Origin: Limnospira sp.
GTDB taxonomy: Bacteria > Cyanobacteriota > Cyanobacteriia > Cyanobacteriales > Microcoleaceae
DNA: 64,000 bases
Direction: 5' to 3'
NCBI GenBank assembly: GCA_050045915.1
Contig: JBNGCR010000004.1
Coordinates: 1,354 to 65,353, forward strand
Shown here: one piece after another, positions 1 to 64,000 of the stretch
Layout: every line of letters begins with the position of its first letter
Position numbering within the stretch: position 1 is the stretch's first letter
Position numbers and translations under genes: made by a program
Notes under the pieces: generated by a model
What the model was told of the DNA's origin: nothing
Seen by the model: the letters and a program-made list of their open reading frames with translations, nothing else
The model's database searches: none

Positions 1-3000
1 CAGGTCCCACAGTTTCACCGTGCGATCGCCACTTCCGGACGCCAAAATATTGCCATTTTGGGGATTGAAACTGACATCGTGAACGCTGCAAAAATCCCGG
101 GCTTCAGGGGAAAGACTCTCGCAGTGTCCCGTCAAAACCGCCATCACCTTGCCCTGCAAATCCCACAGTCGCACCGTCCGATCTTTGCCCCCGCTGGCCA
201 ACTTCTGTCCGTCCGGGCTGAATTCCACATCCAACACCTTATCCGTATGCCCCTCCAGGACTCGGAGCGGCGTTCCGTCAGCCCTCCACAGCCGGATCGT
301 TTTGTCGTTGCCGGCCGTGGCGATAGTGTTGCCGTCGGGGCTGAACTTAGCCCGAGTCACCAAATCCCTGTGGCCGGCGAGGGTTTTCAGCCACCGGAAC
401 TCGCCGGCCTCCCCATCCCAGATCCAGAGCCTCACCTTGCCGTCGGCGGTGGCGGTCAAAATCCGGCGGCTCTCAGGGCTGAAGGCGACGCTGGTGACAC
501 TGCTTTCGTGGGGTAGATCCTGCAACCAAGCCCCGTTCCGATTCCACAGTTTGGCGATATTGTCGTTACCCGCCGTGGCGATAGTGTTGCCGTCGGGACT
601 AAAGGTGATGCCGAGGACGCTGCTGGCGTGTCCCTGCAAGCGGTTCTGTTCCTGCAGGCCCGAGATCACCTCCCGCAACCCGGCGGTGACGTCGAATTTT
701 TGTTGGGGACTCGGTTGTGTCTCTAGAATGTCGGTACTCACCCGCAGAGCGGTGAGCATAATTTCGAGTTGGTTATTTTCGTCGGAGAGGCGCAGCGCCC
801 GTTCGACGGACTGCAGGGCTACCAGGCGGTCGGCTGCGTTGCGTTGCCATTTCTGCGCCTCCCACCCCGCAAATCCCAGCAGCAACACCGCCACACCGGC
901 CCCGATCAAGCTGCGAATTTGGCGTTCCCGCTGCAGGCGTTCCTCGGCTTGCTGTTGTTTTTGGCGAGCTTCTTCCAGTTTTTTATGTAACTCTTGTTCC
1001 CGCCGAAGTTCTTCGTTTTGTTCTTGCAGTTGCTCGAATTGGGCGTCGCGATCGGATTGGTGTTGGTGGCGGATAAAACCCGCCAGATAATCGTGGACGA
1101 GTTGATAAAATTCGGTGTCAACTTCGACTTCCCGAGAGACTAATCCTGACTGTTCAAAAATATGTAAAATTAGGTCGAGTTGGGTGGTGACGGAGGGTTG
1201 ATGGAGCTGGGTTCTCAACTCTTCTTCGAGTTCGGAGCGGGTTCTCAGGGGGCGGGTATCGTTTTCGTCGGTGAGCAGGTAGAGCATCCGTTTGGCCATG
1301 CGTTCGTTTTCGGCTCCACAGTCCCGGATGGTGACTTCCAAAAAGCGCTCCACCAGCTTTTGTTTTGGACCCCGGTTTTGATATTCGGCGAGGGTGGTGA
1401 TATTTTCAGTCTGCAATTGGGCCCCGACCACTTGCATCTCGATGGGTCGCACTTCTCCCAATTCGCCGGATAGGTCATCGACCAAGGTTTCGATCAGGGC
1501 ATCTTCTAAATAGAAGTGGGAGCGATCGGTCAAACTTTTGATGACATCGTAGGCTTCTTTGGGGGTAAAGTTGCCCAAGTAAAAGAGAATATCTTTGCTC
1601 AAGATATCATTATTGATGGCATCAAAATCGGTGAATCGACCGGATTTCAAGAGGTGGTGCAGGTAATCTTCGCGCAGGGAAATAACGACCTTGACAAAGG
1701 GGATGTTGAGGATATCTCGCAAGAACTCGAAGAAGATTTTTTGACCCTTTCGATTGAGGACAAAAAACAGCTCTTCAAATTGGTCGAATATCACCACCGT
1801 CAGCCGGTTGCGTTCGGAATTTTTTTTGAGATTTTCGCAAATTTTTTGCATCAATTCGAGCCGTTCGCTCTCGTCCGGCTTGCCCCCCTCCGGATCGGTG
1901 AATCCCGTATCCACGGCGACTTGTGTTTCGGCGGGGGTTTCCGCCTGTTGAAGGGCCACGAGTTTGCGATCGAGTTCGCCGATATAGGAATTGTAACTGC
2001 GAATGACGACGGGCATTGCCTGGCGGGCGTCGATGCTCTGACGTTGGAGGGCGGGCACCAAACCCGCCCGCAACAGGGAACTTTTCCCCACTCCAGACTG
2101 GCCGTAAATGACCGTCAATTTATGCTGGGAACTCGCCATGCGGTTGAGGAGTTGGGCGATCGCTTTTTCCCGTCCGGAAGCCTGGATTTCGTCGGCGAAG
2201 GTAGACCCAGAATCCACGTCGGCGAGGGTGGGGTCGATCGCCCGTTCCCGAGGTTGCAGCCGCCCCGCTCCGATAAATGCCGTGTAGCCGAAAATACTCG
2301 ATTTTGTCCGATATTCTCGCTTAATTTCAAAGGCTTCCCGATACTCCCCGCGATCAAAATAGAGGCGGTGCAAAGTATCTAAAATTTTCAAATATAATTG
2401 GGGATTATATTGGGGCAAGGTGGCGCGTTTTCCCCACTCCAATTTTTGAATCGCTTCCCCCAGTCGCCCCAATTTTTCTAACGCTTCCGCCAACAGCCAC
2501 AAATAACGCCCCTGATGTTGGTTGGAAATGGAATCTTCGATCGGCTTTGCCGGTGCGCTCTGCGCCATGGCGTCGGCGGTATCCGTGTGGACCAGAATAT
2601 CCAAAGCCACTTCCGCCAATTCCCGGGCTTCATTCCACTCCCGCCGCCGCAGGGCGACTTCGGCTAAAAATCCGTAATCCTGGGCCAATAACACCCGAGA
2701 AATTGCCCCCGGCGTTTGGTGGAGTTGTCGGGATGCGATCGCTAAGTCCCACAAAGCATCCCAATCTTCTAACTGCCGCAGCACCTCCCCCAATTTATTG
2801 ATAAATTTCGCCACCAAATCCTGGCGGCGTGCCAGCTCAAACCGCTGGATACACTGTTGCAAATGCTGTTTCGCCCGTTCCCATTCCCCGTAACTGCTGC
2901 CGTGGCGATATTGTTCGGCTTGATAAATATCGCACAGTCCGATGTGAAACAGTAAAATTCCCTGCCATTCCAAATGGCTAAAATCCGTCGTGGCGGCGTG

Positions 3001-3750
3001 GGAGACTTGGGCATTTTGTCTCCAAAAATCGAGACTTTCCTGGTACAGATTCCGGGCTGAATCGATCTCGTGGTGGGTGTAGCAGTACCGGCCCAAAACG
3101 AATTTCAAACTGCCTTCCAACTCCGCCGGAAAAACGTCAATTTGTCGCTTGAGATCCCGGTAAGCCAACTCCAACTCGGACGCGGAATTGGGTCCTAAAA
3201 TCTTGCTGTTGGGGACGAACTGCAGCGCCCCCAACTCCTGCACGCCGGCGAAAACCTGTCGGGCTTTACTCTCCAAAAAATCGAGCAACTCTCGGGTTCC
3301 CAACACGAATTCATAGGTGGTCGCCCAACTGGTAAAATCCTGAGCCCGCCGGTTCATTTTTTTCCACAGGTTGTCATCAATCCACAACACCAGGGGAAAG
3401 GAAAAATTCCGGAAGGCTTCCCGGGCGAAATTCGTGGCATCGAGCACTGCGTCGAGATCCCGGACTGACTCTAAACCGTAAACCATCAAAACCGACGGTT
3501 CCGCCTCCCCCGCGAGGGCCGCTTGAATCGTACCGTAGAGACTCTGTACGCTGGGGGGGAGGTGCAATTCTCGAATCGGCAAGGGGGATTGTTCTCGGAG
3601 GTCGCGCACCACCTGCTCCCGCAAATTGATAGAGTTACAGCGCACCACCAGCAGCGAGAACTGCCCTTCGGACAGTCGGAGGGTGCGGCTCAAGGTGTGG
3701 AGTTGGCTGGCATTTTGAGCGATGGTATCGTCAAGGGGGTGCGGGCTCAT
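1..3750 (-). CDS. Large STAND-type NTPase / WD40-repeat protein (N-terminal helical/TPR-like region, P-loop NTPase, coiled coil, WD40 repeats); 3' end lies outside the window
   Basis: Absent from the ORF track because it has no stop in the window. Manual translation gives the same minus frame at 3750, 2460-2341, 2100 and 3. Start MSPHPLDDTIAQNASQLHTLSRTLRLSEGQFSLLVVRCN (alternative in-frame ATGs at 3762 and 3780). Walker A IYGQSGVGKSSLLRAGLVP at ~2110-2060. WD40 units such as VEFSPDGQKLASGGKDRTVRLWD and SFNPQNGNILASGSGDRTVKLWD. Not every codon was checked. Confidence 0.88.
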   Translation of the reverse strand, partial: MSPHPLDDTIAQNASQLHTLSRTLRLSEGQFSLLVVRCNSINLREQVVRDLREQSPLPIRELHLPPSVQSLYGTIQAALAGEAEPSVLMVYGLESVRDLDAVLDATNFAREAFRNFSFPLVLWIDDNLWKKMNRRAQDFTSWATTYEFVLGTRELLDFLESKARQVFAGVQELGALQFVPNSKILGPNSASELELAYRDLKRQIDVFPAELEGSLKFVLGRYCYTHHEIDSARNLYQESLDFWRQNAQVSHAATTDFSHLEWQGILLFHIGLCDIYQAEQYRHGSSYGEWERAKQHLQQCIQRFELARRQDLVAKFINKLGEVLRQLEDWDALWDLAIASRQLHQTPGAISRVLLAQDYGFLAEVALRRREWNEARELAEVALDILVHTDTADAMAQSAPAKPIEDSISNQHQGRYLWLLAEALEKLGRLGEAIQKLEWGKRATLPQYNPQLYLKILDTLHRLYFDRGEYREAFEIKREYRTKSSIFGYTAFIGAGRLQPRERAIDPTLADVDSGSTFADEIQASGREKAIAQLLNRMASSQHKLTVIYGQSGVGKSSLLRAGLVPALQRQSIDARQAMPVVIRSYNSYIGELDRKLVALQQAETPAETQVAVDTGFTDPEGGKPDESERLELMQKICENLKKNSERNRLTVVIFDQFEELFFVLNRKGQKIFFEFLRDILNIPFVKVVISLREDYLHHLLKSGRFTDFDAINNDILSKDILFYLGNFTPKEAYDVIKSLTDRSHFYLEDALIETLVDDLSGELGEVRPIEMQVVGAQLQTENITTLAEYQNRGPKQKLVERFLEVTIRDCGAENERMAKRMLYLLTDENDTRPLRTRSELEEELRTQLHQPSVTTQLDLILHIFEQSGLVSREVEVDTEFYQLVHDYLAGFIRHQHQSDRDAQFEQLQEQNEELRREQELHKKLEEARQKQQQAEERLQRERQIRSLIGAGVAVLLLGFAGWEAQKWQRNAADRLVALQSVERALRLSDENNQLEIMLTALRVSTDILETQPSPQQKFDVTAGLREVISGLQEQNRLQGHASSVLGITFSPDGNTIATAGNDNIAKLWNRNGAWLQDLPHESSVTSVAFSPESRRILTATADGKVRLWIWDGEAGEFRWLKTLAGHRDLVTRAKFSPDGNTIATAGNDKTIRLWRADGTPLRVLEGHTDKVLDVEFSPDGQKLASGGKDRTVRLWDLQGKVMAVLTGHCESLSPEARDFCSVHDVSFNPQNGNILASGSGDRTVKLWDL

Positions 3751-3790
3751 GTTGCTTCTCATCTTCAATCCCTGATACATCTAGGGTAGC

Positions 3791-3855
3791 TTGACATCTT
3801 CCCCGCCGTGGAATCAGTCGCCCTGAAGGGACGAGGCTTGAAACCCAATTTTGGG
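3791..3855 (-). mobile_element. 65-bp minimal IS200/IS605-family derivative (left end fused to a partial right end; PATE-like)
   Basis: Minus strand reads TGAC|CCCAAAATTGGGTTTCAAGCCTCGTCCCTTCAGGGCGACT...ACGGCGGGGAAGATGTCAA. The left part aligns without gaps to the left end of the tnpB element at 37045 (TGAC|CGATAATTTGGGTCTCCAGCC). The right part matches the right end at 36643. Confidence 0.7.
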
Positions 3856-3964
3856 GTCAAGGGCATCTTCCGGGGATTGATAACAATTGGGCCGGTGTCC
3901 GTTGGCTCCTGCGATTCCTCGATCGCACTGTCTCCAAGTTCGCTAATCCGTTTACAATTGGCTT

Positions 3965-4270
3965 ATGCACGCTTTATCTATCCCAACCTGGATCATTCAC
4001 GTTTCCAGCGTAATCGAATGGATGGCCGCCATCTGGTTCATCTGGCGTTACGGCGAGATGACCCGGAATCGGGCCTGGTGGGGACTCTCGTTCGCCATGT
4101 TGCCCGCCCTCGTCAGCGCCATGTGCGCCTGTACCTGGCATTATTTTGACAATCCCCCTGATTTGGAATGGCTGGTCACGTTGCAGGCGACGATGACCGT
4201 CGTCGGAAATGTCACCCTTTGCATTGCCGCCGGGTGGATTTGGCGCACGTCGCGATCGCTCGAAATTTAA
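3965..4270 (+). CDS. ycf49: Ycf49-like membrane protein (DUF2499)
   Basis: MHALSIPTWIIHVSSVIEW...LPALVSAMCACTWH is the characteristic Ycf49/DUF2499 pattern; it is followed by DUF3593 as usual. Confidence 0.85.
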   Translation: MHALSIPTWIIHVSSVIEWMAAIWFIWRYGEMTRNRAWWGLSFAMLPALVSAMCACTWHYFDNPPDLEWLVTLQATMTVVGNVTLCIAAGWIWRTSRSLEI

Positions 4271-4314
4271 ACCCCGCGATCGCCATTTTTTTTTGCACTC
4301 TCAATCGGTCGCCC

Positions 4315-4608
4315 ATGTTATCTAAAGATACTCTATTCGCCCTATCTTTATTTCCTTACCTCGGTTTCCTCTGGTTTCTGACCCGATCCGGAATGACTCC
4401 CAAACTCGCCCTGATCGGCTTTTACGGGACGTTGGTTTTTGTCGCCGTGACGATTCCGGCGGGAATTTACGCCAAGGTCGCCTACGGTGAAGCCCTGGCT
4501 AATGTCGATTGGCTGCACGGGGGGGCGGAAGTTTTTTTGACCCTATCCAATATTTTGATTGTTTTGGGATTCAGACAGGCGGTTTTGAACAAACAATCGC
4601 CGCAATAA
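4315..4608 (+). CDS. DUF3593 family membrane protein
   Basis: LFALSLFPYLGFLWFL...FVAVTIPAGIYA...LANVDWLHGGAE motifs. Start moved to the ATG at 4315 inside track ORF 4168..4608. Confidence 0.85.
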   Translation: MLSKDTLFALSLFPYLGFLWFLTRSGMTPKLALIGFYGTLVFVAVTIPAGIYAKVAYGEALANVDWLHGGAEVFLTLSNILIVLGFRQAVLNKQSPQ

Positions 4609-4636
4609 ATTGCCGTCGAACCGGACTATTTTTGCC

Positions 4637-5497
4637 ATGATCAAAGGTACCACCAAACTGTTGGGCGTCGTCGGCCACCCCGTCGAACATTCCCTGTCTC
4701 CGGTCATGCACAATGCCGCGATCGCCGATTTGGGGGTCGATTATGTCTACCTCCCGTTTCCCGTCGCCCCGCAGGATTTGGAGGCGGCTTTGACGGGTTT
4801 CGCAGCCCTCGGCGTGGAGGGGGTCAACCTCACCATTCCCCACAAACAGACTATCATTCCGTTGCTCTCGGAGGTGTCGCCCCTGGCGCGATCCGTGGGG
4901 GCGGTAAATACGGTGTGGCGGGGCGATCGCGGCTGGTGCGGCACCAATACGGACGTGGAGGGTTTCCTGTCGCCGCTGAAGGCTCTCAATCGCAATTGGA
5001 GCCCAAAAATAGCCGTCATTTTGGGGAACGGCGGCGCCTCCCGGGCCGTCGTCGCCGGGTGTGCGGAGTTGAAAATGGCGGAAATTCACGTCGTCGGACG
5101 CAACCCCGAAAAGTTGGAGATATTCCGCCAAAGTTGGCTCGATTCTCCCGTTCCGGTGACGCTTTCCGTGCATCTTCACAGTCAGTTGGCGGAGTTGATT
5201 TCCCGAGCTGATTTGTTGGTGAATACTACCCCCGTCGGAATGTATCCCGATGTTGATCGCTCTCCCGTGGACGGGGAAATTTTGGGGGGATTGAAACCCG
5301 ACGCGATCGCCTACGATTTGATTTACACCCCGAGTCCGACGCAGTTTTTACAACTGGCAAAAAACCGGGGCATAATGGCGATCGACGGCCTAGAAATGCT
5401 GGTTCAACAAGGAGCCGCCGCCTTGCAAATTTGGCTACAACAGCCCGTCCCAGTCGCGGTGATGCGTCAGTCCCTAAAAGCGCAACTTTTCGGTTAA
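4637..5497 (+). CDS. aroE: Shikimate dehydrogenase
   Basis: GHPVEHSLSPVMHN, NLTIPHK, GAVNT, GTNTDVEGF, GNGGASRA and DGLEMLVQQGA motifs. ATG at 4637. Confidence 0.95.
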   Translation: MIKGTTKLLGVVGHPVEHSLSPVMHNAAIADLGVDYVYLPFPVAPQDLEAALTGFAALGVEGVNLTIPHKQTIIPLLSEVSPLARSVGAVNTVWRGDRGWCGTNTDVEGFLSPLKALNRNWSPKIAVILGNGGASRAVVAGCAELKMAEIHVVGRNPEKLEIFRQSWLDSPVPVTLSVHLHSQLAELISRADLLVNTTPVGMYPDVDRSPVDGEILGGLKPDAIAYDLIYTPSPTQFLQLAKNRGIMAIDGLEMLVQQGAAALQIWLQQPVPVAVMRQSLKAQLFG

Positions 5498-5710
5498 TGC
5501 GATTGATAAAGATGGGCGATCGGATAACTGTAGCGGTCGGCTACAATGAATCAATTCTTTCGCCCCCAAACCCCCAATTCTGGGGGCTTATCCAGTTTTT
5601 TAACCGTACAACTTCCCAATCGTCGCATATGTATGTTGATTCCAAGCACCTGTGGAGGCAAGCGTCTCGGGTTGCCCTGGGTTGCCCGGATTTAAAATTC
5701 CGTTTCCATG

Positions 5711-5741
5711 AAAAAAGGGGAGGCTGTCCATTAACCTCCCC
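5711..5741 (-). terminator. Putative intrinsic terminator downstream of the DUF4149 gene
   Basis: Minus strand GGGGAGG-11 nt-CCTCCCC followed by TTTTTT, ~25 nt after the stop codon. Confidence 0.55.
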
Positions 5742-5766
5742 CCGGGTGATTTAAAGATGACTGAAT

Positions 5767-6282
5767 TCATCTCTGATCGGCGAAATGATTCTGATAACAC
5801 CAGGCGAAAATCGTACCCGCAGCGAAGAATTTCAGCGTTTCCAGACTCAGATAGCCGAAGTGCAGTTGATTCATCCCCGCCGGCACCGATTCCACCGGAT
5901 TAAACAGGTTCAGATGGGCTCCCAAGGCGCTCATTTGGGGGGTGAGACTGTAGGTGTAAAGCAGCGCGATCGCGAACAGAATAAAAGATAATGCCGTGAG
6001 GGTGCGAATGCGACTGCTGAATCCTTCGGGGAGCGTCATCCCCAAGATCATCATCCCCGTCAATCCCAGGGCTGCACACAGGATTTCAATATGATTAAAT
6101 GCGGAAAAAATGACCGAACCTGCGGGCGCAAAACTGGCTTCTTCCATCATTCCGGAAACGTACATTCCCGGCATGATCACGAAATCTAACAGCAGGCTGC
6201 CACCGAGCCAAAGTGCCATCGTGACCAGGACAAGGGTGAGCCAGCGGGATGGATTGTATTGAATTTTAGATATGGCTGACAT
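5767..6282 (-). CDS. DUF4149-family membrane protein
   Basis: Four hydrophobic segments; LWLGGSLLLDFVIMP and YSLTPQMSALG patterns. Confidence 0.7.
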   Translation of the reverse strand: MSAISKIQYNPSRWLTLVLVTMALWLGGSLLLDFVIMPGMYVSGMMEEASFAPAGSVIFSAFNHIEILCAALGLTGMMILGMTLPEGFSSRIRTLTALSFILFAIALLYTYSLTPQMSALGAHLNLFNPVESVPAGMNQLHFGYLSLETLKFFAAGTIFAWCYQNHFADQR

Positions 6283-6518
6283 GAATAATGCCTCTCAACT
6301 TTCGTCCCTTACGTTTTCAGTGTAGCGAAGATTTTGCCGGGAAAATATGAAGTATTTTTGCGATTTGGATGTCGGCAGTAATTGTTAAGAAATTTGTAGC
6401 GATCGGGGGGCGATCGCCCGCCAATTTTCGTGACTTGGGGACGATGGCAGAGATTTTTATGAATTTTTGTTAAAATTGCTGACGGAATATTTTGTCGTCG
6501 GTGTGAAGGCTGAGAAAC

Positions 6519-7196
6519 GTGAAAGCAGTAATTTTACTCTCCGGTGGACTCGACTCTTCCACCGCGCTCTATCAGGCGAAGGCCGATGGCTGCGAGTGCT
6601 ACGCGCTCTCCTTTGACTATCGGCAGCGCCACCAGCGAGAATTGGAAGCGGCGGCAGCAATTGCCAAGGCGGCGGCAGTGGCCGAGTACCAGGTCGTCCA
6701 GTTTGACCTGACGTGCTGGGGGGGTTCGGCTTTGACGGACAACCAGATCGACTTGCCAAGCGATCGCTCCGTAGCCGAGATGTCCCAGAGCATTCCGATC
6801 ACCTACGTTCCGGCCCGCAACACGATTTTTCTGAGTTTCGGCCTCGCCTACGCTGAGGCGATTCGCGCCGATCGCGTCTATATCGGGGTCAACGCTTTGG
6901 ACTACTCGGGCTATCCCGACTGTCGCCCTGATTATATCGCCGCCATGCAGGAAGTGTTCCGCCTGGGGACCAAGGAAGGGCGGGAAGGAAATGCGATCGC
7001 GATCGACACCCCCCTCATCCACCTCAAGAAAACGGAGATCATCCAATTGGGGAATGAGTTGGGCGTCCCCTGGGAACACACCTGGTCCTGTTACGCGGGT
7101 GAAGCGGAAGCCTGCGGTGTCTGCGATGCCTGTCGGTTGAGGCTGGCCGCGTTTGAAGCGTTGGGGTTGAGCGATCCGATTCCCTACAAATCGTGA
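6519..7196 (+). CDS. queC: 7-cyano-7-deazaguanine synthase
   Basis: LLSGGLDS, YVPARN, SGYPDCRP and the TWSCY...CGVCDAC zinc motif. Confidence 0.97.
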   Translation: MKAVILLSGGLDSSTALYQAKADGCECYALSFDYRQRHQRELEAAAAIAKAAAVAEYQVVQFDLTCWGGSALTDNQIDLPSDRSVAEMSQSIPITYVPARNTIFLSFGLAYAEAIRADRVYIGVNALDYSGYPDCRPDYIAAMQEVFRLGTKEGREGNAIAIDTPLIHLKKTEIIQLGNELGVPWEHTWSCYAGEAEACGVCDACRLRLAAFEALGLSDPIPYKS

Positions 7197-7348
7197 TGGC
7201 GGTCAGAATTGGCTGAAATTGTCGGGCTTTTAGTTGTCGGCGGTTTCCCAATTTTGCCCCTCGGAAACGATAGAATAAAAATAGTTGGTGCCCGGAATCT
7301 CCGGCAATTCCCTGTCGCGCAGTTCGGCGGTGTCAAGTTAACTGCCGT

Positions 7349-8665
7349 GTGACATCTCAATTCAGCGAATTTCTCCCAAATGTCGGTCTTATGGTTGAAA
7401 AATTTGGACAATCTGATCATCGTGATGCTTTGGAGGTTTGGTCTGAAGAGGCGACGATTCTGCATCGGCGAATTACCAATCTCAAGCAGCTTCTCGCCGA
7501 GGCGGAACGGGAGAATCGGGAGTTGCGATCGCAATTGCAGGCGAAAGAGCCAGTTCTAGGGGAAGCATCCTTAAAAACCGACATTCCCCCAGAATCGCAG
7601 TGGCAGGAAAGCGATCGCGCGGATATTGATAAGGTTGAGAATGAAGAGTCCGAATCTTCTGGGGGTGAAGAAACTGAGCCGGTTGACGATCTAGAAATTC
7701 AGGAGACGGAAAGCGATCGCACCGATGAGATTGAACCATCCGATCGTGGCGATGCCGGTCTGTCTGAAAACCGGGATAATTCCGGCGCGATCGGCAACGG
7801 AAAAAACGGCAGAGGGGATGTTTCGACCAACGGTTCCGCTAATGGAAAAAGCCTCGATCCGAATGCGATCGAACCCGTCCACAACGGTCGAGGAACCGCC
7901 ACTGCGATCGCACCTCCGAAACCCGAAATTGCCGCATCCGAGGAAGACGATCTCGACGAAATTCCCGACGAAGCCGAGATGTCCCTGTTCGATCATCTCG
8001 AAGAATTACGACAGCGCATTTTTTACTCATTAATTGCCGTTACCGGCGGCATTGTCCTTTGTTTCATCGCCGTCAAACCGATCGTTCAACTCTTAAAAAT
8101 TCCGGCCCAAGGCGTGAAAATGCTGCAACTTGCCCCCGGAGAATATTTCTTCGTCTCCCTGAAAGTTGCCGGATACAGCGGTTTGATCCTGTCGAGTCCA
8201 TTCATTATTTATCAAATCGTCCAATTTGTCCTTCCCGGACTCACCCGCCGCGAACGGCGAATTCTGGGGCCGATTTTCCTGGGTTCCACATTCCTATTTT
8301 TGATCGGTTTAATCTTTGCCTATGCCGCGATCGTCCCGGCCGCACTCAAATTCTTCATCGGCTACGGCGCGGAAGTCGTCGAACAACTTTGGTCGATCTC
8401 GGAATATTTTGAGTTTGTCCTGAAACTGCTATTCGTAACGGCGATCGCATTTCAGGTTCCCATCATTTTAATATTGTTGGGAATCCTGGGAATTGTGTCT
8501 TCCAAACAAATGTTCTCCGGTTGGCGATATGTGGTACTCGCAGCAGCCGTTCTAGGGGCAATTTTGACGCCTTCAACCGACCCGTTAACTCAAAGTCTCC
8601 TGGGGGGTGCGGTCGTCTTTTTATATTTCGGCGGCGTCGGGGTCGTGCGGCTGATGGGGAAATAG
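7349..8665 (+). CDS. tatC: Twin-arginine translocase TatC with a ~200-aa coiled-coil/acidic N-terminal extension
   Basis: The core begins at EMSLFDHLEELRQRIF (~7975), with LAPGEYFF, PGLTRRE and LTPSTDP motifs. The upstream part of the ORF is open and in frame from the GTG at 7349. Confidence 0.9.
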   Translation: MTSQFSEFLPNVGLMVEKFGQSDHRDALEVWSEEATILHRRITNLKQLLAEAERENRELRSQLQAKEPVLGEASLKTDIPPESQWQESDRADIDKVENEESESSGGEETEPVDDLEIQETESDRTDEIEPSDRGDAGLSENRDNSGAIGNGKNGRGDVSTNGSANGKSLDPNAIEPVHNGRGTATAIAPPKPEIAASEEDDLDEIPDEAEMSLFDHLEELRQRIFYSLIAVTGGIVLCFIAVKPIVQLLKIPAQGVKMLQLAPGEYFFVSLKVAGYSGLILSSPFIIYQIVQFVLPGLTRRERRILGPIFLGSTFLFLIGLIFAYAAIVPAALKFFIGYGAEVVEQLWSISEYFEFVLKLLFVTAIAFQVPIILILLGILGIVSSKQMFSGWRYVVLAAAVLGAILTPSTDPLTQSLLGGAVVFLYFGGVGVVRLMGK

Positions 8666-8673
8666 TTTTTGAT

Positions 8674-8700
8674 GGGCGATCGCAGAGGGTTGCCCCTACA
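8674..8700. repeat. Short REP-like palindrome (GGGCGA...TTGCCCCTACA)
   Basis: Imperfect hairpin ending in CCCCTACA just after tatC, resembling cyanobacterial REP-type repeats. Confidence 0.35.
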
Positions 8701-8852
8701 GTCAATCCTAGGGGGCGTTCCCCACCGTCACCGATGGAATTGACCGATTTTCTGAGGGGTTAAAGCCCAACAACAAATATGGACAATATGGGGGGGTTTC
8801 ATTCTCGTTCAAACCCACCTAAAAAAGATCGAATTTATCTCCCCTTATTAAG

Positions 8853-9022
8853 CAGGGCTGTTTCATTCTCGGTTCAAAATTGTCGGGGGCGACAGTGAAA
8901 ACCGTTGATGGGAGACAAGAGCAAGGGAATATCCGGTTAAAAACACCTTTTTATTCCGAAAAATCTCCCTCCGCTCCCTCTGCTCCCCTTGCCATTTTTC
9001 TGGGGAGAATGAAACGGCCGGG
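8853..9022. mobile_element. 170-bp MITE with ~18-bp imperfect terminal inverted repeats and a ~9-11-bp flanking duplication
   Basis: Left TIR CAGGGCTGTTTCATTCTC (8853-8870); right TIR GAGAATGAAACGGCCGGG (9005-9022). Flanks are CCCTTATTAAG (left) and CTCTTATTAAG (right). No coding capacity. Confidence 0.75.
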
Positions 9023-9054
9023 CTCTTATTAAGGGGATCTGGGGGGATCGATGC

Positions 9055-9396
9055 TTAAACCTGCACTTTCGGTTCGGAAGCCGGACGAATTTCGCTGCGA
9101 ACTTCGTAAAATGAAGTCATAGGTGCTTTGGCAAAAAGCGGAGTCATTTTGTCCAAAATAGCCTGGTAGGACTCATCTTGGTTGGCTTCCATGTCCTCGA
9201 TATTTTCCCAAAAAATGATCGCGATCCCGCGTTCGGTGCCGGGTTCTTGCAATAAGTAAGATCCCTTAAAACCTTTGGTATAGGTCGAAACGGCTTGTTG
9301 AAACAGTTCCCGAGCTTCTTCAAATTTGCCCGGTTTGAATTCGCCGATCGCGATGTAGGCATATTTGTGCCGAAGAAAATCAAAAAATTCAGACAT
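9055..9396 (-). CDS. Antibiotic biosynthesis monooxygenase (ABM)-like ferredoxin-fold protein
   Basis: GEFKPGKFEEA...GFKGSYLLQEPGTERGIAIIFWENIEDMEA pattern; 113 aa. Confidence 0.7.
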   Translation of the reverse strand: MSEFFDFLRHKYAYIAIGEFKPGKFEEARELFQQAVSTYTKGFKGSYLLQEPGTERGIAIIFWENIEDMEANQDESYQAILDKMTPLFAKAPMTSFYEVRSEIRPASEPKVQV

Positions 9397-9633
9397 AACT
9401 GACCACCCGTCATGCGTTTAGATAGTTGGATTGCCCGGAAGAGACAAACCCCCATTTTTTTCTATTGCTTCCCTTTGTTTCTCAGCCGATCTGATTGTTG
9501 GCTCGAATCGCAGACGCTGGGGGACAATCTCTGGCGAAGCGGATGCTAGGAATAAATGCTTACCACTTAATTCCTTTAAATCACCCTATCCCATTTGAGG
9601 ACAGAATGCAATCGGAGCGACGGATAATTTTTT

Positions 9634-10410
9634 TCAAAAGTGCCGAAGCTGAAGGTCGGCGTTGAAAAACTGCCGACAAATGCCGCCGGTTAACAGCCAA
9701 GTTGTCAGCAAATTGGCCAAAACTACGCCAAATAGAATCAAGATTTGATAAGAAACGGCATCTAAGGGTTCAATTCCGGCCAATAGCTGGCCGGTCAAAA
9801 TTCCCGGCAGGGTCACGGCCCCGGCGATCGCCATGGCGTTGAGGGTGGGGGTCAACCCGGCCCGGACCGCATCCCGGCGGTAGGAAGCAACGGCCCGTTC
9901 GGGAGTGGCCCCCAAACTGAGGTGGGTTTCGATTTCGATTTGGGAGGCGTTGAGGGTTTTGACCAACTGTTCCCCGGCCACCATCGCCGCGTTGAGACTG
10001 CCAGCCAAAAGCGCGGCTGCCACCGGAACCCAATATTGGGGGGAATAGATGGGATCGGGTCGGATGACGATCGCGACCAAATACAGCGAAATCGCCCCGG
10101 TACCGACCAGCAGGGACCCCCACACCCAAAAAAACAGCCGAGGAATTTTGCGGCCGATGCGGTTGCGGACGACCACCGCCACCAGGGAAATCATGGCCAA
10201 AATGAGGGCGATCGTTAACAAAGGGTGGATGCCGGCGGGGTCGAACACCACGGCGAAGACGTAGCCGACGACGGCCAACTGGGCGATCGCGCGGAGTCCC
10301 GACCCGGCCAACTCTCGGATCATCCCCAACCGCCAGCAGGCGGACAGGGCGATCGTCGCGGCGGCCAGTCCGAGTACCAGCAGCAAGTCTGTAAAATCTA
10401 AAGGAATCAA
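9634..10410 (-). CDS. fetB: UPF0014/FetB-type ABC transporter permease
   Basis: RAIAQLAVVGY, EIETHLSLGATP, GAVTLPGILTGQLLAG and AVSYQI motifs. Confidence 0.8.
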   Translation of the reverse strand: MIPLDFTDLLLVLGLAAATIALSACWRLGMIRELAGSGLRAIAQLAVVGYVFAVVFDPAGIHPLLTIALILAMISLVAVVVRNRIGRKIPRLFFWVWGSLLVGTGAISLYLVAIVIRPDPIYSPQYWVPVAAALLAGSLNAAMVAGEQLVKTLNASQIEIETHLSLGATPERAVASYRRDAVRAGLTPTLNAMAIAGAVTLPGILTGQLLAGIEPLDAVSYQILILFGVVLANLLTTWLLTGGICRQFFNADLQLRHF

Positions 10411-10452
10411 AATTCTGTTCGGCGACGAATTATCAATTTAATTTTAAGTGGT

Positions 10453-11604
10453 GTGAGCAGCGTGAATTCAATTCCCCCCCTCGACTTAACCCGACAGTAC
10501 GAAACCATCCGCGATCGCGTCAATACTGCCGTGCTGGACATTCTGGCTTCGGGACGCTACATCGGCGGGTCTGCCGTGGACTGTTTTGAGGAACGGTTCG
10601 CCGCCTATATCGGGGTCCCGGAAGCGGTGAGTTGCAACTCGGGGACCGATGCGTTATTTCTGGCGTTGCGGGCCTCGGACATCGGCCCGGGCGATCGCGT
10701 GATCACGACGGCCTTTTCATTTATCGCCACCTCGGAAGTGATAACCGCCGTGGGGGCGACTCCGGTATTTGTGGATATCGACCCCGAGACGTTCAATTTA
10801 GATCTCGACCAGGTGGAGGCGGCCGTCACCCCCGAAACCCGGGCGATCGTGCCGGTCCACTTATTCGGCCGGCCCGTGGATATGACCCGACTGATGGCGA
10901 TCGCGCGAAAACACAATTTGGTCGTCATCGAAGATTGTGCCCAGGCGACCGGGGCGACGTGGGAAGGTAAAAAAGTCGGTAGTTTCGGACATTTCGGCTG
11001 TTTCAGTTTCTTCCCGACCAAAAATTTGGGCGCCTGCGGGGACGGCGGTGCCGTGACGACCTCCGATCCGACCCTTGCCGAGAAAATCCAGGTGTTGAAA
11101 AATCACGGCCAGACCGGACGCTACAACTCGGAGGTGTTGGGGATCAACAGCCGGTTGGATGCGGTGCAGGCGGCGATTCTGACGATTAAACTGGACTATC
11201 TCGATCGCTGGAACGAGCGGAGGCGGGCGATCGCGACCCGTTACGGCCAATTGTTGGAAGCCGTCCCCGGCATCGTGCCCCCCCGGGACTGTGCGGGGGG
11301 CCGCAGCGTTTGGAACCAGTACACGATCCGGGTCGGGGGTGGCGATTCGGACTCGTCCCGGCGCGATCGCCTGCGGGAAGACCTGCAAAAACGGGGGGTG
11401 AGTACGATGGTTTACTACCCCATTCCCCTGCACCGGCAAGGGATACACCGGGACTTGGGTTATCAAACCGGACAACTCCCCGTTGCCGAACAAATCGGCG
11501 ATCGGGTGCTATCTTTGCCCCTGTTTCCAGAACTGTCCGAGGAACAGCAGGATCGCGTCATCTACAGTCTCAAAGATTGTCTCAAAGCGGTGGCGATCGG
11601 ATGA
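10453..11604 (+). CDS. DegT/DnrJ/EryC1/StrS-family sugar aminotransferase
   Basis: CNSGTDAL, VHLFG, IEDCAQA, FSFFPTKNLGACGDGG (PLP lysine) and NSRLD motifs. Confidence 0.93.
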   Translation: MSSVNSIPPLDLTRQYETIRDRVNTAVLDILASGRYIGGSAVDCFEERFAAYIGVPEAVSCNSGTDALFLALRASDIGPGDRVITTAFSFIATSEVITAVGATPVFVDIDPETFNLDLDQVEAAVTPETRAIVPVHLFGRPVDMTRLMAIARKHNLVVIEDCAQATGATWEGKKVGSFGHFGCFSFFPTKNLGACGDGGAVTTSDPTLAEKIQVLKNHGQTGRYNSEVLGINSRLDAVQAAILTIKLDYLDRWNERRRAIATRYGQLLEAVPGIVPPRDCAGGRSVWNQYTIRVGGGDSDSSRRDRLREDLQKRGVSTMVYYPIPLHRQGIHRDLGYQTGQLPVAEQIGDRVLSLPLFPELSEEQQDRVIYSLKDCLKAVAIG

Positions 11605-11758
11605 GATGTCGGGCTGTGTCGTTTTGTATACTATACTTAATAAAACGATAAAAAACATAACGAGCCGACGGCAGGGATCGGGCGTTCCCCCCCGCGATCG
11701 CACCTTCCCGCGCCATTCATCCATAACAAACTCAGCATTTTAAGAGGACAGACAAGGA

Positions 11759-13435
11759 GTGAATCCCCACCAACCCACCTCCAGACGAGTTTACGATCCC
11801 GAAGTTATTGCCGACCATTACCGTCGCCGCCCCTGGCAGGCGATCTGGCGAGTCATCACGGTCATCTGGTTCTTCTCCGGGTTTATCATCGGTCTACTCT
11901 GGGATCAGTGGCGACATCGGAAGGCGACGGAGACTCCCAAACGAGCTTCCCAACTGCGCCACATTCTCACCCACCTCGGCCCCACCTACATCAAAGTCGG
12001 CCAGGCCCTCTCGACCCGCCCCGACCTGATCCGGAAAGACTTTTTAGATGAACTGACCAAACTCCAGGATCAGCTTCCCCCCTTCGACACCCAAATCGCG
12101 ATGACGATTCTGGAAAAAGAACTCGATCGCGATCTCGATGCAGTTTTCAGCCAAATTTCCCCCCAACCCGTCGCCGCGGCCAGTTTGGGGCAGGTCTACA
12201 AAGCCCGACTCAACAGCGGCGAAGAAGTGGCGGTCAAAGTCCAGCGACCCAACCTGCTGCCAACCTTGACCCTCGACCTGTATTTGATGCGATTGGGTGC
12301 CCGTTGGTTCGCGCCGATCCTCCCCCTCAATTTGGGTCACGACCTCACCCTGATCGTGGATGAATTTGGCATCAAATTATTTGAAGAAATCGACTATATC
12401 AACGAGGGGTGCAACGCCGAACGGTTCGCCACCTATTTCGACGGCGACCCGACCATCAAAGTCCCATCAATTTACTGGAAATATACCACCACCCGGGTTC
12501 TGGTTCTGGAGTGGATCGACGGATTTAAACTCACCGATATTGATAGCATCGAAGCGGCGGGTTTGGATATGGATTCGCTGATTTTAATCGGTGTCACCAG
12601 CGGATTGAGGCAATTGCTCGAATTCGGGTTTTTCCACGCTGACCCCCACCCCGGAAACCTGTTCGCCATGTCGGACGGCCGGATGGCGTTCATCGATTTT
12701 GGGATGATGGATCAGTTGAACCAACAGACCAAAGAAACCCTGGTCGATTCGGTCGTCCACCTGATCAACAAAGATTACGGCGAATTGACTGCCGACTTCG
12801 TGAAGTTGGGATTTTTGACGCCGGACACGGATATTTCCCCAATCATCCCCGCTTTGGAGACGGTGATGGGGGATATCATCGGCGAGAGCGTCCGGGATTT
12901 TAACTTCAAAACCATCACGGACAGTTTCTCGGAATTGATGTACGATTACCCGTTCCGAGTCCCGGCGAAATTTGCCCTGATCATCCGATCGCTGGTGACA
13001 CAGGAAGGGATCGCCCTGAGTCTGAATCCGGACTTTAAAATCGTGGAGGTCGCCTATCCCTACGTCGCCCGCCGTCTGTTGAAAGGGGAAACCCCGGCCC
13101 TGCGGCGGCGACTGCTCGAAGTTCTGTTCAAAGACGGCCGTTTCCAATGGCACCGGTTGGAAAATATGATCGCGATCGCTCAGGCGGACGGCAATTTTGA
13201 CATCCTCCCGACGGCACAATTGGGGTTGCAATACCTGCTCTCGGAAGAGGGAAATTTCCTCCGCCGTCAAATCGTCCTCGCCCTCACGGAAGACGACCGC
13301 CTGCACACCGAAGAAGTCCGACGGCTGTGGGGATTGGTGCAGCAAGATTTGCAGCCAAGCCGCCTGTTTGACGCCGCTTTGGGGGCGCTGACGGAGTTTT
13401 CCACTGCCCAAGTCGCTGCCCTCAGAACTGAATAA
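11759..13435 (+). CDS. ABC1/AarF/UbiB atypical kinase
   Basis: LGPTYIKVGQALSTRPD, AASLGQVYKA, VAVKVQRP, FHADPHPGN and FIDFGMM motifs. Confidence 0.95.
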   Translation: MNPHQPTSRRVYDPEVIADHYRRRPWQAIWRVITVIWFFSGFIIGLLWDQWRHRKATETPKRASQLRHILTHLGPTYIKVGQALSTRPDLIRKDFLDELTKLQDQLPPFDTQIAMTILEKELDRDLDAVFSQISPQPVAAASLGQVYKARLNSGEEVAVKVQRPNLLPTLTLDLYLMRLGARWFAPILPLNLGHDLTLIVDEFGIKLFEEIDYINEGCNAERFATYFDGDPTIKVPSIYWKYTTTRVLVLEWIDGFKLTDIDSIEAAGLDMDSLILIGVTSGLRQLLEFGFFHADPHPGNLFAMSDGRMAFIDFGMMDQLNQQTKETLVDSVVHLINKDYGELTADFVKLGFLTPDTDISPIIPALETVMGDIIGESVRDFNFKTITDSFSELMYDYPFRVPAKFALIIRSLVTQEGIALSLNPDFKIVEVAYPYVARRLLKGETPALRRRLLEVLFKDGRFQWHRLENMIAIAQADGNFDILPTAQLGLQYLLSEEGNFLRRQIVLALTEDDRLHTEEVRRLWGLVQQDLQPSRLFDAALGALTEFSTAQVAALRTE

Positions 13436-13492
13436 AGACGATCTCAAAGTCCGGGACGGACTGTAGCAAAGGCCCAAGTTTTGGGTCTTTTG

Positions 13493-16400
13493 TTATGATG
13501 TCGGAGACTTTTCGGATGTCGAATTTTGCCAGAATTCGTAATCCTGTCGCAGTCGTGCGGGAAGCTGGGAGGGGTTTTGGATTTGGATTTGTTCGGGACG
13601 GTAATATAACATCGCCGCCATCAGGTAATGGATCGATCGCGGCACCTCCAAACCCCGCCGCAGGTAAGCCGCCAAGTTTTGCAGAAAATCCCATTCTTGT
13701 TGGGTTAATAATTCCTGTTGGAGGCGACTGTAAAGCAGCGATCGGTAGGCATCGCCCATGTCGCGATCGTAGGTTTTCTCTAGTTGTTCGTCCGGCAAAT
13801 TTAGCCAAAAATGCGCCATTTTCCACCGCAATTGTCGCAGTTCTGTCGCGATGCCGGCATCCGTCGGATCGATGTGAAACAGTTTCGTACAGCCGATCGC
13901 CCGATTGATAAATTGGGAATGGTCGAGTTGTATCGCTGCCGGTGAAAGTTCCTCGGCTATTTGGGGTTTCGGCTGCTGTTGGGCGGTGACAACCTGTTGA
14001 ATTTGAGCGATCGCTTCGGCATTTTCAAATATTCGTTGATAGTCGGGGTACAACCATCCCGGCAAGCGGTTCAAGGCATCCCTCACCAACATTTTACCGG
14101 GCTGACAGTACAGCATCACCACCATCAGGCAGTTGATAGAATTGGGTTGTTTCAATCCCGTCGCTGCCTTCGCCAGTTGGTTCACCAACACCTGTTCGGA
14201 GTCGGCGAGGGGTTCTTTCTGAATGCCGCGATTGAGAAGAATTTGATAACCTTTGCCGATGGGTTGTTGATAGAGAGTTTCGAGTTTTTCCGGCGGCTGA
14301 TTCAGCCAATATTCTGCCATCACCCGCCGGGTATGGCGCAATTTTTCCACCCCTTCCGCATTGGTCGGATCGAGATCGTATAAATTGACGCGATCCACCA
14401 ATTCAGCTAGAAATTGTTGGCGGACGGCGGGATTGTCTAACGCCACCGCCTCCTGCTGTCGCCGGCGGAGTTGGAACAGTTGGGCAAAAACGCCTCCCAT
14501 TTTGGTGGCGTAATCGCGACTGTCGAGAAATTCCGGATTTGCCGCCATTTTTTCGCGGATTTCTTGGCTTTTTTGCTGTCGCCACCCGCCATCAGTCGCC
14601 AACTGGACGGCGACATCGATGTAAGCTTGTTCGCTGGCGGGAATGGGTTCGTTGGGAAGCAGCGATCGCACCATTGCCGCCCCCATCCGCGATCGCAGCG
14701 TGTTCCCCTCCCACACCACTACCGGCAACCCCACTTCTAGGGGATCGACGAGGGAAGTTGTCCCGGCGTAGGGGAAAGAATCGAGGTAAATATCCCCCAA
14801 CTGCAACACGGCTTTGACTTGGGCTCGGTTGGGAAGTGCCTTGAGAATTTTCAACCGTTTCGGATCGATATTGTAGCGGTTGAGGAGGGCTTGCATTTGC
14901 TGTTGAAATGATACCTCCGGATATTGTTGCGTCCAACTCGCCCCAAACGGCAATAAGACTAAGACGGAATGGGGAACCGCTGCTAAAATTTTGACCCAAG
15001 TTTCTCGCAATTCGGGAATCAGTTTGTATAAATTCGCGCTGGAAATCAATGCGATCGCGTCGTCGGGTATTCCCAACTGTTGGCGGGTGGGAGGCGCGGC
15101 TGTTTTTTGCGGTTCGACGGTGTAGCTGAAACAGCAACCCGCCCCCGGAATTGTGACCCGTTTTTCCCGATACTGCTCGCTTCCGTCTTTCGGCAATTCC
15201 ATCAATTCCCCGGCGATGTAAAAGTCGATATTTTTGAATCCGGTGGTGACGGGAGAATTGAAACAGGTAAGTTGCACCCGCGCCAGCCGGTGACAGGCGA
15301 TCAGGGTGATTTCGTGGGTGACGGCGGTGATGTTGGTTCCCACCAATAAAATATCCAATTCATCCCCGCGAATGGTGTTGACTTGTTGCATCAGTGAACC
15401 GGACAGGCGGACGAATTTATCGGCGCGATTGCGGCTGTATTTTTCCACCGAATTACCGTCCGTTTGCAGGGCGTACAGCACTACTTCAAACTGTCCCCGA
15501 TCCAAATATTCAAAGGCGGGGAGGGTGGCGAATGTCTCCGTCATTGCCCCGAAATGCTTGTTCAAAATGCCGACGCGAATTCTTTGGCGATCGGGCGATC
15601 GCTGAGGGATTTCCCAGTCAATTTGAGCGCCCCGACTCCTCAGCGCAAACTCGATTATATCTCCCCGCAAGGTGTAAATTTCTTTGAGATTTTCGGTATT
15701 AAAATACAAGCTGATAACGCGACAATGAGTCGTGAAAAACCAGGCGATATTTTTCCAATTTTGAGAATCTGGGTTCGCGAAAATTGAGCGGTGTAAATAC
15801 CGCAGAAATTCCAGGAAATACTGGCAGTAGCGATCCGCTTCTCCCGTTTCCTGGAAAAATTCGGGATTGGAGAGGAGAAAATCCAAATAGTCCCCCGCCA
15901 ACCATTGGGGAAATGTCAGTTTTTCGTAGGCAATTGAGAGTTGATGGGGCCAGAAGTACAGCATCGCCGCGATCGCTGTTCTGTGGGAATAGTTGTGGGG
16001 GATCGCCCTCTTTATGGTTTGACTGTGGTGGATTTCCGAGTCGGTTTTAACTTCGTGTTTGATGCCACTTTTTAACAGCAATTTGTGCGCCTTTCCCGCC
16101 GCTCCGGTGTAATAGTTTGGGAGGGTTTGGGGGTCGCAATTTAACCAAAATTCGGCTAACTCCTGTCGCAACTGTCGCAGTTTATCCAAAAGGCTGCGAT
16201 CGCCACTTCCCCGGTTGTAGCGGTTCGCTAAATCCGTCACTTCCACCAAAAATTGGTCGGGATTTGATACAATATTGGCAGTGGAGCGAACGGGGTGGAT
16301 GACGATTCCCCGCTCCTTCAAAATCTCCGCCGCCTGACGCACTTCCTCCGCCGTGTATAAGTTGGGGTGAAGGGCGATAATTTTGGCTTTTTGGACGGCG

Positions 16401-19345
16401 AGGGTTTGGCGATCGGCGAGTAAGTTTTGCAGCCGCGAACCGTCGCCATATTGGCGGTAATACAAATAGGGTTTGGGGAGGCGATATCCCCGCCAGCCAC
16501 TTTCGTAAGCCGCCACCCAGAATTCCCAGTCTTCGAGTCCCGCCTCCATCTCCGTTTTGAAACCGCCGATGCGATCGCAAATCGATCGCCGAAATAGGGA
16601 CGTGATGCTGGCTTGATTGGACCGCAGCAGCCGACTCGGATCGAAATCCCCGTCGGTTTTGACTCCCTGCTGAGTTCCGAAATATTCGATATCGGTATAG
16701 ACGAACCCGATGTCCGGTTTTTGCTGCAAAATTTCCAGGGTTTCCGCCAGAAAATTGGGGTGCAACTTGTCGTCCGCATCCAAAAATAACAGGTAATTTC
16801 CCCGCGCCTGACTCAAGCCTAGATTTCGCGCCGCGACGACACCTTTATTGTCTTGATTGATGAGTTTTAAAGCGCGATCGCGGTGCAGTTCGATCAGCAA
16901 TTCAGCCACAACGGGTGTCCCGTCAGAACTGCCGTCATTGACGATGATACATTCCCAGTCGGCGATCGTTTGCGCCAAAAGACTATCGACGGCTTCCCTG
17001 AGATAATTCGCCTGATTGTAGCAGGGAATGATAATCGAAATTTGGGGAGTTGTGGGAGTGCCTTCACGCATAGAATCGAGTTCGCTTGGGGAAACGGGAA
17101 CCGGAACGGAAGTTGTCGGTTGGATGCCGCGCTGGGAAATGCCGTATTCGTGCCAAATCTGGCGCACTTCCTGAACCATTGCCGGCGATGAGTTTTCTAA
17201 ACCCTGGGGATGTTCGTAGTATAACCCAAAAACCTGCGGTAATTTCACAATTTTTTCCGTTTTGCCAACCCGCAGCCAAAATTCGTAATCCCCGGCGACT
17301 TGAAATTCCCCACGAAAACAACCATACTTTTCATGAAGGGATTTCCGCCACATCGGCTGCGGTCCTAAAATGCAGCGCCGTTCCAGTTCTTCGTAACTAA
17401 ATTCCGGCCAATCCCAGCGTCGGTTTGCTTGAGTATTATCAAAGGTTTCGTTTTCATTTTGGGTGATGAGTTGATCGCCATAGACGATCGCGACATTCTG
17501 ATTTTGATCCAAATAATCCGCCATCACTGCCAACGCATCTTTTCGGTGGCGATCATCGGTGTTGGCGTTGGTGATATAATCTCCTTTCGCTAATTTTATG
17601 GCTCGATTCCAAGCCGCGTAGAGGGTTTCCCTTGGTTCGGTGCGGTGATAAATAATGTGGGGATATTGGCTTTGGAAATCTGACGCGATCGCCCCCTCTT
17701 TTTCCTCCGAGGCACTGTCGATAATAATAATTTCCAATTCCCCGTTTTTATACAAAGTTTGACTCGTCAAATCGGCCAAGCATCCCCGCAGGAATTTTTC
17801 GGAATTGTAAGTCGAAACAATCGCAGAAACTTTCGGTTTCACTGGTAAATCATCCTGCAACTCCAGCCAATTTGGAATCGCGTCTCGGGCGATTTTTAAG
17901 GCTTGTTTCGCCAATGCGCGATCGTCAACTTTTTCGGCAGCTTGACTCAAATATCCCGCCACCCGTCCGCCGTCGCACCCCAATTGATAGGCGGCTTTAA
18001 ATTCCGCGATCGCCTCCAGATATCGCCCCTGACGCTGCAAAATTAGCCCCGTCCACAACCGTAAATAACCGTCACGAGGATAATAATTTCGGTAGTGAAA
18101 TAAACCCCCTCCTCCAGGATTACACAGTCCCGGAGAAGCCACCGCAATTTGGCGATCGCTTTTTAACTGTTCTGATAAATCATCAGATGTTAAACTCACT
18201 TTAAATTGAGGATCGGCATCTCCCAAACTCTCCACAAACAATGCTGCACCAGTTTTCCGGTTTCCCGGGTTTAAATAGTGTTTCCGTTTAGGAAACTCCA
18301 TTAACTGACGATAAGTTTGATTGATTTTTTCAATCGAAACCTCGGGATCGAAATGCTGTCTCGCGTATTCTCGCGCATTATTTCCCAGCCGCATCCGTTC
18401 CTCGGGATTGCGATATAAATACGCGATCGCCTCCCGATATTCCCGTTCGCTTTGCACCACCAAACCCGTCCGATCATGAATGACTAAATGCTTCACCCCG
18501 CCGTGGGGAAATACCACCGGAGGAACCCCCGCATACATCGCCTCTTGCAGACTTTTCTCGCTGGTTGCGTAGGTATCCTCAACCAGAGGATAGCCGAACA
18601 CGTCCAAAATTTCCAAAACCGATCGGATGTCTTCGACATACCCCCGAAACTCGAATTTTTCGGCGACTCCCAAATGATTCGCCTGCTGTTTGAGATGGTT
18701 TTCAATCCCGCCGCCGCAGACAATAAAACGGATGTCGGGAACTTCGACTCCCGCACTCATGGGGACATAATTTTGATGGAGTTTGGAGAAATCCACCGTC
18801 CCGATATACCCGACATTAAAAGTAGAATGGGGGCGGGGTTTAAACGATGCCAAACGACTAAAATCCGCAATTCCCGGAACCACACCGATCCGGTTATTTT
18901 GCAGCAAATCGGGGCGAGATTGGATGGCGGGTAAATCCAACGTGCGAGGCGTGGTTGCCAACAGAATATCCGAGTAATCGGTCAATTTTTTTGTGACGAC
19001 GTGGGGGGAGCGATCGCCCACCACTTTTAACCACACCAGCGACCGCATTTCCGGCAAATCTAACTGTAGAAATTCATAGAGTTCCGGACTGTTCCAAAAG
19101 TGAAAATGGACGATATCTGCCCATTCTATCTCACTTGTGATTGGTTCCAAATTGGGCTGTTGAATGACTTGCATTCCCGCCACTTCCGCCAATTTTACCG
19201 CCTCCGGCTGGGCGGGAGTCAGGGAAATTGTGCGATGATTTTGACCTCGTTTTTTGATGTGCGAATCTTTCGCGATCGCAACGACAGAACGCGACGCACC
19301 ACCCAATGAGAATCCTTGTAAAATATGTAAAATATTCATGTTCAT
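13493..19345 (-). CDS. Giant multidomain glycosyltransferase: GT4 - TPR-like - GT2 - GT2 - helical module - GT41 (SPINDLY/HMW1C-like) - two helical modules
   Basis: GT4: LDVFGYPL...SLQEAMYAGVPPV. GT2 domain 1: VSAIVSTYN...TNANTDD. GT2 domain 2: ISIIIPCYN...LFLDADD. GT41: RIRVGIL...SPVTTGFKNIDF...DIYLDSFPYAGTTSLVDPLEVGLPVV. ATG at 19345 preferred; the track ORF extends to 19387. Confidence 0.88.
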   Translation of the reverse strand: MNMNILHILQGFSLGGASRSVVAIAKDSHIKKRGQNHRTISLTPAQPEAVKLAEVAGMQVIQQPNLEPITSEIEWADIVHFHFWNSPELYEFLQLDLPEMRSLVWLKVVGDRSPHVVTKKLTDYSDILLATTPRTLDLPAIQSRPDLLQNNRIGVVPGIADFSRLASFKPRPHSTFNVGYIGTVDFSKLHQNYVPMSAGVEVPDIRFIVCGGGIENHLKQQANHLGVAEKFEFRGYVEDIRSVLEILDVFGYPLVEDTYATSEKSLQEAMYAGVPPVVFPHGGVKHLVIHDRTGLVVQSEREYREAIAYLYRNPEERMRLGNNAREYARQHFDPEVSIEKINQTYRQLMEFPKRKHYLNPGNRKTGAALFVESLGDADPQFKVSLTSDDLSEQLKSDRQIAVASPGLCNPGGGGLFHYRNYYPRDGYLRLWTGLILQRQGRYLEAIAEFKAAYQLGCDGGRVAGYLSQAAEKVDDRALAKQALKIARDAIPNWLELQDDLPVKPKVSAIVSTYNSEKFLRGCLADLTSQTLYKNGELEIIIIDSASEEKEGAIASDFQSQYPHIIYHRTEPRETLYAAWNRAIKLAKGDYITNANTDDRHRKDALAVMADYLDQNQNVAIVYGDQLITQNENETFDNTQANRRWDWPEFSYEELERRCILGPQPMWRKSLHEKYGCFRGEFQVAGDYEFWLRVGKTEKIVKLPQVFGLYYEHPQGLENSSPAMVQEVRQIWHEYGISQRGIQPTTSVPVPVSPSELDSMREGTPTTPQISIIIPCYNQANYLREAVDSLLAQTIADWECIIVNDGSSDGTPVVAELLIELHRDRALKLINQDNKGVVAARNLGLSQARGNYLLFLDADDKLHPNFLAETLEILQQKPDIGFVYTDIEYFGTQQGVKTDGDFDPSRLLRSNQASITSLFRRSICDRIGGFKTEMEAGLEDWEFWVAAYESGWRGYRLPKPYLYYRQYGDGSRLQNLLADRQTLAVQKAKIIALHPNLYTAEEVRQAAEILKERGIVIHPVRSTANIVSNPDQFLVEVTDLANRYNRGSGDRSLLDKLRQLRQELAEFWLNCDPQTLPNYYTGAAGKAHKLLLKSGIKHEVKTDSEIHHSQTIKRAIPHNYSHRTAIAAMLYFWPHQLSIAYEKLTFPQWLAGDYLDFLLSNPEFFQETGEADRYCQYFLEFLRYLHRSIFANPDSQNWKNIAWFFTTHCRVISLYFNTENLKEIYTLRGDIIEFALRSRGAQIDWEIPQRSPDRQRIRVGILNKHFGAMTETFATLPAFEYLDRGQFEVVLYALQTDGNSVEKYSRNRADKFVRLSGSLMQQVNTIRGDELDILLVGTNITAVTHEITLIACHRLARVQLTCFNSPVTTGFKNIDFYIAGELMELPKDGSEQYREKRVTIPGAGCCFSYTVEPQKTAAPPTRQQLGIPDDAIALISSANLYKLIPELRETWVKILAAVPHSVLVLLPFGASWTQQYPEVSFQQQMQALLNRYNIDPKRLKILKALPNRAQVKAVLQLGDIYLDSFPYAGTTSLVDPLEVGLPVVVWEGNTLRSRMGAAMVRSLLPNEPIPASEQAYIDVAVQLATDGGWRQQKSQEIREKMAANPEFLDSRDYATKMGGVFAQLFQLRRRQQEAVALDNPAVRQQFLAELVDRVNLYDLDPTNAEGVEKLRHTRRVMAEYWLNQPPEKLETLYQQPIGKGYQILLNRGIQKEPLADSEQVLVNQLAKAATGLKQPNSINCLMVVMLYCQPGKMLVRDALNRLPGWLYPDYQRIFENAEAIAQIQQVVTAQQQPKPQIAEELSPAAIQLDHSQFINRAIGCTKLFHIDPTDAGIATELRQLRWKMAHFWLNLPDEQLEKTYDRDMGDAYRSLLYSRLQQELLTQQEWDFLQNLAAYLRRGLEVPRSIHYLMAAMLYYRPEQIQIQNPSQLPARLRQDYEFWQNSTSEKSPTS

Positions 19346-19349
19346 CACA

Positions 19350-19703
19350 TTAATTTGACCGTTTTGCAGTTTTAATAGTTGATACAAGCATGGCGATAAT
19401 TTCTTTGCAGTCAGATTCTATGCTGGAAAACATTCTGTCGTCTATATAGTTTGTATCTTTGAGTAGAGAAATCCAATATTCAGTTTCGTTCGCTTCTTTG
19501 AGGGAGACGCTCATTTTATTGATAAAATCCGCCTTGCTTTGTCCAAATTCAGCTTCCCGAATCAATGCCCCAATCGCCGTACCACTTCTGAGAACCTGTC
19601 GGCTCAAAATAAATTCTTTTTTCTGTTTTTGTAGATATTGAGACAAGCGAACAATCCGAATTACAAACGCATAACTTTTATCTTTGAGAGGATTCTCCTT
19701 CAT
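19350..19703 (-). CDS. Four-helix-bundle protein (TIGR02436 / 23S rRNA IVP-like)
   Basis: KSYAFVIRIVRL...LSRQVLRSGTAIGALIREAEFGQSKADFINKMSVSLKEANETEYWISLL is the family signature. AT-rich. Confidence 0.9.
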   Translation of the reverse strand: MKENPLKDKSYAFVIRIVRLSQYLQKQKKEFILSRQVLRSGTAIGALIREAEFGQSKADFINKMSVSLKEANETEYWISLLKDTNYIDDRMFSSIESDCKEIIAMLVSTIKTAKRSN

Positions 19704-19715
19704 GATTCTCAATTG

Positions 19716-19750
19716 TTCATTTTTTATTTTTCATTTTTCATTTTTCATTT
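19716..19750. repeat. Heptamer tandem repeat (TTCATTT)n upstream of the four-helix-bundle gene
   Basis: About 4-5 imperfect copies read directly. Confidence 0.75.
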
Positions 19751-21395
19751 ATATTCTATAGTGGTTCAGTTTGTTGATTTGTTCTATGAAATTATTTTGT
19801 TTCAAAAAGTAGCTTGTATAGGCAATTTCTACCGTGCGATCGCAATCGTGAACGAACACATCCGTATTGCCGGACTGCATCGCCAATTGGGATGCGGTAT
19901 AAATGCTTTTCATCCGCCCCGGTTTGTCCGGCGTGTAGCCGGCGGGGGCATCCACTAAAATCCAATCCCAGGATGTCTCGTAAATCCATTGGGGTAAATC
20001 CAAAATCAGGCAATTCTCGCCGCGATCGAACCTCATCAACAGTTCCGCCCAATCTTTTCGTTTTGTGCCGTATTCGACATGATACGCCTCTAAATTCGCG
20101 CAATTCTGTTGAACCTGCGTCAGCCACTCCTGGCTATCTTCCAAAAAAATAGTTTTGCCCTCGCGGTTGATCTCCATCCACAACGCACTATCTTTTCCGA
20201 CTCCAAACACCAGCAAATTTCCCGGTGCCTTCTCGGAAATGCGATCGCCGATATAGCGGTATTCCTCGACCGTCATTTGACCGGGATTTCCCGCGACTAA
20301 GTTATCAATCATTGGATAGTAATCCGGGATATTCTCAACCCCATCGTCACCGACAATCCACTCCCACCGCAAATGTTCCGGCAACGTCCAATTCACCGCC
20401 GGATCGGGCTGGTGGGCGATCGGTTCCACATTGCCCCGCCAAGCGACTCCCATAATTTGCTTGGTTTGATAAATACCGACATTCCAACCGCGATCGCGGA
20501 AATAATTCCAACCTGCAAATACGTCCGGAGATACCAGATCGTGAAATAATATCAACGCATCGTCTGCCGCCACCCGTTCGCAAATTTGGGCATCCTGCAA
20601 AGGCCCGGGTGCCTCGTGATTTCCGTCGATAAAAATGAGCGGCCAGCGGCGGTTTTCTTGCGCCGCCACTTCCTGAACTTTCGCCGGACTGTAACCCGGA
20701 ATTAACTGCACTTTATCCAAAACTTGGGCCGACTGCAAAGAACCCCGGACGCGATCGCCGAAAATCGGGTTCGCCAGCCCCGGATCGACGACATCGAGAA
20801 GCACCCCACCCAATGCCAGGTGACAGGTTGACCACCCCAACCAACAGCCGATTTCCAACGCCCGTTGACCTTTAAATTTCAAGGCCGTATTATATAAAAT
20901 ATGGGCTTCATCTCGGGTGATAAATCCGACCGTCGGAAACTGTTTGTCCACATAGCGATTGTGGGGAATTTCCCGGCGGTGATACTGCCATTTTGAACTG
21001 AGATTATCGACCGTTAAATTGGGAAAATGGCGATCGGCTTTAATTTTCGCGAAGTGGGGGCAGACGTAATCCCCCGCCGGAAACGTCACGTCCCCGGCCG
21101 ATTCCCCGAAAATTTGCGATAAACTCTGCCGAGCGATCGCACACCCGGAGTCCAGTTCCACAGCCAAACGATAAGCCCGGATCGCCGCATCCGCCTTGTG
21201 TTGGGCTTGCAACGCCTGACCGAGGGTCTGATACGCTTCGCCGTAACCGGGTTCAATTTTGATCGCCTGATGACAAATAGCGATCGCCGATTCCAACTTT
21301 CCCGCAGCCAGATCCGCTTTCGCCCGGGCATTAAGTTGCGAAACCGCCGCATCTGCCGGAGAGCGATCGATATCGCGATAGACAGGATTCCCCAT
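19749..21395 (-). CDS. TPR + class I SAM methyltransferase (Methyltransf_24-like) + DUF579/GXM-like polysaccharide O-methyltransferase domain
   Basis: N-terminal TPR (AICHQAIKIEPGYGEAYQTLGQAL). Methyltransferase motifs ALEIGCWLGWST and IFIDGNH...ILFHD. C-terminal NLLVFGVGKDSALW, WDWILVDAPAGY..PGRMKSIYTA and TDVFVHDCDR. Confidence 0.8.
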   Translation of the reverse strand: MGNPVYRDIDRSPADAAVSQLNARAKADLAAGKLESAIAICHQAIKIEPGYGEAYQTLGQALQAQHKADAAIRAYRLAVELDSGCAIARQSLSQIFGESAGDVTFPAGDYVCPHFAKIKADRHFPNLTVDNLSSKWQYHRREIPHNRYVDKQFPTVGFITRDEAHILYNTALKFKGQRALEIGCWLGWSTCHLALGGVLLDVVDPGLANPIFGDRVRGSLQSAQVLDKVQLIPGYSPAKVQEVAAQENRRWPLIFIDGNHEAPGPLQDAQICERVAADDALILFHDLVSPDVFAGWNYFRDRGWNVGIYQTKQIMGVAWRGNVEPIAHQPDPAVNWTLPEHLRWEWIVGDDGVENIPDYYPMIDNLVAGNPGQMTVEEYRYIGDRISEKAPGNLLVFGVGKDSALWMEINREGKTIFLEDSQEWLTQVQQNCANLEAYHVEYGTKRKDWAELLMRFDRGENCLILDLPQWIYETSWDWILVDAPAGYTPDKPGRMKSIYTASQLAMQSGNTDVFVHDCDRTVEIAYTSYFLKQNNFIEQINKLNHYRI

Positions 21396-21480
21396 GAGTC
21401 ACTCTATATTAAGGTCGGATGTCGAGGCTCAAGCTTCGGTCAGCAAAGGAAATAATAATACATCATCAACCGCCCCTGTG

Positions 21481-21540
21481 CTCCCCCTGCTCCCCCTGCT
21501 CCCCCTGCTCCCCCTGCTCCCCCTGCTCCCCCTGCTCCCC
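21481..21540. repeat. 9-mer tandem repeat (CTCCCCCTG)x6+
   Basis: Six perfect copies plus a partial one, in the divergent intergenic region before ftsH. Confidence 0.95.
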
Positions 21541-21652
21541 ATCCCCCCGACCCCCCAGCCTTTCTGAAAAATACGTTAAGATTGGTAAACAATAATATAA
21601 AGGTACCAGATCCTCTGGTAGCGACAAAGAATCGATAGGAGGACAGACGCCG

Positions 21653-23491
<1,839 letters not shown>

Positions 23492-23530
23492 TATCAGATC
23501 CGGTTATTTACCCGACAAACTTTTTGAGTC

Positions 23531-23562
23531 GGGTGTAGGGTGTAGGGTGTAGGGTGTAGGGT
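23531..23562. repeat. Heptamer tandem repeat (GGGTGTA)x4+ (STRR-type)
   Basis: Four perfect copies plus a partial one, after ftsH. Confidence 0.92.
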
Positions 23563-23657
23563 TTTCCTCTTTCCCTCCAGCCCTCTAGATGTCCGAGTCT
23601 TTGACCGGATTTGATATAACGATCCGTTTCATTTTCATCAATATGGGGCCATCCGTT

Positions 23658-25082
23658 TCATCGGGTGGCTCTTTTTTTGCGATCGCGACAACTGTTCAAA
23701 AATCGGCGGGGGATCTCCACCCGATCGCCCCAGTGTAAATGAAGGTAAGATGCGTGCAGGTTGGGGTAATTATTCCAGCCTTCGGTTTCGCGATCGCGAT
23801 CGCTCCCGTAGCGACACATCTGATAGGGGGACGTATCCGATTTGGCCGAAATCTGGGAATGGTGAAATTGGTGGCCGCGGACGGTTTCCCCGGCGGCAAA
23901 CAGGGGCGTTTCCCGCAACACTTCAGCTTCGTAATAACCCAGCGTCAGCCGTTTTTCCATAATCGCCTCAGCCGGCAAAATCCCCGCCATCGGCCAGCTT
24001 TTGCCTTGGAAATCGACAATGCGATCGCACAAATACATCAACCCCCCGCATTCGGCGTAGGTGGGGATGCCGGATTGGACGAGCGATCGCACATTTTGCC
24101 AGGTTTCCCGATTCTGACTCAAGGTTTCCGCGAAGACTTCCGGGAATCCCCCCCCGAAATAGAAGCCGTCGATATCCGCCGGAACTGCATCTGTGAGGGG
24201 ACTCCAAAACACCAGTTCCGCCCCCAATTCCCGCAAACTATCCAGATTGTCGGCGTAGTAAAAACTGAAGGCCGCATCCCGGGCGATCGCGATTCGGAGT
24301 CCGGAAAATTGAGTTTCCCCCTTATTAAATTGAGCCCCCCCCTTAATAAAGGGGGCGGGGGGGGGATCGCCAATGGGGGGGTGTGCGATCGCCGATTCCG
24401 CCGACAGCAGCGGCAACAACCGTTCCCAATCGAAACAGCGTCCCGCCAACGCCGCCAACCGCCCCAGCAGCGCGTCGAGTTCCGGGAGTTCCTCGGCGGG
24501 CACCAAACCCAGATGGCGATCGGGGATCTTGATATGATCCTGGCGGCGGATGACGCCCAAAATCGGCAAATCGAGCGGTTCGATCGCCGCTTTGAGTAAA
24601 TCCAGATGGCGATCGCTCCCGACCCGGTTGAGGACGATTCCCGCAAATTTAAGGTGGGGATAAAGGGTCGAAAAACCGTGGACGATGGCCGCGGCCGAAC
24701 CGGAGAGGCGGGCACAATCGATCGCCAAAATGATCGGCAAATCCAACAACTCAGCGACGTGGGCCGTGGATGCGATCGGGACCTTTCCCCCGCCAACGGG
24801 AAGGCCGTCAAACAGCCCCATCACCCCCTCAATTAACCCGTACTGCCCCCGCCGGACGTGGCGGGAAAAACAGCGTCTGACGTAATCCTCCGAAGTCAGG
24901 ATCGGGTCGAGGTTGCGACAGGGTTTCCCGGTGACATATTCGTGAAACATGGGGTCGATGTAATCCGGCCCCACTTTGAAAGACTGAACGTCAAATTGTC
25001 GGGATTTCAAATAGGCCAGGAGACAGAGGGTGAGGGTCGTCTTACCTACACCGCTGCGCTCTCCCGCAATTATGACAGTCAT
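23658..25082 (-). CDS. cbiA: Cobyrinate a,c-diamide synthase
   Basis: GERSGVGKTT, FKVGPDYIDP, IEGVMGLFDG, RHLGLVP, GGGFPE, YAECGGLMYL and ASYLHLH motifs. ATG at 25082. Confidence 0.95.
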   Translation of the reverse strand: MTVIIAGERSGVGKTTLTLCLLAYLKSRQFDVQSFKVGPDYIDPMFHEYVTGKPCRNLDPILTSEDYVRRCFSRHVRRGQYGLIEGVMGLFDGLPVGGGKVPIASTAHVAELLDLPIILAIDCARLSGSAAAIVHGFSTLYPHLKFAGIVLNRVGSDRHLDLLKAAIEPLDLPILGVIRRQDHIKIPDRHLGLVPAEELPELDALLGRLAALAGRCFDWERLLPLLSAESAIAHPPIGDPPPAPFIKGGAQFNKGETQFSGLRIAIARDAAFSFYYADNLDSLRELGAELVFWSPLTDAVPADIDGFYFGGGFPEVFAETLSQNRETWQNVRSLVQSGIPTYAECGGLMYLCDRIVDFQGKSWPMAGILPAEAIMEKRLTLGYYEAEVLRETPLFAAGETVRGHQFHHSQISAKSDTSPYQMCRYGSDRDRETEGWNNYPNLHASYLHLHWGDRVEIPRRFLNSCRDRKKRATR

Positions 25083-25110
25083 GGATGGCAGGGACAACAA
25101 CTAATCATCG

Positions 25111-25145
25111 TCAATTATCAATTATCAATTGTCAATTATCAATTA
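25111..25145. repeat. Heptamer tandem repeat (TCAATTA)x5 (STRR-type)
   Basis: Five copies, one with a single mismatch, upstream of cbiA. Confidence 0.9.
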
Positions 25146-25186
25146 TTCCCCCCGCGATCGTCCCGGCTCCCAAAAAACCGATCAAA

Positions 25187-25489
25187 CTAGCGCTTCGGTT
25201 TGGTTTTCACGCTCACCGGGCCGTTGACTTTGGTCTGGCAAGCCAGACGATAATTGTCGGGCTTTTTCTTGAGCAGACGTTCCTCGACCTGAGTTTTGTC
25301 GGAGAGATTGTCCATCCCTTCCACCACTTCCACAATGCAGGTTCCACATTGGCCGTAGCCGCCGCAGTTCATCAGTTTTCCCTTCAATGTATACAGATCA
25401 ATTTGATTTTCCAGGGCTTTGAGTCGGAGATTGGCACCATCAGCGGCAATTACTTCGCGATTCTCGTTGACAAAATTGATATTAGCCAT
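25187..25489 (-). CDS. 2Fe-2S ferredoxin-like protein
   Basis: [11 protein letters not shown]...RLACQ cysteine motif; 100 aa. Confidence 0.9.
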
Positions 25490-25685
25490 TACGAATTCCT
25501 AGACGGATCGACATTGTTCTTCAAAAAAACTTGGGGACATCCTCCAGACGCTCGCGACTCAGAGCGACAAAAACCGGAGGTGTCACAGGCTCCGTTAAAA
25601 ATGTTAACAAACTGTTTGGACTTTTTGTCTTTTCCCGTCAAATAAGTTCGCTCGCGAAGGGAGTTGAGTTGCATCCGCTCATCCC

Positions 25686-27635
25686 CTAGGGTCGGTCTTG
25701 GAGGATACTTCCCGGCAGGTTGCTCACCGCCCGCCGCAGTTGGGCCAAGGCGCGGTTGTAACCGATGATCGCCTGCAACAACTGGTTTTGGGCGCGGGTG
25801 AGGCTAGTTTCCTGGTTGATCACGTCTGTCTGAGTTCCCACCCCAGCCTGGAATCGCAGTCGGGCCAGGCGCAGAGCTTCCGTAGCTTCCTCGACACCCA
25901 AATTCGCCACCCCGATATTTTCAAAACTGGCCTGCAGGTCGTAAAACGACTCCTCGATACCGCGGCGGATCTGGTTGCGAGTTTGGGAAAAGCGCTCCTC
26001 GGCGATCGCGATATCGAGTTCTTGCTGTCGGGCCCGGGCTTTAGCTGCCCCGCCGTCGAAGAAATTCCACTGCAACTGAACTTGGACGCTGTAGCCGTCC
26101 GCCCAACCCTGGTTGGCGAAGGGGCTCGCATCGTCGGAAAGCAGTCCGAGGACGTTGTAGCTGGCCGCCGCCGTTAAGTTAGGCCGGGTGGCGGCGAGGG
26201 CCTGCTGCCGCCGCTCCTCGGCGACGTTACGGGCGATGAGTTGCTGTTCGAGTTCCGGGCGATTTTTATAGGCCAGGACGATCGTCTCGTCGAGGGTAAA
26301 CTCCCACGTCCCCGCCAGGGCGATGGGGTCCGCGGCTACCAAATTGGCGTTCTGACTCACATTGACCAAAACAGACAAATTTCGCCGTGCCGTTTTCTGG
26401 TTGCTGATGGCATTGGTCAGATCCTGCTGGCTACTCGCCAGGGTGACGCGGGCCTGCAGGACTTCAAATCGGGTCCCTACCCCCGCCCGTTCCAGGGCTT
26501 CGGCATCCTCCAAACTTTTTTGGGCGTTCCGCACCGCGGCCCGCTGAATTTCCACCGTGGCATCCGCGGCCTGGAGGGTGTAGTAGGTGTCCGTCACGTT
26601 CAGATAGGTCTCTTCGACCACCCGCTCCAGCTCCAATTCTGCCGCCCGCAATTGTTCCTCAGCCTCCCGAATTCGCGCCCCCCGCGCCCCGCTCAACCCG
26701 AAGTCATATTGGATTTGAATGGAGTTGTCGAAGCTGGTGCTGCCGAAGGGGATGGCAAATGGGGTTTGGTCTTGGATGTCTTGACCCTCAGCCGCGGCTT
26801 GGCGACGTTGGTTGCGAATCCGGCGATTTTGCGCCCGGGTGGAGATGGTACCTGACGCACTCTCGGATCGGAGCAAGCTGGAGGTAAACGACAGGCTGGG
26901 ATACAGTTCCGCCTGGGCGACTCGCAGGCTCGCGAGGCTCTGGTCAACTTGGAGTTGCAAAACTGCGATTTCTTCGTTATTGCGCCGCGCCAGGTCGAGG
27001 GCCTGCTCCAGAGTGATGGGGACAGTTTCTTGAATTTCCACCTGATCCGGTTGGGTGGGAAAATAGAGCGGATTGCTGCTTGGGAACAGGATCGCCGGCG
27101 GATCGGTTCGCAGAGTTCCGTCGGGGTAGGGTTGAGGATAGGGTTCCGTCGGCGGGGTCAGGTCCGGCACTTGCAGGGCGGGTTCGGCGACCTGGGCTAA
27201 CTGCGCGGGTTCCCTCCCAGGGGTCGCCCCTTCGCCCGTCGGAGGATCCCCGATGGCGACTTCGACCGAGGGGGGCGCGGTTTCCGCCGCATCCCCGGCG
27301 ATGGCGGGGCCGGTGGCGGGTTTGATGTCCGGCTTTTGAACTGAGATCGCGACGTTCTCGGCCCGATCTGAGTTCGCGAGTTGAGATGGGCTCAGATCGC
27401 CGGATGCTTTTTCAGATTCGACCGGAGTCGGGTGTTCAGATAACTCGGCCTCAGAGTTCCCGGAAGTCGAGAATTTAGTGGAGTTGTGTTTGGAACCTGA
27501 CTCTCGGGTTGAGTGAGGTTCGGAAACGCGATCTAATTGTTTGATGGGTGGGGGGACCGCTTCTCCCCCCCCGATATTGAAGAATACGATGGCCCCACTC
27601 ACTCCCACAGCCATGAAATAGCGAAGAACAGGCAT
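25686..27635 (-). CDS. tolC: TolC-family outer membrane efflux protein (HgdD-like)
   Basis: ITLEQALDLARRNN, AGVGTRFEV, QLQWNFFDGG and ARLRFQAGVGTQTDV motifs. Signal peptide and long Pro/Ala-rich N-terminus. Confidence 0.88.
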   Translation of the reverse strand: MPVLRYFMAVGVSGAIVFFNIGGGEAVPPPIKQLDRVSEPHSTRESGSKHNSTKFSTSGNSEAELSEHPTPVESEKASGDLSPSQLANSDRAENVAISVQKPDIKPATGPAIAGDAAETAPPSVEVAIGDPPTGEGATPGREPAQLAQVAEPALQVPDLTPPTEPYPQPYPDGTLRTDPPAILFPSSNPLYFPTQPDQVEIQETVPITLEQALDLARRNNEEIAVLQLQVDQSLASLRVAQAELYPSLSFTSSLLRSESASGTISTRAQNRRIRNQRRQAAAEGQDIQDQTPFAIPFGSTSFDNSIQIQYDFGLSGARGARIREAEEQLRAAELELERVVEETYLNVTDTYYTLQAADATVEIQRAAVRNAQKSLEDAEALERAGVGTRFEVLQARVTLASSQQDLTNAISNQKTARRNLSVLVNVSQNANLVAADPIALAGTWEFTLDETIVLAYKNRPELEQQLIARNVAEERRQQALAATRPNLTAAASYNVLGLLSDDASPFANQGWADGYSVQVQLQWNFFDGGAAKARARQQELDIAIAEERFSQTRNQIRRGIEESFYDLQASFENIGVANLGVEEATEALRLARLRFQAGVGTQTDVINQETSLTRAQNQLLQAIIGYNRALAQLRRAVSNLPGSILQDRP

Positions 27636-27708
27636 AAGTTTTTTAATTTCACTGAGTCTGCAAGTCCAGAACTCATTTTAGAGCAAGGTTGAAAGATTGC
27701 TCTAATAT

Positions 27709-27744
27709 TTGACACTCCCGGCTTCCCCGTGCGGATGGGGAATT
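27709..27744 (-). mobile_element. Possible degenerate IS605-type right-end remnant
   Basis: Minus strand ATTCCCCATCCGCACGGGGAAGCCGGGAGTGTCAA resembles the right ends at 36643 and 56058. Short, so it could be chance. Confidence 0.35.
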
Positions 27745-28181
27745 TGACGGGCGACGATCGCCGTTGGAGTCCTGAATGGACGGTGGTGTGGCTGTGGTCT
27801 GCCCGGGGGAACGGAGGGGGCGATCGCGCGGGGACAATTCCGGGACAAGTGCGATTTGTTTCCGTACCAAATCTAAAATTCCGTAAAATTACGGAGATAT
27901 CCGCCTCCGTTGATGTTCAAAAAAGCGATCAATTTCCGAGAAATTGCTGTTGGTGTTTTGTCCGATTTATTTTAATCTTAAACTAGGGTCTGAAATCAGC
28001 TGTATCCTGCGATCCAGTCCGCTCTGACCTTCGGTTTTCCCACGGTTGAACCGTTGCCATTGAATCGTTGCCGTTGTTTGTCAGTAGTCCCCCATCCAAT
28101 TGGAGACGCAGGGAAGCGCCGAACCGAGCGATCGGAAAACCCGACGAACCGTCCCAAACCTTTACCCCCCCCTGAAATTAA

Positions 28182-28616
28182 ATGTCTATCTCAGAAAAAG
28201 CTTTAAACGACATTCCCACCCTTCTCCGTACCGTCCGCCATGAATTGGGCCTGTCCCAAAGCAAACTGGCCCAACGCTTGGGGGTGTCCTCACAGACGAT
28301 CAACCGCTGGGAAAACGGACATTCTCGGCCGTCTCAACTGTCCATGAACGTTCTCAAAAATCAGTTAAATTCTTTAGATATTCCCCCGGAGGAAAAACCG
28401 TCTCCCCCCAAATCTTCTCTCCAGTACGAGGGCCTTCGCCAGGCCGATGTCGCCCGCATCCTGAACGTTTCTTTTCAGCGGGTTCAGACCATTAGGAAGC
28501 GGCATTATATAGAATTTGCCTGGGACAAAAATATTCAAGCCTGGGTCACATCTCGGGAAGAAGTCCAGCGCTATATCGACAACAAAGGCAAGCGCAGAAG
28601 ACGGACGATCGACTAA
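28182..28616 (+). CDS. XRE-family HTH regulator with a second C-terminal HTH-like domain
   Basis: LRTVRHELGLSQSKLAQRLGVSSQTINRWENG (HTH_3), followed by LRQADVARILNVSFQRVQTIR...SREEVQRY. Confidence 0.8.
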   Translation: MSISEKALNDIPTLLRTVRHELGLSQSKLAQRLGVSSQTINRWENGHSRPSQLSMNVLKNQLNSLDIPPEEKPSPPKSSLQYEGLRQADVARILNVSFQRVQTIRKRHYIEFAWDKNIQAWVTSREEVQRYIDNKGKRRRRTID

Positions 28617-28626
28617 AATCGTTTTG

Positions 28627-28686
28627 AATTGAACCGCCCATGACCCCAGCCAACCCTCCCCTTGTCAAGGGGAGGGCGGTTTCATT
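28627..28686. repeat. Nested palindrome between convergent genes (possible bidirectional terminator)
   Basis: Inner perfect CCCTCCCCTTG-T-CAAGGGGAGGG. Outer AATTGAACCGCCC / GGGCGGTTTCATT, which resembles the MITE TIR at 8853. Confidence 0.55.
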
Positions 28687-28775
28687 CTACCCCGAAAAAT
28701 GGCGCTTAGGAACGGTGGAAGCCCAGCCCCTCCGTTCTCTGACTTGCGATTACCTATTCCCTATTCCCCATTCCC

Positions 28776-29405
28776 TCACTCCAACAAACCGTCCGGCGGC
28801 GTGATTTCCAGGCGGCGATTTTCCAAATCCACCACCGGGACAATCTCTGGGACGAAGGGAATCAAAACCGTTTTGGGTCGGGATGCTTTTTGGCGAAAAT
28901 GTCGCTTCCGCCGTTTATTTTTGGGAATTTTTTCTAACTTCGCCTGCAAAGCCGCGTCGGCGGCGAGTTCTTCCTCGCTGGGGGCGACATTTAACTGCAC
29001 TTCCAACAGGTCGTTTCCCGCCGGAATCACGTCAGTCACGGTTCCGATCGCTTCCAAACCGGATCGGTGGAACACTTCCAACCCGATCAGATCCAAAACG
29101 TAAAATTCGCCCTCCTCCAAATGGGGGCGATCGCCTTCCGGGATCAACAGGCGGCTGTCTCGCAACGCCTCCGCGCTCGCGCGGGTGTCCACCCCCGCCA
29201 ATTCGATCGCGTAGAGTCCCTTGCCGGGAATCACCCACCCTCCCAACAGTTCGACGGGTTCGGGTTCCATTTGTTCGGGCCGTTGCAGCCACCGGGTTCC
29301 GGGTTCGAGAAACCGTTCGGGAAAGTCGGAGTTGGGATACACCCGCACCTGGCCCCCCAAACCCTGGGCGGCGACGATTTTACCAATCTCAATCCAGTCA
29401 GACAT
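28776..29405 (-). CDS. rimM: Ribosome maturation factor RimM
   Basis: IGKIVAAQGLGGQVRV, GEFYVLDLIGLEV, AGNDLLEV and LIPFVPEIVPVVDL motifs. Confidence 0.95.
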   Translation of the reverse strand: MSDWIEIGKIVAAQGLGGQVRVYPNSDFPERFLEPGTRWLQRPEQMEPEPVELLGGWVIPGKGLYAIELAGVDTRASAEALRDSRLLIPEGDRPHLEEGEFYVLDLIGLEVFHRSGLEAIGTVTDVIPAGNDLLEVQLNVAPSEEELAADAALQAKLEKIPKNKRRKRHFRQKASRPKTVLIPFVPEIVPVVDLENRRLEITPPDGLLE

Positions 29406-29432
29406 GATAAGATTTCAACATTTTAACCGATA

Positions 29433-30722
29433 GTGGGTGAACGGGTCATGGCGTTGAGTTCTCGGCGAGTCCCCATTTTCTCCCCGGAAGTGGCGACCAT
29501 CAAGCATCAGATCGCACGACGGCAGGCTCGTTGGAGTCGGCCGGTCAGTTTGGCTACCGTTCCCATTTTACTCTCGATCGCGACGACAACTCTCGGCCCC
29601 ACCCCCCCCGCATTCGGGTCGGATTCCCGGATCGTCGCCCAAGCCATATCGGAGTCGGATGCCGCACTCCGCGATCGCGTCCAAACGGAGGTGGACAGCG
29701 CTTTCCGCCGTACCCTGGCGTTATTAAATTTGATATTGGTGTTCCTCTTTCTCCTCCCCACCATTGCGGGGGTGGGGGTGTGGTTTTTACTCTCCAAATT
29801 GACTCACCAAGTGTTTGAGGTTCGCCAAGAAATCGATAGTTTAAAATCCGACACGATCGCCCAGATCGAAGAGAGTCTCCGGGAAGCCAAAACCCTCCTC
29901 CGCCAACTGCAAAAAAATGCCACCCGGGCCGACGAGGCGATCGCCAGTTTGAAAGTCCAGACGATCTTGCAACTGCCGGAATCGGAGGCCGAGGAATCGC
30001 CCGAAACCGAGGCGGAACCCGCCCCCGCCGCCCAAACGCCGGAACCGACTTCCGAAAAGCCCGAGGAACCGGAAACCCCGATCCCGCAACCCACCCAGCC
30101 CCAACCTCCGGGGGGCGATCGCATCCTGGAAGCAGCCCGACAGTTCGCCAAACAGGGGGAAAAGTTCTTCATGGAAAATCGTCTCGATGAGGCGATCAAC
30201 GCTTACGACCAGGCGTTGAAGTTGCAGGCGAACTTGCCGGAAGTTTGGAACAATCGGGGGGTGGTATTGACCAGGCTGAAGCGGTATCAAGAGGCGATCG
30301 CCTCCTACGAACAGGCGATTCAAATTCGCGCCGACTATCCCGATGCCTGGAGTAACCGGGGGGTGGCTTTGGCGAAGCTAAAATATTACGAAGCTGCCGT
30401 TTTTTCCTACGATCGCGCTATCCAACTCAAGGAAGATTATCTGGATGCCTGGAACAATCGCGGTCAGGCGTTGATGAATTTGCAGCAGTACGACGAGGCG
30501 ATCGCTTCTTTCAACAATGCAGCTAAAATTCGCCCTGACTTCTATCGAACTTGGTACAATAAAGCCCGCTGCTACGCCCTCAAAGATAATCGAGAATTGG
30601 CGATCGAAAATCTGCGACGAGCCCTCAGAATTGATGCCAAATTGGTGAAAAATTTCATCAAAAAAGAGAAAGATTTCGACAACATCCGCCAGGATAAAAA
30701 ATTTCAGGAATTGCTCGATTGA
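29433..30722 (+). CDS. Membrane-anchored TPR-repeat protein
   Basis: Hydrophobic segment LLNLILVFLFLLPTIAGVGVWFLL, then a coiled coil, an acidic Pro-rich linker and ~6 TPRs (VWNNRGVVL, AWSNRGVAL, AWNNRGQAL, TWYNKARCY). Confidence 0.85.
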   Translation: MGERVMALSSRRVPIFSPEVATIKHQIARRQARWSRPVSLATVPILLSIATTTLGPTPPAFGSDSRIVAQAISESDAALRDRVQTEVDSAFRRTLALLNLILVFLFLLPTIAGVGVWFLLSKLTHQVFEVRQEIDSLKSDTIAQIEESLREAKTLLRQLQKNATRADEAIASLKVQTILQLPESEAEESPETEAEPAPAAQTPEPTSEKPEEPETPIPQPTQPQPPGGDRILEAARQFAKQGEKFFMENRLDEAINAYDQALKLQANLPEVWNNRGVVLTRLKRYQEAIASYEQAIQIRADYPDAWSNRGVALAKLKYYEAAVFSYDRAIQLKEDYLDAWNNRGQALMNLQQYDEAIASFNNAAKIRPDFYRTWYNKARCYALKDNRELAIENLRRALRIDAKLVKNFIKKEKDFDNIRQDKKFQELLD

Positions 30723-30723
30723 T

Positions 30724-31260
30724 ATGCTAAAAATTAACAAAAAATCGGATGCTTTAATTTTGATAGCTGGGCTGGTTTTGGGGCTGTCGTCGCCGGCAAT
30801 AGCGACGGTCGCAAAGCAGCCTGAAAAAAGCCCATTTATCGGCGATTTAAAGGTTCAAAACCCTTCCTTTATCGACCGAGATAATCAAACTCAGCGCCAG
30901 TTAATTCAGTCGGAAGTAGACCACACTCTGCGACGCTTAAACCCCTTTATCAACACTTGGATATTGGTGGCAGTTTTAGTTCCGGGTGCCATTTCAATGA
31001 CGATTTTAATCTGGTTTTTTAGAGAAGCCCAACACGTCCAAACCTGTCGCCAAACCCTGGAAGGATACAAAGAGGATATCCGCGATCGCATCGAGTATCT
31101 GGCATCGGAAGCTCAAGATATTCTCGACAAACTCCAGATGACGATGAATCTCACCGAGGAAAAAATTGAGGCGATCGAGTCTCACATCCAGTCTCTATCC
31201 ATTGAAGACGAAAAAGACTCCGATTTCAGCGTAGACGGTGAAACATCAGACAAAAACTAA
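30724..31260 (+). CDS. Hypothetical membrane protein, paralogous to the N-terminal half of the upstream TPR protein
   Basis: Signal-like N-terminus. QSEVDHTLRRL + TM + coiled coil aligns by eye with QTEVDSAFRRT + TM + coiled coil of 29433..30722. Confidence 0.65.
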   Translation: MLKINKKSDALILIAGLVLGLSSPAIATVAKQPEKSPFIGDLKVQNPSFIDRDNQTQRQLIQSEVDHTLRRLNPFINTWILVAVLVPGAISMTILIWFFREAQHVQTCRQTLEGYKEDIRDRIEYLASEAQDILDKLQMTMNLTEEKIEAIESHIQSLSIEDEKDSDFSVDGETSDKN

Positions 31261-31980
31261 CGGTTTATTTTTAAACGGAGCAAACGCTTCCGCGTCAAAT
31301 CGATAGAGACTCGCGGGCCGTCCGGCACCGCGGGAGGCTTTCACCCCAGTATCGCAGAGAAATCCGAGTTTGAGTAGGCGGGTGCGGAAATTGGAATAAT
31401 CCGAAAAACCCTCCCCCAAAACGGTGAGATAAAATTGGTAAAGTTCCCCCAACGTAAATAGTTCGGGGAGCACTTCAAAAGCCACCGGACTGTATTCCAA
31501 TTTGTTGCGGAGGCGCCGGTAGCCGTACTCCAAAATTTGATTGTGATCGAAGGCGAGTTGGGGCACGTCTTGGATGGGATACCATGCTACCCCTGTTACC
31601 CCGTCGGGAATCAATTGAGCTTCCTCATACCGGACGAGGGCGAAATAGCTGACGGATAAATAGCGGACGTGGTAACTGTCGGCACTTTCTCGCGGATCGC
31701 GATCGGGTCCGCCGAAGGTGTAGAGCTGTTCTAAATAAAGGTTTTTGACTTGTATTTTTTCTTCTAAAATCCGGTAAGCTGCATCCTCCAACGATTCGCC
31801 TTGGCGAACCAGAGTTCCCGGCAGACTCCAGCGATCGCGAAAGGGTTCCTGTTGTCGCATCAACACCAACGCCAGCAGGCGATTTTGTCCGGTATCGATG
31901 GAAAAAATGACGTTATCGACCCCAACTTTGAACTCCGCTAGGGGGTGATTCGTCGATTGATTTGGGCGATGTTCTGCCAT
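31246..31980 (-). CDS. nrtR: NrtR-family Nudix + wHTH regulator
   Basis: WSLPGTLVRQGESLEDAA, LEQLYTFG..RDPR, LAFDH..IL, LPELFTLGEL and GRPASLYRF motifs. Adjacent to nadD. Confidence 0.85.
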   Translation of the reverse strand: MAEHRPNQSTNHPLAEFKVGVDNVIFSIDTGQNRLLALVLMRQQEPFRDRWSLPGTLVRQGESLEDAAYRILEEKIQVKNLYLEQLYTFGGPDRDPRESADSYHVRYLSVSYFALVRYEEAQLIPDGVTGVAWYPIQDVPQLAFDHNQILEYGYRRLRNKLEYSPVAFEVLPELFTLGELYQFYLTVLGEGFSDYSNFRTRLLKLGFLCDTGVKASRGAGRPASLYRFDAEAFAPFKNKPLVFV

Positions 31981-31981
31981 T

Positions 31982-32572
31982 TCATTCGTGTTGGCTCAAA
32001 CTAGATTGATACAAATTTTCGCGATCGATGTAAGCTTGAACCGGGGACGGAATCGGGTTCGGATCTCCGGCTTGGCGAAAATCCGTCGAGGAGACATCCA
32101 ATCCCTGCCAGTCGGCGATCGCGACTCGTGCGCCTAACTTGCGAAGTTCCGCCAAATCCCCATCTTGAATGTTATATCCCGGTCGCGGGACGACCAACAA
32201 ATCCACCTCAGCCAACAAATCTTTTATTTTATACCAACGGGGGATCTGCCTCACCAAATCCGATCCCACCACCAGGGTAAATTCCCCATCGGGCCAGTGT
32301 TTGCGGGCTCCCGAGACGGTTTCGATCGTGCGGCGGCTGCTCAATTCCGGCTTCACGACAATATGATCCCTCGGCGGATCGATCTGTTCGATGAGAACCT
32401 CCAGCATCGTCTGACGGTGTTCCAGGGATGCCCCGTGGGACTTGAAGGGATTGTCGGCGGCCCAAACCAATACGCGATCGAACCGTCGGGCGAGTTGACT
32501 TAAAATAAACTGATGGCCGGCGGTAGGCGGGTCGGCACTGGTTCCGAAAAGGGCGATTCGGGTCATCGACAC
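31982..32572 (-). CDS. nadD: Nicotinate-nucleotide adenylyltransferase
   Basis: LFGTSADPPTAGH, NPFK, LVVGSDL and VSST motifs. Confidence 0.9.
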   Translation of the reverse strand: MSMTRIALFGTSADPPTAGHQFILSQLARRFDRVLVWAADNPFKSHGASLEHRQTMLEVLIEQIDPPRDHIVVKPELSSRRTIETVSGARKHWPDGEFTLVVGSDLVRQIPRWYKIKDLLAEVDLLVVPRPGYNIQDGDLAELRKLGARVAIADWQGLDVSSTDFRQAGDPNPIPSPVQAYIDRENLYQSSLSQHE

Positions 32573-32727
32573 GGGGGGCTAATTACTGTGTTTATTATCG
32601 CGACAGAAGCGACGGGTCGCAAGTCTCGCAGTTGCTAGAATCAATCCCTTGGAATCGAGGTCGGGGAGATTTCGAGAACAGCGGTAAAGCGTCTTGATGC
32701 CGTACCGACCCTGCCAAAATCGTCGGG

Positions 32728-33801
32728 ATGGTGTACGATCGCAAAGAATTCCTACACCCGTTAACACAGCACATGGATGTTTTGCCAATTCAATCGGCCG
32801 GAGGGGGCGATCGCGAGACTTCGGGAAAATCCGAGAGTCCCGAAATCTCCGTCATCGTACCGATTTACAACGAATTGGAGAGTCTGCCGACATTAATTAA
32901 TTCCATTCACACCAGTTTGACGGAACTGGAAATCGACTACGAACTGATTTGCGTGGATGACGGCTCCTCCGACGGGTCTACAGAGGTACTCAGACAACAA
33001 ATTTTGGCTCATCCCAACCTGCGAGTAGTGGTTCTGCGTCGCAACTACGGCCAGACCCCAGCAATGGCCGCCGGGTTCAAGCAAGCCAGGGGCCGAGTGA
33101 TTGTCACCTTGGATGGAGATCTCCAAAACGATCCCCTCGATATCCCCCACCTACTCGACGAACTCTCCAAGGGTTACGATGTCGTCAGCGGTTGGCGCCA
33201 AAACCGTCAGGATAATTTCTGGACTCGACTGCTTCCCTCCAAAGTTGCCAACTGGCTGATTGGCAAAATCACCGGAGTCCGACTTCACGATTACGGTTGC
33301 TCTCTGAAAGCTTACCGGGCGGAAGTGGTCGCCGACATGAAGCTTTACGGGGAATTGCATCGATTCTTACCCGTTCTCGCCTTTATTGAAGGGGCACGAG
33401 TCACCGAATTACCCGTCCGCCACCACCCTCGTCGCTACGGTCGCAGCAAGTATGGTCTGGGTCGCACCTTCCGGGTGTTGATGGATTTATTGACGATCGC
33501 CTTTATTAAAACATTCCTGACCCGACCGATGCACGTTTTCGGCCTGTTGGGGGTTCTGTTACTCATGGTAGGTATCGGGGCGGGAAGCTACCTGAGTTTT
33601 ATTCGCCTGGTGTTGGGGCAAAGTATCGGCGATCGGCCCCTATTGATTTTGGCTGTATTGCTGACGCTGACGGGAATTCAACTGTTTTGCTTCGGGCTAC
33701 TGGCCGAGTTGTTAATGCGGACCTATCACGAATCTCAAGATCGGCCGATTTATCGGGTGCGGGAGTTAATCGAATCCAAGGAGAGTTCGGCGAAGTATTG
33801 A
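32728..33801 (+). CDS. GT2 polyprenol-phosphate glycosyltransferase (ArnC/DPM1-like)
   Basis: ISVIVPIYNE, VDDGSSDGS, RRNYGQTPAM, TLDGDLQNDP and HDYGCSLKAYR motifs, plus two C-terminal TM helices. The true start may be the ATG near 32773. Confidence 0.9.
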   Translation: MVYDRKEFLHPLTQHMDVLPIQSAGGGDRETSGKSESPEISVIVPIYNELESLPTLINSIHTSLTELEIDYELICVDDGSSDGSTEVLRQQILAHPNLRVVVLRRNYGQTPAMAAGFKQARGRVIVTLDGDLQNDPLDIPHLLDELSKGYDVVSGWRQNRQDNFWTRLLPSKVANWLIGKITGVRLHDYGCSLKAYRAEVVADMKLYGELHRFLPVLAFIEGARVTELPVRHHPRRYGRSKYGLGRTFRVLMDLLTIAFIKTFLTRPMHVFGLLGVLLLMVGIGAGSYLSFIRLVLGQSIGDRPLLILAVLLTLTGIQLFCFGLLAELLMRTYHESQDRPIYRVRELIESKESSAKY

Positions 33802-33861
33802 CACTCCACGCTCTGAAGAGACGGGTAGCCGCAAGCCCCGTCTCTCCTCCGTCATTGCCGT

Positions 33862-35481
33862 TTAAGTCGTCACGGGTTGGCGATCGGCGATCGCGGCTTT
33901 TTCCCGTTGCGGTTCCAGGGCCGCGTAGAGGCGGTTGAGGGCGTTGATGTAAGCCTGGGCGGACGCCACGATAATATCCGTGTTGGCCGAGTGGCCGGAA
34001 AACACCCGCCCCTCATGCCGCAGGCGGATCGTCACCTCCCCGATCGCATCAATCCCCGCCGTTACCGACTGTACCGAAAACTCGATCAACTCGTTGGGGA
34101 CGTTCACCACCCGGTTGATCGCCTTGTAAACCGCATCCACCGGCCCGGTTCCCGTCGCCGCGTCCGTCAACTCCTCGCCCTGGGGCGTTCTCAGGGTCAC
34201 GGTCGCCGTGGGGCGGGCGTTATTGCCGCAGGACACCTGCACCAACTCCACCCGGAACAGTTCGGGGGTCTGCTGAATTTCGTCGTTGACGATCGCCTCG
34301 ATGTCCCAGTTGGTGACTTCTTTCTTTTTATCTGCCACATCCTTGAACCGGACGAAAGCTTTGTTGATTTCGTCCTCGGACAGGTCGAAACCCAACTCCA
34401 GGAGGCGATTTTGGAAGGCGTGGCGGCCCGAATGTTTGCCCAGGACGAGCTGGTTGTCGTTCAGGCCGATGGACTGGGCGTCCATGATCTCGTAGGTCAG
34501 CTTATTCTTGAGAATCCCATCCTGGTGGATGCCGGACTCGTGGGCGAAGGCGTTGGCCCCGACGATCGCCTTGTTCGGCTGCACCAACATCCCGGTCAGA
34601 TTGGACACCAAACGGGAGGTTTTGTAAATTTCGCGGGTGTTGATTTGGGTGAGGGACTCCTCCGAATCGGCGGGACGCCCGAAGAAGGGGTTGTAGAACT
34701 GCCGCCGGACGTGGAGGGCCATGACCAGTTCTTCTAGAGCGGCGTTTCCGGCCCGTTCGCCGATGCCGTTGATCGTACATTCGAGCTGCCGCGCCCCATT
34801 TTTCACCGCTTCTAGGAAGTTGGCGACGGCCAAGCCCAGGTCGTTGTGGCCGTGGACGGAAATCACGGCTTGGTCGATATTGGGGACGTTTTCTTTAATG
34901 CCCCGGATCAGGACCCCGAATTCTGAGGGGGTCGTATAACCCACGGTGTCGGGGATATTGACGGTGGTGGCCCCGGCTGTGATCGCCCGTTCCAGGACTT
35001 CATAAAGAAATTCGGGGTCGGACCGTCCGGCGTCCTCGGGGGAAAATTCGATATCCTCCACGAAGGATTTGGCGTAGGCTACCATCTCGCTGGTGATATC
35101 TAGGACCTCCTGACGAGTCTTTTTCAGCTTGTACTGCAGGTGGATGTCGGAGGTGGCGATAAACGTGTGGATGCGTTTGTGGACGGCTGGTTTGAGGGCG
35201 TTCGCGGCTGCTTCGATGTCCGCCTTGACGGCTCGGGCGAGGCTGCAGATGGTCGGCCCGTCTTCGGTGCCGACGGTTTGGGCGATGCGGTGAACCGCTT
35301 CAAAGTCGCCGCTGCTGGCGATCGCGAATCCGGCTTCGATGACATCGACTCCCAGACGCGCCAGTTGTCGAGCGATGACGAGTTTTTCATCGACGTTCAG
35401 GGTGGCTCCCGGACATTGTTCGCCATCTCGCAGGGTGGTGTCGAAGATGATGATCCGGTCGGGGTTGGGTTGAATTGTCAT
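33862..35481 (-). CDS. leuA: 2-isopropylmalate synthase
   Basis: [31 protein letters not shown] and HESGIHQDG motifs, plus the C-terminal regulatory domain. Confidence 0.97.
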
Positions 35482-35609
35482 GGTGTAAACCCTCCAGTAT
35501 GTAGACGACTTCAGGACTCAAATCCGGGGATCGAGCGCCGGCGCGGGGACGTTTTGAGTGCCGTTCTCCGATTGTACTTCTCCCCGTCTCGATCTGCGGT
35601 TTTCTTCAG

Positions 35610-36131
35610 TCAATAGTCGATTTTCTCGATGTGTTCTCGGATGTCGTTCAAGTCGATATAGCGATCGGTGGCGTTGCGAAGTTCCCGGGCGATCATGCCT
35701 TCGGTGGAAACGACGGTGATGTGGGTATTTTTGGAGCGCAGCAGTTCGATCGCCCGCTCGAAATCCCCGTCGCCGCTGAACAGGACGACGCGATCGTACT
35801 GATCGACGGTGTTGAACATATCGACGACAATTTCGATGTCCAAATTTGCCTTTTGAGAATAGCGGCCGGAGCTGTCGTCGTAGTATTCTTTTAAAATTTT
35901 GGTGCGAACCGTGTAGCCCAGACTGATCAGCGCGTCCCGAAATCCCCGTTGGTCTTGCGGGTCTTTGAGTCCGGTGTACCAGAAAGCATTGATCAATATG
36001 ATGTCGGATTGTTCGTGCTTGAAATAGCTCAAAACCCTTCTGGGATCGAAAAACCAGCCATTTTTTTGTTGGGCGTAGAACATATTGTTACCGTCTACAA
36101 AAATAGATAGACGGTTTTTGATGTTAGGCAT
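35610..36131 (-). CDS. labA: NYN-domain (LabA/DUF88) protein
   Basis: IFVDGNNMFY, KANLDIEIVVD, LFSGDGDF and ELRNATDRYIDL motifs. Confidence 0.85.
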   Translation of the reverse strand: MPNIKNRLSIFVDGNNMFYAQQKNGWFFDPRRVLSYFKHEQSDIILINAFWYTGLKDPQDQRGFRDALISLGYTVRTKILKEYYDDSSGRYSQKANLDIEIVVDMFNTVDQYDRVVLFSGDGDFERAIELLRSKNTHITVVSTEGMIARELRNATDRYIDLNDIREHIEKIDY

Positions 36132-36642
36132 ACAAACTAAAGACCTAATATTTGTAGAAATGAATTTAATCTATATATTTTATCTTAGCATCTGGATTCT
36201 TACAAAATTTGAGCTTGACATTCCTCTACAGTTGGGATTTGGATCGAAGCCCACAGTGAAACGGGCTCCGGAGTTTCGGCTTCCTCGATTCGGAAGGTAG
36301 AAACTTTGACGAAAAATCGTCGAGATCGACGGCAAAATCTCACCGACCGCCTCCGTTCTCCGAGCCGCGATCGGATGACGGCGGTGGGCTTCGCCCGCTC
36401 GCGCCCGACTCGCCCCAATGTTCTGAAATAGAAATCGACAATATCGACCCCCCATCCGGTTAACCCCTTCCAACCAGAAGGTCGAGAAATGGAGAACAGC
36501 AAGATCGCAGGTTCCATCCGGTACGGTTTCCGAACAGCAGCCGGATCGGGAAAAACCCGATCGCCCTGTCGATTGGCGGGCGATCGCGATCCGGTTGGCT
36601 TCGAGTGATTAGCGCTTTCAATCTAAAATATAGAAGTACAAT

Positions 36643-37036
36643 TTGACATCCTCCCCGCCGTAAACGGATGGGGATTCCCAAACCTCACGATTTAGGTTTT
36701 CTGCTTCGTAGCAACTGCCTCCACCCACTCAAGAGTTGTATGGTCTTATGTTCGCGACCCAGACTATCCCCGCCAGAGAAAGCGGTTCTATGTGTTGAGA
36801 TTCTCAAAGGAATTCTCTTGTGTAGTTGATTCAAGGGATGTGCTAGGCAAAAGCCCTCTCCTCAATTCCTGAGTCTACCGATTTTGCTGCGTCGTCAGTG
36901 TTTTGACTGGACTTCGCTCCTATAGGCTGTCTGATCCGCGCAGCACACCTATCCATTGTCTCGGGTGGGTCTTTGACCCATTCTATTCTACCAGATCGAG
37001 CCGTTTGCGAAGGAGGGGGTTTCAAACCTAATTTTT
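36643..37036 (-). mobile_element. Non-autonomous IS200/IS605-family element (left end, degenerate tnpB remnant, intact right-end hairpin / putative omegaRNA region)
   Basis: Minus strand starts AATTAGGTTTGAAACCCCCTCCTTC (left-end-like), carries an extended -10 TGGTAGAAT, and ends CCTAAATCGTGAGGTTTGGGAATCCCCATCCGTTTACGGCGGGGAGGATGTCAA. No intact ORF. Confidence 0.75.
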
Positions 37037-37044
37037 TTGATGAC

Positions 37045-37457
37045 CGATAATTTGGGTCTCCAGCCTCGCCCTTTAAGGGCGACTTTTTCTTGAACCCGTG
37101 GTAGAATTATCCCCGATGTCTCGGTAGCACCGATGTTCGGACTCGAATACAAGGTCAACCCGAAACCCCATCAGATCGCCCGCATCGAAGAGGCCCGCAG
37201 TCCAGTTCGTCCGCAACAAGGCGCTGCTGTATTCGATGGACAATCGCGGTGTGGGCCAGACCGAGTGATTCCGGTACAACACCGAACTCAGGGCGGAGTA
37301 CGGGTTCGTCAAAGACTTGAACTCCCACGCCGGCCCGGTCGGTGTCAAGCGGATGCTCCGAGCCATCAACCATTTCTTCGACAACTGCAAGAAGAACAAG
37401 CCCAGAAAAAAGGGATATCCCCGGTTCAAAACAAATACCCGCTCCGTCAAGTACAAA
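37045..37457 (+). pseudogene. tnpB: IS605-family element left end plus a frameshifted, truncated tnpB
   Basis: ATG at 37133 gives MFGLEYKVNPKPHQIARIEEA, then a frameshift to VQFVRNKALLYSMDNRGVGQTE*, then FFDNCKKNKPRKKGYPRFKTNTRSVKYK. Similarity is lost after ~37457; no RuvC or zinc finger remains. Confidence 0.85.
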
Positions 37458-37485
37458 TCGGCGATTCGCACCGACCTCAAAACCC

Positions 37486-38139
37486 CTAAAATTCCTGACT
37501 TTCGAGCGCCCAGCGAGCGAGTTCGGTGCGGTTGTGGAGGCCGGTTTTGCCCAGCATATTGCTGACGTGGCTTTCGACGGTGCGCTGGCTGACCTTCATG
37601 ATTTTGGAAATTTCCCGATTTCCCATCCCCCGAGCCACCAACTGTACCACCCTCAACTCGGTTGGCGTCAGTTCGACATTCTCGCGGACTCGCAGTTTCT
37701 GCGCCGTTTGGATGGCGGGTTGACGGTGCTGAATCAGACGCGCCGCCTGGCGCAGGGAGGATTCGACTTGGGCAATCAGTTCTTCCGGCTCAAAGGGCTT
37801 GACAATGTAAACATCCGCCCCGGTATTGAGGCCTTTGACCTTATCTTGGCTCTGCCCTTTCGCGGAGAGGAACAGGACGGGAATCCAACTCAAACGCGGA
37901 TTTTCCCGGATCAGATTCACCAGGGTGTAACCGTCCATTTCCGGCATCATGATGTCGCAAATGATCAGGTCGGGGACTTCGTATTCAAGCCGTTCGAGAG
38001 CTTTTTTACCATTCTCGGCGGTGACGACCTCATATCCCCGAAACTCCAGATAATCTCTGACCAAGACGACGAGGTTGGGATCGTCATCTACGAGCATGAG
38101 TCGCCGTTGTTCTGTGGTTGTGATGTCACTGTCATTCAT
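37486..38139 (-). CDS. NarL/LuxR-family response regulator
   Basis: REC domain (LVDDD, ICDIMMPEMDG, KPF) plus LuxR HTH (LTPTELRVVQLVARGMGNREIS...TVESHVSNML). ATG at 38139 preferred. Confidence 0.93.
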   Translation of the reverse strand: MNDSDITTTEQRRLMLVDDDPNLVVLVRDYLEFRGYEVVTAENGKKALERLEYEVPDLIICDIMMPEMDGYTLVNLIRENPRLSWIPVLFLSAKGQSQDKVKGLNTGADVYIVKPFEPEELIAQVESSLRQAARLIQHRQPAIQTAQKLRVRENVELTPTELRVVQLVARGMGNREISKIMKVSQRTVESHVSNMLGKTGLHNRTELARWALESQEF

Positions 38140-38418
38140 CGCGCTGTTCCGTTGGAGGGTGCTGAACCATAAGCTGGACGATAAGGAATATTTGGGTGCG
38201 ATCGCGGGCCGCGCCAGTTGACCCCATTTCGCGCCACCCCAGCTCAATTTGCAAGCCGGACGGATACATCCGGGTTATCCCGGATGACTTCCAACTGGCA
38301 ATATCGGCGGCTCGATTTGTCGCTGTGGCGGACTCAAAGGCAACTTAATTATCAATTCTTGTATACGGCACGGTTTAATACTTCAATATTATCCGAAAAT
38401 TGAACCGCAAGACTACCC

Positions 38419-38907
38419 TCAACCCGATCGCCCCCCGTCCGTCGCCTCCGTCGGCCTCGGCTCGATGTCGGGCAAGGGGTGGGTCAGAAAGGCGTACTCC
38501 TCGACCACCCGGGATTCTAGGAGGTGATCTTGGATGATGCGCTCGATCGCTTCCGGGGTGGCGGCCCGATACCACACGCCCTCGGGATAAACCACCAAAA
38601 TCGGTCCGTCACAGCAAACGCGCAGACAGTTGGCTTTCGTCCGGAAGACACAGCCCGGACGGTCTTCTGTGGGGCGGTCGAGGTTCAATTCTTTGAGCCG
38701 ATTTTTGAGATAATTCCAGGCTTCAAGGCTGGCTTCCTTGGAACAGCACTTGGGTTTGGTTTGGTCGCAACAGAGGAAAATGTGACGCTGAACTTGTCGC
38801 AGACCCAAGGTCTGAACCGCCGTATCCAGAGGCGATCGCGCCCGGGATTCGGATACCGGCGCGTCGGCGGACTCAATTTCGGCTTCGGGGACGGGATTTT
38901 GACTCAT
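38419..38907 (-). CDS. Thioredoxin-like (2Fe-2S) ferredoxin
   Basis: RHIFLCCDQTKPKCC...TKANCLRVCCDGPILVVYPEGVWY motif. ATG at 38907 preferred. Confidence 0.88.
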   Translation of the reverse strand: MSQNPVPEAEIESADAPVSESRARSPLDTAVQTLGLRQVQRHIFLCCDQTKPKCCSKEASLEAWNYLKNRLKELNLDRPTEDRPGCVFRTKANCLRVCCDGPILVVYPEGVWYRAATPEAIERIIQDHLLESRVVEEYAFLTHPLPDIEPRPTEATDGGRSG

Positions 38908-39021
38908 GAGACGGAAAATGGGGAAATGGACAAATTTAAGACTCATTATAGGGAGAATTCGGGTCGGCGGCTTCGGTAAGGCAAAGGTCAAGCGGAGGGA
39001 ACCCAGAAACGGGTGGAACAT

Positions 39022-39057
39022 CCGAACGGCTTGGGAATCAATTCCCAAGCCGTTCGG
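39022..39057. repeat. Perfect 17-bp inverted repeat
   Basis: CCGAACGGCTTGGGAAT-CA-ATTCCCAAGCCGTTCGG. Confidence 0.9.
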
Positions 39058-39135
39058 CAAAAATTACATTCAGATGATTGGGGAATTGGTACGGATCTGA
39101 TATAAACTTGCTCCGGTCGCCTCCCGACAAACTCG

Positions 39136-39151
39136 GTTCGGGAACCCGTAC
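39136..39151 (+). promoter_or_regulatory. K-box upstream of groESL
   Basis: GTTCGG-GAAC-CCGTAC fits the cyanobacterial K-box consensus GTTCGG-NNAN-CCNNAC as I recall it; it lies 40 bp upstream of CIRCE. Confidence 0.75.
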
Positions 39152-39190
39152 AGCCATTCCTGTTGCGATCGCCTTCCCAATTTCGGTACA

Positions 39191-39217
39191 TTAGCACTCA
39201 GGAGTTGAGAGTGCTAA
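39191..39217 (+). promoter_or_regulatory. CIRCE element (HrcA operator)
   Basis: Perfect TTAGCACTC-N9-GAGTGCTAA upstream of groES. Confidence 0.97.
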
Positions 39218-39328
39218 TCCGGACAACCAAACGGGAAACGGCCGGCGGATTTGAAACGGTTTGCCCGGTTTTCTCAGGTCTGGAAGGGCTCAATCTCAGC
39301 CCAGCTCTTGTCAATCGGAGGTAATTGT

Positions 39329-39640
39329 ATGGCCGCTGTTTCTCTTAGCGTTTCTACCGTAAAGCCCCTCGGCGATCGCGTTTTCGTCAAGATCAGCGAT
39401 TCTGAGGAAAAAACGGCAGGCGGAATTCTGCTCCCCGACACCGCCAAAGAAAAGCCCCAGGTCGGAGAAATTGTCGCCGCCGGCCCGGGTCGTCGCAACG
39501 ACGACGGCTCCCGCAGCGAAATGGAAGTCAAAGTCGGCGACAAAGTTCTGTACTCCAAATATGCCGGAACCGACATCAAACTCGGTGGCGAAGAATACGT
39601 TTTGTTGGCCGAAAAAGACATCCTCGCGATCGTCAACTGA
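39329..39640 (+). CDS. groES: Co-chaperonin GroES
   Basis: [24 protein letters not shown] and VLYSKYAGT motifs. ATG at 39329. Confidence 0.98.
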
Positions 39641-39737
39641 TCGGCCCGAGAAATTCCGACCTCGGATTTCTACTGTTCCCGTCGCCCGCCACCATTCGGG
39701 CGTCAACACCTCCTCAAACCCTTTTTTATCCCTCTAG

Positions 39738-41393
<1,656 letters not shown>

Positions 41394-41454
41394 GGTTTGA
41401 ATTGAGGGTCAAAGGGGGGCGATCGCAGCGATCGTTTCCCGACCCCTTAAGTGG

Positions 41455-41488
41455 ACGGACTTCGATTCAGATCGGAGTCCGTTTTTTT
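41455..41488 (+). terminator. Intrinsic terminator after groEL
   Basis: ACGGACTTCGAT-TCAG-ATCGGAGTCCGT followed by a T run. Confidence 0.8.
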
Positions 41489-41819
41489 GTTGATAGATAT
41501 AGCGCTGCGCGCTGGGGTGTTGGGGTGTGCTCGGTGGGGTGTGGGGAAGAGGAAGGGGGGGATAAGGGTTTCGAGGTTTTTCCCTTTTTCCGGAACTGTA
41601 AACACGCGAGCGCGCACTGCTATATATAACAATCGCCAAGGCGGTTAAGACCGATCTTCCGACTCCCGATTCCCGACTCTTGACTCCCTTTCTACCATCG
41701 CCATGTCCTAACCGTTCCGTCTGTTGTTATAGCAGGCAACAGGCCATCGGCAATCGTCAATAGGAAACTGAAATCACCCTCCCATCATGAGGAGATTTGG
41801 AAAGGTCTGAATCCATATC

Positions 41820-41850
41820 AAATCTAAAATCTAAAATCTAAAATCTAAAA
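41820..41850. repeat. Heptamer tandem repeat (AAATCTA)x4 (STRR-type)
   Basis: Read directly, upstream of rnhA. Confidence 0.9.
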
Positions 41851-41881
41851 TTTCCATCCCGATCTTCTGATATCATTTCTG

Positions 41882-42418
41882 ATGGAACAAAAGCGGGAGA
41901 TCGCGGGAATGAATGCAGGCTTGACACAGGTGACAATTTACACGGATGGAGCCTGTAGCGGGAATCCAGGAAGGGGGGGATATGGGGCCGTTTTGATGTC
42001 TGGCCCGCACCGGCGGGAGTTGAGTGGTGGGTTCCGGCGGACGACGAATAACCGCATGGAAATGATTGCCGCGATCGCCGCTTTGGAGGCTCTGAAATAT
42101 CCCTGTGCGGTGACATTGCACACGGATTCTAAATACTTGGTTGACGCGGTGAGCCAGGGGTGGGCTAAACGGTGGCGAAATAACGGCTGGCGTCGCAATC
42201 AGAAAGAGTGGGCCAAAAACCCGGATTTGTGGGCGCAATTGTTGGATTTGTGCGATCGCCACCAGGTGACATTTGTTTGGGTGAAAGGTCACGCGGGTGT
42301 GGAAGAAAACGAGCGGTGCGATCGTCTGGCTGTCGCCGCTTCTCAAGAAGAAAATCTACCCCCAGATTGCGGGTATGAAAACCCGCCGGCACCCCAAGAA
42401 ATGAAAAATGAAAAGTGA
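41882..42418 (+). CDS. rnhA: Ribonuclease HI
   Basis: [33 protein letters not shown] and WVKGHAG..NERCD motifs. Confidence 0.96.
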
Positions 42419-42447
42419 AGTATTTCCCATTCCCTACATCCCACACC

Positions 42448-44304
42448 CTATTTTTGAGACGGGGGAATTTGTTCGAGGGTGATCAAACCCTCCATGATTG
42501 ACTTGACGACGGGAGCCGCCACCAAGCCGCCGCTTCCCCCTTCCGGTTCGTCCACCACCGCCACGACCACATAGCGGGGAGCGTCAACCGGGATGATCCC
42601 CACGAAACTGGTGATGTAGCTTCCCCGATAGTAACCGCCACTCGCGCTCGCCTTCTCGGCCGTCCCGGTTTTTCCAGCAATTCGATATCCGGGAATTTGG
42701 GCATTTTTTCCAGTCCCGTCTTCAATGACCGTCTCCATCATTTCCACGACGGTTTGGGTCGTTTGCGGCGAAAAAACCTGCTGCGGTTCGGGTCGGGACA
42801 TCTGCCAATACAACTGTCCTTCGCTGTCGAACAGTCCTTCGACAACGTGGGGCGTAACCAGCTTTCCTCCGTTCGCCAAACTGGCGTTAATTTGGGCGAG
42901 TTGCAGGGGGGTAATTGAAAAGCCCTGGCCGAAAGAACTCGTCGCAATTTCGATCGGGACGTTGACAAATTGATCCGCACTTTTGAGGCTTCCGGTCGCC
43001 ACGAATGGCAGGTCGATGTCCAACGGTTTACCCAGTCCCAGACGCTGCAACCCCTCGTAGTAGACTTGGGGGTCCATTCGCTGCACGATGCGAACCATGC
43101 CGATGTTGCTGGAGTATTTGACGATATCGGTGATCGAAACCATCCCCCGGGCGCCGGCCGAGCTGAAATCCGCGTTGGAGATCGTCCACGGTCCCATCTG
43201 AATGCTGCCCTCGTCGTTGATGAGGGTATCCGGGGCGATCGCGCCGGCTTCCAGAGCCAGGGCGACGCCCATCGGTTTGAACGTCGAACCGGGTTCGTAT
43301 AGGTCGGTCAGCGCCCAATTCTTGAACAATTCCGGGTCGAATTTGTAGTATTGATTCGGATTGTAGGACGGTTCGTTGACGAGGGCGAGGATGGACCCGT
43401 CCCGGGCATCCATGACAATGGCGGTACCCCGTTTCGCTTTAAAAGCCTCCACCTGTTCGGCGAGGGCCGCCCGACCCAGTCGCTGCAGGCGAGAATCGAT
43501 GGTCAGGCGCAGTTCGAGGTCGTCCATCTGGACGAAACCCGTGGCCAGTTTAGCCGGAACCCAGGCCCCGTTCACGGCCCGCTGGAACAGCAGGGAGGGC
43601 ATGGTGCGCCGGAGCAAGTTTTCCTGGCTGTGTTCGACGCCGGCTTGGCCGTTGCCTTCGTCGTCTACATAACCGACTACATCGGCCCCCAGGCCTTCTT
43701 GGGGGTAGAGTCGGTGGGGGCGGCGGATTAGTTCCAAGCCGTCGAGTCGCAGGTTCAGGATGCGATCGCCCACCTCTTCCGCCACCGCGTCAGCCACTTT
43801 GATCCCACTCTCGGCACGCTCAAACACATCCAGCAATTCTTCAGACGTGGGGCTGCTGAGATCTGCGAGCACCAGCACCGAAGCCAGTTGTTGGGCGACC
43901 TCCTCCGGGGGTTTTTTGAATAGGATGGGGTGGGCGTAGAGGGTGTAAACTTGGCGGTCGATCGCCAAAATGTTGCCGTTGCGATCGGTGATGGGGCGAC
44001 GGGGGATGAAGGGCAACGATCGCTGCTGCTGCTGATATTGGGCCTGTTGTTTGAGGAACGGCCCCCGGGCAATTTGCAGACGAAATAGATTCGCGCCCAG
44101 CCCCAAAAGCCCCAGCAAAAGGGCCAACCACACTAAATAGAGGCGGAGGGGGATACATTTCGAGGTTCCGGAAGCCGGTCGGGGCGGTTGTTGCCGCACC
44201 TCAAATTTGGGGATCGGACCGGAGCGAGGTCGCCCCACCGGGAGAGGATTCGGGTTGCGCCGATTTGGGCTCGGAGAACCGGACGAATAGTCAGAAGAAG
44301 CCAT
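42448..44304 (-). CDS. ftsI: Class B penicillin-binding protein (FtsI-like)
   Basis: RRPITDRNG, EPGSTFK (SxxK), SSN (SxN) and KTGT motifs, with an N-terminal TM. Confidence 0.9.
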   Translation of the reverse strand: MASSDYSSGSPSPNRRNPNPLPVGRPRSGPIPKFEVRQQPPRPASGTSKCIPLRLYLVWLALLLGLLGLGANLFRLQIARGPFLKQQAQYQQQQRSLPFIPRRPITDRNGNILAIDRQVYTLYAHPILFKKPPEEVAQQLASVLVLADLSSPTSEELLDVFERAESGIKVADAVAEEVGDRILNLRLDGLELIRRPHRLYPQEGLGADVVGYVDDEGNGQAGVEHSQENLLRRTMPSLLFQRAVNGAWVPAKLATGFVQMDDLELRLTIDSRLQRLGRAALAEQVEAFKAKRGTAIVMDARDGSILALVNEPSYNPNQYYKFDPELFKNWALTDLYEPGSTFKPMGVALALEAGAIAPDTLINDEGSIQMGPWTISNADFSSAGARGMVSITDIVKYSSNIGMVRIVQRMDPQVYYEGLQRLGLGKPLDIDLPFVATGSLKSADQFVNVPIEIATSSFGQGFSITPLQLAQINASLANGGKLVTPHVVEGLFDSEGQLYWQMSRPEPQQVFSPQTTQTVVEMMETVIEDGTGKNAQIPGYRIAGKTGTAEKASASGGYYRGSYITSFVGIIPVDAPRYVVVAVVDEPEGGSGGLVAAPVVKSIMEGLITLEQIPPSQK

Positions 44305-44377
44305 GAGCCATTACACCCCCTGTTGATGCTGGAGTTGACGCGATCGCCCCAAATGTTCCGCATTGCCGGGCGCCCAC

Positions 44378-44962
44378 TCAATAGGCCAGCGGTCGGTTCG
44401 TCTCCGAAGTCGGAGACCAGAGGGGATTCAAAGTCGTTGCGGGTTCGGGCGAAACCGCCGGACGCAAGGGAGCCGGCTGGATGTAAATCATATCATCGGG
44501 ATTGGGGACAGCCAAGCCCCCCTCCGGATCTTCTGCCGATTCTACGATCGTATGCTTGAGGACTTCCTTGGCCGTGCGAAGCTGTTGTTCCTGGCGGCGC
44601 AGATTTTCCAATTGGGGATATTCCCGCGTCCAGCGAGATTCGCTGTAAACCGTCATTCCATAAAACGTGAGGGTCGTCCCCACCAGCAAGCCCGTCACCA
44701 CCGAAGAGAGTCGATGTAGCGTCGAAAGGGATTTGAGCCACCCGGGCCGCTCCTGTCGGAGGGGCGGCAACACCTCCACCCGCCTCGGGCTTACCTCAAC
44801 CGTCGTCGCCGGCGGTCTGACGCCGTAGGGGTCGGGGATGAGCGTCGGCTTCTGATGGTTGCGACTGAAAGGAATGACATTGTTCGGAGTCCGAGACGGC
44901 ACGAAGGGATTCGCCTCGATCCGTTTGGTGGGGCGGCGGGGTTTGAAGGCAACCGTCATCAC
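44378..44962 (-). CDS. Bitopic TM + coiled-coil protein, candidate FtsL-like
   Basis: Basic Pro-rich N-terminus, one TM (SSVVTGLLVGTTLTFYGMTVY) and a coiled coil (YPQLENLRRQEQQLRTAKEVLK). Directly upstream of ftsI on the same strand. Confidence 0.6.
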   Translation of the reverse strand: MMTVAFKPRRPTKRIEANPFVPSRTPNNVIPFSRNHQKPTLIPDPYGVRPPATTVEVSPRRVEVLPPLRQERPGWLKSLSTLHRLSSVVTGLLVGTTLTFYGMTVYSESRWTREYPQLENLRRQEQQLRTAKEVLKHTIVESAEDPEGGLAVPNPDDMIYIQPAPLRPAVSPEPATTLNPLWSPTSETNRPLAY

Positions 44963-44979
44963 TCATACCTCAAATTAAC

Positions 44980-45014
44980 TGGACATCCTCCCCGCCCTCA
45001 AGGGACGGGGATTC
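44980..45014 (-). mobile_element. Isolated IS605-type right-end hairpin
   Basis: Minus strand GAATCCCCGTCCCTTGAGGGCGGGGAGGATGTCCA versus GAATCCCCATCCGTTTACGGCGGGGAGGATGTCAA at 36643. Confidence 0.65.
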
Positions 45015-45504
45015 TTGGGTCCTCGGGGAGCAGCCGCTTAACCCCTCGCCAAGCATCGTAAGAACAATCCAATGCTATCACCCGCCCGTCGGAAATTAAA
45101 CGGTCTCCGGGCGAGGCCGTCGCGCGATCGAAACCCCGCCCTCACCCATCCGCCGAACTTCCCCAAAAATTCACCGCTGTCTCGCCCCCACCGCCCCGCA
45201 TCCCGGAGCCTCTCAAAATCGATCGCCTCAGAATGCCCCAACTTTCACCGCGCTTTGTATACTTGTGTTAAATATGCGATTCGTTGGGGATAGTACGCAA
45301 AAGGTCAAAAGACCCAAGACTGCTTCCCAGTGGGTATTTCATCCCTCCCGGATGAAAAATAGGGTGCCCCCCTAAAATCCCCATAACTATCCGTATGTTC
45401 AAAAGTTTGATATCCACAAAGATACAAACAAACCGTCAAAGAATTTAAGTATTCTGATACATTCGTTCTTTAGTAATCTCTTTGTTGTAGAGCATTTGAG
45501 ACCC

Positions 45505-47817
45505 ATGACCATCGCATTAGATCAGATCGACAGAATTGTTTGGAACCATCACCACAATCCCTTTGAAGTTCTCGGCCCCCATCAAATTGAAAAAGATGGG
45601 CAGACCGTTTGGGCTCTCCGAGCTTATCTCCCAAACGCTGATGCGGCGTGGGTCATTTTGCCCGAAGATCGGAAAGAATACCCCATGCACTCGGTCCATA
45701 ACCCGCACTTCTTCGAGTGCATCCTCGACATCCCGGAACTGAGCAACTATCAACTCCGCTACAAAGAAGGGGAACACGAGCGCGTCATCTACGACCCCTA
45801 CGCCTTCCGCTCCCCCAAACTGACCGACTTCGACATCCACCTATTCAGCGAAGGCAACCACCACCGTATTTATGAAAAACTCGGCGCCCACACCATGAAC
45901 CTCAACGGCGTTGACGGAGTCTACTTCGCCGTCTGGGCCCCGAGCGCCCGCAACGTCTCCGTGCTCGGAAACTTCAACCACTGGGACGGCCGCAAACACC
46001 AGATGCGGAAATTCGGCAACGGCGTCTGGGAACTGTTCATCCCCGAAATCGGCGTCGGGGAACCCTATAAATACGAGATCAAAAACTTCGACGGCCACAT
46101 CTACGAAAAATCCGACCCCTACGGCTTCCAACAAGAAATCCGCCCCAAAACCGCCTCCATCGTCGCCGAGTTAGACAACTACACCTGGAACGATGAAGAG
46201 TGGATGGAACAGCGCCGCCACAACGACCCCCTCGTGCACCCCATCTCCGTCTACGAGTGCCACCTGGGCTCTTGGAATCGCGCCGCCTTTTCCGAACCCC
46301 ACCAACTGCCTGACGGCAGCATCGAACCCGCCGTTCAAGCCGTAGAACTCGATCCGGGCAGCCGCTTCCTCACCTACCGGGAGCTGGCTGACCGCCTCAT
46401 CCCCTACGTCAAGGAACTCGGCTTCACCCACATCGAACTGCTCCCCGTCGCCGAACACCCCTTCGATGGTTCCTGGGGCTACCAGGTGACGGGCTACTAC
46501 GCCCCCACCTCCCGCTTCGGCACCCCCGAAGATTTTATGTATTTTGTAGACCAATGCCACCAACATGGCATCGGCGTTATCGTGGACTGGGTACCCGGCC
46601 ACTTTCCCAAAGACGGCCACGGGTTGGCGTTCTTCGACGGCACCCACCTCTATGAACACGGCGACCCCCGCAAGGGCGAACACAAGGGTTGGGGAACCCT
46701 GGTTTTCAACTATTCCCGCAACGAAGTCCGAAACTTCCTGGTTTCCAATGCCCTGTTCTGGTTCGACAAGTACCACATCGACGGCATCCGCGTCGATGCG
46801 GTGGCCTCCATCCTCTACCTCAACTACTGCCGGGAAGACGGGGAGTGGGTCGCCAATCAGTATGGTGGCTGCGAAAATATCGAGGGGGCCGATTTCATCC
46901 GCCAAACCAATCACGTCATTTTCAGTTACTTCCCCGGTATCCTCTCCATCGCAGAAGAGTCCACCTCCTGGCCGATGGTGTCCTGGCCTACCTACGTCGG
47001 CGGTTTGGGCTTCAACCTGAAGTGGAACATGGGTTGGATGCACGATATGTTGGACTACTTCCACATGGACCCCTGGTTCCGCCAGTTCCACCAAAATAAC
47101 GTCACGTTCAGCATCTGGTACCACCACAGCGAAAACTTCATGTTGGCCCTGTCCCACGATGAGGTAGTCCACGGCAAGAGCAATATATTGGGCAAAATGC
47201 CGGGGGATGACTGGCAAAAATTTGCCAACGTCCGGGCGCTGTTCACCTATATGTTTACCCATCCCGGCAAGAAGACTATTTTCATGGGGATGGAGTTCGC
47301 CCAGTGGAAGGAGTGGAACGCCTGGGGAACTCTGGAGTGGGAAATGCTGCAATTCCCGACACACCAGGGCATCAAGCGCTTTTTCAAGGATGTCAATGCC
47401 CTCTACCGCAACGAGCCGGCCCTGTACGAAAATGATTTTTCCGAGGAGGGGTTCCAGTGGGTTGACTGTAGCGACAACCGCCACAGTGTCGTCTCTTTCA
47501 TTCGCCGCGCCAAGGATACGGACGAATTTGTGGTGGTGGTGTGCAACTTTACGCCCCAACCCCACAGCCATTACCGGGTAGGGGTTCCGGAACCGGGCTT
47601 CTATACGGAATTGTTTAACAGCGACTCCGGGGAATACGGCGGCAGCAACATGGGGAATTTGGGCGGTAAGTGGACGGACGAGTGGTGGTTCCACAACTAT
47701 TCCCACTCCATTGACTTGTGCCTGCCACCCCTGGGGGTGCTAATTCTCAAGTTGGACCGGGAGAAAACGTCTCAAGCCTATCAGCAGGCGGAGTCTGAGG
47801 AAGCTGCGGACGGTTAA
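45505..47817 (+). CDS. glgB: 1,4-alpha-glucan branching enzyme
   Basis: [43 protein letters not shown] and [10 protein letters not shown] motifs. Confidence 0.98.
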
Positions 47818-47893
47818 ACTGTTGTTCGTCTGAGGTCCGGCGGATCGGGTTTGGAACCCGGACTGACTCCGATGGGATGTCGGATGTTGGCAA

Positions 47894-47930
47894 GGGGAAA
47901 GGGCTGAGTCCTTTCCCCCCCTTTTTTTTT
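47894..47930 (+). terminator. Intrinsic terminator after glgB
   Basis: GGGGAAAGG-7 nt-CCTTTCCCC followed by T9. Confidence 0.8.
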
Positions 47931-47931
47931 G

Positions 47932-48128
47932 GCTATAGCAATTCTTTAATCATTGGAAAAGGCTATAGCCCCCCAACCCTCCAATTCTGGGGGACTCGGA
48001 GCCGAAAGATTTTGACAAATGATTTCACTGCTATAGCAACCGGAAACCATTTTTAAATGATCTAGCCCCCAAACCCCCAATCTTGGGGACTCTGAGGCGA
48101 AAGATTTTTACGAATGATTTCACTGTTC
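47932..48128. repeat. Cluster of short repeats: two ~65-bp imperfect direct repeats (47966-48034, 48063-48128) and three GCTATAGC palindromes
   Basis: Both copies read TAGCCCCC...GGGGACTC...GAAAGATTTT...AATGATTTCACTG. Probable MITE-like debris. Confidence 0.7.
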
Positions 48129-48133
48129 TATCT

Positions 48134-48643
48134 CTATCGGTTGTAGCGATTGTAGCGGTCGTAGGGATTGTTTCGATTCCCACCTCTATCAAACCGGTCG
48201 TAGCGGTCGTAGCGGTCATAGCGGTCATAGCGGTCATAGCGGTTATCCCGATCGTCCCGGTCGTAGCGGTCTTTGTACCGTTTTTCCCAGTCCTTTTTCT
48301 CGCGGTCGAGTTGGCGATCTAAGGCATCGTGAGCCTCCCGAATGACCCGCTCTTTTTGACTTTGGGAAAGGCGCTGATTGTGGGGTTTGTTCATCTCGTC
48401 CCGCATTTCCCGTTCGAGCTGCTCGTGTCGTCGTTGGCGGTACTCGTCAAAATCCCGCTCGAAGCGGTTTTTGTAATCGCGATCGGATCGGCGATCGGCG
48501 ATTGAGAATTCCTCCATTCCCGAAGTGCCCGTTTCTCGAACTGGCGAGGTCGGGAAAGCGATCGCGATCGCCGGAAGGGCGAACCCACCAGCCAGAACCA
48601 ATGTCGCGAGAGCCAAAGTGCGTTTCATTTTCGGTATCTCCAT
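48134..48643 (-). CDS. Secreted mixed-charge low-complexity protein with C-terminal (DRY)n repeats
   Basis: Signal peptide MKRTLALATLVLAGGFALPAIAIA (ATG at 48628 or 48643), an R/D/E/K-rich body and a tail YDRYDRYDRYDRYDRFDR encoded by 9-bp repeats at 48200-48244. Confidence 0.7.
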   Translation of the reverse strand: MEIPKMKRTLALATLVLAGGFALPAIAIAFPTSPVRETGTSGMEEFSIADRRSDRDYKNRFERDFDEYRQRRHEQLEREMRDEMNKPHNQRLSQSQKERVIREAHDALDRQLDREKKDWEKRYKDRYDRDDRDNRYDRYDRYDRYDRYDRFDRGGNRNNPYDRYNRYNR

Positions 48644-49002
48644 AAAGTCGGATGAATTTGCTCCCCAATACTTCTATTATGGAGGAGAGTTTCCGGGTTG
48701 GGCCTCACCAAAGTGGGGGAATTTTATCCTCGTTAGACCCGCCAAAAATCCGGTTCCTTTTTCCTCTGCACGATCGCGGATTTTTGTCAATCCCACCGGT
48801 TAATTTAAAGATCGATTTGCCCCGGCAAATGTTCCCGGCCCGCCGGCCGAAATCGTCCTCCCCGATCGCCGCGACGGCTCCTGACGGCCCAATTTCTCCG
48901 ACGCGCCGCCGGGTGGAACGAAACCGATCGCCGGACGGGGTAAGATAGAAGGTTAGAAAAACTTAATAATTTGATTCTGTCGTTACCCCCAAAGAGGTCA
49001 CC

Positions 49003-50181
49003 TTGACTCAGCATCAAGATGCTATCGCGCCCCACGGCGGACAGCTCATCAATCGGATCGCCACTGCCGAACAGCGGAAGGAACTCATCGAAAAAGCCGA
49101 CGCCCTGCCGCGAGTGCAGCTCGACGCGCGATCGCTCTCCGACTTGGAACTGATCGCGATCGGCGGGTTCAGTCCCCTAACCGGCTTTATGGAACAGGCG
49201 GACTATACCAGTGTCGTCAACGATATGCGTTTGAGCGACGGACTCCCCTGGTCGATTCCCATCACCCTCTCCGTCTCCGAAGAACAGGCCGACGCCCTAT
49301 CCGAAGGCAGTTGGGTCCGCCTCGACTCCCCCGAAGGACAATTCGTCGGTGTCCTGGAACTGACCCAAAAATACACCTACGATAAAGAACTCGAAGCCAT
49401 CCACGTCTACCGCACCAACGACACCAACCACCCCGGCGTCAAAGTCGTCCACCAACAAGGGCCGGTGAACCTAGCCGGTCCGGTTTGGTTGCTCGAACGC
49501 CATTCCCATCCCCTGTTCCCGAGCTATCAAATCGACCCGGCCGACAGCCGCCTGCTGTTCCGGGAACGGGAGTGGAAAACCATCGTTGGGTTCCAAACCC
49601 GCAACCCCATCCACCGCGCCCACGAGTACATTCAAAAGTGCGCCCTGGAAACCGTTGACGGTTTGTTCCTGCACCCCCTTGTCGGTGCCACCAAATCCGA
49701 CGACATCCCCGCCGACGTGCGGATGCGCTGCTACGAAATCTTGATCGAGCGCTACTATCCGAAAAACCGGGTCATTTTGGCGATCAACCCCGCTGCCATG
49801 CGCTACGCCGGACCCCGGGAGGCGATCTTCCACGCCCTCGTCCGCAAAAATTACGGGTGCACCCACTTTATCGTCGGGCGAGATCACGCCGGCGTAGGGG
49901 ACTATTACGGAACCTACGATGCCCAGCACATCTTCGACGAGTTTGAACCGGGAGAGTTGGGAATCGTGCCGATGAAGTTTGAACACGCCTTTTACTGCAC
50001 CTTGACCGGAGGCATGGCGACCAACAAAACCAGCCCCAGCGACCCAGAACAGCGCATCCACCTGTCGGGGACGAAGGTTCGGGAGATGCTCCGTCGGGGC
50101 GAGATGCCACCGGGCGAATTTTCCCGTCCGGAAGTGGCGGCGGAATTGGTGAAAGCGATGCGGGTGAAAGTCGGAAGCTAA
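49003..50181 (+). CDS. sat: Sulfate adenylyltransferase
   Basis: [39 protein letters not shown] and GRDHAGVG motifs. Confidence 0.97.
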
Positions 50182-50520
50182 ATGGGTGGCGCGATTCCGC
50201 GTCCGGAACCGGGGCGGTCGCGATTCGGAGCCGGTCGGGGCGAAACACCGCCGATCCGCGATCGCCCGGAACGCAGTACGATCAAAGGGTCGGCTGAGTG
50301 GGGCGATCGAGTCCGCCACCATTCACCTCGCCGGACTGCTCTAACTGTGGATCTCTCAAAGATTCGATGCTACTCTCAGAGCGAGTCTAGCGTTGTTGCA
50401 CCCATTGCGGTAACGATTGACCGGGTGCGGCCAACAGTCCGGGTTGACGCAGGAAGTAAACAGTAATACGGATTTATACCGTGTTGTGTCAGTTTTACAA
50501 AGCAGGTTAGGAAGTCAATC

Positions 50521-52860
50521 ATGGGATTAAAGCGACGGGAATTTTTACAACGCTCCGGCGTGGCGCTGGCCGCTTTGGGAATGGGCGAAACGGCGTGGTG
50601 GCAGTTGAGCGATCGCTACCGACGGGCCTTAGCTGATCCGACAGGCCGGAAACTGGCCCTCCTCGTCGGCATCAACAAATATCCGACGGCCGAAACCCGG
50701 ACGGTCAAACCCCTGTCGGGGTGCGTCACAGACGTAGAGCTACAGCGGGAACTGTTGATCAGCCGATTCGGTTTCCAGGCCACCGACATCCTCACCCTCA
50801 CCGACAACAAAGCCACCCGAGAAAATATCGAAGCCGGCTTTACAGACCACCTCATCCAACAGGCGCGACCTGGGGATTTGGTGGTGTTTCACTTCAGTGG
50901 CTACGGCAGTTCCCTGCCCCCCCGCAACCCCGCCTCGAAGGGCGCATCGGTGCGACACTCCCTGATTCCCGTGGATGTCACCCTCGCCGACGACGAACCC
51001 CTCAACGATTTGATGGAAGATACTCTGTGGCTACTGCTGCGATCCCTCCCCACGGGGAACGTTGTCACCGTCCTCGACACCAGCTATGCCTACCCCGGCC
51101 ATCCCCGACAAGGCTTGCTGCGGGTGCGATCGGCTGCCGGACCGGCCACGGGCACAATTGGCGAAGCGGAACGGGACTCCCTCGCCCAACTCCTCGATCG
51201 CAACTCCCTGGCCCCCGAACAACTCGAACAGCGACGCCCCGGAGAACTTCCCGGTCTGGTCCTGAGCGCCGCCAAATCCTCCCAAGTGGCCACTGAAACC
51301 ACCTGGGGGGGATTCAGTGCCGGTTTGTTCACCTACGCCCTCACCCAAACCCTGTGGAACGTCACGGCGGCTTCCGACCTCAAAGACAGCCTCGGCCGCG
51401 TCGCCGGCGGGGTGGAGCGAGTGACCGGTCTGAGCCAACAGCCCCAACTGCGACAAAAACTCCCCGCTCCGGACTCCAAAGAATCCGGCATCTCCGCCCT
51501 GCCACTGAAGTCCCCCCCCGCCGACGGAACCATTACCGCCGTGGAAGATGGGGGCAAAACCGCCCGGCTGCTGTTAGCCGGATTGCCCCCCGCTGTCCTG
51601 AAAGCGGACACCGTCAATTCCCTATTCACCGTTATTTCCGAACCTCCGGCGACACCGGAGAACCTGCGACCCCGCCTGCAAATTCGCTCCCGCAACGGGC
51701 TGCGGGCGACTGCCGAACTGCAACTGTTGGAATCCCTCGGCCTCCCCACCCCCCCCATCCAGCCGCGACAGTTGGTTCGGGAGGCGATTCGGATTGTACC
51801 CCGCAACGTCAGTTTGAAAATCGGCCTCGACCCCAAACTCGACCGCATCGAGCGGGTGGACGCCACTAGCGCCTTTTCAACCATCCCCGAAGTCTCCATT
51901 GCCGGTGAGGAACAGTTTATCGACTACCTGTTGAGTCGGGTGCGAGACACCACCATCGCCCAGAGTCCCACCGCCCCCCTGATGTCCCTATTTCAGGGCC
52001 ACTACGGCCTCTTTTCCGCCGGCCAGGTGTTGATCCCCGACACCGCCGGGGAGGGGGGGGAAGCGGTGAAAGTCGCCGTCGGACGCCTGATCCCCCACCT
52101 GAAAACGCGGCTGGCGACCAAGCTGCTGCAACTCACGGAAAACGATCGCTCCCGTTTGATACGGGCGAAAGTGACTTTGGCGATGTTGTCTCCCCAGGCC
52201 CGGGCGGTTGCCAAGCGGGAAACTCCCCAAACCGATGGGGGCGGGGGTTCCGGCTCGATGGCGATCGCGGGGACTCTGACCGGGTCTGCCACCGCCCGTT
52301 CCGAGAATTTCGGGATTCCCACCTTGCCCGCCGACAGCCGCATCCAGATGCAACTCCAAAATAACGGCGATCTGCCCCTTTATTTCATCCTGTTTCTTTT
52401 GGACACCCGCGGCCAACCCTACGTTTACGACGCCACTCTCCCGCCGGTTTCGATGTCCGAAGAGAGTGCTGACACCCTGCCCCGACAGCAGCGGGTCGAA
52501 CCGGGAAAAACCCTCAATATCCCTCCGACCAGCAGCCTCAATAGCGATGCCTCCCCTGATATGCTGCTCGGAGAACTCGTCCGGGGTCCGGCCGGACTGA
52601 CGGAAACTTACGTCATCGTCAGCCACTACCCCTTCACTCAGACGGTGAAGGCGATCGGTCGCGGCCTCAAAGATAGCGGCAATCCTCGTAAATTTCGGCT
52701 CCAATTTCTCGCCAACCCCCTGGAGGTGTCCCGGGCGGTTTTGGAAGATTTGGCACGGGCCAGCCAACTCGGGGTCAAGCGGAGCGGAATTTCCACCGAC
52801 AATCTGGCCTTGGATGTGAATGCCTGGGCGACATTTAATTTCATCTGTCGCGTCATCTGA
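50521..52860 (+). CDS. Caspase-family (C14) pseudo-orthocaspase with a Tat-like signal and a C-terminal DUF4384-like domain
   Basis: KRREFLQ twin-arginine motif, KLALLVGINKY and LSGCVTDV. The catalytic positions read HFSGYG (His to Tyr) and LDTSY (Cys to Ser). Confidence 0.85.
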   Translation: MGLKRREFLQRSGVALAALGMGETAWWQLSDRYRRALADPTGRKLALLVGINKYPTAETRTVKPLSGCVTDVELQRELLISRFGFQATDILTLTDNKATRENIEAGFTDHLIQQARPGDLVVFHFSGYGSSLPPRNPASKGASVRHSLIPVDVTLADDEPLNDLMEDTLWLLLRSLPTGNVVTVLDTSYAYPGHPRQGLLRVRSAAGPATGTIGEAERDSLAQLLDRNSLAPEQLEQRRPGELPGLVLSAAKSSQVATETTWGGFSAGLFTYALTQTLWNVTAASDLKDSLGRVAGGVERVTGLSQQPQLRQKLPAPDSKESGISALPLKSPPADGTITAVEDGGKTARLLLAGLPPAVLKADTVNSLFTVISEPPATPENLRPRLQIRSRNGLRATAELQLLESLGLPTPPIQPRQLVREAIRIVPRNVSLKIGLDPKLDRIERVDATSAFSTIPEVSIAGEEQFIDYLLSRVRDTTIAQSPTAPLMSLFQGHYGLFSAGQVLIPDTAGEGGEAVKVAVGRLIPHLKTRLATKLLQLTENDRSRLIRAKVTLAMLSPQARAVAKRETPQTDGGGGSGSMAIAGTLTGSATARSENFGIPTLPADSRIQMQLQNNGDLPLYFILFLLDTRGQPYVYDATLPPVSMSEESADTLPRQQRVEPGKTLNIPPTSSLNSDASPDMLLGELVRGPAGLTETYVIVSHYPFTQTVKAIGRGLKDSGNPRKFRLQFLANPLEVSRAVLEDLARASQLGVKRSGISTDNLALDVNAWATFNFICRVI

Positions 52861-52885
52861 GCTCGGGTCGGGTCGAACACGAAAG

Positions 52886-53050
52886 TCATTCGGGAACCGG
52901 GTAGCCCCGTCTCTTTAGAACCTGGCCCAAAGGCAACACGGCGGCTTGAGCTGAGGGCTGACAACTGACGGCCGATGCCTCCTGCACGACCTCCCAATAT
53001 CGACTCTTGATCGGCGATCGCGGCACCGTAGCGACCTTCTGAATCTTCAC
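52886..53050 (-). CDS. Possible small protein (54 aa)
   Basis: GTG-started ORF VKIQKVATVPRSPIKSRYWEVVQEASAVSCQPSAQAAVLPLGQVLKRRGYPVPE, below the track length cutoff. No recognised homology. Confidence 0.25.
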   Translation of the reverse strand: MKIQKVATVPRSPIKSRYWEVVQEASAVSCQPSAQAAVLPLGQVLKRRGYPVPE

Positions 53051-53168
53051 ACATCATGCGATAAAATAAGAATTAATCGTGCGATTCGTTCGGGAATGAA
53101 ATAGGGCTGAAATGCTTGAAATAACTTCCTGGTAAGGCTTCCATCCCCTTGGATCGATATAAGGGACG

Positions 53169-53391
53169 CACCACATCATCCCTAGATGCCTAGGCGGAAA
53201 GGATGATTACAAAAACCTCCAATTGCTGCACCGTCACTGTCACGATGCCAAGACTGCAATAGATGGTAGTCAAAGCAAGAGTCGTACTCATGACAACGAG
53301 ACGACTGAACTAGGAGCCGTGTGAGGTGAAAGTCTCATGCACGGCTGGAGAATGGGAGAGGGAGATGGTAACATCTCTCTCGACCCCTAAT
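53169..53391 (+). mobile_element. 5'-truncated group II intron remnant (HNH endonuclease tail, domain V, domain VI)
   Basis: HHIIPRCLGGKDDYKNLQLLHRHCHDAKT is the En domain of an intron-encoded protein. Domain V: GAGCCGTGTGAGGTGAAAGTCTCATGCACGGCT (53314-53346). Domain VI: GGGAGAGGGAGATGGTAACATCTCTCTCGACCCCTAAT, ending at 53391. Confidence 0.9.
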
Positions 53392-53660
53392 CGATTTTCC
53401 CATCTACCGCCTTTTTGGGGTCAATCCTCAGTCCAATTTAGGGGCGATCGCAGCTTCGATATCGATGTTGCCATCCATCCCATTTCCTTGAAAGTCGGTT
53501 CCGTCCCGGAACGGTCGAGAGAGCCGACCATTAGAAATCACCAATGTTTGGAATTTTATTCCGCCCACTTTCCTTCCTCGTATCGAAAGGCAGAGCGGTT
53601 GCCGAATCTCTCGATTCACGCTCCTCCGGCTCGACTGTTTTGGCGATCAAATAACCCTTT

Positions 53661-55508
53661 ATGAAAATTTTGATTGTAGAAGATGATACTCCGACTATCG
53701 CCCCTTTGGTAGAAGAATTGAAAGCCTATCATTACATCGTCGATCTCGCCGTGGACGGACCGACGGGGTTGGAACTGGCTTTGGATTGGAACTACGATTT
53801 GGTGGTTCTCGACTGGATGCTGCCGGGGATGGATGGGCCGGAAATTTGCCGTCAACTTCGCGCCAAAGGCTTCCAGAAACCCATCCTTCTCCTGACCGTC
53901 CGTAACCTCGACGAGGATATTATTACCGGATTGGATGCGGGGGCCGATGACTTCGTTTCCAAACCCTACAATCCCTCCCAACTTTTGGCGCGAATTCGAG
54001 CGTTGTTGCGGCGGGGAAATGCGCCAGCGAACCCGATCAAGTTGACTTGGGAACGGTTGGAAGTCAATCAGACGGCCGCGGAAGTTCGCTACGGAGAACG
54101 GCGGGTCGCCATCAAGCCCAAAGCTTACAATCTGCTCATCCTTTTTTTACAAAATCCCCAGCGGATTTTCAGCCGTCAAGCCATCATCGATCGCCTCTGG
54201 TCCTTCGACAATGAACCCAGCGAAAATGCGGTCACGAACTTAATTAAAGACCTGCGACGGACGCTCAAGGAAGCCGGGATGCCCGTCGATCCGATCGAAA
54301 CGATCTACGGCATCGGCTACCGGCTGAATTTGCCACCGGCTGAGGGCGCCCCCACTTTGCTGGAGTCCGAGTCCCCGTCCGGATCTCCCCTGACTCGCGT
54401 CGAGCAGACGATCGCCCGATATCGGGATTCTTTCGTCGAACAACTCGACGAGTTGGAGTCGAGCCTCTCGGGTGCGGACTCGAAGTCCCTCGCCGAGCCA
54501 GACCGCCGAAAGGCCCGGGAAATCGCCCACAAGTTGGCGGGGGGGTTGGGTACCTTCGGCTACGAACGCGGCTCGGAATTGGCTCGGGCGATGGAAATCC
54601 ACCTCGGGAGTCCGCACCATACCGCCACGGACTTGGACGATCTCGACGGACACATCGCCCAATTGCGGGAAGAACTCCGGCAACCTCCCCGGCCTCTCAC
54701 CCCCGAACGTAGCGGAGCTTACCATCAAATTCTGCTCATCGACAGCGATCGCGCCGGGGCTGAAGAACTCAAACGGGAGGCGATCGCCTGGAACTTGAAA
54801 ATTGAAGTGGTTTCCACCCCTGCCGAAACCCGAAAAGTCTTGGCGCGATCGCTCCCTGATGCCATCCTCCTCGACCCGAATTTATCCGATCCAGATGAAG
54901 GCGGATTCCACTTGCTCCAGGAACTCTCGGAGCGATTCCCCGACATTCCCATTTTAATTTTCACCTGCGAGGACAATCTCTCGGAACGCATCATGTCAGC
55001 CCGTTTGGGGGCGCGGCGCTTCCTCCACAAACCTATCGCCCCCCAGTCCGTCTTTGAAACCATCGGCCAGGTACTTCCTGAGTTCCAAAGTCCCGATTCC
55101 CGCATCCTGATCGTCGATGACGACCCGGTGAGTTTGGGGATTCTCCACAAAATCCTCGACCCCTGGGGATTTGAGATCGTCGGCTTACAGGAGCCGGATC
55201 GGTTCTGGCAGGTGCTGACCCAAACCCTCCCGGATTTGTTGATTTTGGACTTGCAAATGCCGACTTATACCGGTATCGAGCTGTGCCGGGTCGTCCGCCA
55301 AGATCCGAGCTGGGAAGAACTGCCGATTTTGGTCGTGACCGCCCATCAAGATCCCACGCTGATCGAAAAAGTCTTTGAAGCCGGGGCCGACGATTTTATC
55401 ACCAAACCCATTATTGGCCCGGAACTCGTGACCCGCGCGATCGCCCGGATCGAGCGATCGCACCTGCGACGGCAAGTCAAACAGATGCGACAAGCCCACT
55501 CGAAATGA
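53661..55508 (+). CDS. Multidomain response regulator REC-wHTH-HPt-REC-REC (RcaC-like architecture)
   Basis: VLDWMLPGMDG; OmpR-type wHTH (IETIYGIGYRL); HPt AHKLAGGLGTFG; two further REC domains (LLDPNL, ILDLQMP). Confidence 0.9.
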   Translation: MKILIVEDDTPTIAPLVEELKAYHYIVDLAVDGPTGLELALDWNYDLVVLDWMLPGMDGPEICRQLRAKGFQKPILLLTVRNLDEDIITGLDAGADDFVSKPYNPSQLLARIRALLRRGNAPANPIKLTWERLEVNQTAAEVRYGERRVAIKPKAYNLLILFLQNPQRIFSRQAIIDRLWSFDNEPSENAVTNLIKDLRRTLKEAGMPVDPIETIYGIGYRLNLPPAEGAPTLLESESPSGSPLTRVEQTIARYRDSFVEQLDELESSLSGADSKSLAEPDRRKAREIAHKLAGGLGTFGYERGSELARAMEIHLGSPHHTATDLDDLDGHIAQLREELRQPPRPLTPERSGAYHQILLIDSDRAGAEELKREAIAWNLKIEVVSTPAETRKVLARSLPDAILLDPNLSDPDEGGFHLLQELSERFPDIPILIFTCEDNLSERIMSARLGARRFLHKPIAPQSVFETIGQVLPEFQSPDSRILIVDDDPVSLGILHKILDPWGFEIVGLQEPDRFWQVLTQTLPDLLILDLQMPTYTGIELCRVVRQDPSWEELPILVVTAHQDPTLIEKVFEAGADDFITKPIIGPELVTRAIARIERSHLRRQVKQMRQAHSK

Positions 55509-55626
55509 ATGATAAAAAAAACTCAGGCTCCCATTTTTCCCAACTCACCAGGAATTGTCAAAATTCTCAAGTGTTTGGATTGCTCAGGTCGCTCACGGGT
55601 TTGGGAAGAGAAAACTTCCCACCTCA

Positions 55627-56082
55627 TCGCGTTCCTTAAAGCCGGTACCAGTTCCGTATGGGTAGACTGAGTTACATATCAGGGTCCGAATTTCAAGTTA
55701 GCAACCAAAAATAAGAAACTTATAAATCCGAGGCAAAATTTCCGAAATTTTTGCTGATGGGACTGGCGATTCGAGGGGATAGACAAAAAAAACTCGGCCT
55801 CCCCTTCGCTTGTACTCCCCTAAGATAGATCATATCTGTGGGAGCGTCTGGCGTTGAGAAGGCGAAATGGGTTCCGGGAAAGGATGACTCTCGCCAGAAC
55901 CCTCTCGCACTCCTCAAAGCCGGTACCAGTTCTGTTTGGGTGGGCCGAGTTACATATCAGGGTCCGAATTTCAAGTTAGCAATCAAAAATAAGAAACTTA
56001 TAAATCCGAGCCCAAATTTCCGAAATTTTTGCTGATCGGACCGGCGATTCGAGGGGATTGACACAAAAACTCGGCTTCCCCG
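55627..56082. repeat. 178-bp direct repeat pair (55627-55804 and 55905-56082)
   Basis: Ungapped manual alignment, offset 278 bp, 16 mismatches counted (~91% identity). Confidence 0.92.
55662..55675. promoter_or_regulatory. Possible NtcA box (GTA-N8-TAC)
   Basis: GTAGACTGAGTTAC in repeat copy 1; copy 2 has GTG-N8-TAC. No canonical TAN3T at ~22 nt was found. Confidence 0.3.
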
Positions 56083-56120
56083 CCGTCAACGGACGGGGAT
56101 TCCCAGGCCTCACGATTTGG
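56058..56120 (-). mobile_element. IS605-type right-end remnant overlapping repeat copy 2
   Basis: Minus strand AAATCGTGAGGCCTGGGAATCCCCGTCCGTTGACGGCGGGG closely matches the right end at 36643-36700; the tail ends TGTCAA. Confidence 0.7.
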
Positions 56121-56144
56121 GTTGGGAGTTTCTTTCCCCTGTGA

Positions 56145-56783
56145 CTAACCCTGGGGTTCGGGTGTCGATCGCATCAAAGTCCCGTAACGAGTTCGGAGTT
56201 CTTCGATGGTGTAGAGGGACTCGAACTCGAGTCCGGCTTCCCGGTAGAGTTGCGCCCCCCCCTGGTTGCGATCGACCAAGGCGATGGCGCGATCGACGGC
56301 GTACCCGGCATCCTGCAGCCGTTTCACCGCTTTCAAGGCTGATTGTCCGGTGGTGACGACATCTTCGAGAACCACCACTTGGGCACCGGGGGAGAGTTCT
56401 GGCCCTTCGATGTAAGCCTGAGTCCCGTGTCCCTTGGCTTCTTTGCGGATAATCAGGGCGGGGATGGGGCGATTTTCGTAGGCGGAAATCACGCTGACGG
56501 CGGACACGATGGGGTCGGCACCGAGGGTAAGTCCGGCGACGGCTTCGGTGTCGGGGGGCAGCAAGGCGAACAGTAGGCGGGCGATGGCGACGGCACCGAG
56601 GGGGTGGAGGGTGACTTGTTTGCCGTTAATGTAGTAGGAGCTGCGCTGTCCGGAGGAGAGGACGAAATCTCCTTCCCGATAAGCTCGCTGACAAAACAGA
56701 TCCAGTAGCCAGGGGCGCAGGGTATCCAAGGGGGCTCTCGCCGGATTCAAAGTTGAAGATTGATCGATCATAATGAAGGGCAA
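56145..56783 (-). CDS. pyrE: Orotate phosphoribosyltransferase
   Basis: GDFVLSSGQRSSYY, AGLTLGADP, RKEAKGHGT and VLEDVVTTGQS motifs. Confidence 0.96.
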   Translation of the reverse strand: MPFIMIDQSSTLNPARAPLDTLRPWLLDLFCQRAYREGDFVLSSGQRSSYYINGKQVTLHPLGAVAIARLLFALLPPDTEAVAGLTLGADPIVSAVSVISAYENRPIPALIIRKEAKGHGTQAYIEGPELSPGAQVVVLEDVVTTGQSALKAVKRLQDAGYAVDRAIALVDRNQGGAQLYREAGLEFESLYTIEELRTRYGTLMRSTPEPQG

Positions 56784-56906
56784 ATTGACTGAAGTTGGGT
56801 TGATCGCCCAATCCGATCCTACACCGGCGGGGGAGTTCCCTATCGGTGTTGCATTCTCAGATGGAAAATCAGGTTAAGATTAAACCGATTCATCGAGGTC
56901 AATCCT

Positions 56907-57335
56907 ATGAAGAGAATGTTACGAAGCTTCAGCGGAGTGTTGGGGGTGGCGATCGCCTCGACCGTTTGGGTGGGGGCAGCCCGAGCCCAGGATAATACTC
57001 GCTTCCAACCTTTTGCGGAAGAGTTCAACCGCGCCGCCACCCGCAGTTCCGGGAATGCGTTGAAAAATCAATCGCTGATGAGACAGTTGTCGGTTTTTCT
57101 GGGGGTGAGTTACCCCTGGCCCAACGGTATCAACGGCTTTCCCGAAACCCTGCTCACCGACGATGCCCGACGGTTGAACGATTTGCACCGGGAGGCGATG
57201 CTCGAACAGACGTCGAGCGATCGCGTCATCCGCACCCCCGACCTGATCAACCCCTACAACACGTCCATTCTGACTCAGCCCAGCTTATTGCAGGATACCC
57301 CCGTTGCTCCCGCCGGCGAATTTTTGTACCGCTAG
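56907..57335 (+). CDS. Hypothetical exported protein
   Basis: Signal peptide ending AARAQ; 142 aa; codon usage like neighbouring genes. Confidence 0.7.
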   Translation: MKRMLRSFSGVLGVAIASTVWVGAARAQDNTRFQPFAEEFNRAATRSSGNALKNQSLMRQLSVFLGVSYPWPNGINGFPETLLTDDARRLNDLHREAMLEQTSSDRVIRTPDLINPYNTSILTQPSLLQDTPVAPAGEFLYR

Positions 57336-57374
57336 AATTGAGGCGGGGACTCCATCCCCCGCCGATCGCATCCC

Positions 57375-57566
57375 ATGCCTTTACCACAAAACTTTTATAT
57401 TGTCAAGCGCCCCGCCGGAACCTGCGATATCCTTTCCGGCGATCGGGTCGATCCGAAAACAGAAGACCCCGACATCGTGAAATGCTGGGGTTCGTTCGAC
57501 TCTTCCGGGGAAGCGATCGCCCGCCGGGTGGGGCTGATCCGGGCAGGCCAGTGCCGGCCCCAATAA
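57375..57566 (+). CDS. Small conserved cyanobacterial protein (63 aa)
   Basis: FYIVKRPAGTCDI...WGSFDSSGEAIARRVGLIRAGQC resembles a conserved cyanobacterial small-protein family, recalled from memory. Confidence 0.65.
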   Translation: MPLPQNFYIVKRPAGTCDILSGDRVDPKTEDPDIVKCWGSFDSSGEAIARRVGLIRAGQCRPQ

Positions 57567-57568
57567 CG

Positions 57569-58852
57569 TTACTGGGAAATCGCCGTATCATTTCGGGTCT
57601 TGGCGATCTCCTGGGCGAGCACTTCCAAGGCTTTGGCGTACTGGGGATCGTCGGCGGTGCCGATTTGGTCGCGATTTTCCCGCAGGGTGTCCCGCTGATC
57701 TTCCGTCAGCTCGATGGTCACGTCCGGCACGATCCCCTCGTGGTTGATATCCCGGCCGCTGGGGGTGAAATATTTGGCGATCGTCACGGCCAGACCTGAC
57801 CCCTGACCGACGCCCCGGACGGACTGCACCAGGCCTTTGCCGAAGGTCTTCGTCCCCACCACAACGGCGCGATCGTTGTCCTGCAATGCCCCGGACAAAA
57901 TCTCGCTGGCGCTGGCCGAACCGCCGTCCACCAGAACCACCACCGGCTTGTCCGTCAGCGCCCGATTGTTAGCCCGCTGGCGATCCATTTCCCCCTGGCG
58001 GTTCACCGTCGAGACGATATCCCCCTGCTCCAGCCACATCCGGGCAATTTCGATACTCGCGTAAAGCAGGCCGCCGGGATTCGATCGCAGATCTAAAATG
58101 TAACCCGAGACATTCTGACCTTCAAGATCCTCGATCGCCTCCCGCATTTCCTCCGCCGCGTTGGCGCTGAAGGTGTTGAGGCGGATGTAACCCACCTCTC
58201 CCATCGGCGAATCCTTCTTAGAGTGACGGACCGGGTGAATTTCAATTTTGGCGCGGGTAATGGGAAACTCCATTTCCCGATTTCCCCGCAGGACTTTCAG
58301 CGTCACTTGAGTCCCCACCGGCCCCCGAATCAACTTCACCGCCTCATTAATATCCATCCCCTTCGTGCTGCGGCCGTCGATTTCGGTGATGATATCCTGG
58401 GCTTGCACCCCGGCTTCAAAGGCCGGAGAATCCTCGATGGGCGAAATCACGATCAACTTGTCGGTGTCCTCGTCCTGGGTGAGTTGAATCCCCACCCCCG
58501 TCAGTTCCCCCGACGTGTCGATCTGCATATTCTGGAACTCTTCCGGGTCCATGAAGCGGGTGTAGGGATCATCGAGCTTGTCGAGCATCTCACGGATCGC
58601 TTCGTAGGCTTGTTCGTCGCTGGTGTAGTCCCGGTTGAGATACTCATTGCGGACCTCCTTCCAATCGACTTGGTTAAAGGTCCCGTCAACGTAGTTTTTT
58701 TCAATAATTTGCCAAACTTCATCGATCAATTCCTTCGGGCTTTCCCGAAACGATGCTTGGCTGGAGAGATGTATGCCGGCGCCCGCAACGGCAACAGCGG
58801 TCAGCATCACTGCCGTTGCACCTATGACAAGCCCACTTCTTGATATAATCAT
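57569..58852 (-). CDS. ctpC: S41 carboxyl-terminal processing protease (CtpC-like)
   Basis: LDDPYTRF, PDZ GVGIQL, LDLRSNPGGLL, GGSASASEILSGAL and TFGKGLVQ motifs. The paralogue assignment (ctpC versus ctpB) is from memory of the N-terminus. Confidence 0.8.
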   Translation of the reverse strand: MIISRSGLVIGATAVMLTAVAVAGAGIHLSSQASFRESPKELIDEVWQIIEKNYVDGTFNQVDWKEVRNEYLNRDYTSDEQAYEAIREMLDKLDDPYTRFMDPEEFQNMQIDTSGELTGVGIQLTQDEDTDKLIVISPIEDSPAFEAGVQAQDIITEIDGRSTKGMDINEAVKLIRGPVGTQVTLKVLRGNREMEFPITRAKIEIHPVRHSKKDSPMGEVGYIRLNTFSANAAEEMREAIEDLEGQNVSGYILDLRSNPGGLLYASIEIARMWLEQGDIVSTVNRQGEMDRQRANNRALTDKPVVVLVDGGSASASEILSGALQDNDRAVVVGTKTFGKGLVQSVRGVGQGSGLAVTIAKYFTPSGRDINHEGIVPDVTIELTEDQRDTLRENRDQIGTADDPQYAKALEVLAQEIAKTRNDTAISQ

Positions 58853-58936
58853 GGATCTGCTGAACCGGAAGAGAAGACTGCAAATACTAAGCCCACTGTA
58901 ACACAGAGAATTTGGGTGTGGGGTACGGGGAATTTC

Positions 58937-58965
58937 AATCAGGGCGCCAGGCTTGCGCCCTGATT
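58937..58965. repeat. Perfect 11-bp stem hairpin between ispG and ctpC
   Basis: AATCAGGGCGC-CAGGCTT-GCGCCCTGATT. Confidence 0.7.
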
Positions 58966-59014
58966 TGAGATTTGAGATTTCCCTGGGCTGGGGAGTTTCC
59001 TCCCACGTTATTGA

Positions 59015-60235
59015 TTAAGGATCGACCCAGCGTCCATCGGCTTTGATCAAATTAATCAATTCTTCAACTCCCCGATCTTCGGGAACCTTTTTAATTTCTT
59101 CCCGGCCCCGGTAGAGGGAAATATAGCCCGGTTGTTTGCCGACGTAGCCGTAATCCGCATCAGCCATTTCCCCCGGACCGTTGACGATACATCCCATGAC
59201 GGCGATATCGAGTCCGGTGAGGTGTTGGGTGGCTTCCCGGACTTTGTGGAGGACATCTTCCAAATTAAATAAGGTGCGGCCGCAGGAGGGACAGGCGACG
59301 TACTCCACCATCGTTTTCCGTAGTCCCAGGGCTTGCAGGATGCTGTAACAGACGGGAATTTCCTTTTCCGGGGCCTCGGTGAGGGAGACGCGGATAGTGT
59401 CGCCGATGCCCTCGGCCAGGAGCGTCCCGATGCCGGCGGTGGACTTGATGCGGCCGTATTCTCCATCCCCGGCTTCGGTGACGCCCAGGTGCAGGGGGTA
59501 GTCCATGCCCAATTCGTCCATGCGCTTGGCCATCAGGCGGTAGGCAGCCAGCATGACGGGGACGCGGGAGGCTTTCAGGGAGATGACCAAATTCCGGAAA
59601 TCCAACGATTCGCAGATGCGGATAAATTCTAAGGCTGATTCGACCATACCCTCCGGGGTGTCGCCGTAGGTGAATAGCATCCGTTCGGCGAGGGAACCGT
59701 GGTTGACGCCGATCCGCATGGCTTTGTCCTGGTCGCGCAGGGAAATGACCAGGGGTTTGAGGGTTTCGCGAATTTTTTCGCCGATTTCGTCGAATTCGGC
59801 TTGGGTGTATTCTTGGCGATCGGCTTTCGGCTTTTCAAAGACGTATAATCCGGGGTTGATTCGCACCTTATCGACGGTTTTGGCGACTTCCAGGGCGATT
59901 TTCAGGCCGTTGTGGTGGACGTCGGCGACCAGGGGGACGGGTTGGTAGGTTTCGGCTAATTTTTGCTTGATTTTTTCCACCGCTTTGGCGTGGCCGATAC
60001 TCGGAACCGTGACGCGGACGATTTCGCAGCCCATTTCGTGGAGGCGGCGGATGGAGGCGACAGACCCCTCGATATCCATCGTGTCTTCGTTGATCATGGA
60101 CTGGACTACCACGGGGTGTCCGCCGCCGATGGTGACGTTTCCGACCCGGACGGGGCGGGTTTGGCGGCGGTGAATCACGGTGTCAATGCCGGCGTCGGCG
60201 GGTGTGGGTTGGGTTGGAATGGGCAGGGTTTGCAT
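59015..60235 (-). CDS. ispG: (E)-4-hydroxy-3-methylbut-2-enyl-diphosphate synthase
   Basis: [39 protein letters not shown] and [10 protein letters not shown] motifs. Confidence 0.98.
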
Positions 60236-60383
60236 GATCTGAAGGTTTTTTGCGGTAGTCGCGTTTTAAATTCGATCGCTCTTTATGATTAGGTTGCCAC
60301 AGATGGGGGACGTGTGGTCACACCGATCGCCGAAATTGTCGAAATTGCTCATAATATTCTCGGAGATTTGCAAACGAGTTTTT

Positions 60384-61220
60384 ATGAGTTTCAAGCAGCC
60401 GGTTCAATCCCCCCCCTATTTCTCGGGATTTGCCCCCCTCCCCGAGGAATTTCGCGGCAAAATCTGGGAACGAGGCGCCCCGTTCTGGTTCCGATCCGAA
60501 TCCGGGTCCGACGGGGTGATTTTGTGCCTGCACGGGTTCACGGCTAGTCCCTTCGAGGTGCGGCCGATCGCCGAAGCCTGTCGGCGGCGGGGGTTTGACG
60601 GCGCGGGGACGCTCTTGCCGGGACACGGCTATGCAAAACTAACCGATCAGAAGTTATTTTTCTCCCGGATGACTGCGGAGAGGATATTGGAGGCGGTGCG
60701 GTCGGAAATTGCCGAGGCGCGATCGCGGTACGATTTTGTGGGCCTATTCGGCCATTCGATGGGGGGCGCGATCGCTTTGCAGATGGCGGCGGAGGGCCGG
60801 GTTGATGCCTGCGCGGTGACGGCTCCGGCTTTAAAATTGCCCCCGAGGGCGGTGTTTTTGTTGGCGCTTTTGGGGCGGTTCAATATTTCTTTGAACACGA
60901 AAGCGCAACGGTTCGACAACCCGATTTATTTGTTTGAAAATACTAAGGCGGGATTGGCGCTGCAACAGTTGGCTCGCACGGCGCGACAAAATTTATCGCA
61001 GATTACCTGTCCGGTTTTTGCCGTTCATTCTCACCGCGATCGCCTGATCGATCCGGTGGTGATGGATTGGGTGCGATCGCAAGTCAACGGGAAGTTAGAG
61101 GTGCGCTGGTTCGACGAGTCCAGCCATGTCATGACGTTGGATGTCAACGGGCCGGAAATTGCTGATGCGATCGCCGATTTTTTCGTCCGGGTAGGTTCGG
61201 GCGATCGGCTTTCAGTTTAG
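60384..61220 (+). CDS. Alpha/beta hydrolase (carboxylesterase / monoacylglycerol-lipase-like)
   Basis: HGFTASP, nucleophile elbow GHSMGG and a catalytic His in SSHVMTLD. ATG at 60384 preferred. Confidence 0.85.
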   Translation: MSFKQPVQSPPYFSGFAPLPEEFRGKIWERGAPFWFRSESGSDGVILCLHGFTASPFEVRPIAEACRRRGFDGAGTLLPGHGYAKLTDQKLFFSRMTAERILEAVRSEIAEARSRYDFVGLFGHSMGGAIALQMAAEGRVDACAVTAPALKLPPRAVFLLALLGRFNISLNTKAQRFDNPIYLFENTKAGLALQQLARTARQNLSQITCPVFAVHSHRDRLIDPVVMDWVRSQVNGKLEVRWFDESSHVMTLDVNGPEIADAIADFFVRVGSGDRLSV

Positions 61221-62536
61221 AGAATCGCGGCTATTTCTCGGGGGGAGTTTTGCCATCTCTTCCCTCGGTTCAATTGACTCCAATTATTTTTCAAGTAATC
61301 CAGCATGACTTCCTTGACGACGGGGACAGTGACGGCATTTCCCAATTGCCGATAGGCGGCAGAATCATCCGGGTGGAGTCGATACCCATCCGGAAATCCT
61401 TGCAACCGGGCACATTCTCTGGGGGTGATTCTCCTCGGCTGATTGTTGGCGACAATTCCCAATCTGTGCGCGTCGGAACTGGTCAAGGTAATCGAAATAC
61501 TTTCGGGATCTAAAAATTTGAACACTTCAAAGGACATATTTCCGCAAACCGGGCTGTATTTTCCGCCCTTTTCTTTGAGGTATTTTTTGTGAAGCAAACC
61601 ATCGATAATCGATGCCAAGTCGGGTTTAAAATAAAAAGTTTTGATTTGTTCTAATGTTAAACTTTTGCCATCTTTGTGGCTCCCAAATGACTTTTTTCTG
61701 CGATTAGCAATCAGTAAATTCATGAAGTTTCTTTCGGCTTCGCTGCACTCGCCTTTAATTCCCAAATGCCAGGAGTGAAGGGAATTTCCGCCCCGGAAGT
61801 CGATCAGCCTGACACCATTTAACTTTTGCCAGTTGCCCCCAATCGCTTTGCCCAACATTTGGGTAAATTCGGCGGAGCAAAAATATTTGCGATCGGCTTC
61901 TTCTTCTAAGATATCTTTGACTGTTTTGAACTGGAAATATTGCCGAAAAAGATTACCCTGAATTCCGATTTGTTTGAAAGCGTGAGAATCCGCCGCCCCC
62001 TTGTCTGATTGCAAAGTCAAGTTGGGCGTTTGTCCTTTCAATCCGAGAAGGTAAATTCTAACTCGATTTTGAGGGACGTTAAAATTGCTGCTATTTAACA
62101 ATAAATAACGGACTCCATATCCCAATTCGGATAAAGCCTTGACGATGGTTTGAAAAGTTCTTCCGCCATCGTGACTGGTCAAACCCCGCACATTTTCTAA
62201 TAAGAAACCTGTCGGATTGTGGGCTTTGATAATTTTCTCAATTTCAAAAAACAACGTCCCGCGAGTGTCGCCAAATCCTTCCTGTTTTCCGGCATAGGAA
62301 AAGGGTTGGCAGGGAAATCCGGCCAAAAGAAAGTCGAATTCTGGAATCTGTTGGATGCTTCTAATATCGCCTTGCGGGTTTTCGCCAAAATTCAAATTAT
62401 ATGTCTCGCAAGCTTTGGCATCAATTTCGGAACTGAGGACGCAACGACAATCAATCCCCAACTCCTGACAGGCGGCTTCCAAACCCAGACGCATACCGCC
62501 GATGCCGGCAAACAGATCGATAAATTTAATCATCAT
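61217..62536 (-). CDS. dcm: C5-cytosine DNA methyltransferase (apparently solitary)
   Basis: FIDLFAGIGG (motif I), AGFPCQPFS (IV), LENV (VI), QNRVRIY (VIII), RECARLQGFP (IX) and YRQLGNAV (X), with a long variable region. Confidence 0.93.
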   Translation of the reverse strand: MMIKFIDLFAGIGGMRLGLEAACQELGIDCRCVLSSEIDAKACETYNLNFGENPQGDIRSIQQIPEFDFLLAGFPCQPFSYAGKQEGFGDTRGTLFFEIEKIIKAHNPTGFLLENVRGLTSHDGGRTFQTIVKALSELGYGVRYLLLNSSNFNVPQNRVRIYLLGLKGQTPNLTLQSDKGAADSHAFKQIGIQGNLFRQYFQFKTVKDILEEEADRKYFCSAEFTQMLGKAIGGNWQKLNGVRLIDFRGGNSLHSWHLGIKGECSEAERNFMNLLIANRRKKSFGSHKDGKSLTLEQIKTFYFKPDLASIIDGLLHKKYLKEKGGKYSPVCGNMSFEVFKFLDPESISITLTSSDAHRLGIVANNQPRRITPRECARLQGFPDGYRLHPDDSAAYRQLGNAVTVPVVKEVMLDYLKNNWSQLNRGKRWQNSPREIAAIL

Positions 62537-62749
62537 TCAAGAACTCCTTAATAAAATTACCAAATCCCTTAAATTCTGATCGACCCGATTCTTTGTTATC
62601 TTTAAATATAGTACAATTTAATTGAGTCCGGGAGCGGGTTGAAAATTTTAAAATTATTAATTTTTTTTAATTTTGGTCACCCGATCGCTCAAAATTTGCT
62701 AAGATCAGTTCGGATAACTTTGCAGACCACAAGCGACCTCAATCGAATC

Positions 62750-63580
62750 ATGTCCGAACATCAACCGTTGATAGTTATCCAAATTACCGATACCCATTTA
62801 TTTGCCGATCGCGATCGCGAGATGATGGGGCTCAAAACGGCCCATTCTTTTCGGGCGGTATTGGATCGAATTCGGAAACTGAATCTCGCTCCCGATGTCT
62901 TTTTATTGACAGGGGATTTATCCCAGGATGAAACACCAGAATCCTACGAGTATTTGCAATCTTTGATAACTTCCTTTGATGTCCCCACCTATTGGATACC
63001 GGGAAATCACGACAATCCGGATGCGATCGCATCTATTTTAACACACAATTCGATCCGATCTGAAAAGTCATTCGATATCGGAAATTGGCATTTTATTTTA
63101 CTCAACAGCCAATGTCCGGGAAAGGTTTACGGATCATTGAGTTCCAATTCTTTGCAACAGTTGGAATTACAATTAGAACGAAACCGCGATCGCCCCACGT
63201 TCATCGCTTTACATCATCACCCGATCGCGATCGCATCGGAGTGGATGGACGAAATTAATTTGCGGAATTCCGATGAGTTTTTGGCGATTATCGACCGCCA
63301 CCCCCAAGTCAAAATCGTGATTTGCGGTCACATCCACCAAGAATTTGAAACCAGTCGAAACGGGGTCATATATTTGGGTTGTCCGTCCACCTGCGTCCAG
63401 TTTAAACCCAGAGCGACAGAATTGGCATTTGATGAGACGGCGACGCCGGGATTTCGGGTTTTGACGTTGCACGCCGACGGGAAATCTACGAGCAAAGTTG
63501 AGCGAACCAATTATCAATTGCCGACGTATCCCAATCCGCGAGAACTTCAGAAGCGGGTTAAAAATATGGCTCATCAATAA
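62750..63580 (+). CDS. cpdA: 3',5'-cyclic-nucleotide phosphodiesterase CpdA/Icc
   Basis: QITDTHL, LTGDLSQD, PGNHD, LHHHP, CGHIHQ and CPSTCVQF motifs. ATG at 62750. Confidence 0.9.
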   Translation: MSEHQPLIVIQITDTHLFADRDREMMGLKTAHSFRAVLDRIRKLNLAPDVFLLTGDLSQDETPESYEYLQSLITSFDVPTYWIPGNHDNPDAIASILTHNSIRSEKSFDIGNWHFILLNSQCPGKVYGSLSSNSLQQLELQLERNRDRPTFIALHHHPIAIASEWMDEINLRNSDEFLAIIDRHPQVKIVICGHIHQEFETSRNGVIYLGCPSTCVQFKPRATELAFDETATPGFRVLTLHADGKSTSKVERTNYQLPTYPNPRELQKRVKNMAHQ

Positions 63581-63638
63581 ATCGTCCGAAGTGATGGTAT
63601 ACTATTCAAGTTTTCGATCGGATATTCGTTCGATACTT

Positions 63639-64000
63639 ATGGAATGGTTGCACACTCTCGAATCGGGATTGTCTGGTGTCGTTTCTTTCGGCAAATTGTT
63701 GTTGGAAGCGATTTCAGTGTTTTGCGTTTTATTTGGAGTTGTCAAAACGGGTCAACTCGCACTCAAATTTTCTCAATTCAAATATGATGAATTTCTTTTC
63801 ATTCAACTGCGGATAAGGTTCGGGGTGTGGCTGGCGTTGGCTCTGGAATTTCAACTGGGCGCCGATATTTTGGCGACTACGATCGCTCCCTCAACGGGAA
63901 CATTAGTCCGGCTGGGTGCGATCGCGGTGATTCGGACGTTATTAAATTATTTCTTGAATCAAGAACTTGAAAGAGAGTTTGAAATGAGAAAGAAGAAGGG
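63639..64000 (+). CDS. DUF1622 membrane protein (runs off the window end)
   Basis: Absent from the track. Manual translation: MEWLHTLE...RIRFGVWLALALEFQLGADILATTIAP...LGAIAVIRTLLNYFL. Confidence 0.88.
   Translation, partial: MEWLHTLESGLSGVVSFGKLLLEAISVFCVLFGVVKTGQLALKFSQFKYDEFLFIQLRIRFGVWLALALEFQLGADILATTIAPSTGTLVRLGAIAVIRTLLNYFLNQELEREFEMRKKK

What the first reader, a model, noticed from the sequence alone, without database searches (positions are those of the whole stretch)
13493..21395. Candidate two-gene glycan assembly line: four glycosyltransferase domains plus two methyltransferase domains
Seen: co-oriented genes encoding TPR-MTase-DUF579-like and GT4-GT2-GT2-GT41, separated only by a small AT-rich insertion. 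No wzx/wzy/wzm/wzt export genes lie nearby in the window. Knowledge: GT41 enzymes (OGT, SPINDLY, HMW1C) transfer sugars directly to proteins in the cytoplasm, while GT2 and GT4 domains can extend glycans. Inference: a self-contained system in which GT41 primes a protein, the fused GT2/GT4 domains elongate the glycan and the partner protein methylates or caps it. It might act on a large secreted surface glycoprotein. This is my best candidate for an undescribed system in the window.
Basis: inference. Interest (0 to 1): 0.75.

Follow-up and report, generated by a model that had tools for sequence, protein, structure and literature searches.

The report
Modular protein-glycan assembly and methylation enzymes
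Two neighbouring cyanobacterial genes encode a giant enzyme with four sugar-adding domains and a partner with two methyl-adding domains; because their relatives sit beside pilin and flagellin genes, they most likely build a short methylated sugar chain on a secreted filament or surface protein inside the cell.

Summary
No wzx/wzy/wzm/wzt genes are in the window.

The two large genes are a conserved unit. They are adjacent and syntenic in Limnospira/Arthrospira, split into separate genes in Oscillatoria acuminata, and fused in three different ways elsewhere.

Genomic context favours protein glycosylation. In 17 of 80 loci carrying the methyltransferase module, it lies beside a GT41 gene next to a type IV pilin gene. 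Giants carrying the N-terminal GT4 module lie beside flagellin genes in other phyla.

The claim that GT41 primes the protein is not secured. This GT41 is a distinct subtype. It keeps the essential Lys but lacks the His required in SPY/OGT, is never pilin-adjacent, and co-occurs with canonical pilin-adjacent GT41s. GT4-module giants stand beside flagellin with no GT41 at all.

Best reading: a cytoplasmic, cassette-swapping assembly line for a methylated protein O-glycan, with the target (pilin or oscillin-like protein) encoded elsewhere. This is a new variant of a known kind. Confidence is about 0.55.

The parts
19749..21395 (-). Methyltransferase partner gene, 548 aa: TPR - MT24 module - DUF579/GXM
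   Evidence: Limnospira orthologue at 72% identity, P0115.
21102..21395 (-). N-terminal TPR region of the partner (aa 1-98)
   Evidence: Pfam TPR_2/TPR_19. Resembles OGT/SPY TPRs in the PDB sequence search.
20361..21101 (-). MT24 module (aa 99-345): a conserved ~240-aa class I SAM methyltransferase cassette around Pfam Methyltransf_24
   Evidence: 60-80% identical across cyanobacteria, with 82 invariant columns. 315 relatives found in genome contigs.
19752..20309 (-). DUF579 / IRX15-GXM-type methyltransferase domain (aa 363-548)
   Evidence: PF21729 E 2.5e-48. TIGR01627 above its cut-off.
19350..19712 (-). Inserted four-helix-bundle (23S rRNA IVP family) gene; probably not part of the glycosylation function
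   Evidence: GC 0.369. Absent from the same junction in Limnospira. L010 carries a HigB-type pair there instead.
13493..19345 (-). Giant glycosyltransferase gene, 1950 aa
17861..19345 (-). GT4-lnk module (aa 1-495): a GT4 domain plus a TPR-like linker. It is the universally conserved anchor of the family.
   Evidence: 40-74% identical in cyanobacteria, Verrucomicrobiota and Acidobacteriota. 585 representative clusters at E<=1e-30, many of them stand-alone ~500-aa proteins.
17111..17860 (-). First GT2 domain (aa 496-745), part of the variable middle cassette
   Evidence: DxD-type motifs (DSAS, NTDD) are read directly from the sequence. The closest relative, P0002, carries an extra 257-aa SAM-MT cassette just upstream of this domain.
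16346..17080 (-). Second GT2 domain (aa 756-1000)
   Evidence: Motifs NDGS and DADD are present in the sequence.
15851..16270 (-). R1: first copy of a ~130-aa all-alpha repeat that precedes the GT41 domain
   Evidence: An R module precedes GT41 in 90 of 120 type-B proteins (86 have R-GT41 only, 4 also carry a C-terminal R2).
14426..15640 (-). GT41 type-B catalytic domain (aa 1236-1640). Key residues: K1441, N1438, Y1526, T1530, D1534, invariant E1270, and M1268 at the SPY H495 position.
   Evidence: PDB sequence search: SPY E 7e-27, XcOGT, hOGT. AF2 model pLDDT 83; Foldseek top hits are SPY, XcOGT, hOGT and ApNGT. Motif statistics.
14012..14425 (-). R2 repeat (aa 1641-1778)
   Evidence: No PDB fold match.
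13511..13930 (-). R3 repeat (aa 1806-1945)

Best explanation
The locus encodes a cytoplasmic enzyme pair that assembles and O-methylates a short O-linked oligosaccharide on a protein that is later exported.

The 1950-aa protein is a modular 'assembly line' with three parts. The first is a conserved N-terminal GT4-lnk module. The second is an exchangeable middle cassette, here two GT2 domains. The third is a C-terminal block R1-GT41(type B)-R2-R3. Each GT domain is inferred to add one sugar, or one kind of sugar, from a nucleotide sugar. The partner protein's two SAM-dependent methyltransferase domains (MT24 and DUF579/GXM) are inferred to methylate sugar hydroxyls. Its TPR and the R modules are inferred to mediate docking to the acceptor protein or between the two enzymes.

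The acceptor is encoded outside the window. The best candidates are a PilA-type type IV pilin or an oscillin-like RTX surface glycoprotein.

What is shown: domain content, co-conservation and fusion of the two genes, family-level association with pilin and flagellin genes, absence of export or lipid-carrier genes, and predicted cytoplasmic location.

What is inferred: that the acceptor is a protein, its identity, the order of sugar addition, and the methylation chemistry.

What is unresolved: which enzyme attaches the first sugar. It could be GT4-lnk, GT41 type B, or a separate canonical OgtA-type GT41 elsewhere in the genome. I rate these three as roughly equally likely.
For: (1) Functional unit.
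- MT and GT genes are adjacent and co-oriented in Limnospira platensis and L. maxima, 51 bp apart, at a syntenic queC-tatC...ftsH locus.
- An MT24-containing gene abuts or overlaps GT4-GT41B genes in L007, L008 and L096/097.
- O. acuminata carries the same domains as separate neighbouring genes next to ftsH.
- Fusions exist: MT24-DUF579-GT4-lnk in Trichodesmium (P0011, P0048); MT24-R-GT41B-R-R in at least 8 loci; MT24-DUF579-TPR-GT4 in Lyngbya L013.
- RNA contigs from three Arthrospira runs bridge the MT-GT junction.
- There is no terminator-like site between the genes.

(2) Protein target.
- All solved relatives of the C-terminal domain are protein glycosyltransferases of GT41.
- In 17 of 80 MT24 loci, a multi-domain MT24 protein neighbours a GT41 gene that lies within 354 bp of a PilA-like pilin gene.
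- L010 has MT + GT4-GT2-GT41B + 2 GT41 + 2 pilins.
- GT4-lnk giants lie directly after flagellin in a flagellar cluster (L094), beside two flagellins, fliD and fliS (L011), and in a NeuB/FkbM island near motAB (L095).
- An RTX/oscillin-like 675-aa protein lies 3 kb from the MT-GT4-GT41B pair in L096/L097, and HemolysinCabind proteins lie near the pair in L007.

(3) Precedent.
- The GT41 Ogt/OgtA is needed for PilA glycosylation in S. elongatus and N. punctiforme (PMC9306852).
- Microcystis CT pilin carries ten O-monosaccharides of 160/174 Da, and its cluster holds an OGT and an FkbM methyltransferase (PMC12397347).
- Oscillin is a glycoprotein with a homologue in A. platensis (PMC2853384).

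(4) No TM helix or signal peptide. No exporter, flippase or polymerase genes in the window, and none in any related locus inspected.

(5) Cassette indels between close relatives: P0002 equals the window protein plus a 257-aa MT cassette, with flanks 84-86% identical. Three different alleles occupy one Limnospira locus. This is as expected for a surface-glycan determinant.
Against: - There is no pilin, RTX or flagellin gene in the window, so the acceptor is not identified.
- The association with pilin and flagellin is at the family and module level, not for this locus. Type-B GT41 itself is never the gene next to the pilin.
- Many MT24 loci (lone ~320-aa genes in Nostoc) have no GT41 or pilin within 10 kb.
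- GT2, GT4, methyl-, sulfo- and pyruvyl-transferase cassettes are equally typical of polysaccharide pathways, and DUF579/GXM is a polysaccharide methyltransferase in plants.
- The type-B active site lacks the His that SPY and hOGT need (PMC9715652).
- There is no biochemical data for any family member.
- Pilins cross the membrane by Sec/SRP, so how a cytoplasmically built oligosaccharide would be tolerated is unclear (own knowledge).
Confidence: 0.55

Rival explanations
1. First reader's exact model. The system is self-contained: the GT41 domain puts the first sugar on Ser/Thr (or Asn) of a protein, GT2 and GT4 extend the chain, and the partner caps it with methyl groups.
For: - The GT41 fold and the nucleotide-binding residues are kept: K1441 = SPY K665, N1438 = N661, T1530 = T748, Y1526 = Y744.
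- It is the only GT41 in the window and in the Limnospira loci.
- An N-terminal all-alpha R module occupies the place of the TPR/AAD domains.
- Precedent: ApNGT (GT41) primes and a second enzyme extends (own knowledge). HMW1C makes both Asn-Glc and Glc-Glc links (PMC9715652).
Against: - The SPY H495 position is Met and is variable in the subtype (Q/H/R/S). H495A and H495F kill SPY (PMC9715652).
- In all 17 pilin loci, the pilin-adjacent GT41 is the canonical type A with His-Ser.
- Type B co-occurs with type A in L010, L036, L054 and L060, and with canonical TPR-GT41s in L011, L092 and L093. This argues for a different role.
- The L094 giant beside flagellin has no GT41.
Confidence: 0.2
2. A polymerase-terminator pair for a lipid-linked polysaccharide (O-antigen, sheath or EPS), as in ABC-transporter-dependent pathways. 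The giant GT would build the repeat and the methyltransferase would cap the chain. Primer and exporter genes would lie elsewhere in the genome.
For: - Multi-domain GT2/GT4 enzymes combined with a methyltransferase are the hallmark of K. pneumoniae O7 ORF6 and of WbdA/WbdD, and ORF6 has cyanobacterial orthologues (PMC11231755).
- Relatives carry sulfotransferase and pyruvyl-transferase cassettes.
- A weak RfbT-like hit appears in O. acuminata and Microcoleus neighbours.
- DUF579 methylates polysaccharide-bound GlcA in plants (PMC3921138 title and abstract).
- Cyanobacterial EPS genes are often scattered, and Arthrospira polysaccharides contain O-methyl sugars (own knowledge).
Against: - No wzm/wzt, wzx/wzy, WecA/WbaP-type primer or OPX/PCP gene is present in the window, and none in any of about 15 related loci read gene by gene.
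- The modelled C-terminal half has no long coiled-coil ruler; its longest helix is 27 residues.
- All characterised members of the GT41 family act on proteins.
- The recurrent neighbours are pilins and flagellins.
Confidence: 0.17
3. Synthesis of a soluble intracellular methylated oligosaccharide or polysaccharide, or glycosylation of a small molecule or lipid. No export would be needed (compare the mycobacterial polymethylated polysaccharides).
For: - All domains are cytoplasmic and no exporter gene is nearby.
- GT plus O-methyltransferase sets make MMP/MGLP in mycobacteria (own knowledge).
- TylF/CmcI-type O-methyltransferase cassettes in relatives are known from natural-product sugars.
Against: - There is no link to natural-product clusters in any locus.
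- The pilin and flagellin neighbourhoods are not explained.
- Strain-level cassette swapping is typical of surface antigens rather than of storage or chaperone glycans.
Confidence: 0.06
4. A regulatory, OGT-like intracellular protein modification (nutrient or stress signalling) rather than decoration of a structural protein.
For: The GT41 family includes OGT, SPY and Yersinia HmwC, which modify many intracellular proteins (PMC9715652; PMC11329713 abstract).
Against: - Four GT domains and two methyltransferase domains imply an elaborated glycan, not a reversible monosaccharide switch.
- No glycosidase partner is present.
- The context is structural filament genes.
Confidence: 0.02

Closest known systems
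Cyanobacterial Ogt/OgtA (GT41) pilin O-glycosylation (Synechococcus elongatus Synpcc7942_0051; Nostoc punctiforme OgtA)
   Same: GT41 catalytic fold, cytoplasmic location and cyanobacterial host. Modules of the window genes (MT24, DUF579, GT4, GT41B) lie in the same loci as ogtA-pilA pairs (PMC9306852).
   Different: The window domain is type B. It has no TPR on the same chain, the His-Ser motif is replaced by x-Thr-Glu, and it is not pilin-adjacent. It is fused to three other GTs, and no pilin gene is in the window.
Microcystis aeruginosa CT pilus (MrpC) gene cluster: pilin + O-GlcNAc-transferase homologue + FkbM methyltransferase
   Same: A GT41 combined with a methyltransferase, acting on a secreted cyanobacterial filament protein. 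The glycan residue masses of 160 and 174 Da (PMC12397347) would fit mono- and di-O-methyl deoxyhexose; that assignment is my inference.
   Different: The CT pilin carries monosaccharides only, made by separate small enzymes. The methyltransferase is FkbM-type, not MT24/DUF579. The pilin has a different fold. No CT pilin gene was looked for in the window beyond Pfam-negative ORFs.
Arabidopsis SPINDLY (protein O-fucosyltransferase, GT41) and bacterial XcOGT/TtOGT
   Same: These are the best sequence and fold matches. Lys, Asn, Thr and Tyr (SPY Y744, the small-donor pocket) are conserved, so the donor is probably smaller than GlcNAc (inference from PMC9715652).
   Different: The H495 equivalent is absent. 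There is an invariant Glu two residues later. There is no TPR superhelix. Three R modules are present instead.
HMW1C/ApNGT with alpha-1,6-glucosyltransferase: cytoplasmic N-glycosylation of adhesins
   Same: A GT41 enzyme with an all-alpha N-terminal domain instead of TPRs. ApNGT gives the best TM-score over the query (8j30, TMq 0.45, rmsd 6.4). A second GT extends the glycan. HMW1C itself also makes sugar-sugar bonds (PMC9715652).
   Different: That system makes N-linked mono- or di-hexose with no methylation, using separate proteins, and its acceptor is encoded next door.
ABC-transporter-dependent O-antigen polymerase/terminator enzymes (E. coli O9a WbdA/WbdD; K. pneumoniae O7 ORF6)
   Same: Large soluble multi-GT proteins combined with a methyltransferase. 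Catalytic modules are organised in exchangeable blocks (PMC11231755).
   Different: Those systems sit with wzm/wzt and use a coiled-coil ruler and a und-PP-GlcNAc primer. None of these features is seen here. They contain no GT41 domain.
Plant GXM/IRX15 (DUF579) glucuronoxylan 4-O-methyltransferases
   Same: The C-terminal domain of the partner is a clear family member (PF21729 E 2.5e-48; TIGR01627 passed).
   Different: The plant enzymes are Golgi membrane proteins acting on xylan. Here the domain is soluble, fused to TPR and MT24, and sits in a bacterial protein-glycosylation context. DUF579 was noted as unique to A. platensis among 38 cyanobacterial genomes (PMC2853384).
Flagellin glycosylation islands (e.g. 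Clostridioides difficile type B GT1-GT3; Maf/FlmG systems)
   Same: Cytoplasmic stepwise O-glycan build-up with methylation on a filament protein before export (own knowledge). GT4-lnk relatives lie beside flagellin genes.
   Different: Cyanobacteria lack flagella. Here the enzymes are fused into one giant polypeptide. The GT families differ.

Membership tests
GT41 (Pfam PF13844; OGT/SPY/NGT) | Two-lobe GT-B catalytic domain alignable over both lobes with solved GT41 enzymes | tested here: met
   phmmer against PDB: SPY 7y4i E 7e-27 over query 250-605; XcOGT and TtOGT likewise. AF2 model pLDDT 83. The top 50 Foldseek hits are all GT41.
GT41 (Pfam PF13844; OGT/SPY/NGT) | Essential phosphate-binding Lys (hOGT K842 / SPY K665) and the Thr loop | tested here: met
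   K1441 is present in 102 of 103 type-B sequences. N1438, T1530 and D1534 are conserved.
GT41 (Pfam PF13844; OGT/SPY/NGT) | Active-site His-Ser (SPY H495-S496 = hOGT H558), required for activity in SPY | tested here: not met
   The window has M1268-T1269. The position is Q/H/R/S/G across type B, while E1270 is invariant. H495A and H495F are dead in SPY (PMC9715652).
GT41 (Pfam PF13844; OGT/SPY/NGT) | N-terminal TPR superhelix that threads the acceptor peptide | tested here: not met
   No TPR precedes the domain. An R1 all-alpha module stands there instead. The TPRs are on the partner protein.
GT41 (Pfam PF13844; OGT/SPY/NGT) | Transfers sugar to a protein side chain | not testable with these tools
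   Only context is available: pilin and flagellin neighbourhoods of relatives.
Cyanobacterial OgtA-type pilin glycosyltransferase (type A here) | ~745-aa protein with motifs xHSVGW / QRGYK / NGATTT, encoded next to a PilA-like pilin | tested here: not met
   The window domain has the type-B motifs. No pilin motif exists in the window.
DUF579 / IRX15-IRX15L-GXM (PF21729, TIGR01627) | Sequence match above the curated thresholds | tested here: met
   PF21729: 164.6 bits (cut-off 27.8). TIGR01627: 161 bits (cut-off 149.85).
DUF579 / IRX15-IRX15L-GXM (PF21729, TIGR01627) | 4-O-methylation of glucuronic acid on a glycan | not testable with these tools
   No biochemical data exist for bacterial members.
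ABC-transporter-dependent O-polysaccharide polymerase/terminator systems | Clustered with wzm/wzt (and usually sugar-nucleotide genes) | tested here: not met
   None in the 64-kb window and none in the related loci read.
ABC-transporter-dependent O-polysaccharide polymerase/terminator systems | Coiled-coil 'ruler' in the terminating enzyme | tested here: inconclusive
   The longest helix in the modelled aa 1001-1950 is 27 residues. The partner protein and aa 1-1000 were not modelled, and no coiled-coil predictor was run.
GT4-lnk family (defined here) | ~495-aa GT4 plus TPR-like linker, 40% or more identical, usually N-terminal in multi-domain proteins | tested here: met
   585 representative clusters at E<=1e-30, against 25,554 generic GT4 hits at E<=1e-3.

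The most novel reading that the evidence does not exclude
GT4-lnk / GT41-type-B giants would form a widespread, previously unrecognised class of template-free 'megasynthases' for protein O-glycans. A constant GT4-lnk head and a constant R-GT41B tail would bracket freely exchangeable GT, methyl-, sulfo- and pyruvyl-transferase cassettes. Cassette swapping would then directly rewrite the glycan on pilins, oscillin-type surface proteins (cyanobacteria) and flagellins (other phyla). Type B would be the first GT41 lineage specialised for sugar-to-sugar elongation, or for a new base-catalysed mechanism using the invariant Glu, rather than for priming. Bacterial DUF579 would be a protein-glycan methyltransferase.
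Probability: 0.35. Interest if true: 0.8.

Novelty: new variant of a known kind. Interest (0 to 1): 0.6.

Why it matters
Cytoplasmic glycosylation of bacterial filament proteins is known mostly from single-sugar or few-enzyme systems. If the best explanation is right, the consequences would be as follows.

- **Domain order as a predictor.** One polypeptide would carry a whole glycan pathway whose domain order could predict glycan structure. Natural cassette indels (window versus P0002; three Limnospira alleles) offer a ready-made test of that rule.
- **Range of GT41.** A defined GT41 subtype without the canonical His but with an invariant Glu would widen the mechanistic range of a family that includes human OGT and plant SPY.
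- **First bacterial role for DUF579/GXM.** This would give the domain its first bacterial function.
- **Handle on cyanobacterial surface chemistry.** It would offer a genetic handle on the surface of motile filamentous cyanobacteria, including the food organism Limnospira/Arthrospira. Pilin and oscillin glycans there probably affect gliding, aggregation, and recognition by phages and grazers.
- **Tools for glyco-engineering.** The modules could be useful parts for cytoplasmic glyco-engineering.

Tried and rejected
- **RNA evidence for the window itself.** Only DNA metagenomes hold at most 15% of its words and there are no RNA runs. The Arthrospira orthologue L012 was used instead. This rests on contigs only, so it is consistent with co-transcription but not proof.
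- **Acceptor search in the window.** There is no type IV pilin motif and no RTX nonapeptide run. Pfam-negative ORFs show no Ser/Thr-rich secreted candidate.
- **Fold of the R2-R3 repeats.** The model is confident (pLDDT 81), but nothing in the PDB matches (best E 0.19, generic alpha-solenoids).
- **PDB sequence search of GT4-lnk.** It gave only weak generic GT4 hits (MshA, TreT). For the partner protein, only the TPR matched.
- **Self-BLAST of the giant protein.** It missed the repeats; they needed motif-anchored alignment.
- **Hps pseudopilin idea for the pilin neighbours.** Rejected. HpsC scores about 19 bits against a cut-off of 200, and the best resemblance is to PilA/GspG.
- **Four-helix-bundle gene as part of the system.** Rejected. 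It is absent in orthologous loci and has foreign GC content.
- **Terminator scan.** It found nothing between the genes, and the overall count is not above shuffles.
- **Early mis-numbering, corrected.** The His in the D-F-x-x-H-S motif corresponds to hOGT H558, not H498 (PMC9715652).

Full report
**Observation**

The region holds three tightly packed, co-oriented minus-strand genes.

- **Upstream gene (21395→19749, 548 aa).** It carries TPRs (aa 20-85), a Methyltransf_24 core (180-286) and an IRX15/IRX15L/GXM (DUF579) domain (378-546; E 2.5e-48). The DUF579 domain also passes NCBIfam TIGR01627.
- **Middle gene.** 36 bp downstream lies a 120-aa four-helix-bundle / 23S-rRNA-IVP family gene (19712→19350). 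Its GC is 0.369, against 0.50-0.52 for its neighbours.
- **Giant gene.** 4 bp further on, the giant gene starts (ATG 19345→13493, 1950 aa). It has GT4 (about aa 1-370), two GT2 domains (about 496-745 and 756-1000) and a GT41-like domain.

Pfam scans of every ORF of at least 150 aa in the window found no Wzx, Wzy, Wzm or Wzt. The neighbours are housekeeping genes: queC, tatC, a DegT aminotransferase, an ABC1 kinase, a divergent ftsH, cobQ and a TolC-like OEP. Neither large protein has a signal peptide or a TM helix. The single hydrophobic peak is a Rossmann strand.

**Finer anatomy of the giant protein**

By eye and by alignment, three ~130-aa all-alpha repeats flank the GT41 domain: R1 at aa 1026-1165, R2 at 1641-1778 and R3 at 1806-1945. 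No Pfam family covers them.

An AlphaFold2 model of aa 1001-1950 is confident (pLDDT 83, pTM 0.68). Its 50 best PDB matches are all GT41 enzymes: SPY, XcOGT, hOGT, TtOGT and ApNGT. A separate model of R2-R3 (pLDDT 81) matches nothing solved; the best hit has E 0.19.

**The two genes are one unit**

- *Limnospira.* L. platensis and L. maxima carry orthologues (MT 72% identical) 51 bp apart at a syntenic queC-tatC…ftsH locus. They have no four-helix-bundle gene between them.
- *Three further cyanobacterial lineages.* An MT24-containing gene abuts or overlaps a GT4-GT41 gene in L007, L008/9 and L096/97.
- *Oscillatoria acuminata.* The same domains appear as separate neighbouring genes beside ftsH.
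- *Fusions link the two window proteins in three independent ways.*
  - MT24-DUF579-GT4-lnk… in Trichodesmium (P0011, P0048).
  - MT24-…-R-GT41-R-R in at least eight loci.
  - MT24-DUF579-TPR-GT4 in Lyngbya (L013).
- *Expression.* No RNA data exist for the window's organism. In Arthrospira platensis, RNA-seq contigs from three runs run across the MT-GT junction. These are contigs only, so this is consistent with co-transcription but does not prove it. No terminator-like site separates the window genes.

**A modular family**

Mapping window domains onto 113 homologues shows a constant head, a variable middle and a constant tail.

- *Head.* GT4 plus a TPR-like linker ("GT4-lnk", aa 1-495).
- *Middle.* Zero to several GT2, GT4 and SAM-MT cassettes. 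In other phyla the middle can also hold sulfotransferase and pyruvyl-transferase cassettes.
- *Tail.* R-GT41-R(-R).
- *Minimal forms.* GT4-lnk-R-GT41-R, 1260-1510 aa.

The closest relative (P0002) equals the window protein plus a precise 257-aa SAM-MT cassette between lnk and the first GT2. Its flanks are 84-86% identical. Limnospira strains carry 2280-, 2506- and 2557-aa alleles at one locus.

GT4-lnk is a discrete family. It has 585 representative clusters at E≤1e-30, against 25,554 generic GT4 hits at E≤1e-3. Many members are stand-alone ~500-aa proteins.

**What the family works on: context**

A scan of one genome per species with the MT24 module found 315 relatives. The 80 best loci are nearly all named as cyanobacteria.

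- In 29 of the 80 loci a GT41 gene or domain is present.
- In 17 there is a type IV pilin gene.
- In all 17, that pilin lies within 354 bp of a GT41 gene, which in turn neighbours the MT24 protein.
- Eight of these pilin ORFs were checked. They have N_methyl plus Pilin_GH domains and resemble PilA/GspG, not Hps pseudopilins.
- The MT24 proteins in these loci are themselves multi-domain. Microcoleus L018 has FkbM×2-GT11-GT4-MT24-TylF. Tychonema L020 has GT4-MT24-CmcI-TylF.
- L010 (Cyanobacterium sp.) has MT + GT4-GT2-GT41 + two further GT41 + two pilins.

Outside cyanobacteria, GT4-lnk giants are found in flagellar contexts.

- One lies directly after flagellin in a fliW-csrA-flagellin cluster, and that protein has no GT41 domain (L094).
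- One lies beside two flagellins, fliD and fliS, together with TPR-GT41 genes (Opitutus, L011).
- One lies in a NeuB/pyruvyl-transferase/FkbM island near motAB (Acidobacteriota, L095).

In L096/L097 a 675-aa RTX-type (oscillin-like) protein with 17 GGxGxD-like repeats lies 3 kb from the MT-GT pair. L007 has HemolysinCabind proteins of 320 and 202 aa near its pair.

No exporter, flippase, polymerase or lipid-carrier primer appeared in any locus read.

Published work fits this picture.

- GT41 Ogt/OgtA is needed for PilA glycosylation, and ogt neighbours a pilin in 38% of 201 cyanobacterial genomes (PMC9306852).
- The Microcystis CT pilin bears ten O-monosaccharides of 160/174 Da, and its cluster has an OGT homologue and an FkbM methyltransferase (PMC12397347). 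That these masses fit mono- and di-O-methyl deoxyhexose is my inference.
- Oscillin is an extracellular glycoprotein with a homologue in A. platensis, which also has three prepilin genes (PMC2853384).

**The GT41 domain is a distinct subtype**

Aligning 51 GT41 domains from the fetched loci separates three types.

- *Type A.* About 745 aa and pilin-adjacent. It keeps the SPY/OGT His-Ser (…xHSVGW…), QRGYK and NGATTT motifs.
- *Type B.* This is the window's type. Its motifs are RxGILxxHFxPxTETFATLP, SGANFYKIIPE, LDSYPYSGATSLxDP and HRLARVQ…SPVTTG.
- *Type C.* Motif …SYSGTLW…. It lies just downstream of MT24 ORFs.

Statistics across 103 type-B sequences:

| Window residue | SPY equivalent | Conservation in type B |
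|---|---|---|
| K1441 | K665 | 102/103 |
| N1438 | N661 | 98/103 |
| T1530 | T748 | 83/103 |
| Y1526 | Y744 | Y/F/H |
| M1268 | H495 (= hOGT H558) | variable: Q29, H17, R16, S14 |
| E1270 | – | 102/103 |

In SPY, K665A, H495A and H495F are dead. S496 holds the acceptor peptide backbone, and Y744 restricts the donor to a sugar smaller than GlcNAc (PMC9715652).

Type B is never the gene next to the pilin. It co-occurs with type A in L010, L036, L054 and L060, and with canonical TPR-GT41s in Opitutus, Azospirillum and Sulfuricaulis islands. Of 120 type-B proteins, 90 have an R module N-terminal to the GT41 domain: 86 with the plain R-GT41 architecture and 4 that also carry a C-terminal R2. Lengths are mostly about 570-670 aa.

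So the domain is conserved and surely functional, but its role need not be priming. HMW1C shows that a GT41 can also make sugar-sugar bonds (PMC9715652).

**Mechanism proposed**

This section is inference unless marked otherwise.

Both proteins act in the cytoplasm; the absence of TM helices and signal peptides is shown. A first sugar is placed on Ser/Thr of an exported protein by one of three candidates: GT4-lnk, the type-B GT41, or a separate OgtA-type enzyme.

- *GT4-lnk.* It is the universal head and the only plausible primer in the flagellin-linked L094 protein. GT4 protein O-GTs such as GtfA exist (own knowledge).
- *Type-B GT41.* This has family precedent.
- *A separate OgtA-type enzyme.* It would be encoded elsewhere in the genome.

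The remaining GT domains then extend the chain. MT24 and DUF579 O-methylate it. The TPR and R modules dock the partners or the acceptor. The middle cassette sets the glycan structure, which explains strain-level indels.

The polysaccharide rival (WbdA/WbdD- or K. pneumoniae O7 ORF6-like; PMC11231755) remains possible. It gains no support from gene context.

**Novelty and verdict**

The principle of a GT41 plus a methyltransferase decorating a cyanobacterial filament protein is published. The following were not found described in the literature searched:

- the fused, cassette-swapping giant enzyme;
- the GT4-lnk family;
- the type-B GT41 with its R modules;
- a bacterial DUF579 in this role.

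This is a new variant of a known kind. My confidence is about 0.9 that the two genes form a unit, about 0.65 that the acceptor is a protein, and about 0.3 each for the three candidate primers.

**Limits**

- Pilin calls rest on a motif regex, validated on eight ORFs.
- GT41 subtypes are assigned by motifs.
- The 80 loci are the best matches, not a random sample.
- No biochemical data exist.
- The acceptor is not in the window.

Noticed in passing
window 19350-19712 (-); compare L010:9455-9968: The junction between the methyltransferase gene and the giant GT gene has captured small foreign genes. Here it holds a four-helix-bundle (23S rRNA IVP/TIGR02436) gene with GC 0.37. In Cyanobacterium sp. 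L010 the same junction holds a HigB-type toxin pair. In Limnospira it holds nothing.
   Followed up: partly
L012:~8645-11073 (Arthrospira platensis PCC 7345 orthologous locus): RNA-seq contigs of very high mean depth (about 560-1690x) cover the region upstream of the MT orthologue and the first 470-1400 nt of its ORF. The rest of the operon sits at 2-15x. In L005 the upstream region holds a TnpB/Cas12f1-like_TNB remnant. The abundant RNA was not identified.
   Followed up: no
L096:14042-19207, L097:8350-13515, L007:14034-19819: There is conserved synteny downstream of MT-GT4-GT41B pairs. A DUF3288 gene and a ~790-aa TPR protein follow the pair in all three loci. Next come RTX-type proteins: a 675-aa glycine-rich, oscillin-like protein with 17 GGxGxD-like repeats in L096/L097, and two HemolysinCabind proteins of 320 and 202 aa in L007. 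These are candidate acceptors.
   Followed up: partly
window 10453-11604 (+); L008:14196-16360; L005:18836-19894: Sugar-nucleotide-modifying genes lie near the GT genes. The window has a DegT/DnrJ/EryC1 aminotransferase 2 kb from the GT 3' end. L008 has DegT plus an epimerase/dehydratase. Limnospira has a UDP-GlcNAc 2-epimerase-type gene. They may supply donor sugars.
   Followed up: no
L093:632-3332 (Sulfuricaulis limicola): Three tandem ~270-290-aa ORFs without any Pfam hit lie next to an island containing three GT41 genes (one of type B), a TPR-sulfotransferase, a GT4 and an FkbM methyltransferase. They may be the glycosylated substrates there.
   Followed up: no
P0325, P0351: Two type-B GT41 proteins carry a SEC-C motif (PF02810), a small zinc-binding motif known from the SecA C-terminus.
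   Followed up: no
P0049; L015, L029, L035, L085, L090: A third GT41 subtype (type C, motif YLHSYSGTLW, no His) lies immediately downstream of MT24 multi-domain genes in pilin loci. In one case it is fused to GT4-lnk. Its role is as open as that of type B.
   Followed up: partly
window 48134-48643 (-): A 169-aa ORF has an N-terminal signal-like hydrophobic segment and a C-terminal run of RYD/DRY repeats (…RYDRYDRYDRYDRYDRFDR…). It has no Pfam family.
   Followed up: no
window 32728-33801 (+): A stand-alone GT2 glycosyltransferase (357 aa) lies next to a NUDIX-NrtR-like regulator and a cytidylyltransferase-like gene. No link to the finding was seen.
   Followed up: no

What the first reader, a model, noticed from the sequence alone, without database searches (positions are those of the whole stretch)
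19749..20310. Plant-type DUF579 (GXM/IRX15/AGM) polysaccharide O-methyltransferase domain in a cyanobacterial protein
Seen: the last ~185 aa carry NLLVFGVGKDSALW..INREGKTIFLEDSQEW, WDWILVDAPAGYTPDKPGRMKSIYTA and TDVFVHDCDR. Knowledge, from memory: plant glucuronoxylan 4-O-methyltransferases (GXM1-3) and arabinogalactan methyltransferases have the same blocks in the same order (NFLVFGLGHDSLMW, WDLIMVDAPTGY..PGRMxAIYTA, TDVFVHDV). Inference: this is a bacterial member of a family characterised mainly in plant cell-wall synthesis. It is fused behind a TPR and a second, unrelated methyltransferase, and may O-methylate uronic acids on a cyanobacterial glycan.
Basis: partly seen in the sequence, partly recalled or inferred. 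Interest (0 to 1): 0.8.

Follow-up and report, generated by a model that had tools for sequence, protein, structure and literature searches.

The report
Cyanobacterial double sugar methyltransferase, GXM-like domain
A cyanobacterial gene encodes a soluble protein with two different methyltransferase domains, one from the family that methylates plant cell-wall sugars, next to a giant sugar-polymer-building enzyme; the family assignment is solid and already in public annotation, but no bacterial member has had its function tested.

Summary
Window 19749-21395 (-) encodes a 548-aa protein. Its last ~185 aa match Pfam IRX15/IRX15L/GXM (formerly DUF579) end to end (E=2.5e-48) and NCBIfam TIGR01627 above its cutoff. 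The quoted motifs are present and are invariant from bacteria to plants.

The architecture is TPR, then a COMT-like Methyltransf_24 module, then the DUF579 domain. The protein has no signal peptide or membrane anchor, so it is cytoplasmic, unlike the plant Golgi enzymes. It heads a same-strand gene pair with a 1,949-aa four-module glycosyltransferase (GT4-GT2-GT2-GT41). The arrangement ftsH | DUF579 protein | giant GT is syntenic in Arthrospira, Okeania, Dapis and Oscillatoria acuminata.

"Plant-type" overstates it. At least 219 bacterial species carry the domain, and this copy is closer to other bacterial copies (43%) than to plant ones (37%). A rough tree gives no support for a cyanobacteria-plus-plant grouping.

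Most likely function: a bifunctional SAM-dependent O-methyltransferase decorating the glycan made by the neighbouring GT. The glycan link is supported by context. Uronic-acid 4-O specificity is untested.

The domain is already annotated publicly, and was listed for Arthrospira in 2010. No bacterial member has been characterised. It is a new member of a known kind, of moderate interest.

The parts
19749..21395 (-). Target gene: 548-aa TPR / Methyltransf_24 / DUF579(GXM-like) protein, soluble and cytoplasmic
   Evidence: ORF; domains. Maximum 19-residue Kyte-Doolittle score is 1.39 and the N-terminus is not hydrophobic. Orthologues of 547-548 aa at 95% and 72% identity.
21108..21356 (-). TPR region (aa ~14-96, five helices)
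   Evidence: TPR_2/TPR_19/TPR_1 hits. Matches to consensus-TPR and OGT TPR chains in the PDB. AF2 helices 14-96.
20361..21098 (-). Conserved cyanobacterial O-methyltransferase module (aa 100-345); the Pfam Methyltransf_24 core is aa 180-286 (nt 20538-20858)
   Evidence: PF13578 E=3e-11. It is 60-64% identical to many cyanobacterial proteins, with mean column identity 70%. Foldseek matches COMT, Rv0187 and MeT1 6g7d. The profile hits PaMTH1 (4ymg) and MeT1.
19752..20303 (-). DUF579 / IRX15-IRX15L-GXM domain (aa 365-548; Pfam match aa 378-546 = nt 19758-20264)
   Evidence: PF21729 E=2.5e-48 over the full profile length. TIGR01627 above cutoff. AF2 pLDDT 96.7 with a class I Rossmann MTase fold. 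Invariant residues shared with plant GXMs.
19712..19750 (.). ATTTTTC x5.6 tandem repeat filling the gap between the target stop and the next gene
   Evidence: TRF. No convincing intrinsic terminator in this gap.
19350..19712 (-). Four-helix-bundle gene (23S rRNA IVP family / TIGR02436) inserted between the methyltransferase and the glycosyltransferase
   Evidence: PF05635 E=1e-26 and TIGR02436 E=4e-30. Absent from the orthologous Arthrospira/Limnospira loci.
13493..19342 (-). Giant 1,949-aa multi-module glycosyltransferase: GT4 (aa ~215-363), GT2 (~517-648), GT2 (~781-976), GT41-like (~1433-1630), plus three unannotated ~115-aa repeats. Presumed partner of the methyltransferase.
   Evidence: Pfam and NCBIfam hits. 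Orthologous to the Arthrospira 2,568-aa protein at 48-73% identity. Repeats shown.
21653..23491 (+). Divergent ftsH, the conserved left border of the syntenic locus
   Evidence: The translation has FtsH hallmarks. In O. acuminata the neighbour carries FtsH Pfam families. A divergent 612-613-aa ORF lies in the same position in the Arthrospira, Okeania and Dapis loci.

Best explanation
The gene encodes a soluble, cytoplasmic, bifunctional SAM-dependent glycan O-methyltransferase. It has two catalytic domains of the class I Rossmann fold: a COMT/CCoAOMT-like Methyltransf_24 module and a DUF579/GXM-like domain. Each is proposed to add a methyl group to a different hydroxyl, or a different sugar, of the oligo- or polysaccharide assembled by the adjacent four-module glycosyltransferase (GT4-GT2-GT2-GT41). 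The N-terminal TPR is proposed to dock the enzyme onto that synthase or its carrier. By analogy with the plant enzymes, the DUF579 domain would act on a sugar already built into the glycan, not on the nucleotide sugar. It probably uses a divalent cation held by the invariant Asp of VDAP and the His-Asp of VHD. Shown: domain identities, fold, residue conservation, lack of membrane anchor, and conserved gene neighbourhood and fusions. Inferred: catalytic activity, glycan substrate, metal use, TPR docking, co-transcription. Unknown: which sugar and which position. Candidates are 4-O of a terminal glucuronic acid, as in plants, or the O-methyl rhamnose and xylose known from Arthrospira polysaccharide.
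For: Family membership: PF21729 E=2.5e-48 over the full profile, and TIGR01627 above cutoff. Fold: AF2 pLDDT 96.7 and pTM 0.93. Foldseek finds only SAM methyltransferases, including the cation-dependent O-MT-like TrmR (TMq 0.64) and a putative CCoAOMT. Catalytic competence: residues invariant across 120 bacterial homologues, and still invariant when plant GXMs are added, include FGxG..(D)S (motif I), E55 after strand 2, D118 in VDAP, PGRM 128-131, H152-D153, R156 and E159. Middle domain: Foldseek matches COMT, Rv0187 and the mycobacterial sugar O-MT MeT1; profile matches to PaMTH1 and MeT1. Glycan link: the gene is followed by a giant multi-GT here, in Limnospira, in Arthrospira at 48-73% identity, and in Okeania, Dapis, Capilliphycus and O. 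acuminata. DUF579 is covalently fused to GT4 in Lyngbya and Okeania, and to a TOD1/MUCI70 GT-like domain in Albibeggiatoa. In 63 non-cyanobacterial loci the commonest flanking family is GT4, at 15 of 120 neighbours. Coupling of the two MT domains: Methyltransf_24 and DUF579 occur fused in both orders in different cyanobacteria. Cytoplasmic location: no hydrophobic segment. Plant precedent: recombinant DUF579 proteins made in E. coli methylate GlcA on xylo-oligosaccharides with SAM and CoCl2, but do not methylate UDP-GlcA (PMC4827005). AGM1/2, only 38-42% identical to GXMs, keep GlcA 4-O specificity on another polymer (PMC6508755).
Against: No biochemical or genetic data exist for any bacterial member. 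No polysaccharide export or polymerase genes (wzm/wzt, wza/wzc, wzx/wzy) lie in the 64-kb window, so the pathway and final location of the product are unknown. A GT41-like module could mean protein glycosylation rather than polysaccharide synthesis. The plant IRX15 clade of the same family shows no methyltransferase activity (PMC4827005), so membership alone does not prove catalysis. The inter-domain arrangement in the full-length model is uncertain (pTM 0.56). Co-transcription was not tested, and a four-helix-bundle gene is inserted between the two genes in this genome.
Confidence: 0.65

Rival explanations
1. One reading: the DUF579 domain is a glucuronic-acid 4-O-methyltransferase, as in plant GXM and AGM, acting on uronic acid residues of a cyanobacterial glycan.
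For: All characterised active family members methylate O-4 of terminal GlcA. This holds between clades only 38-42% identical (PMC6508755), and the cyanobacterial domain is 38-42% identical to plant GXMs. Arthrospira polysaccharides contain uronic acids (PMC11339812).
Against: The methyl sugars reported from Arthrospira calcium spirulan are 3-O-Me-Rha, 2,3-di-O-Me-Rha and 3-O-Me-Xyl, not Me-GlcA (PMC11339812). GXMT1 orthologues exist in chlorophytes that make no xylan (PMC5902652). Other DUF579 members have been proposed as Rha methyltransferases in bryophytes (bioRxiv 2025.03.14.643249). No UDP-glucose dehydrogenase or other uronic-acid gene was found in the window.
Confidence: 0.25
2. Chain-terminating cap: the methyltransferase methylates the non-reducing terminal sugar to stop polymerisation and mark the chain for export, like WbdD in ABC-transporter-dependent O-antigen synthesis. 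The TPR would tether it to the polymerase.
For: Plant family members act on terminal residues at O-4, a position otherwise open to extension. Multi-module giant GTs are typical of ABC-transporter-dependent pathways (general knowledge). An ABC_tran-DUF579 fusion exists in an Anaerolineales MAG, and ABC-2/ABC_tran genes flank DUF579 in a few loci.
Against: No wzm/wzt or any ABC-2 exporter lies near the gene in this window or in the cyanobacterial loci examined. The protein has no kinase or coiled-coil ruler. Cyanobacterial loci carry up to four or five methyltransferase domains per locus, which suggests extensive rather than terminal methylation.
Confidence: 0.12
3. Non-catalytic scaffold: the DUF579 domain has lost activity, as proposed for IRX15/IRX15L, and only organises the glycan-synthesis complex.
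For: IRX15-type proteins show no methyltransferase activity (PMC4827005). A second, probably active, methyltransferase is present in the same polypeptide.
Against: Every residue invariant across bacterial and plant GXM homologues is kept, including glycine-rich motif I, the acidic residue after strand 2, and the D...HD cluster. The top plant hits are named GXMs, one from a cluster that includes the Selaginella 'glucuronoxylan methyltransferase'.
Confidence: 0.05
4. Non-glycan substrate: one or both domains methylate a protein, lipid or small molecule.
For: The middle domain's structural neighbours are mostly catechol and small-molecule O-methyltransferases. The TPR and GT41-like modules are also typical of protein-modifying systems.
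Against: There is consistent adjacency or fusion to glycosyltransferases across phyla. The only known activities of the DUF579 family are on polysaccharides.
Confidence: 0.08

Closest known systems
Plant glucuronoxylan 4-O-methyltransferases GXM1-3/GXMT1 and arabinogalactan methyltransferases AGM1/2 (DUF579; Pfam PF21729, formerly PF04669 Polysacc_synt_4)
   Same: Same Pfam and TIGRFAM family, matched over the full profile length. Identity is 38-42%. The conserved blocks are the same and in the same order: FGxGxDS, FLE, WDxIxVDAPxG, PGRM, VHDxxR. The predicted fold is a class I SAM methyltransferase.
   Different: The plant enzymes are type II Golgi membrane proteins with an N-terminal anchor, a Cys-containing insertion and C-terminal Cys residues. 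The cyanobacterial domain lacks all of these. It is cytoplasmic and fused to a TPR and a second methyltransferase. The acceptor sugar is unknown.
Stand-alone bacterial TIGR01627/DUF579 proteins (~190-220 aa) of Gemmatimonadota, Chlamydiota, Flavobacteriaceae, Myxococcota and Thermoactinomyces
   Same: Same domain at 42-50% identity. They are closer to the window protein than plant members are. They often lie beside GT4 glycosyltransferases.
   Different: They are single-domain. None has been characterised.
Cation-dependent class I O-methyltransferases (COMT/CCoAOMT family), including the mycobacterial sugar O-methyltransferase MeT1 (PDB 6g7d)
   Same: The middle Methyltransf_24 module matches these by fold and weakly by profile. 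The D...HD-type pattern at the ends of strands 4 and 5 is present in both domains.
   Different: Identity is only ~15-23%. The module carries a ~80-aa conserved N-terminal extension specific to cyanobacteria.
WbdD-type O-antigen chain terminators
   Same: A methyltransferase associated with a multi-module cytoplasmic polymerase, plus a protein-interaction region.
   Different: No ABC exporter in the locus, no kinase domain and no coiled coil. There is no sequence relationship.

Membership tests
IRX15/IRX15L/GXM (DUF579; PF21729, TIGR01627) | Significant full-length match to the family profile, above the curated cutoff | tested here: met
   PF21729: 164.6 bits against 27.8, profile positions 2-189 of 189. 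TIGR01627: 161 bits against 149.85.
IRX15/IRX15L/GXM (DUF579; PF21729, TIGR01627) | Conserved sequence blocks shared with biochemically named plant GXMs | tested here: met
   Alignment with Selaginella GXM1 and Canna GXM3-like. Invariant residues: F33, G34, G36, S39, N46, G49, T51, F53, L54, W60, W112, D118, G122, P128-M131, D148, H152, D153, R156, V158, E159.
IRX15/IRX15L/GXM (DUF579; PF21729, TIGR01627) | Class I (Rossmann) SAM-methyltransferase fold | tested here: met
   AF2 pLDDT 96.7 with alternating strand/helix topology. All significant Foldseek PDB hits are SAM methyltransferases. No family member has a solved structure.
IRX15/IRX15L/GXM (DUF579; PF21729, TIGR01627) | SAM-dependent 4-O-methylation of glucuronic acid on a polysaccharide, Co2+-stimulated (GXM/AGM clades) | not testable with these tools
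   Needs an enzyme assay. The candidate metal and SAM ligands are conserved.
IRX15/IRX15L/GXM (DUF579; PF21729, TIGR01627) | Type II membrane topology and Golgi-lumenal location (a feature of the plant subfamily, not of the whole family) | tested here: not met
   No hydrophobic segment. The plant N-terminal anchor and Cys-rich insertion are absent.
Methyltransf_24 / cation-dependent O-methyltransferase-like (PF13578) | Profile match above cutoff and a COMT-like fold | tested here: met
   44.5 bits against 26.3. Foldseek matches COMT, Rv0187 and MeT1 at E~1e-7 with TMt 0.56-0.66.
WbdD-like chain terminator of ABC-transporter-dependent glycan synthesis | Locus contains the wzm/wzt ABC-2 exporter | tested here: not met
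   No ABC-2 or ABC_tran genes in the window, nor in the O. acuminata, Limnospira or P0010 loci. In the other cyanobacterial loci only the genes next to the DUF579 gene were scanned.

The most novel reading that the evidence does not exclude
The conserved ftsH-adjacent pair (DUF579 methyltransferase plus giant multi-GT) could be the biosynthetic core of the heavily O-methylated rhamnose/xylose/uronic-acid polysaccharide of Arthrospira-like cyanobacteria (spirulan-type). In that case the DUF579 domain would methylate a neutral sugar such as Rha O-3 rather than GlcA O-4. That would reveal a new acceptor specificity for the family. It would also point to the still unknown 3-O-methyl-rhamnose methyltransferases of bryophyte and fern arabinogalactan proteins.
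Probability: 0.1. Interest if true: 0.65.

Novelty: new member of a known kind. Interest (0 to 1): 0.4.

Why it matters
No DUF579/GXM protein has a solved structure, and the plant enzymes are membrane-anchored Golgi proteins. A soluble bacterial homologue at ~40% identity, predicted with very high confidence, would be a practical route to the first structure and mechanism of this cell-wall methyltransferase family. It could also be a candidate biocatalyst for methylating polysaccharides.

For cyanobacteria, the conserved methyltransferase/giant-GT locus is a concrete, testable candidate for the origin of the O-methyl sugars long known in Arthrospira polysaccharides, whose genes are unassigned.

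The broad but patchy bacterial distribution also shows that the family is not a plant invention. On the rough tree built here it did not reach plants specifically from cyanobacteria.

Tried and rejected
1. A plastid or cyanobacterial origin for the plant family. In an NJ tree of 91 domains with 100 bootstraps, plants/eukaryotes were monophyletic (100) and cyanobacteria formed a clade only weakly (31). A cyanobacteria+plant bipartition appeared in 1 of 100. Rejected at this resolution; an ML analysis is still needed.

2. A WbdD-like terminator. No ABC exporter is present in the window or in the fully annotated cyanobacterial loci. Kept only as a low-probability rival.

3. The profile search of the PDB with the DUF579 alignment gave Photorhabdus lectins (E=2e-4). 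This is a short 'vFGvGtDxalW' blade motif over ~25 residues and is spurious.

4. Testing whether the two methyltransferase domains are duplicates. hhalign gave probability 9.7% and E=0.003. They are not detectably related by sequence, though topologically equivalent motifs align.

5. Looking for the source organism or expression data. Only metagenomes hold partial matches (at most 23% of words), with one metatranscriptome at 5%. I did not pursue this.

6. An exact look-up of the window protein in the assembly collection returned nothing on record.

7. Literature searches for a characterised bacterial DUF579 or TIGR01627 protein found none.

Caveats. Neighbour genes were called by a simple greedy-ORF rule, so the neighbour census is approximate. 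The genome scan used three peptide patterns, so 219 species is a lower bound.
Full report
OBSERVATION. The finding's span (19749-20310) is the 3' third of a 548-codon ORF on the minus strand, 19749..21395, with an ATG start. All four quoted peptide strings are in its translation. Pfam scores the last 170 residues (aa 378-546) against PF21729 IRX15_IRX15L_GXM at E=2.5e-48. The match covers profile positions 2-189 of 189. NCBIfam TIGR01627 ('A_thal_3515') scores 161 bits, above its 149.85-bit cutoff. The same scan confirms a TPR region (aa ~14-96) and a second methyltransferase domain, PF13578 Methyltransf_24 (aa 180-286, E=3e-11, above cutoff).

ORGANISM AND LOCUS. The window is cyanobacterial: the HIP1 octamer GCGATCGC occurs 109 times in 64 kb. 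The nearest named orthologues are from Limnospira/Arthrospira at 72% identity, with a 95% match in an unnamed assembly. The exact protein is not on record.

The gene is the first of a same-strand series:
- the target (21395 to 19749);
- a 37-nt gap made of an ATTTTTC repeat, with no convincing terminator;
- a 120-aa four-helix-bundle gene of the '23S rRNA IVP' family (19712 to 19350);
- within 10 nt of its stop, a 1,949-aa protein (19342 to 13493).

That large protein carries GT4, two GT2 modules and a GT41-like module, plus three copies of an unannotated ~115-aa repeat. Upstream and divergent lies ftsH. The rest of the window is housekeeping: leuA, groEL, glgB, ftsI-like, cobB, tatC, queC. 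It holds no polysaccharide export genes.

CONSERVATION OF THE LOCUS. In Limnospira and Arthrospira the orthologous methyltransferase is followed, 12-52 nt later, by a 2,557-2,568-aa GT/MT protein. That protein is 48-73% identical to the window's giant GT. In Oscillatoria acuminata PCC 6304 a Methyltransf_24-DUF579 protein lies close to ftsH, about 3 kb away with three small genes between. It is followed by a GT4/TPR protein, two Methyltransf_21 proteins and two GT41 proteins. In Arthrospira, Okeania and Dapis a 612-613-aa divergent ORF in the ftsH position lies next to the DUF579 gene. In most of these loci a large GT protein follows, often with one to three Methyltransf_11 domains.

A close relative (P0010, 84% identical in the DUF579 domain) has TPR-DUF579 without the Methyltransf_24 module. 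There the giant GT carries a Methyltransf_21 instead. The constant elements are therefore the DUF579 domain and a multi-module GT, with a TPR in most cases. The second methyltransferase is interchangeable. Methyltransf_24 and DUF579 are fused in both orders in different cyanobacteria, and DUF579 is fused directly to GT4 in Lyngbya and Okeania.

THE DOMAIN ITSELF. An AlphaFold2 model built from 120 homologues is very confident (pLDDT 96.7, pTM 0.93). It has the alternating strand/helix layout of class I methyltransferases. Foldseek against the PDB returns only SAM methyltransferases. Examples are 3cvo (E=7e-6), TrmR (TMq 0.64) and a putative CCoAOMT. No hit exceeds ~17% identity. Sequence-profile search finds no solved family member either.

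Across the 120 bacterial homologues the invariant residues are L31, F33, G34, G36, D38, N46, G49, F53, E55, W60, D118, P120, R130, S133, H152, D153 and R156. When named plant GXMs are added, FGxG..S, D118, G122, PGRM, H152-D153, R156 and V158-E159 remain invariant. In class I methyltransferases the glycine-rich loop after strand 1 and the acidic residue after strand 2 bind SAM. In the COMT family, acidic residues at the ends of strands 4 and 5 bind the metal. This is established knowledge of the fold; the mapping onto this domain is my inference. The pattern argues that the domain is catalytically competent rather than an inactive scaffold.

The protein has no hydrophobic segment. It also lacks the N-terminal anchor, the Cys-containing insertion and the C-terminal Cys of plant members. 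It must therefore work in the cytoplasm.

THE MIDDLE DOMAIN. Residues 100-345 form a module that is 60-64% identical to many cyanobacterial proteins, including those of Nostocales. Mean column identity over 37 sequences is 70%. The module occurs alone (~320 aa) or fused to TylF-like, CmcI-like, GT4, GT2 or DUF579 domains. In the full-length model (pLDDT 86, pTM 0.56) the best PDB matches are catechol/CCoA-type cation-dependent O-methyltransferases, Rv0187 and MeT1. MeT1 is the sugar O-methyltransferase of mycobacterial methylmannose polysaccharide (profile matches).

That is right at the sequence level (hhalign probability 9.7%). Both domains nevertheless share the same fold and a similar D...HD motif pattern.

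DISTRIBUTION AND PHYLOGENY. The DUF579 domain is not rare in bacteria. An exhaustive search of 1.84 billion representatives finds 1275 clusters at E<=1e-3. A pattern scan of GTDB species representatives finds at least 219 species. These include Gemmatimonadota, Chlamydiota, Flavobacteriaceae, Myxococcota, Thermoactinomyces, Beggiatoa-like Gammaproteobacteria and, among cyanobacteria, only filamentous Oscillatoriales-type genera. Most bacterial copies are stand-alone proteins of ~190-220 aa. JGI already names some 'glucuronoxylan 4-O-methyltransferase', and NCBI uses 'TIGR01627 domain-containing protein'.

In a rough NJ tree of 91 domains the plant/eukaryote sequences are monophyletic (100/100). 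The cyanobacterial ones group only weakly (31/100). A cyanobacteria+plant bipartition is essentially never recovered (1/100). Mean identities are 43% cyanobacteria-to-other-bacteria and 37% cyanobacteria-to-plants. 'Plant-type' is therefore a historical label, not a phylogenetic one.

Among 120 genes flanking the domain in 63 non-cyanobacterial loci, GT4 glycosyltransferases are the commonest family (15). Others include PLOD-GT, GT2, TOD1/MUCI70, sulfotransferase and ABC-2 exporter genes. Fusions to an ABC ATPase and to a TOD1/MUCI70 domain also exist.

FUNCTION. Together these results support a bifunctional glycan O-methyltransferase serving the neighbouring assembly-line glycosyltransferase. 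The plant precedent is relevant on three points. Recombinant DUF579 proteins made in E. coli are active with SAM and CoCl2. They methylate GlcA already attached to an oligosaccharide and do not methylate UDP-GlcA. An IRX15-type paralogue is inactive (PMC4827005). AGM1/2 keep GlcA 4-O specificity at 38-42% identity to GXMs (PMC6508755), which is about the distance of the cyanobacterial domain from plant GXMs.

Several facts point the other way. The O-methyl sugars documented in Arthrospira calcium spirulan are 3-O-methylrhamnose, 2,3-di-O-methylrhamnose and 3-O-methylxylose (PMC11339812). GXMT1 orthologues occur in algae without xylan (PMC5902652). Other DUF579 members have been suggested as rhamnose methyltransferases in bryophytes. 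I therefore commit to 'glycan O-methyltransferase, partner of the giant GT' at ~0.65. I put the specific GlcA 4-O reading at ~0.25. A chain-capping role, a scaffold role and a non-glycan substrate are less likely rivals.

NOVELTY. The domain assignment is already in public annotation. The presence of DUF579 in Arthrospira platensis was listed in 2010 as unique among 38 cyanobacterial genomes (PMC2853384). I found no paper characterising any bacterial member.

New from this analysis:
- the conserved ftsH | DUF579-MT | giant-GT synteny;
- the recurrent, order-independent pairing with Methyltransf_24;
- the cytoplasmic topology;
- the size of the bacterial branch;
- the lack of support for a specific cyanobacteria-plant link.

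This is a new member of a known kind. Its main value is as a tractable soluble model for a structurally unsolved plant cell-wall enzyme family. It is also a candidate for the unassigned methyl-sugar genes of spirulina-type cyanobacteria.

Noticed in passing
window 21479-21540: Perfect tandem repeat TGCTCCCCC x6.9 (100% matches) in the intergenic region between the target gene start and the divergent ftsH. Its function is unknown; it might affect the shared promoter region.
   Followed up: partly
window 19712-19750: ATTTTTC x5.6 tandem repeat makes up the whole 37-nt spacer between the target stop codon and the four-helix-bundle gene.
   Followed up: partly
window 19350-19712 (-): A four-helix-bundle gene ('23S rRNA intervening sequence protein' family, TIGR02436) is inserted between the methyltransferase and the giant GT, in an AT-rich stretch. 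It is absent from the orthologous Arthrospira and Limnospira loci. Its stop lies within 10 nt of the GT start.
   Followed up: partly
window 15938-16285, 14093-14455, 13583-13945 (-): The giant glycosyltransferase contains three copies of an unannotated ~115-aa helical repeat (consensus around LRxLRxxxAxxWLxxPxxxLxxxY...G..Y..LL), 30-38% identical to one another (E 1e-12 to 1e-20). The repeats are conserved in the Arthrospira orthologue. They could be docking sites for TPR partners.
   Followed up: partly
window 20361-21098 (-), and proteins P0021-P0120: The ~245-aa Methyltransf_24 module is exceptionally conserved across cyanobacteria: 60-64% identity to Nostocales proteins and 70% mean column identity. 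It is fused combinatorially to TylF-like, CmcI-like, GT4, GT2 or DUF579 domains. No function is known.
   Followed up: partly
L034:5757-7043; L038:7962-9218 and L041: Unusual fusions of the DUF579 domain occur in other bacteria: ABC-transporter ATPase + DUF579 (Anaerolineales MAG) and DUF579 + TOD1/MUCI70 glycosyltransferase-like domain (Candidatus Albibeggiatoa). PLOD-type GT genes flank the domain in three loci. These partners are largely 'eukaryote-like' glycan enzymes.
   Followed up: no
L058, L065, L069, L070, L073, L077-L080, L084: In a Flavobacteriaceae clade, the stand-alone DUF579 gene is consistently preceded by a ~403-aa Mur-ligase-family (FolC/Mur-like) gene.
   Followed up: no
L085:963-1919 and 3576-10529: A close relative (84% identity in the DUF579 domain) has TPR-DUF579 without the Methyltransf_24 module. 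Its 2,317-aa giant GT instead carries an FkbM-type Methyltransf_21. This is module swapping over a short evolutionary distance.
   Followed up: partly
window 61217-62536 (-) and 62000-64000: A C-5 cytosine DNA methyltransferase gene sits at the edge of a low-GC (43%) segment at the end of the window. It may be part of a restriction-modification or mobile island.
   Followed up: no
window 50521-52860 (+): A 779-aa ORF with no NCBIfam match at E<=1e-8.
   Followed up: no
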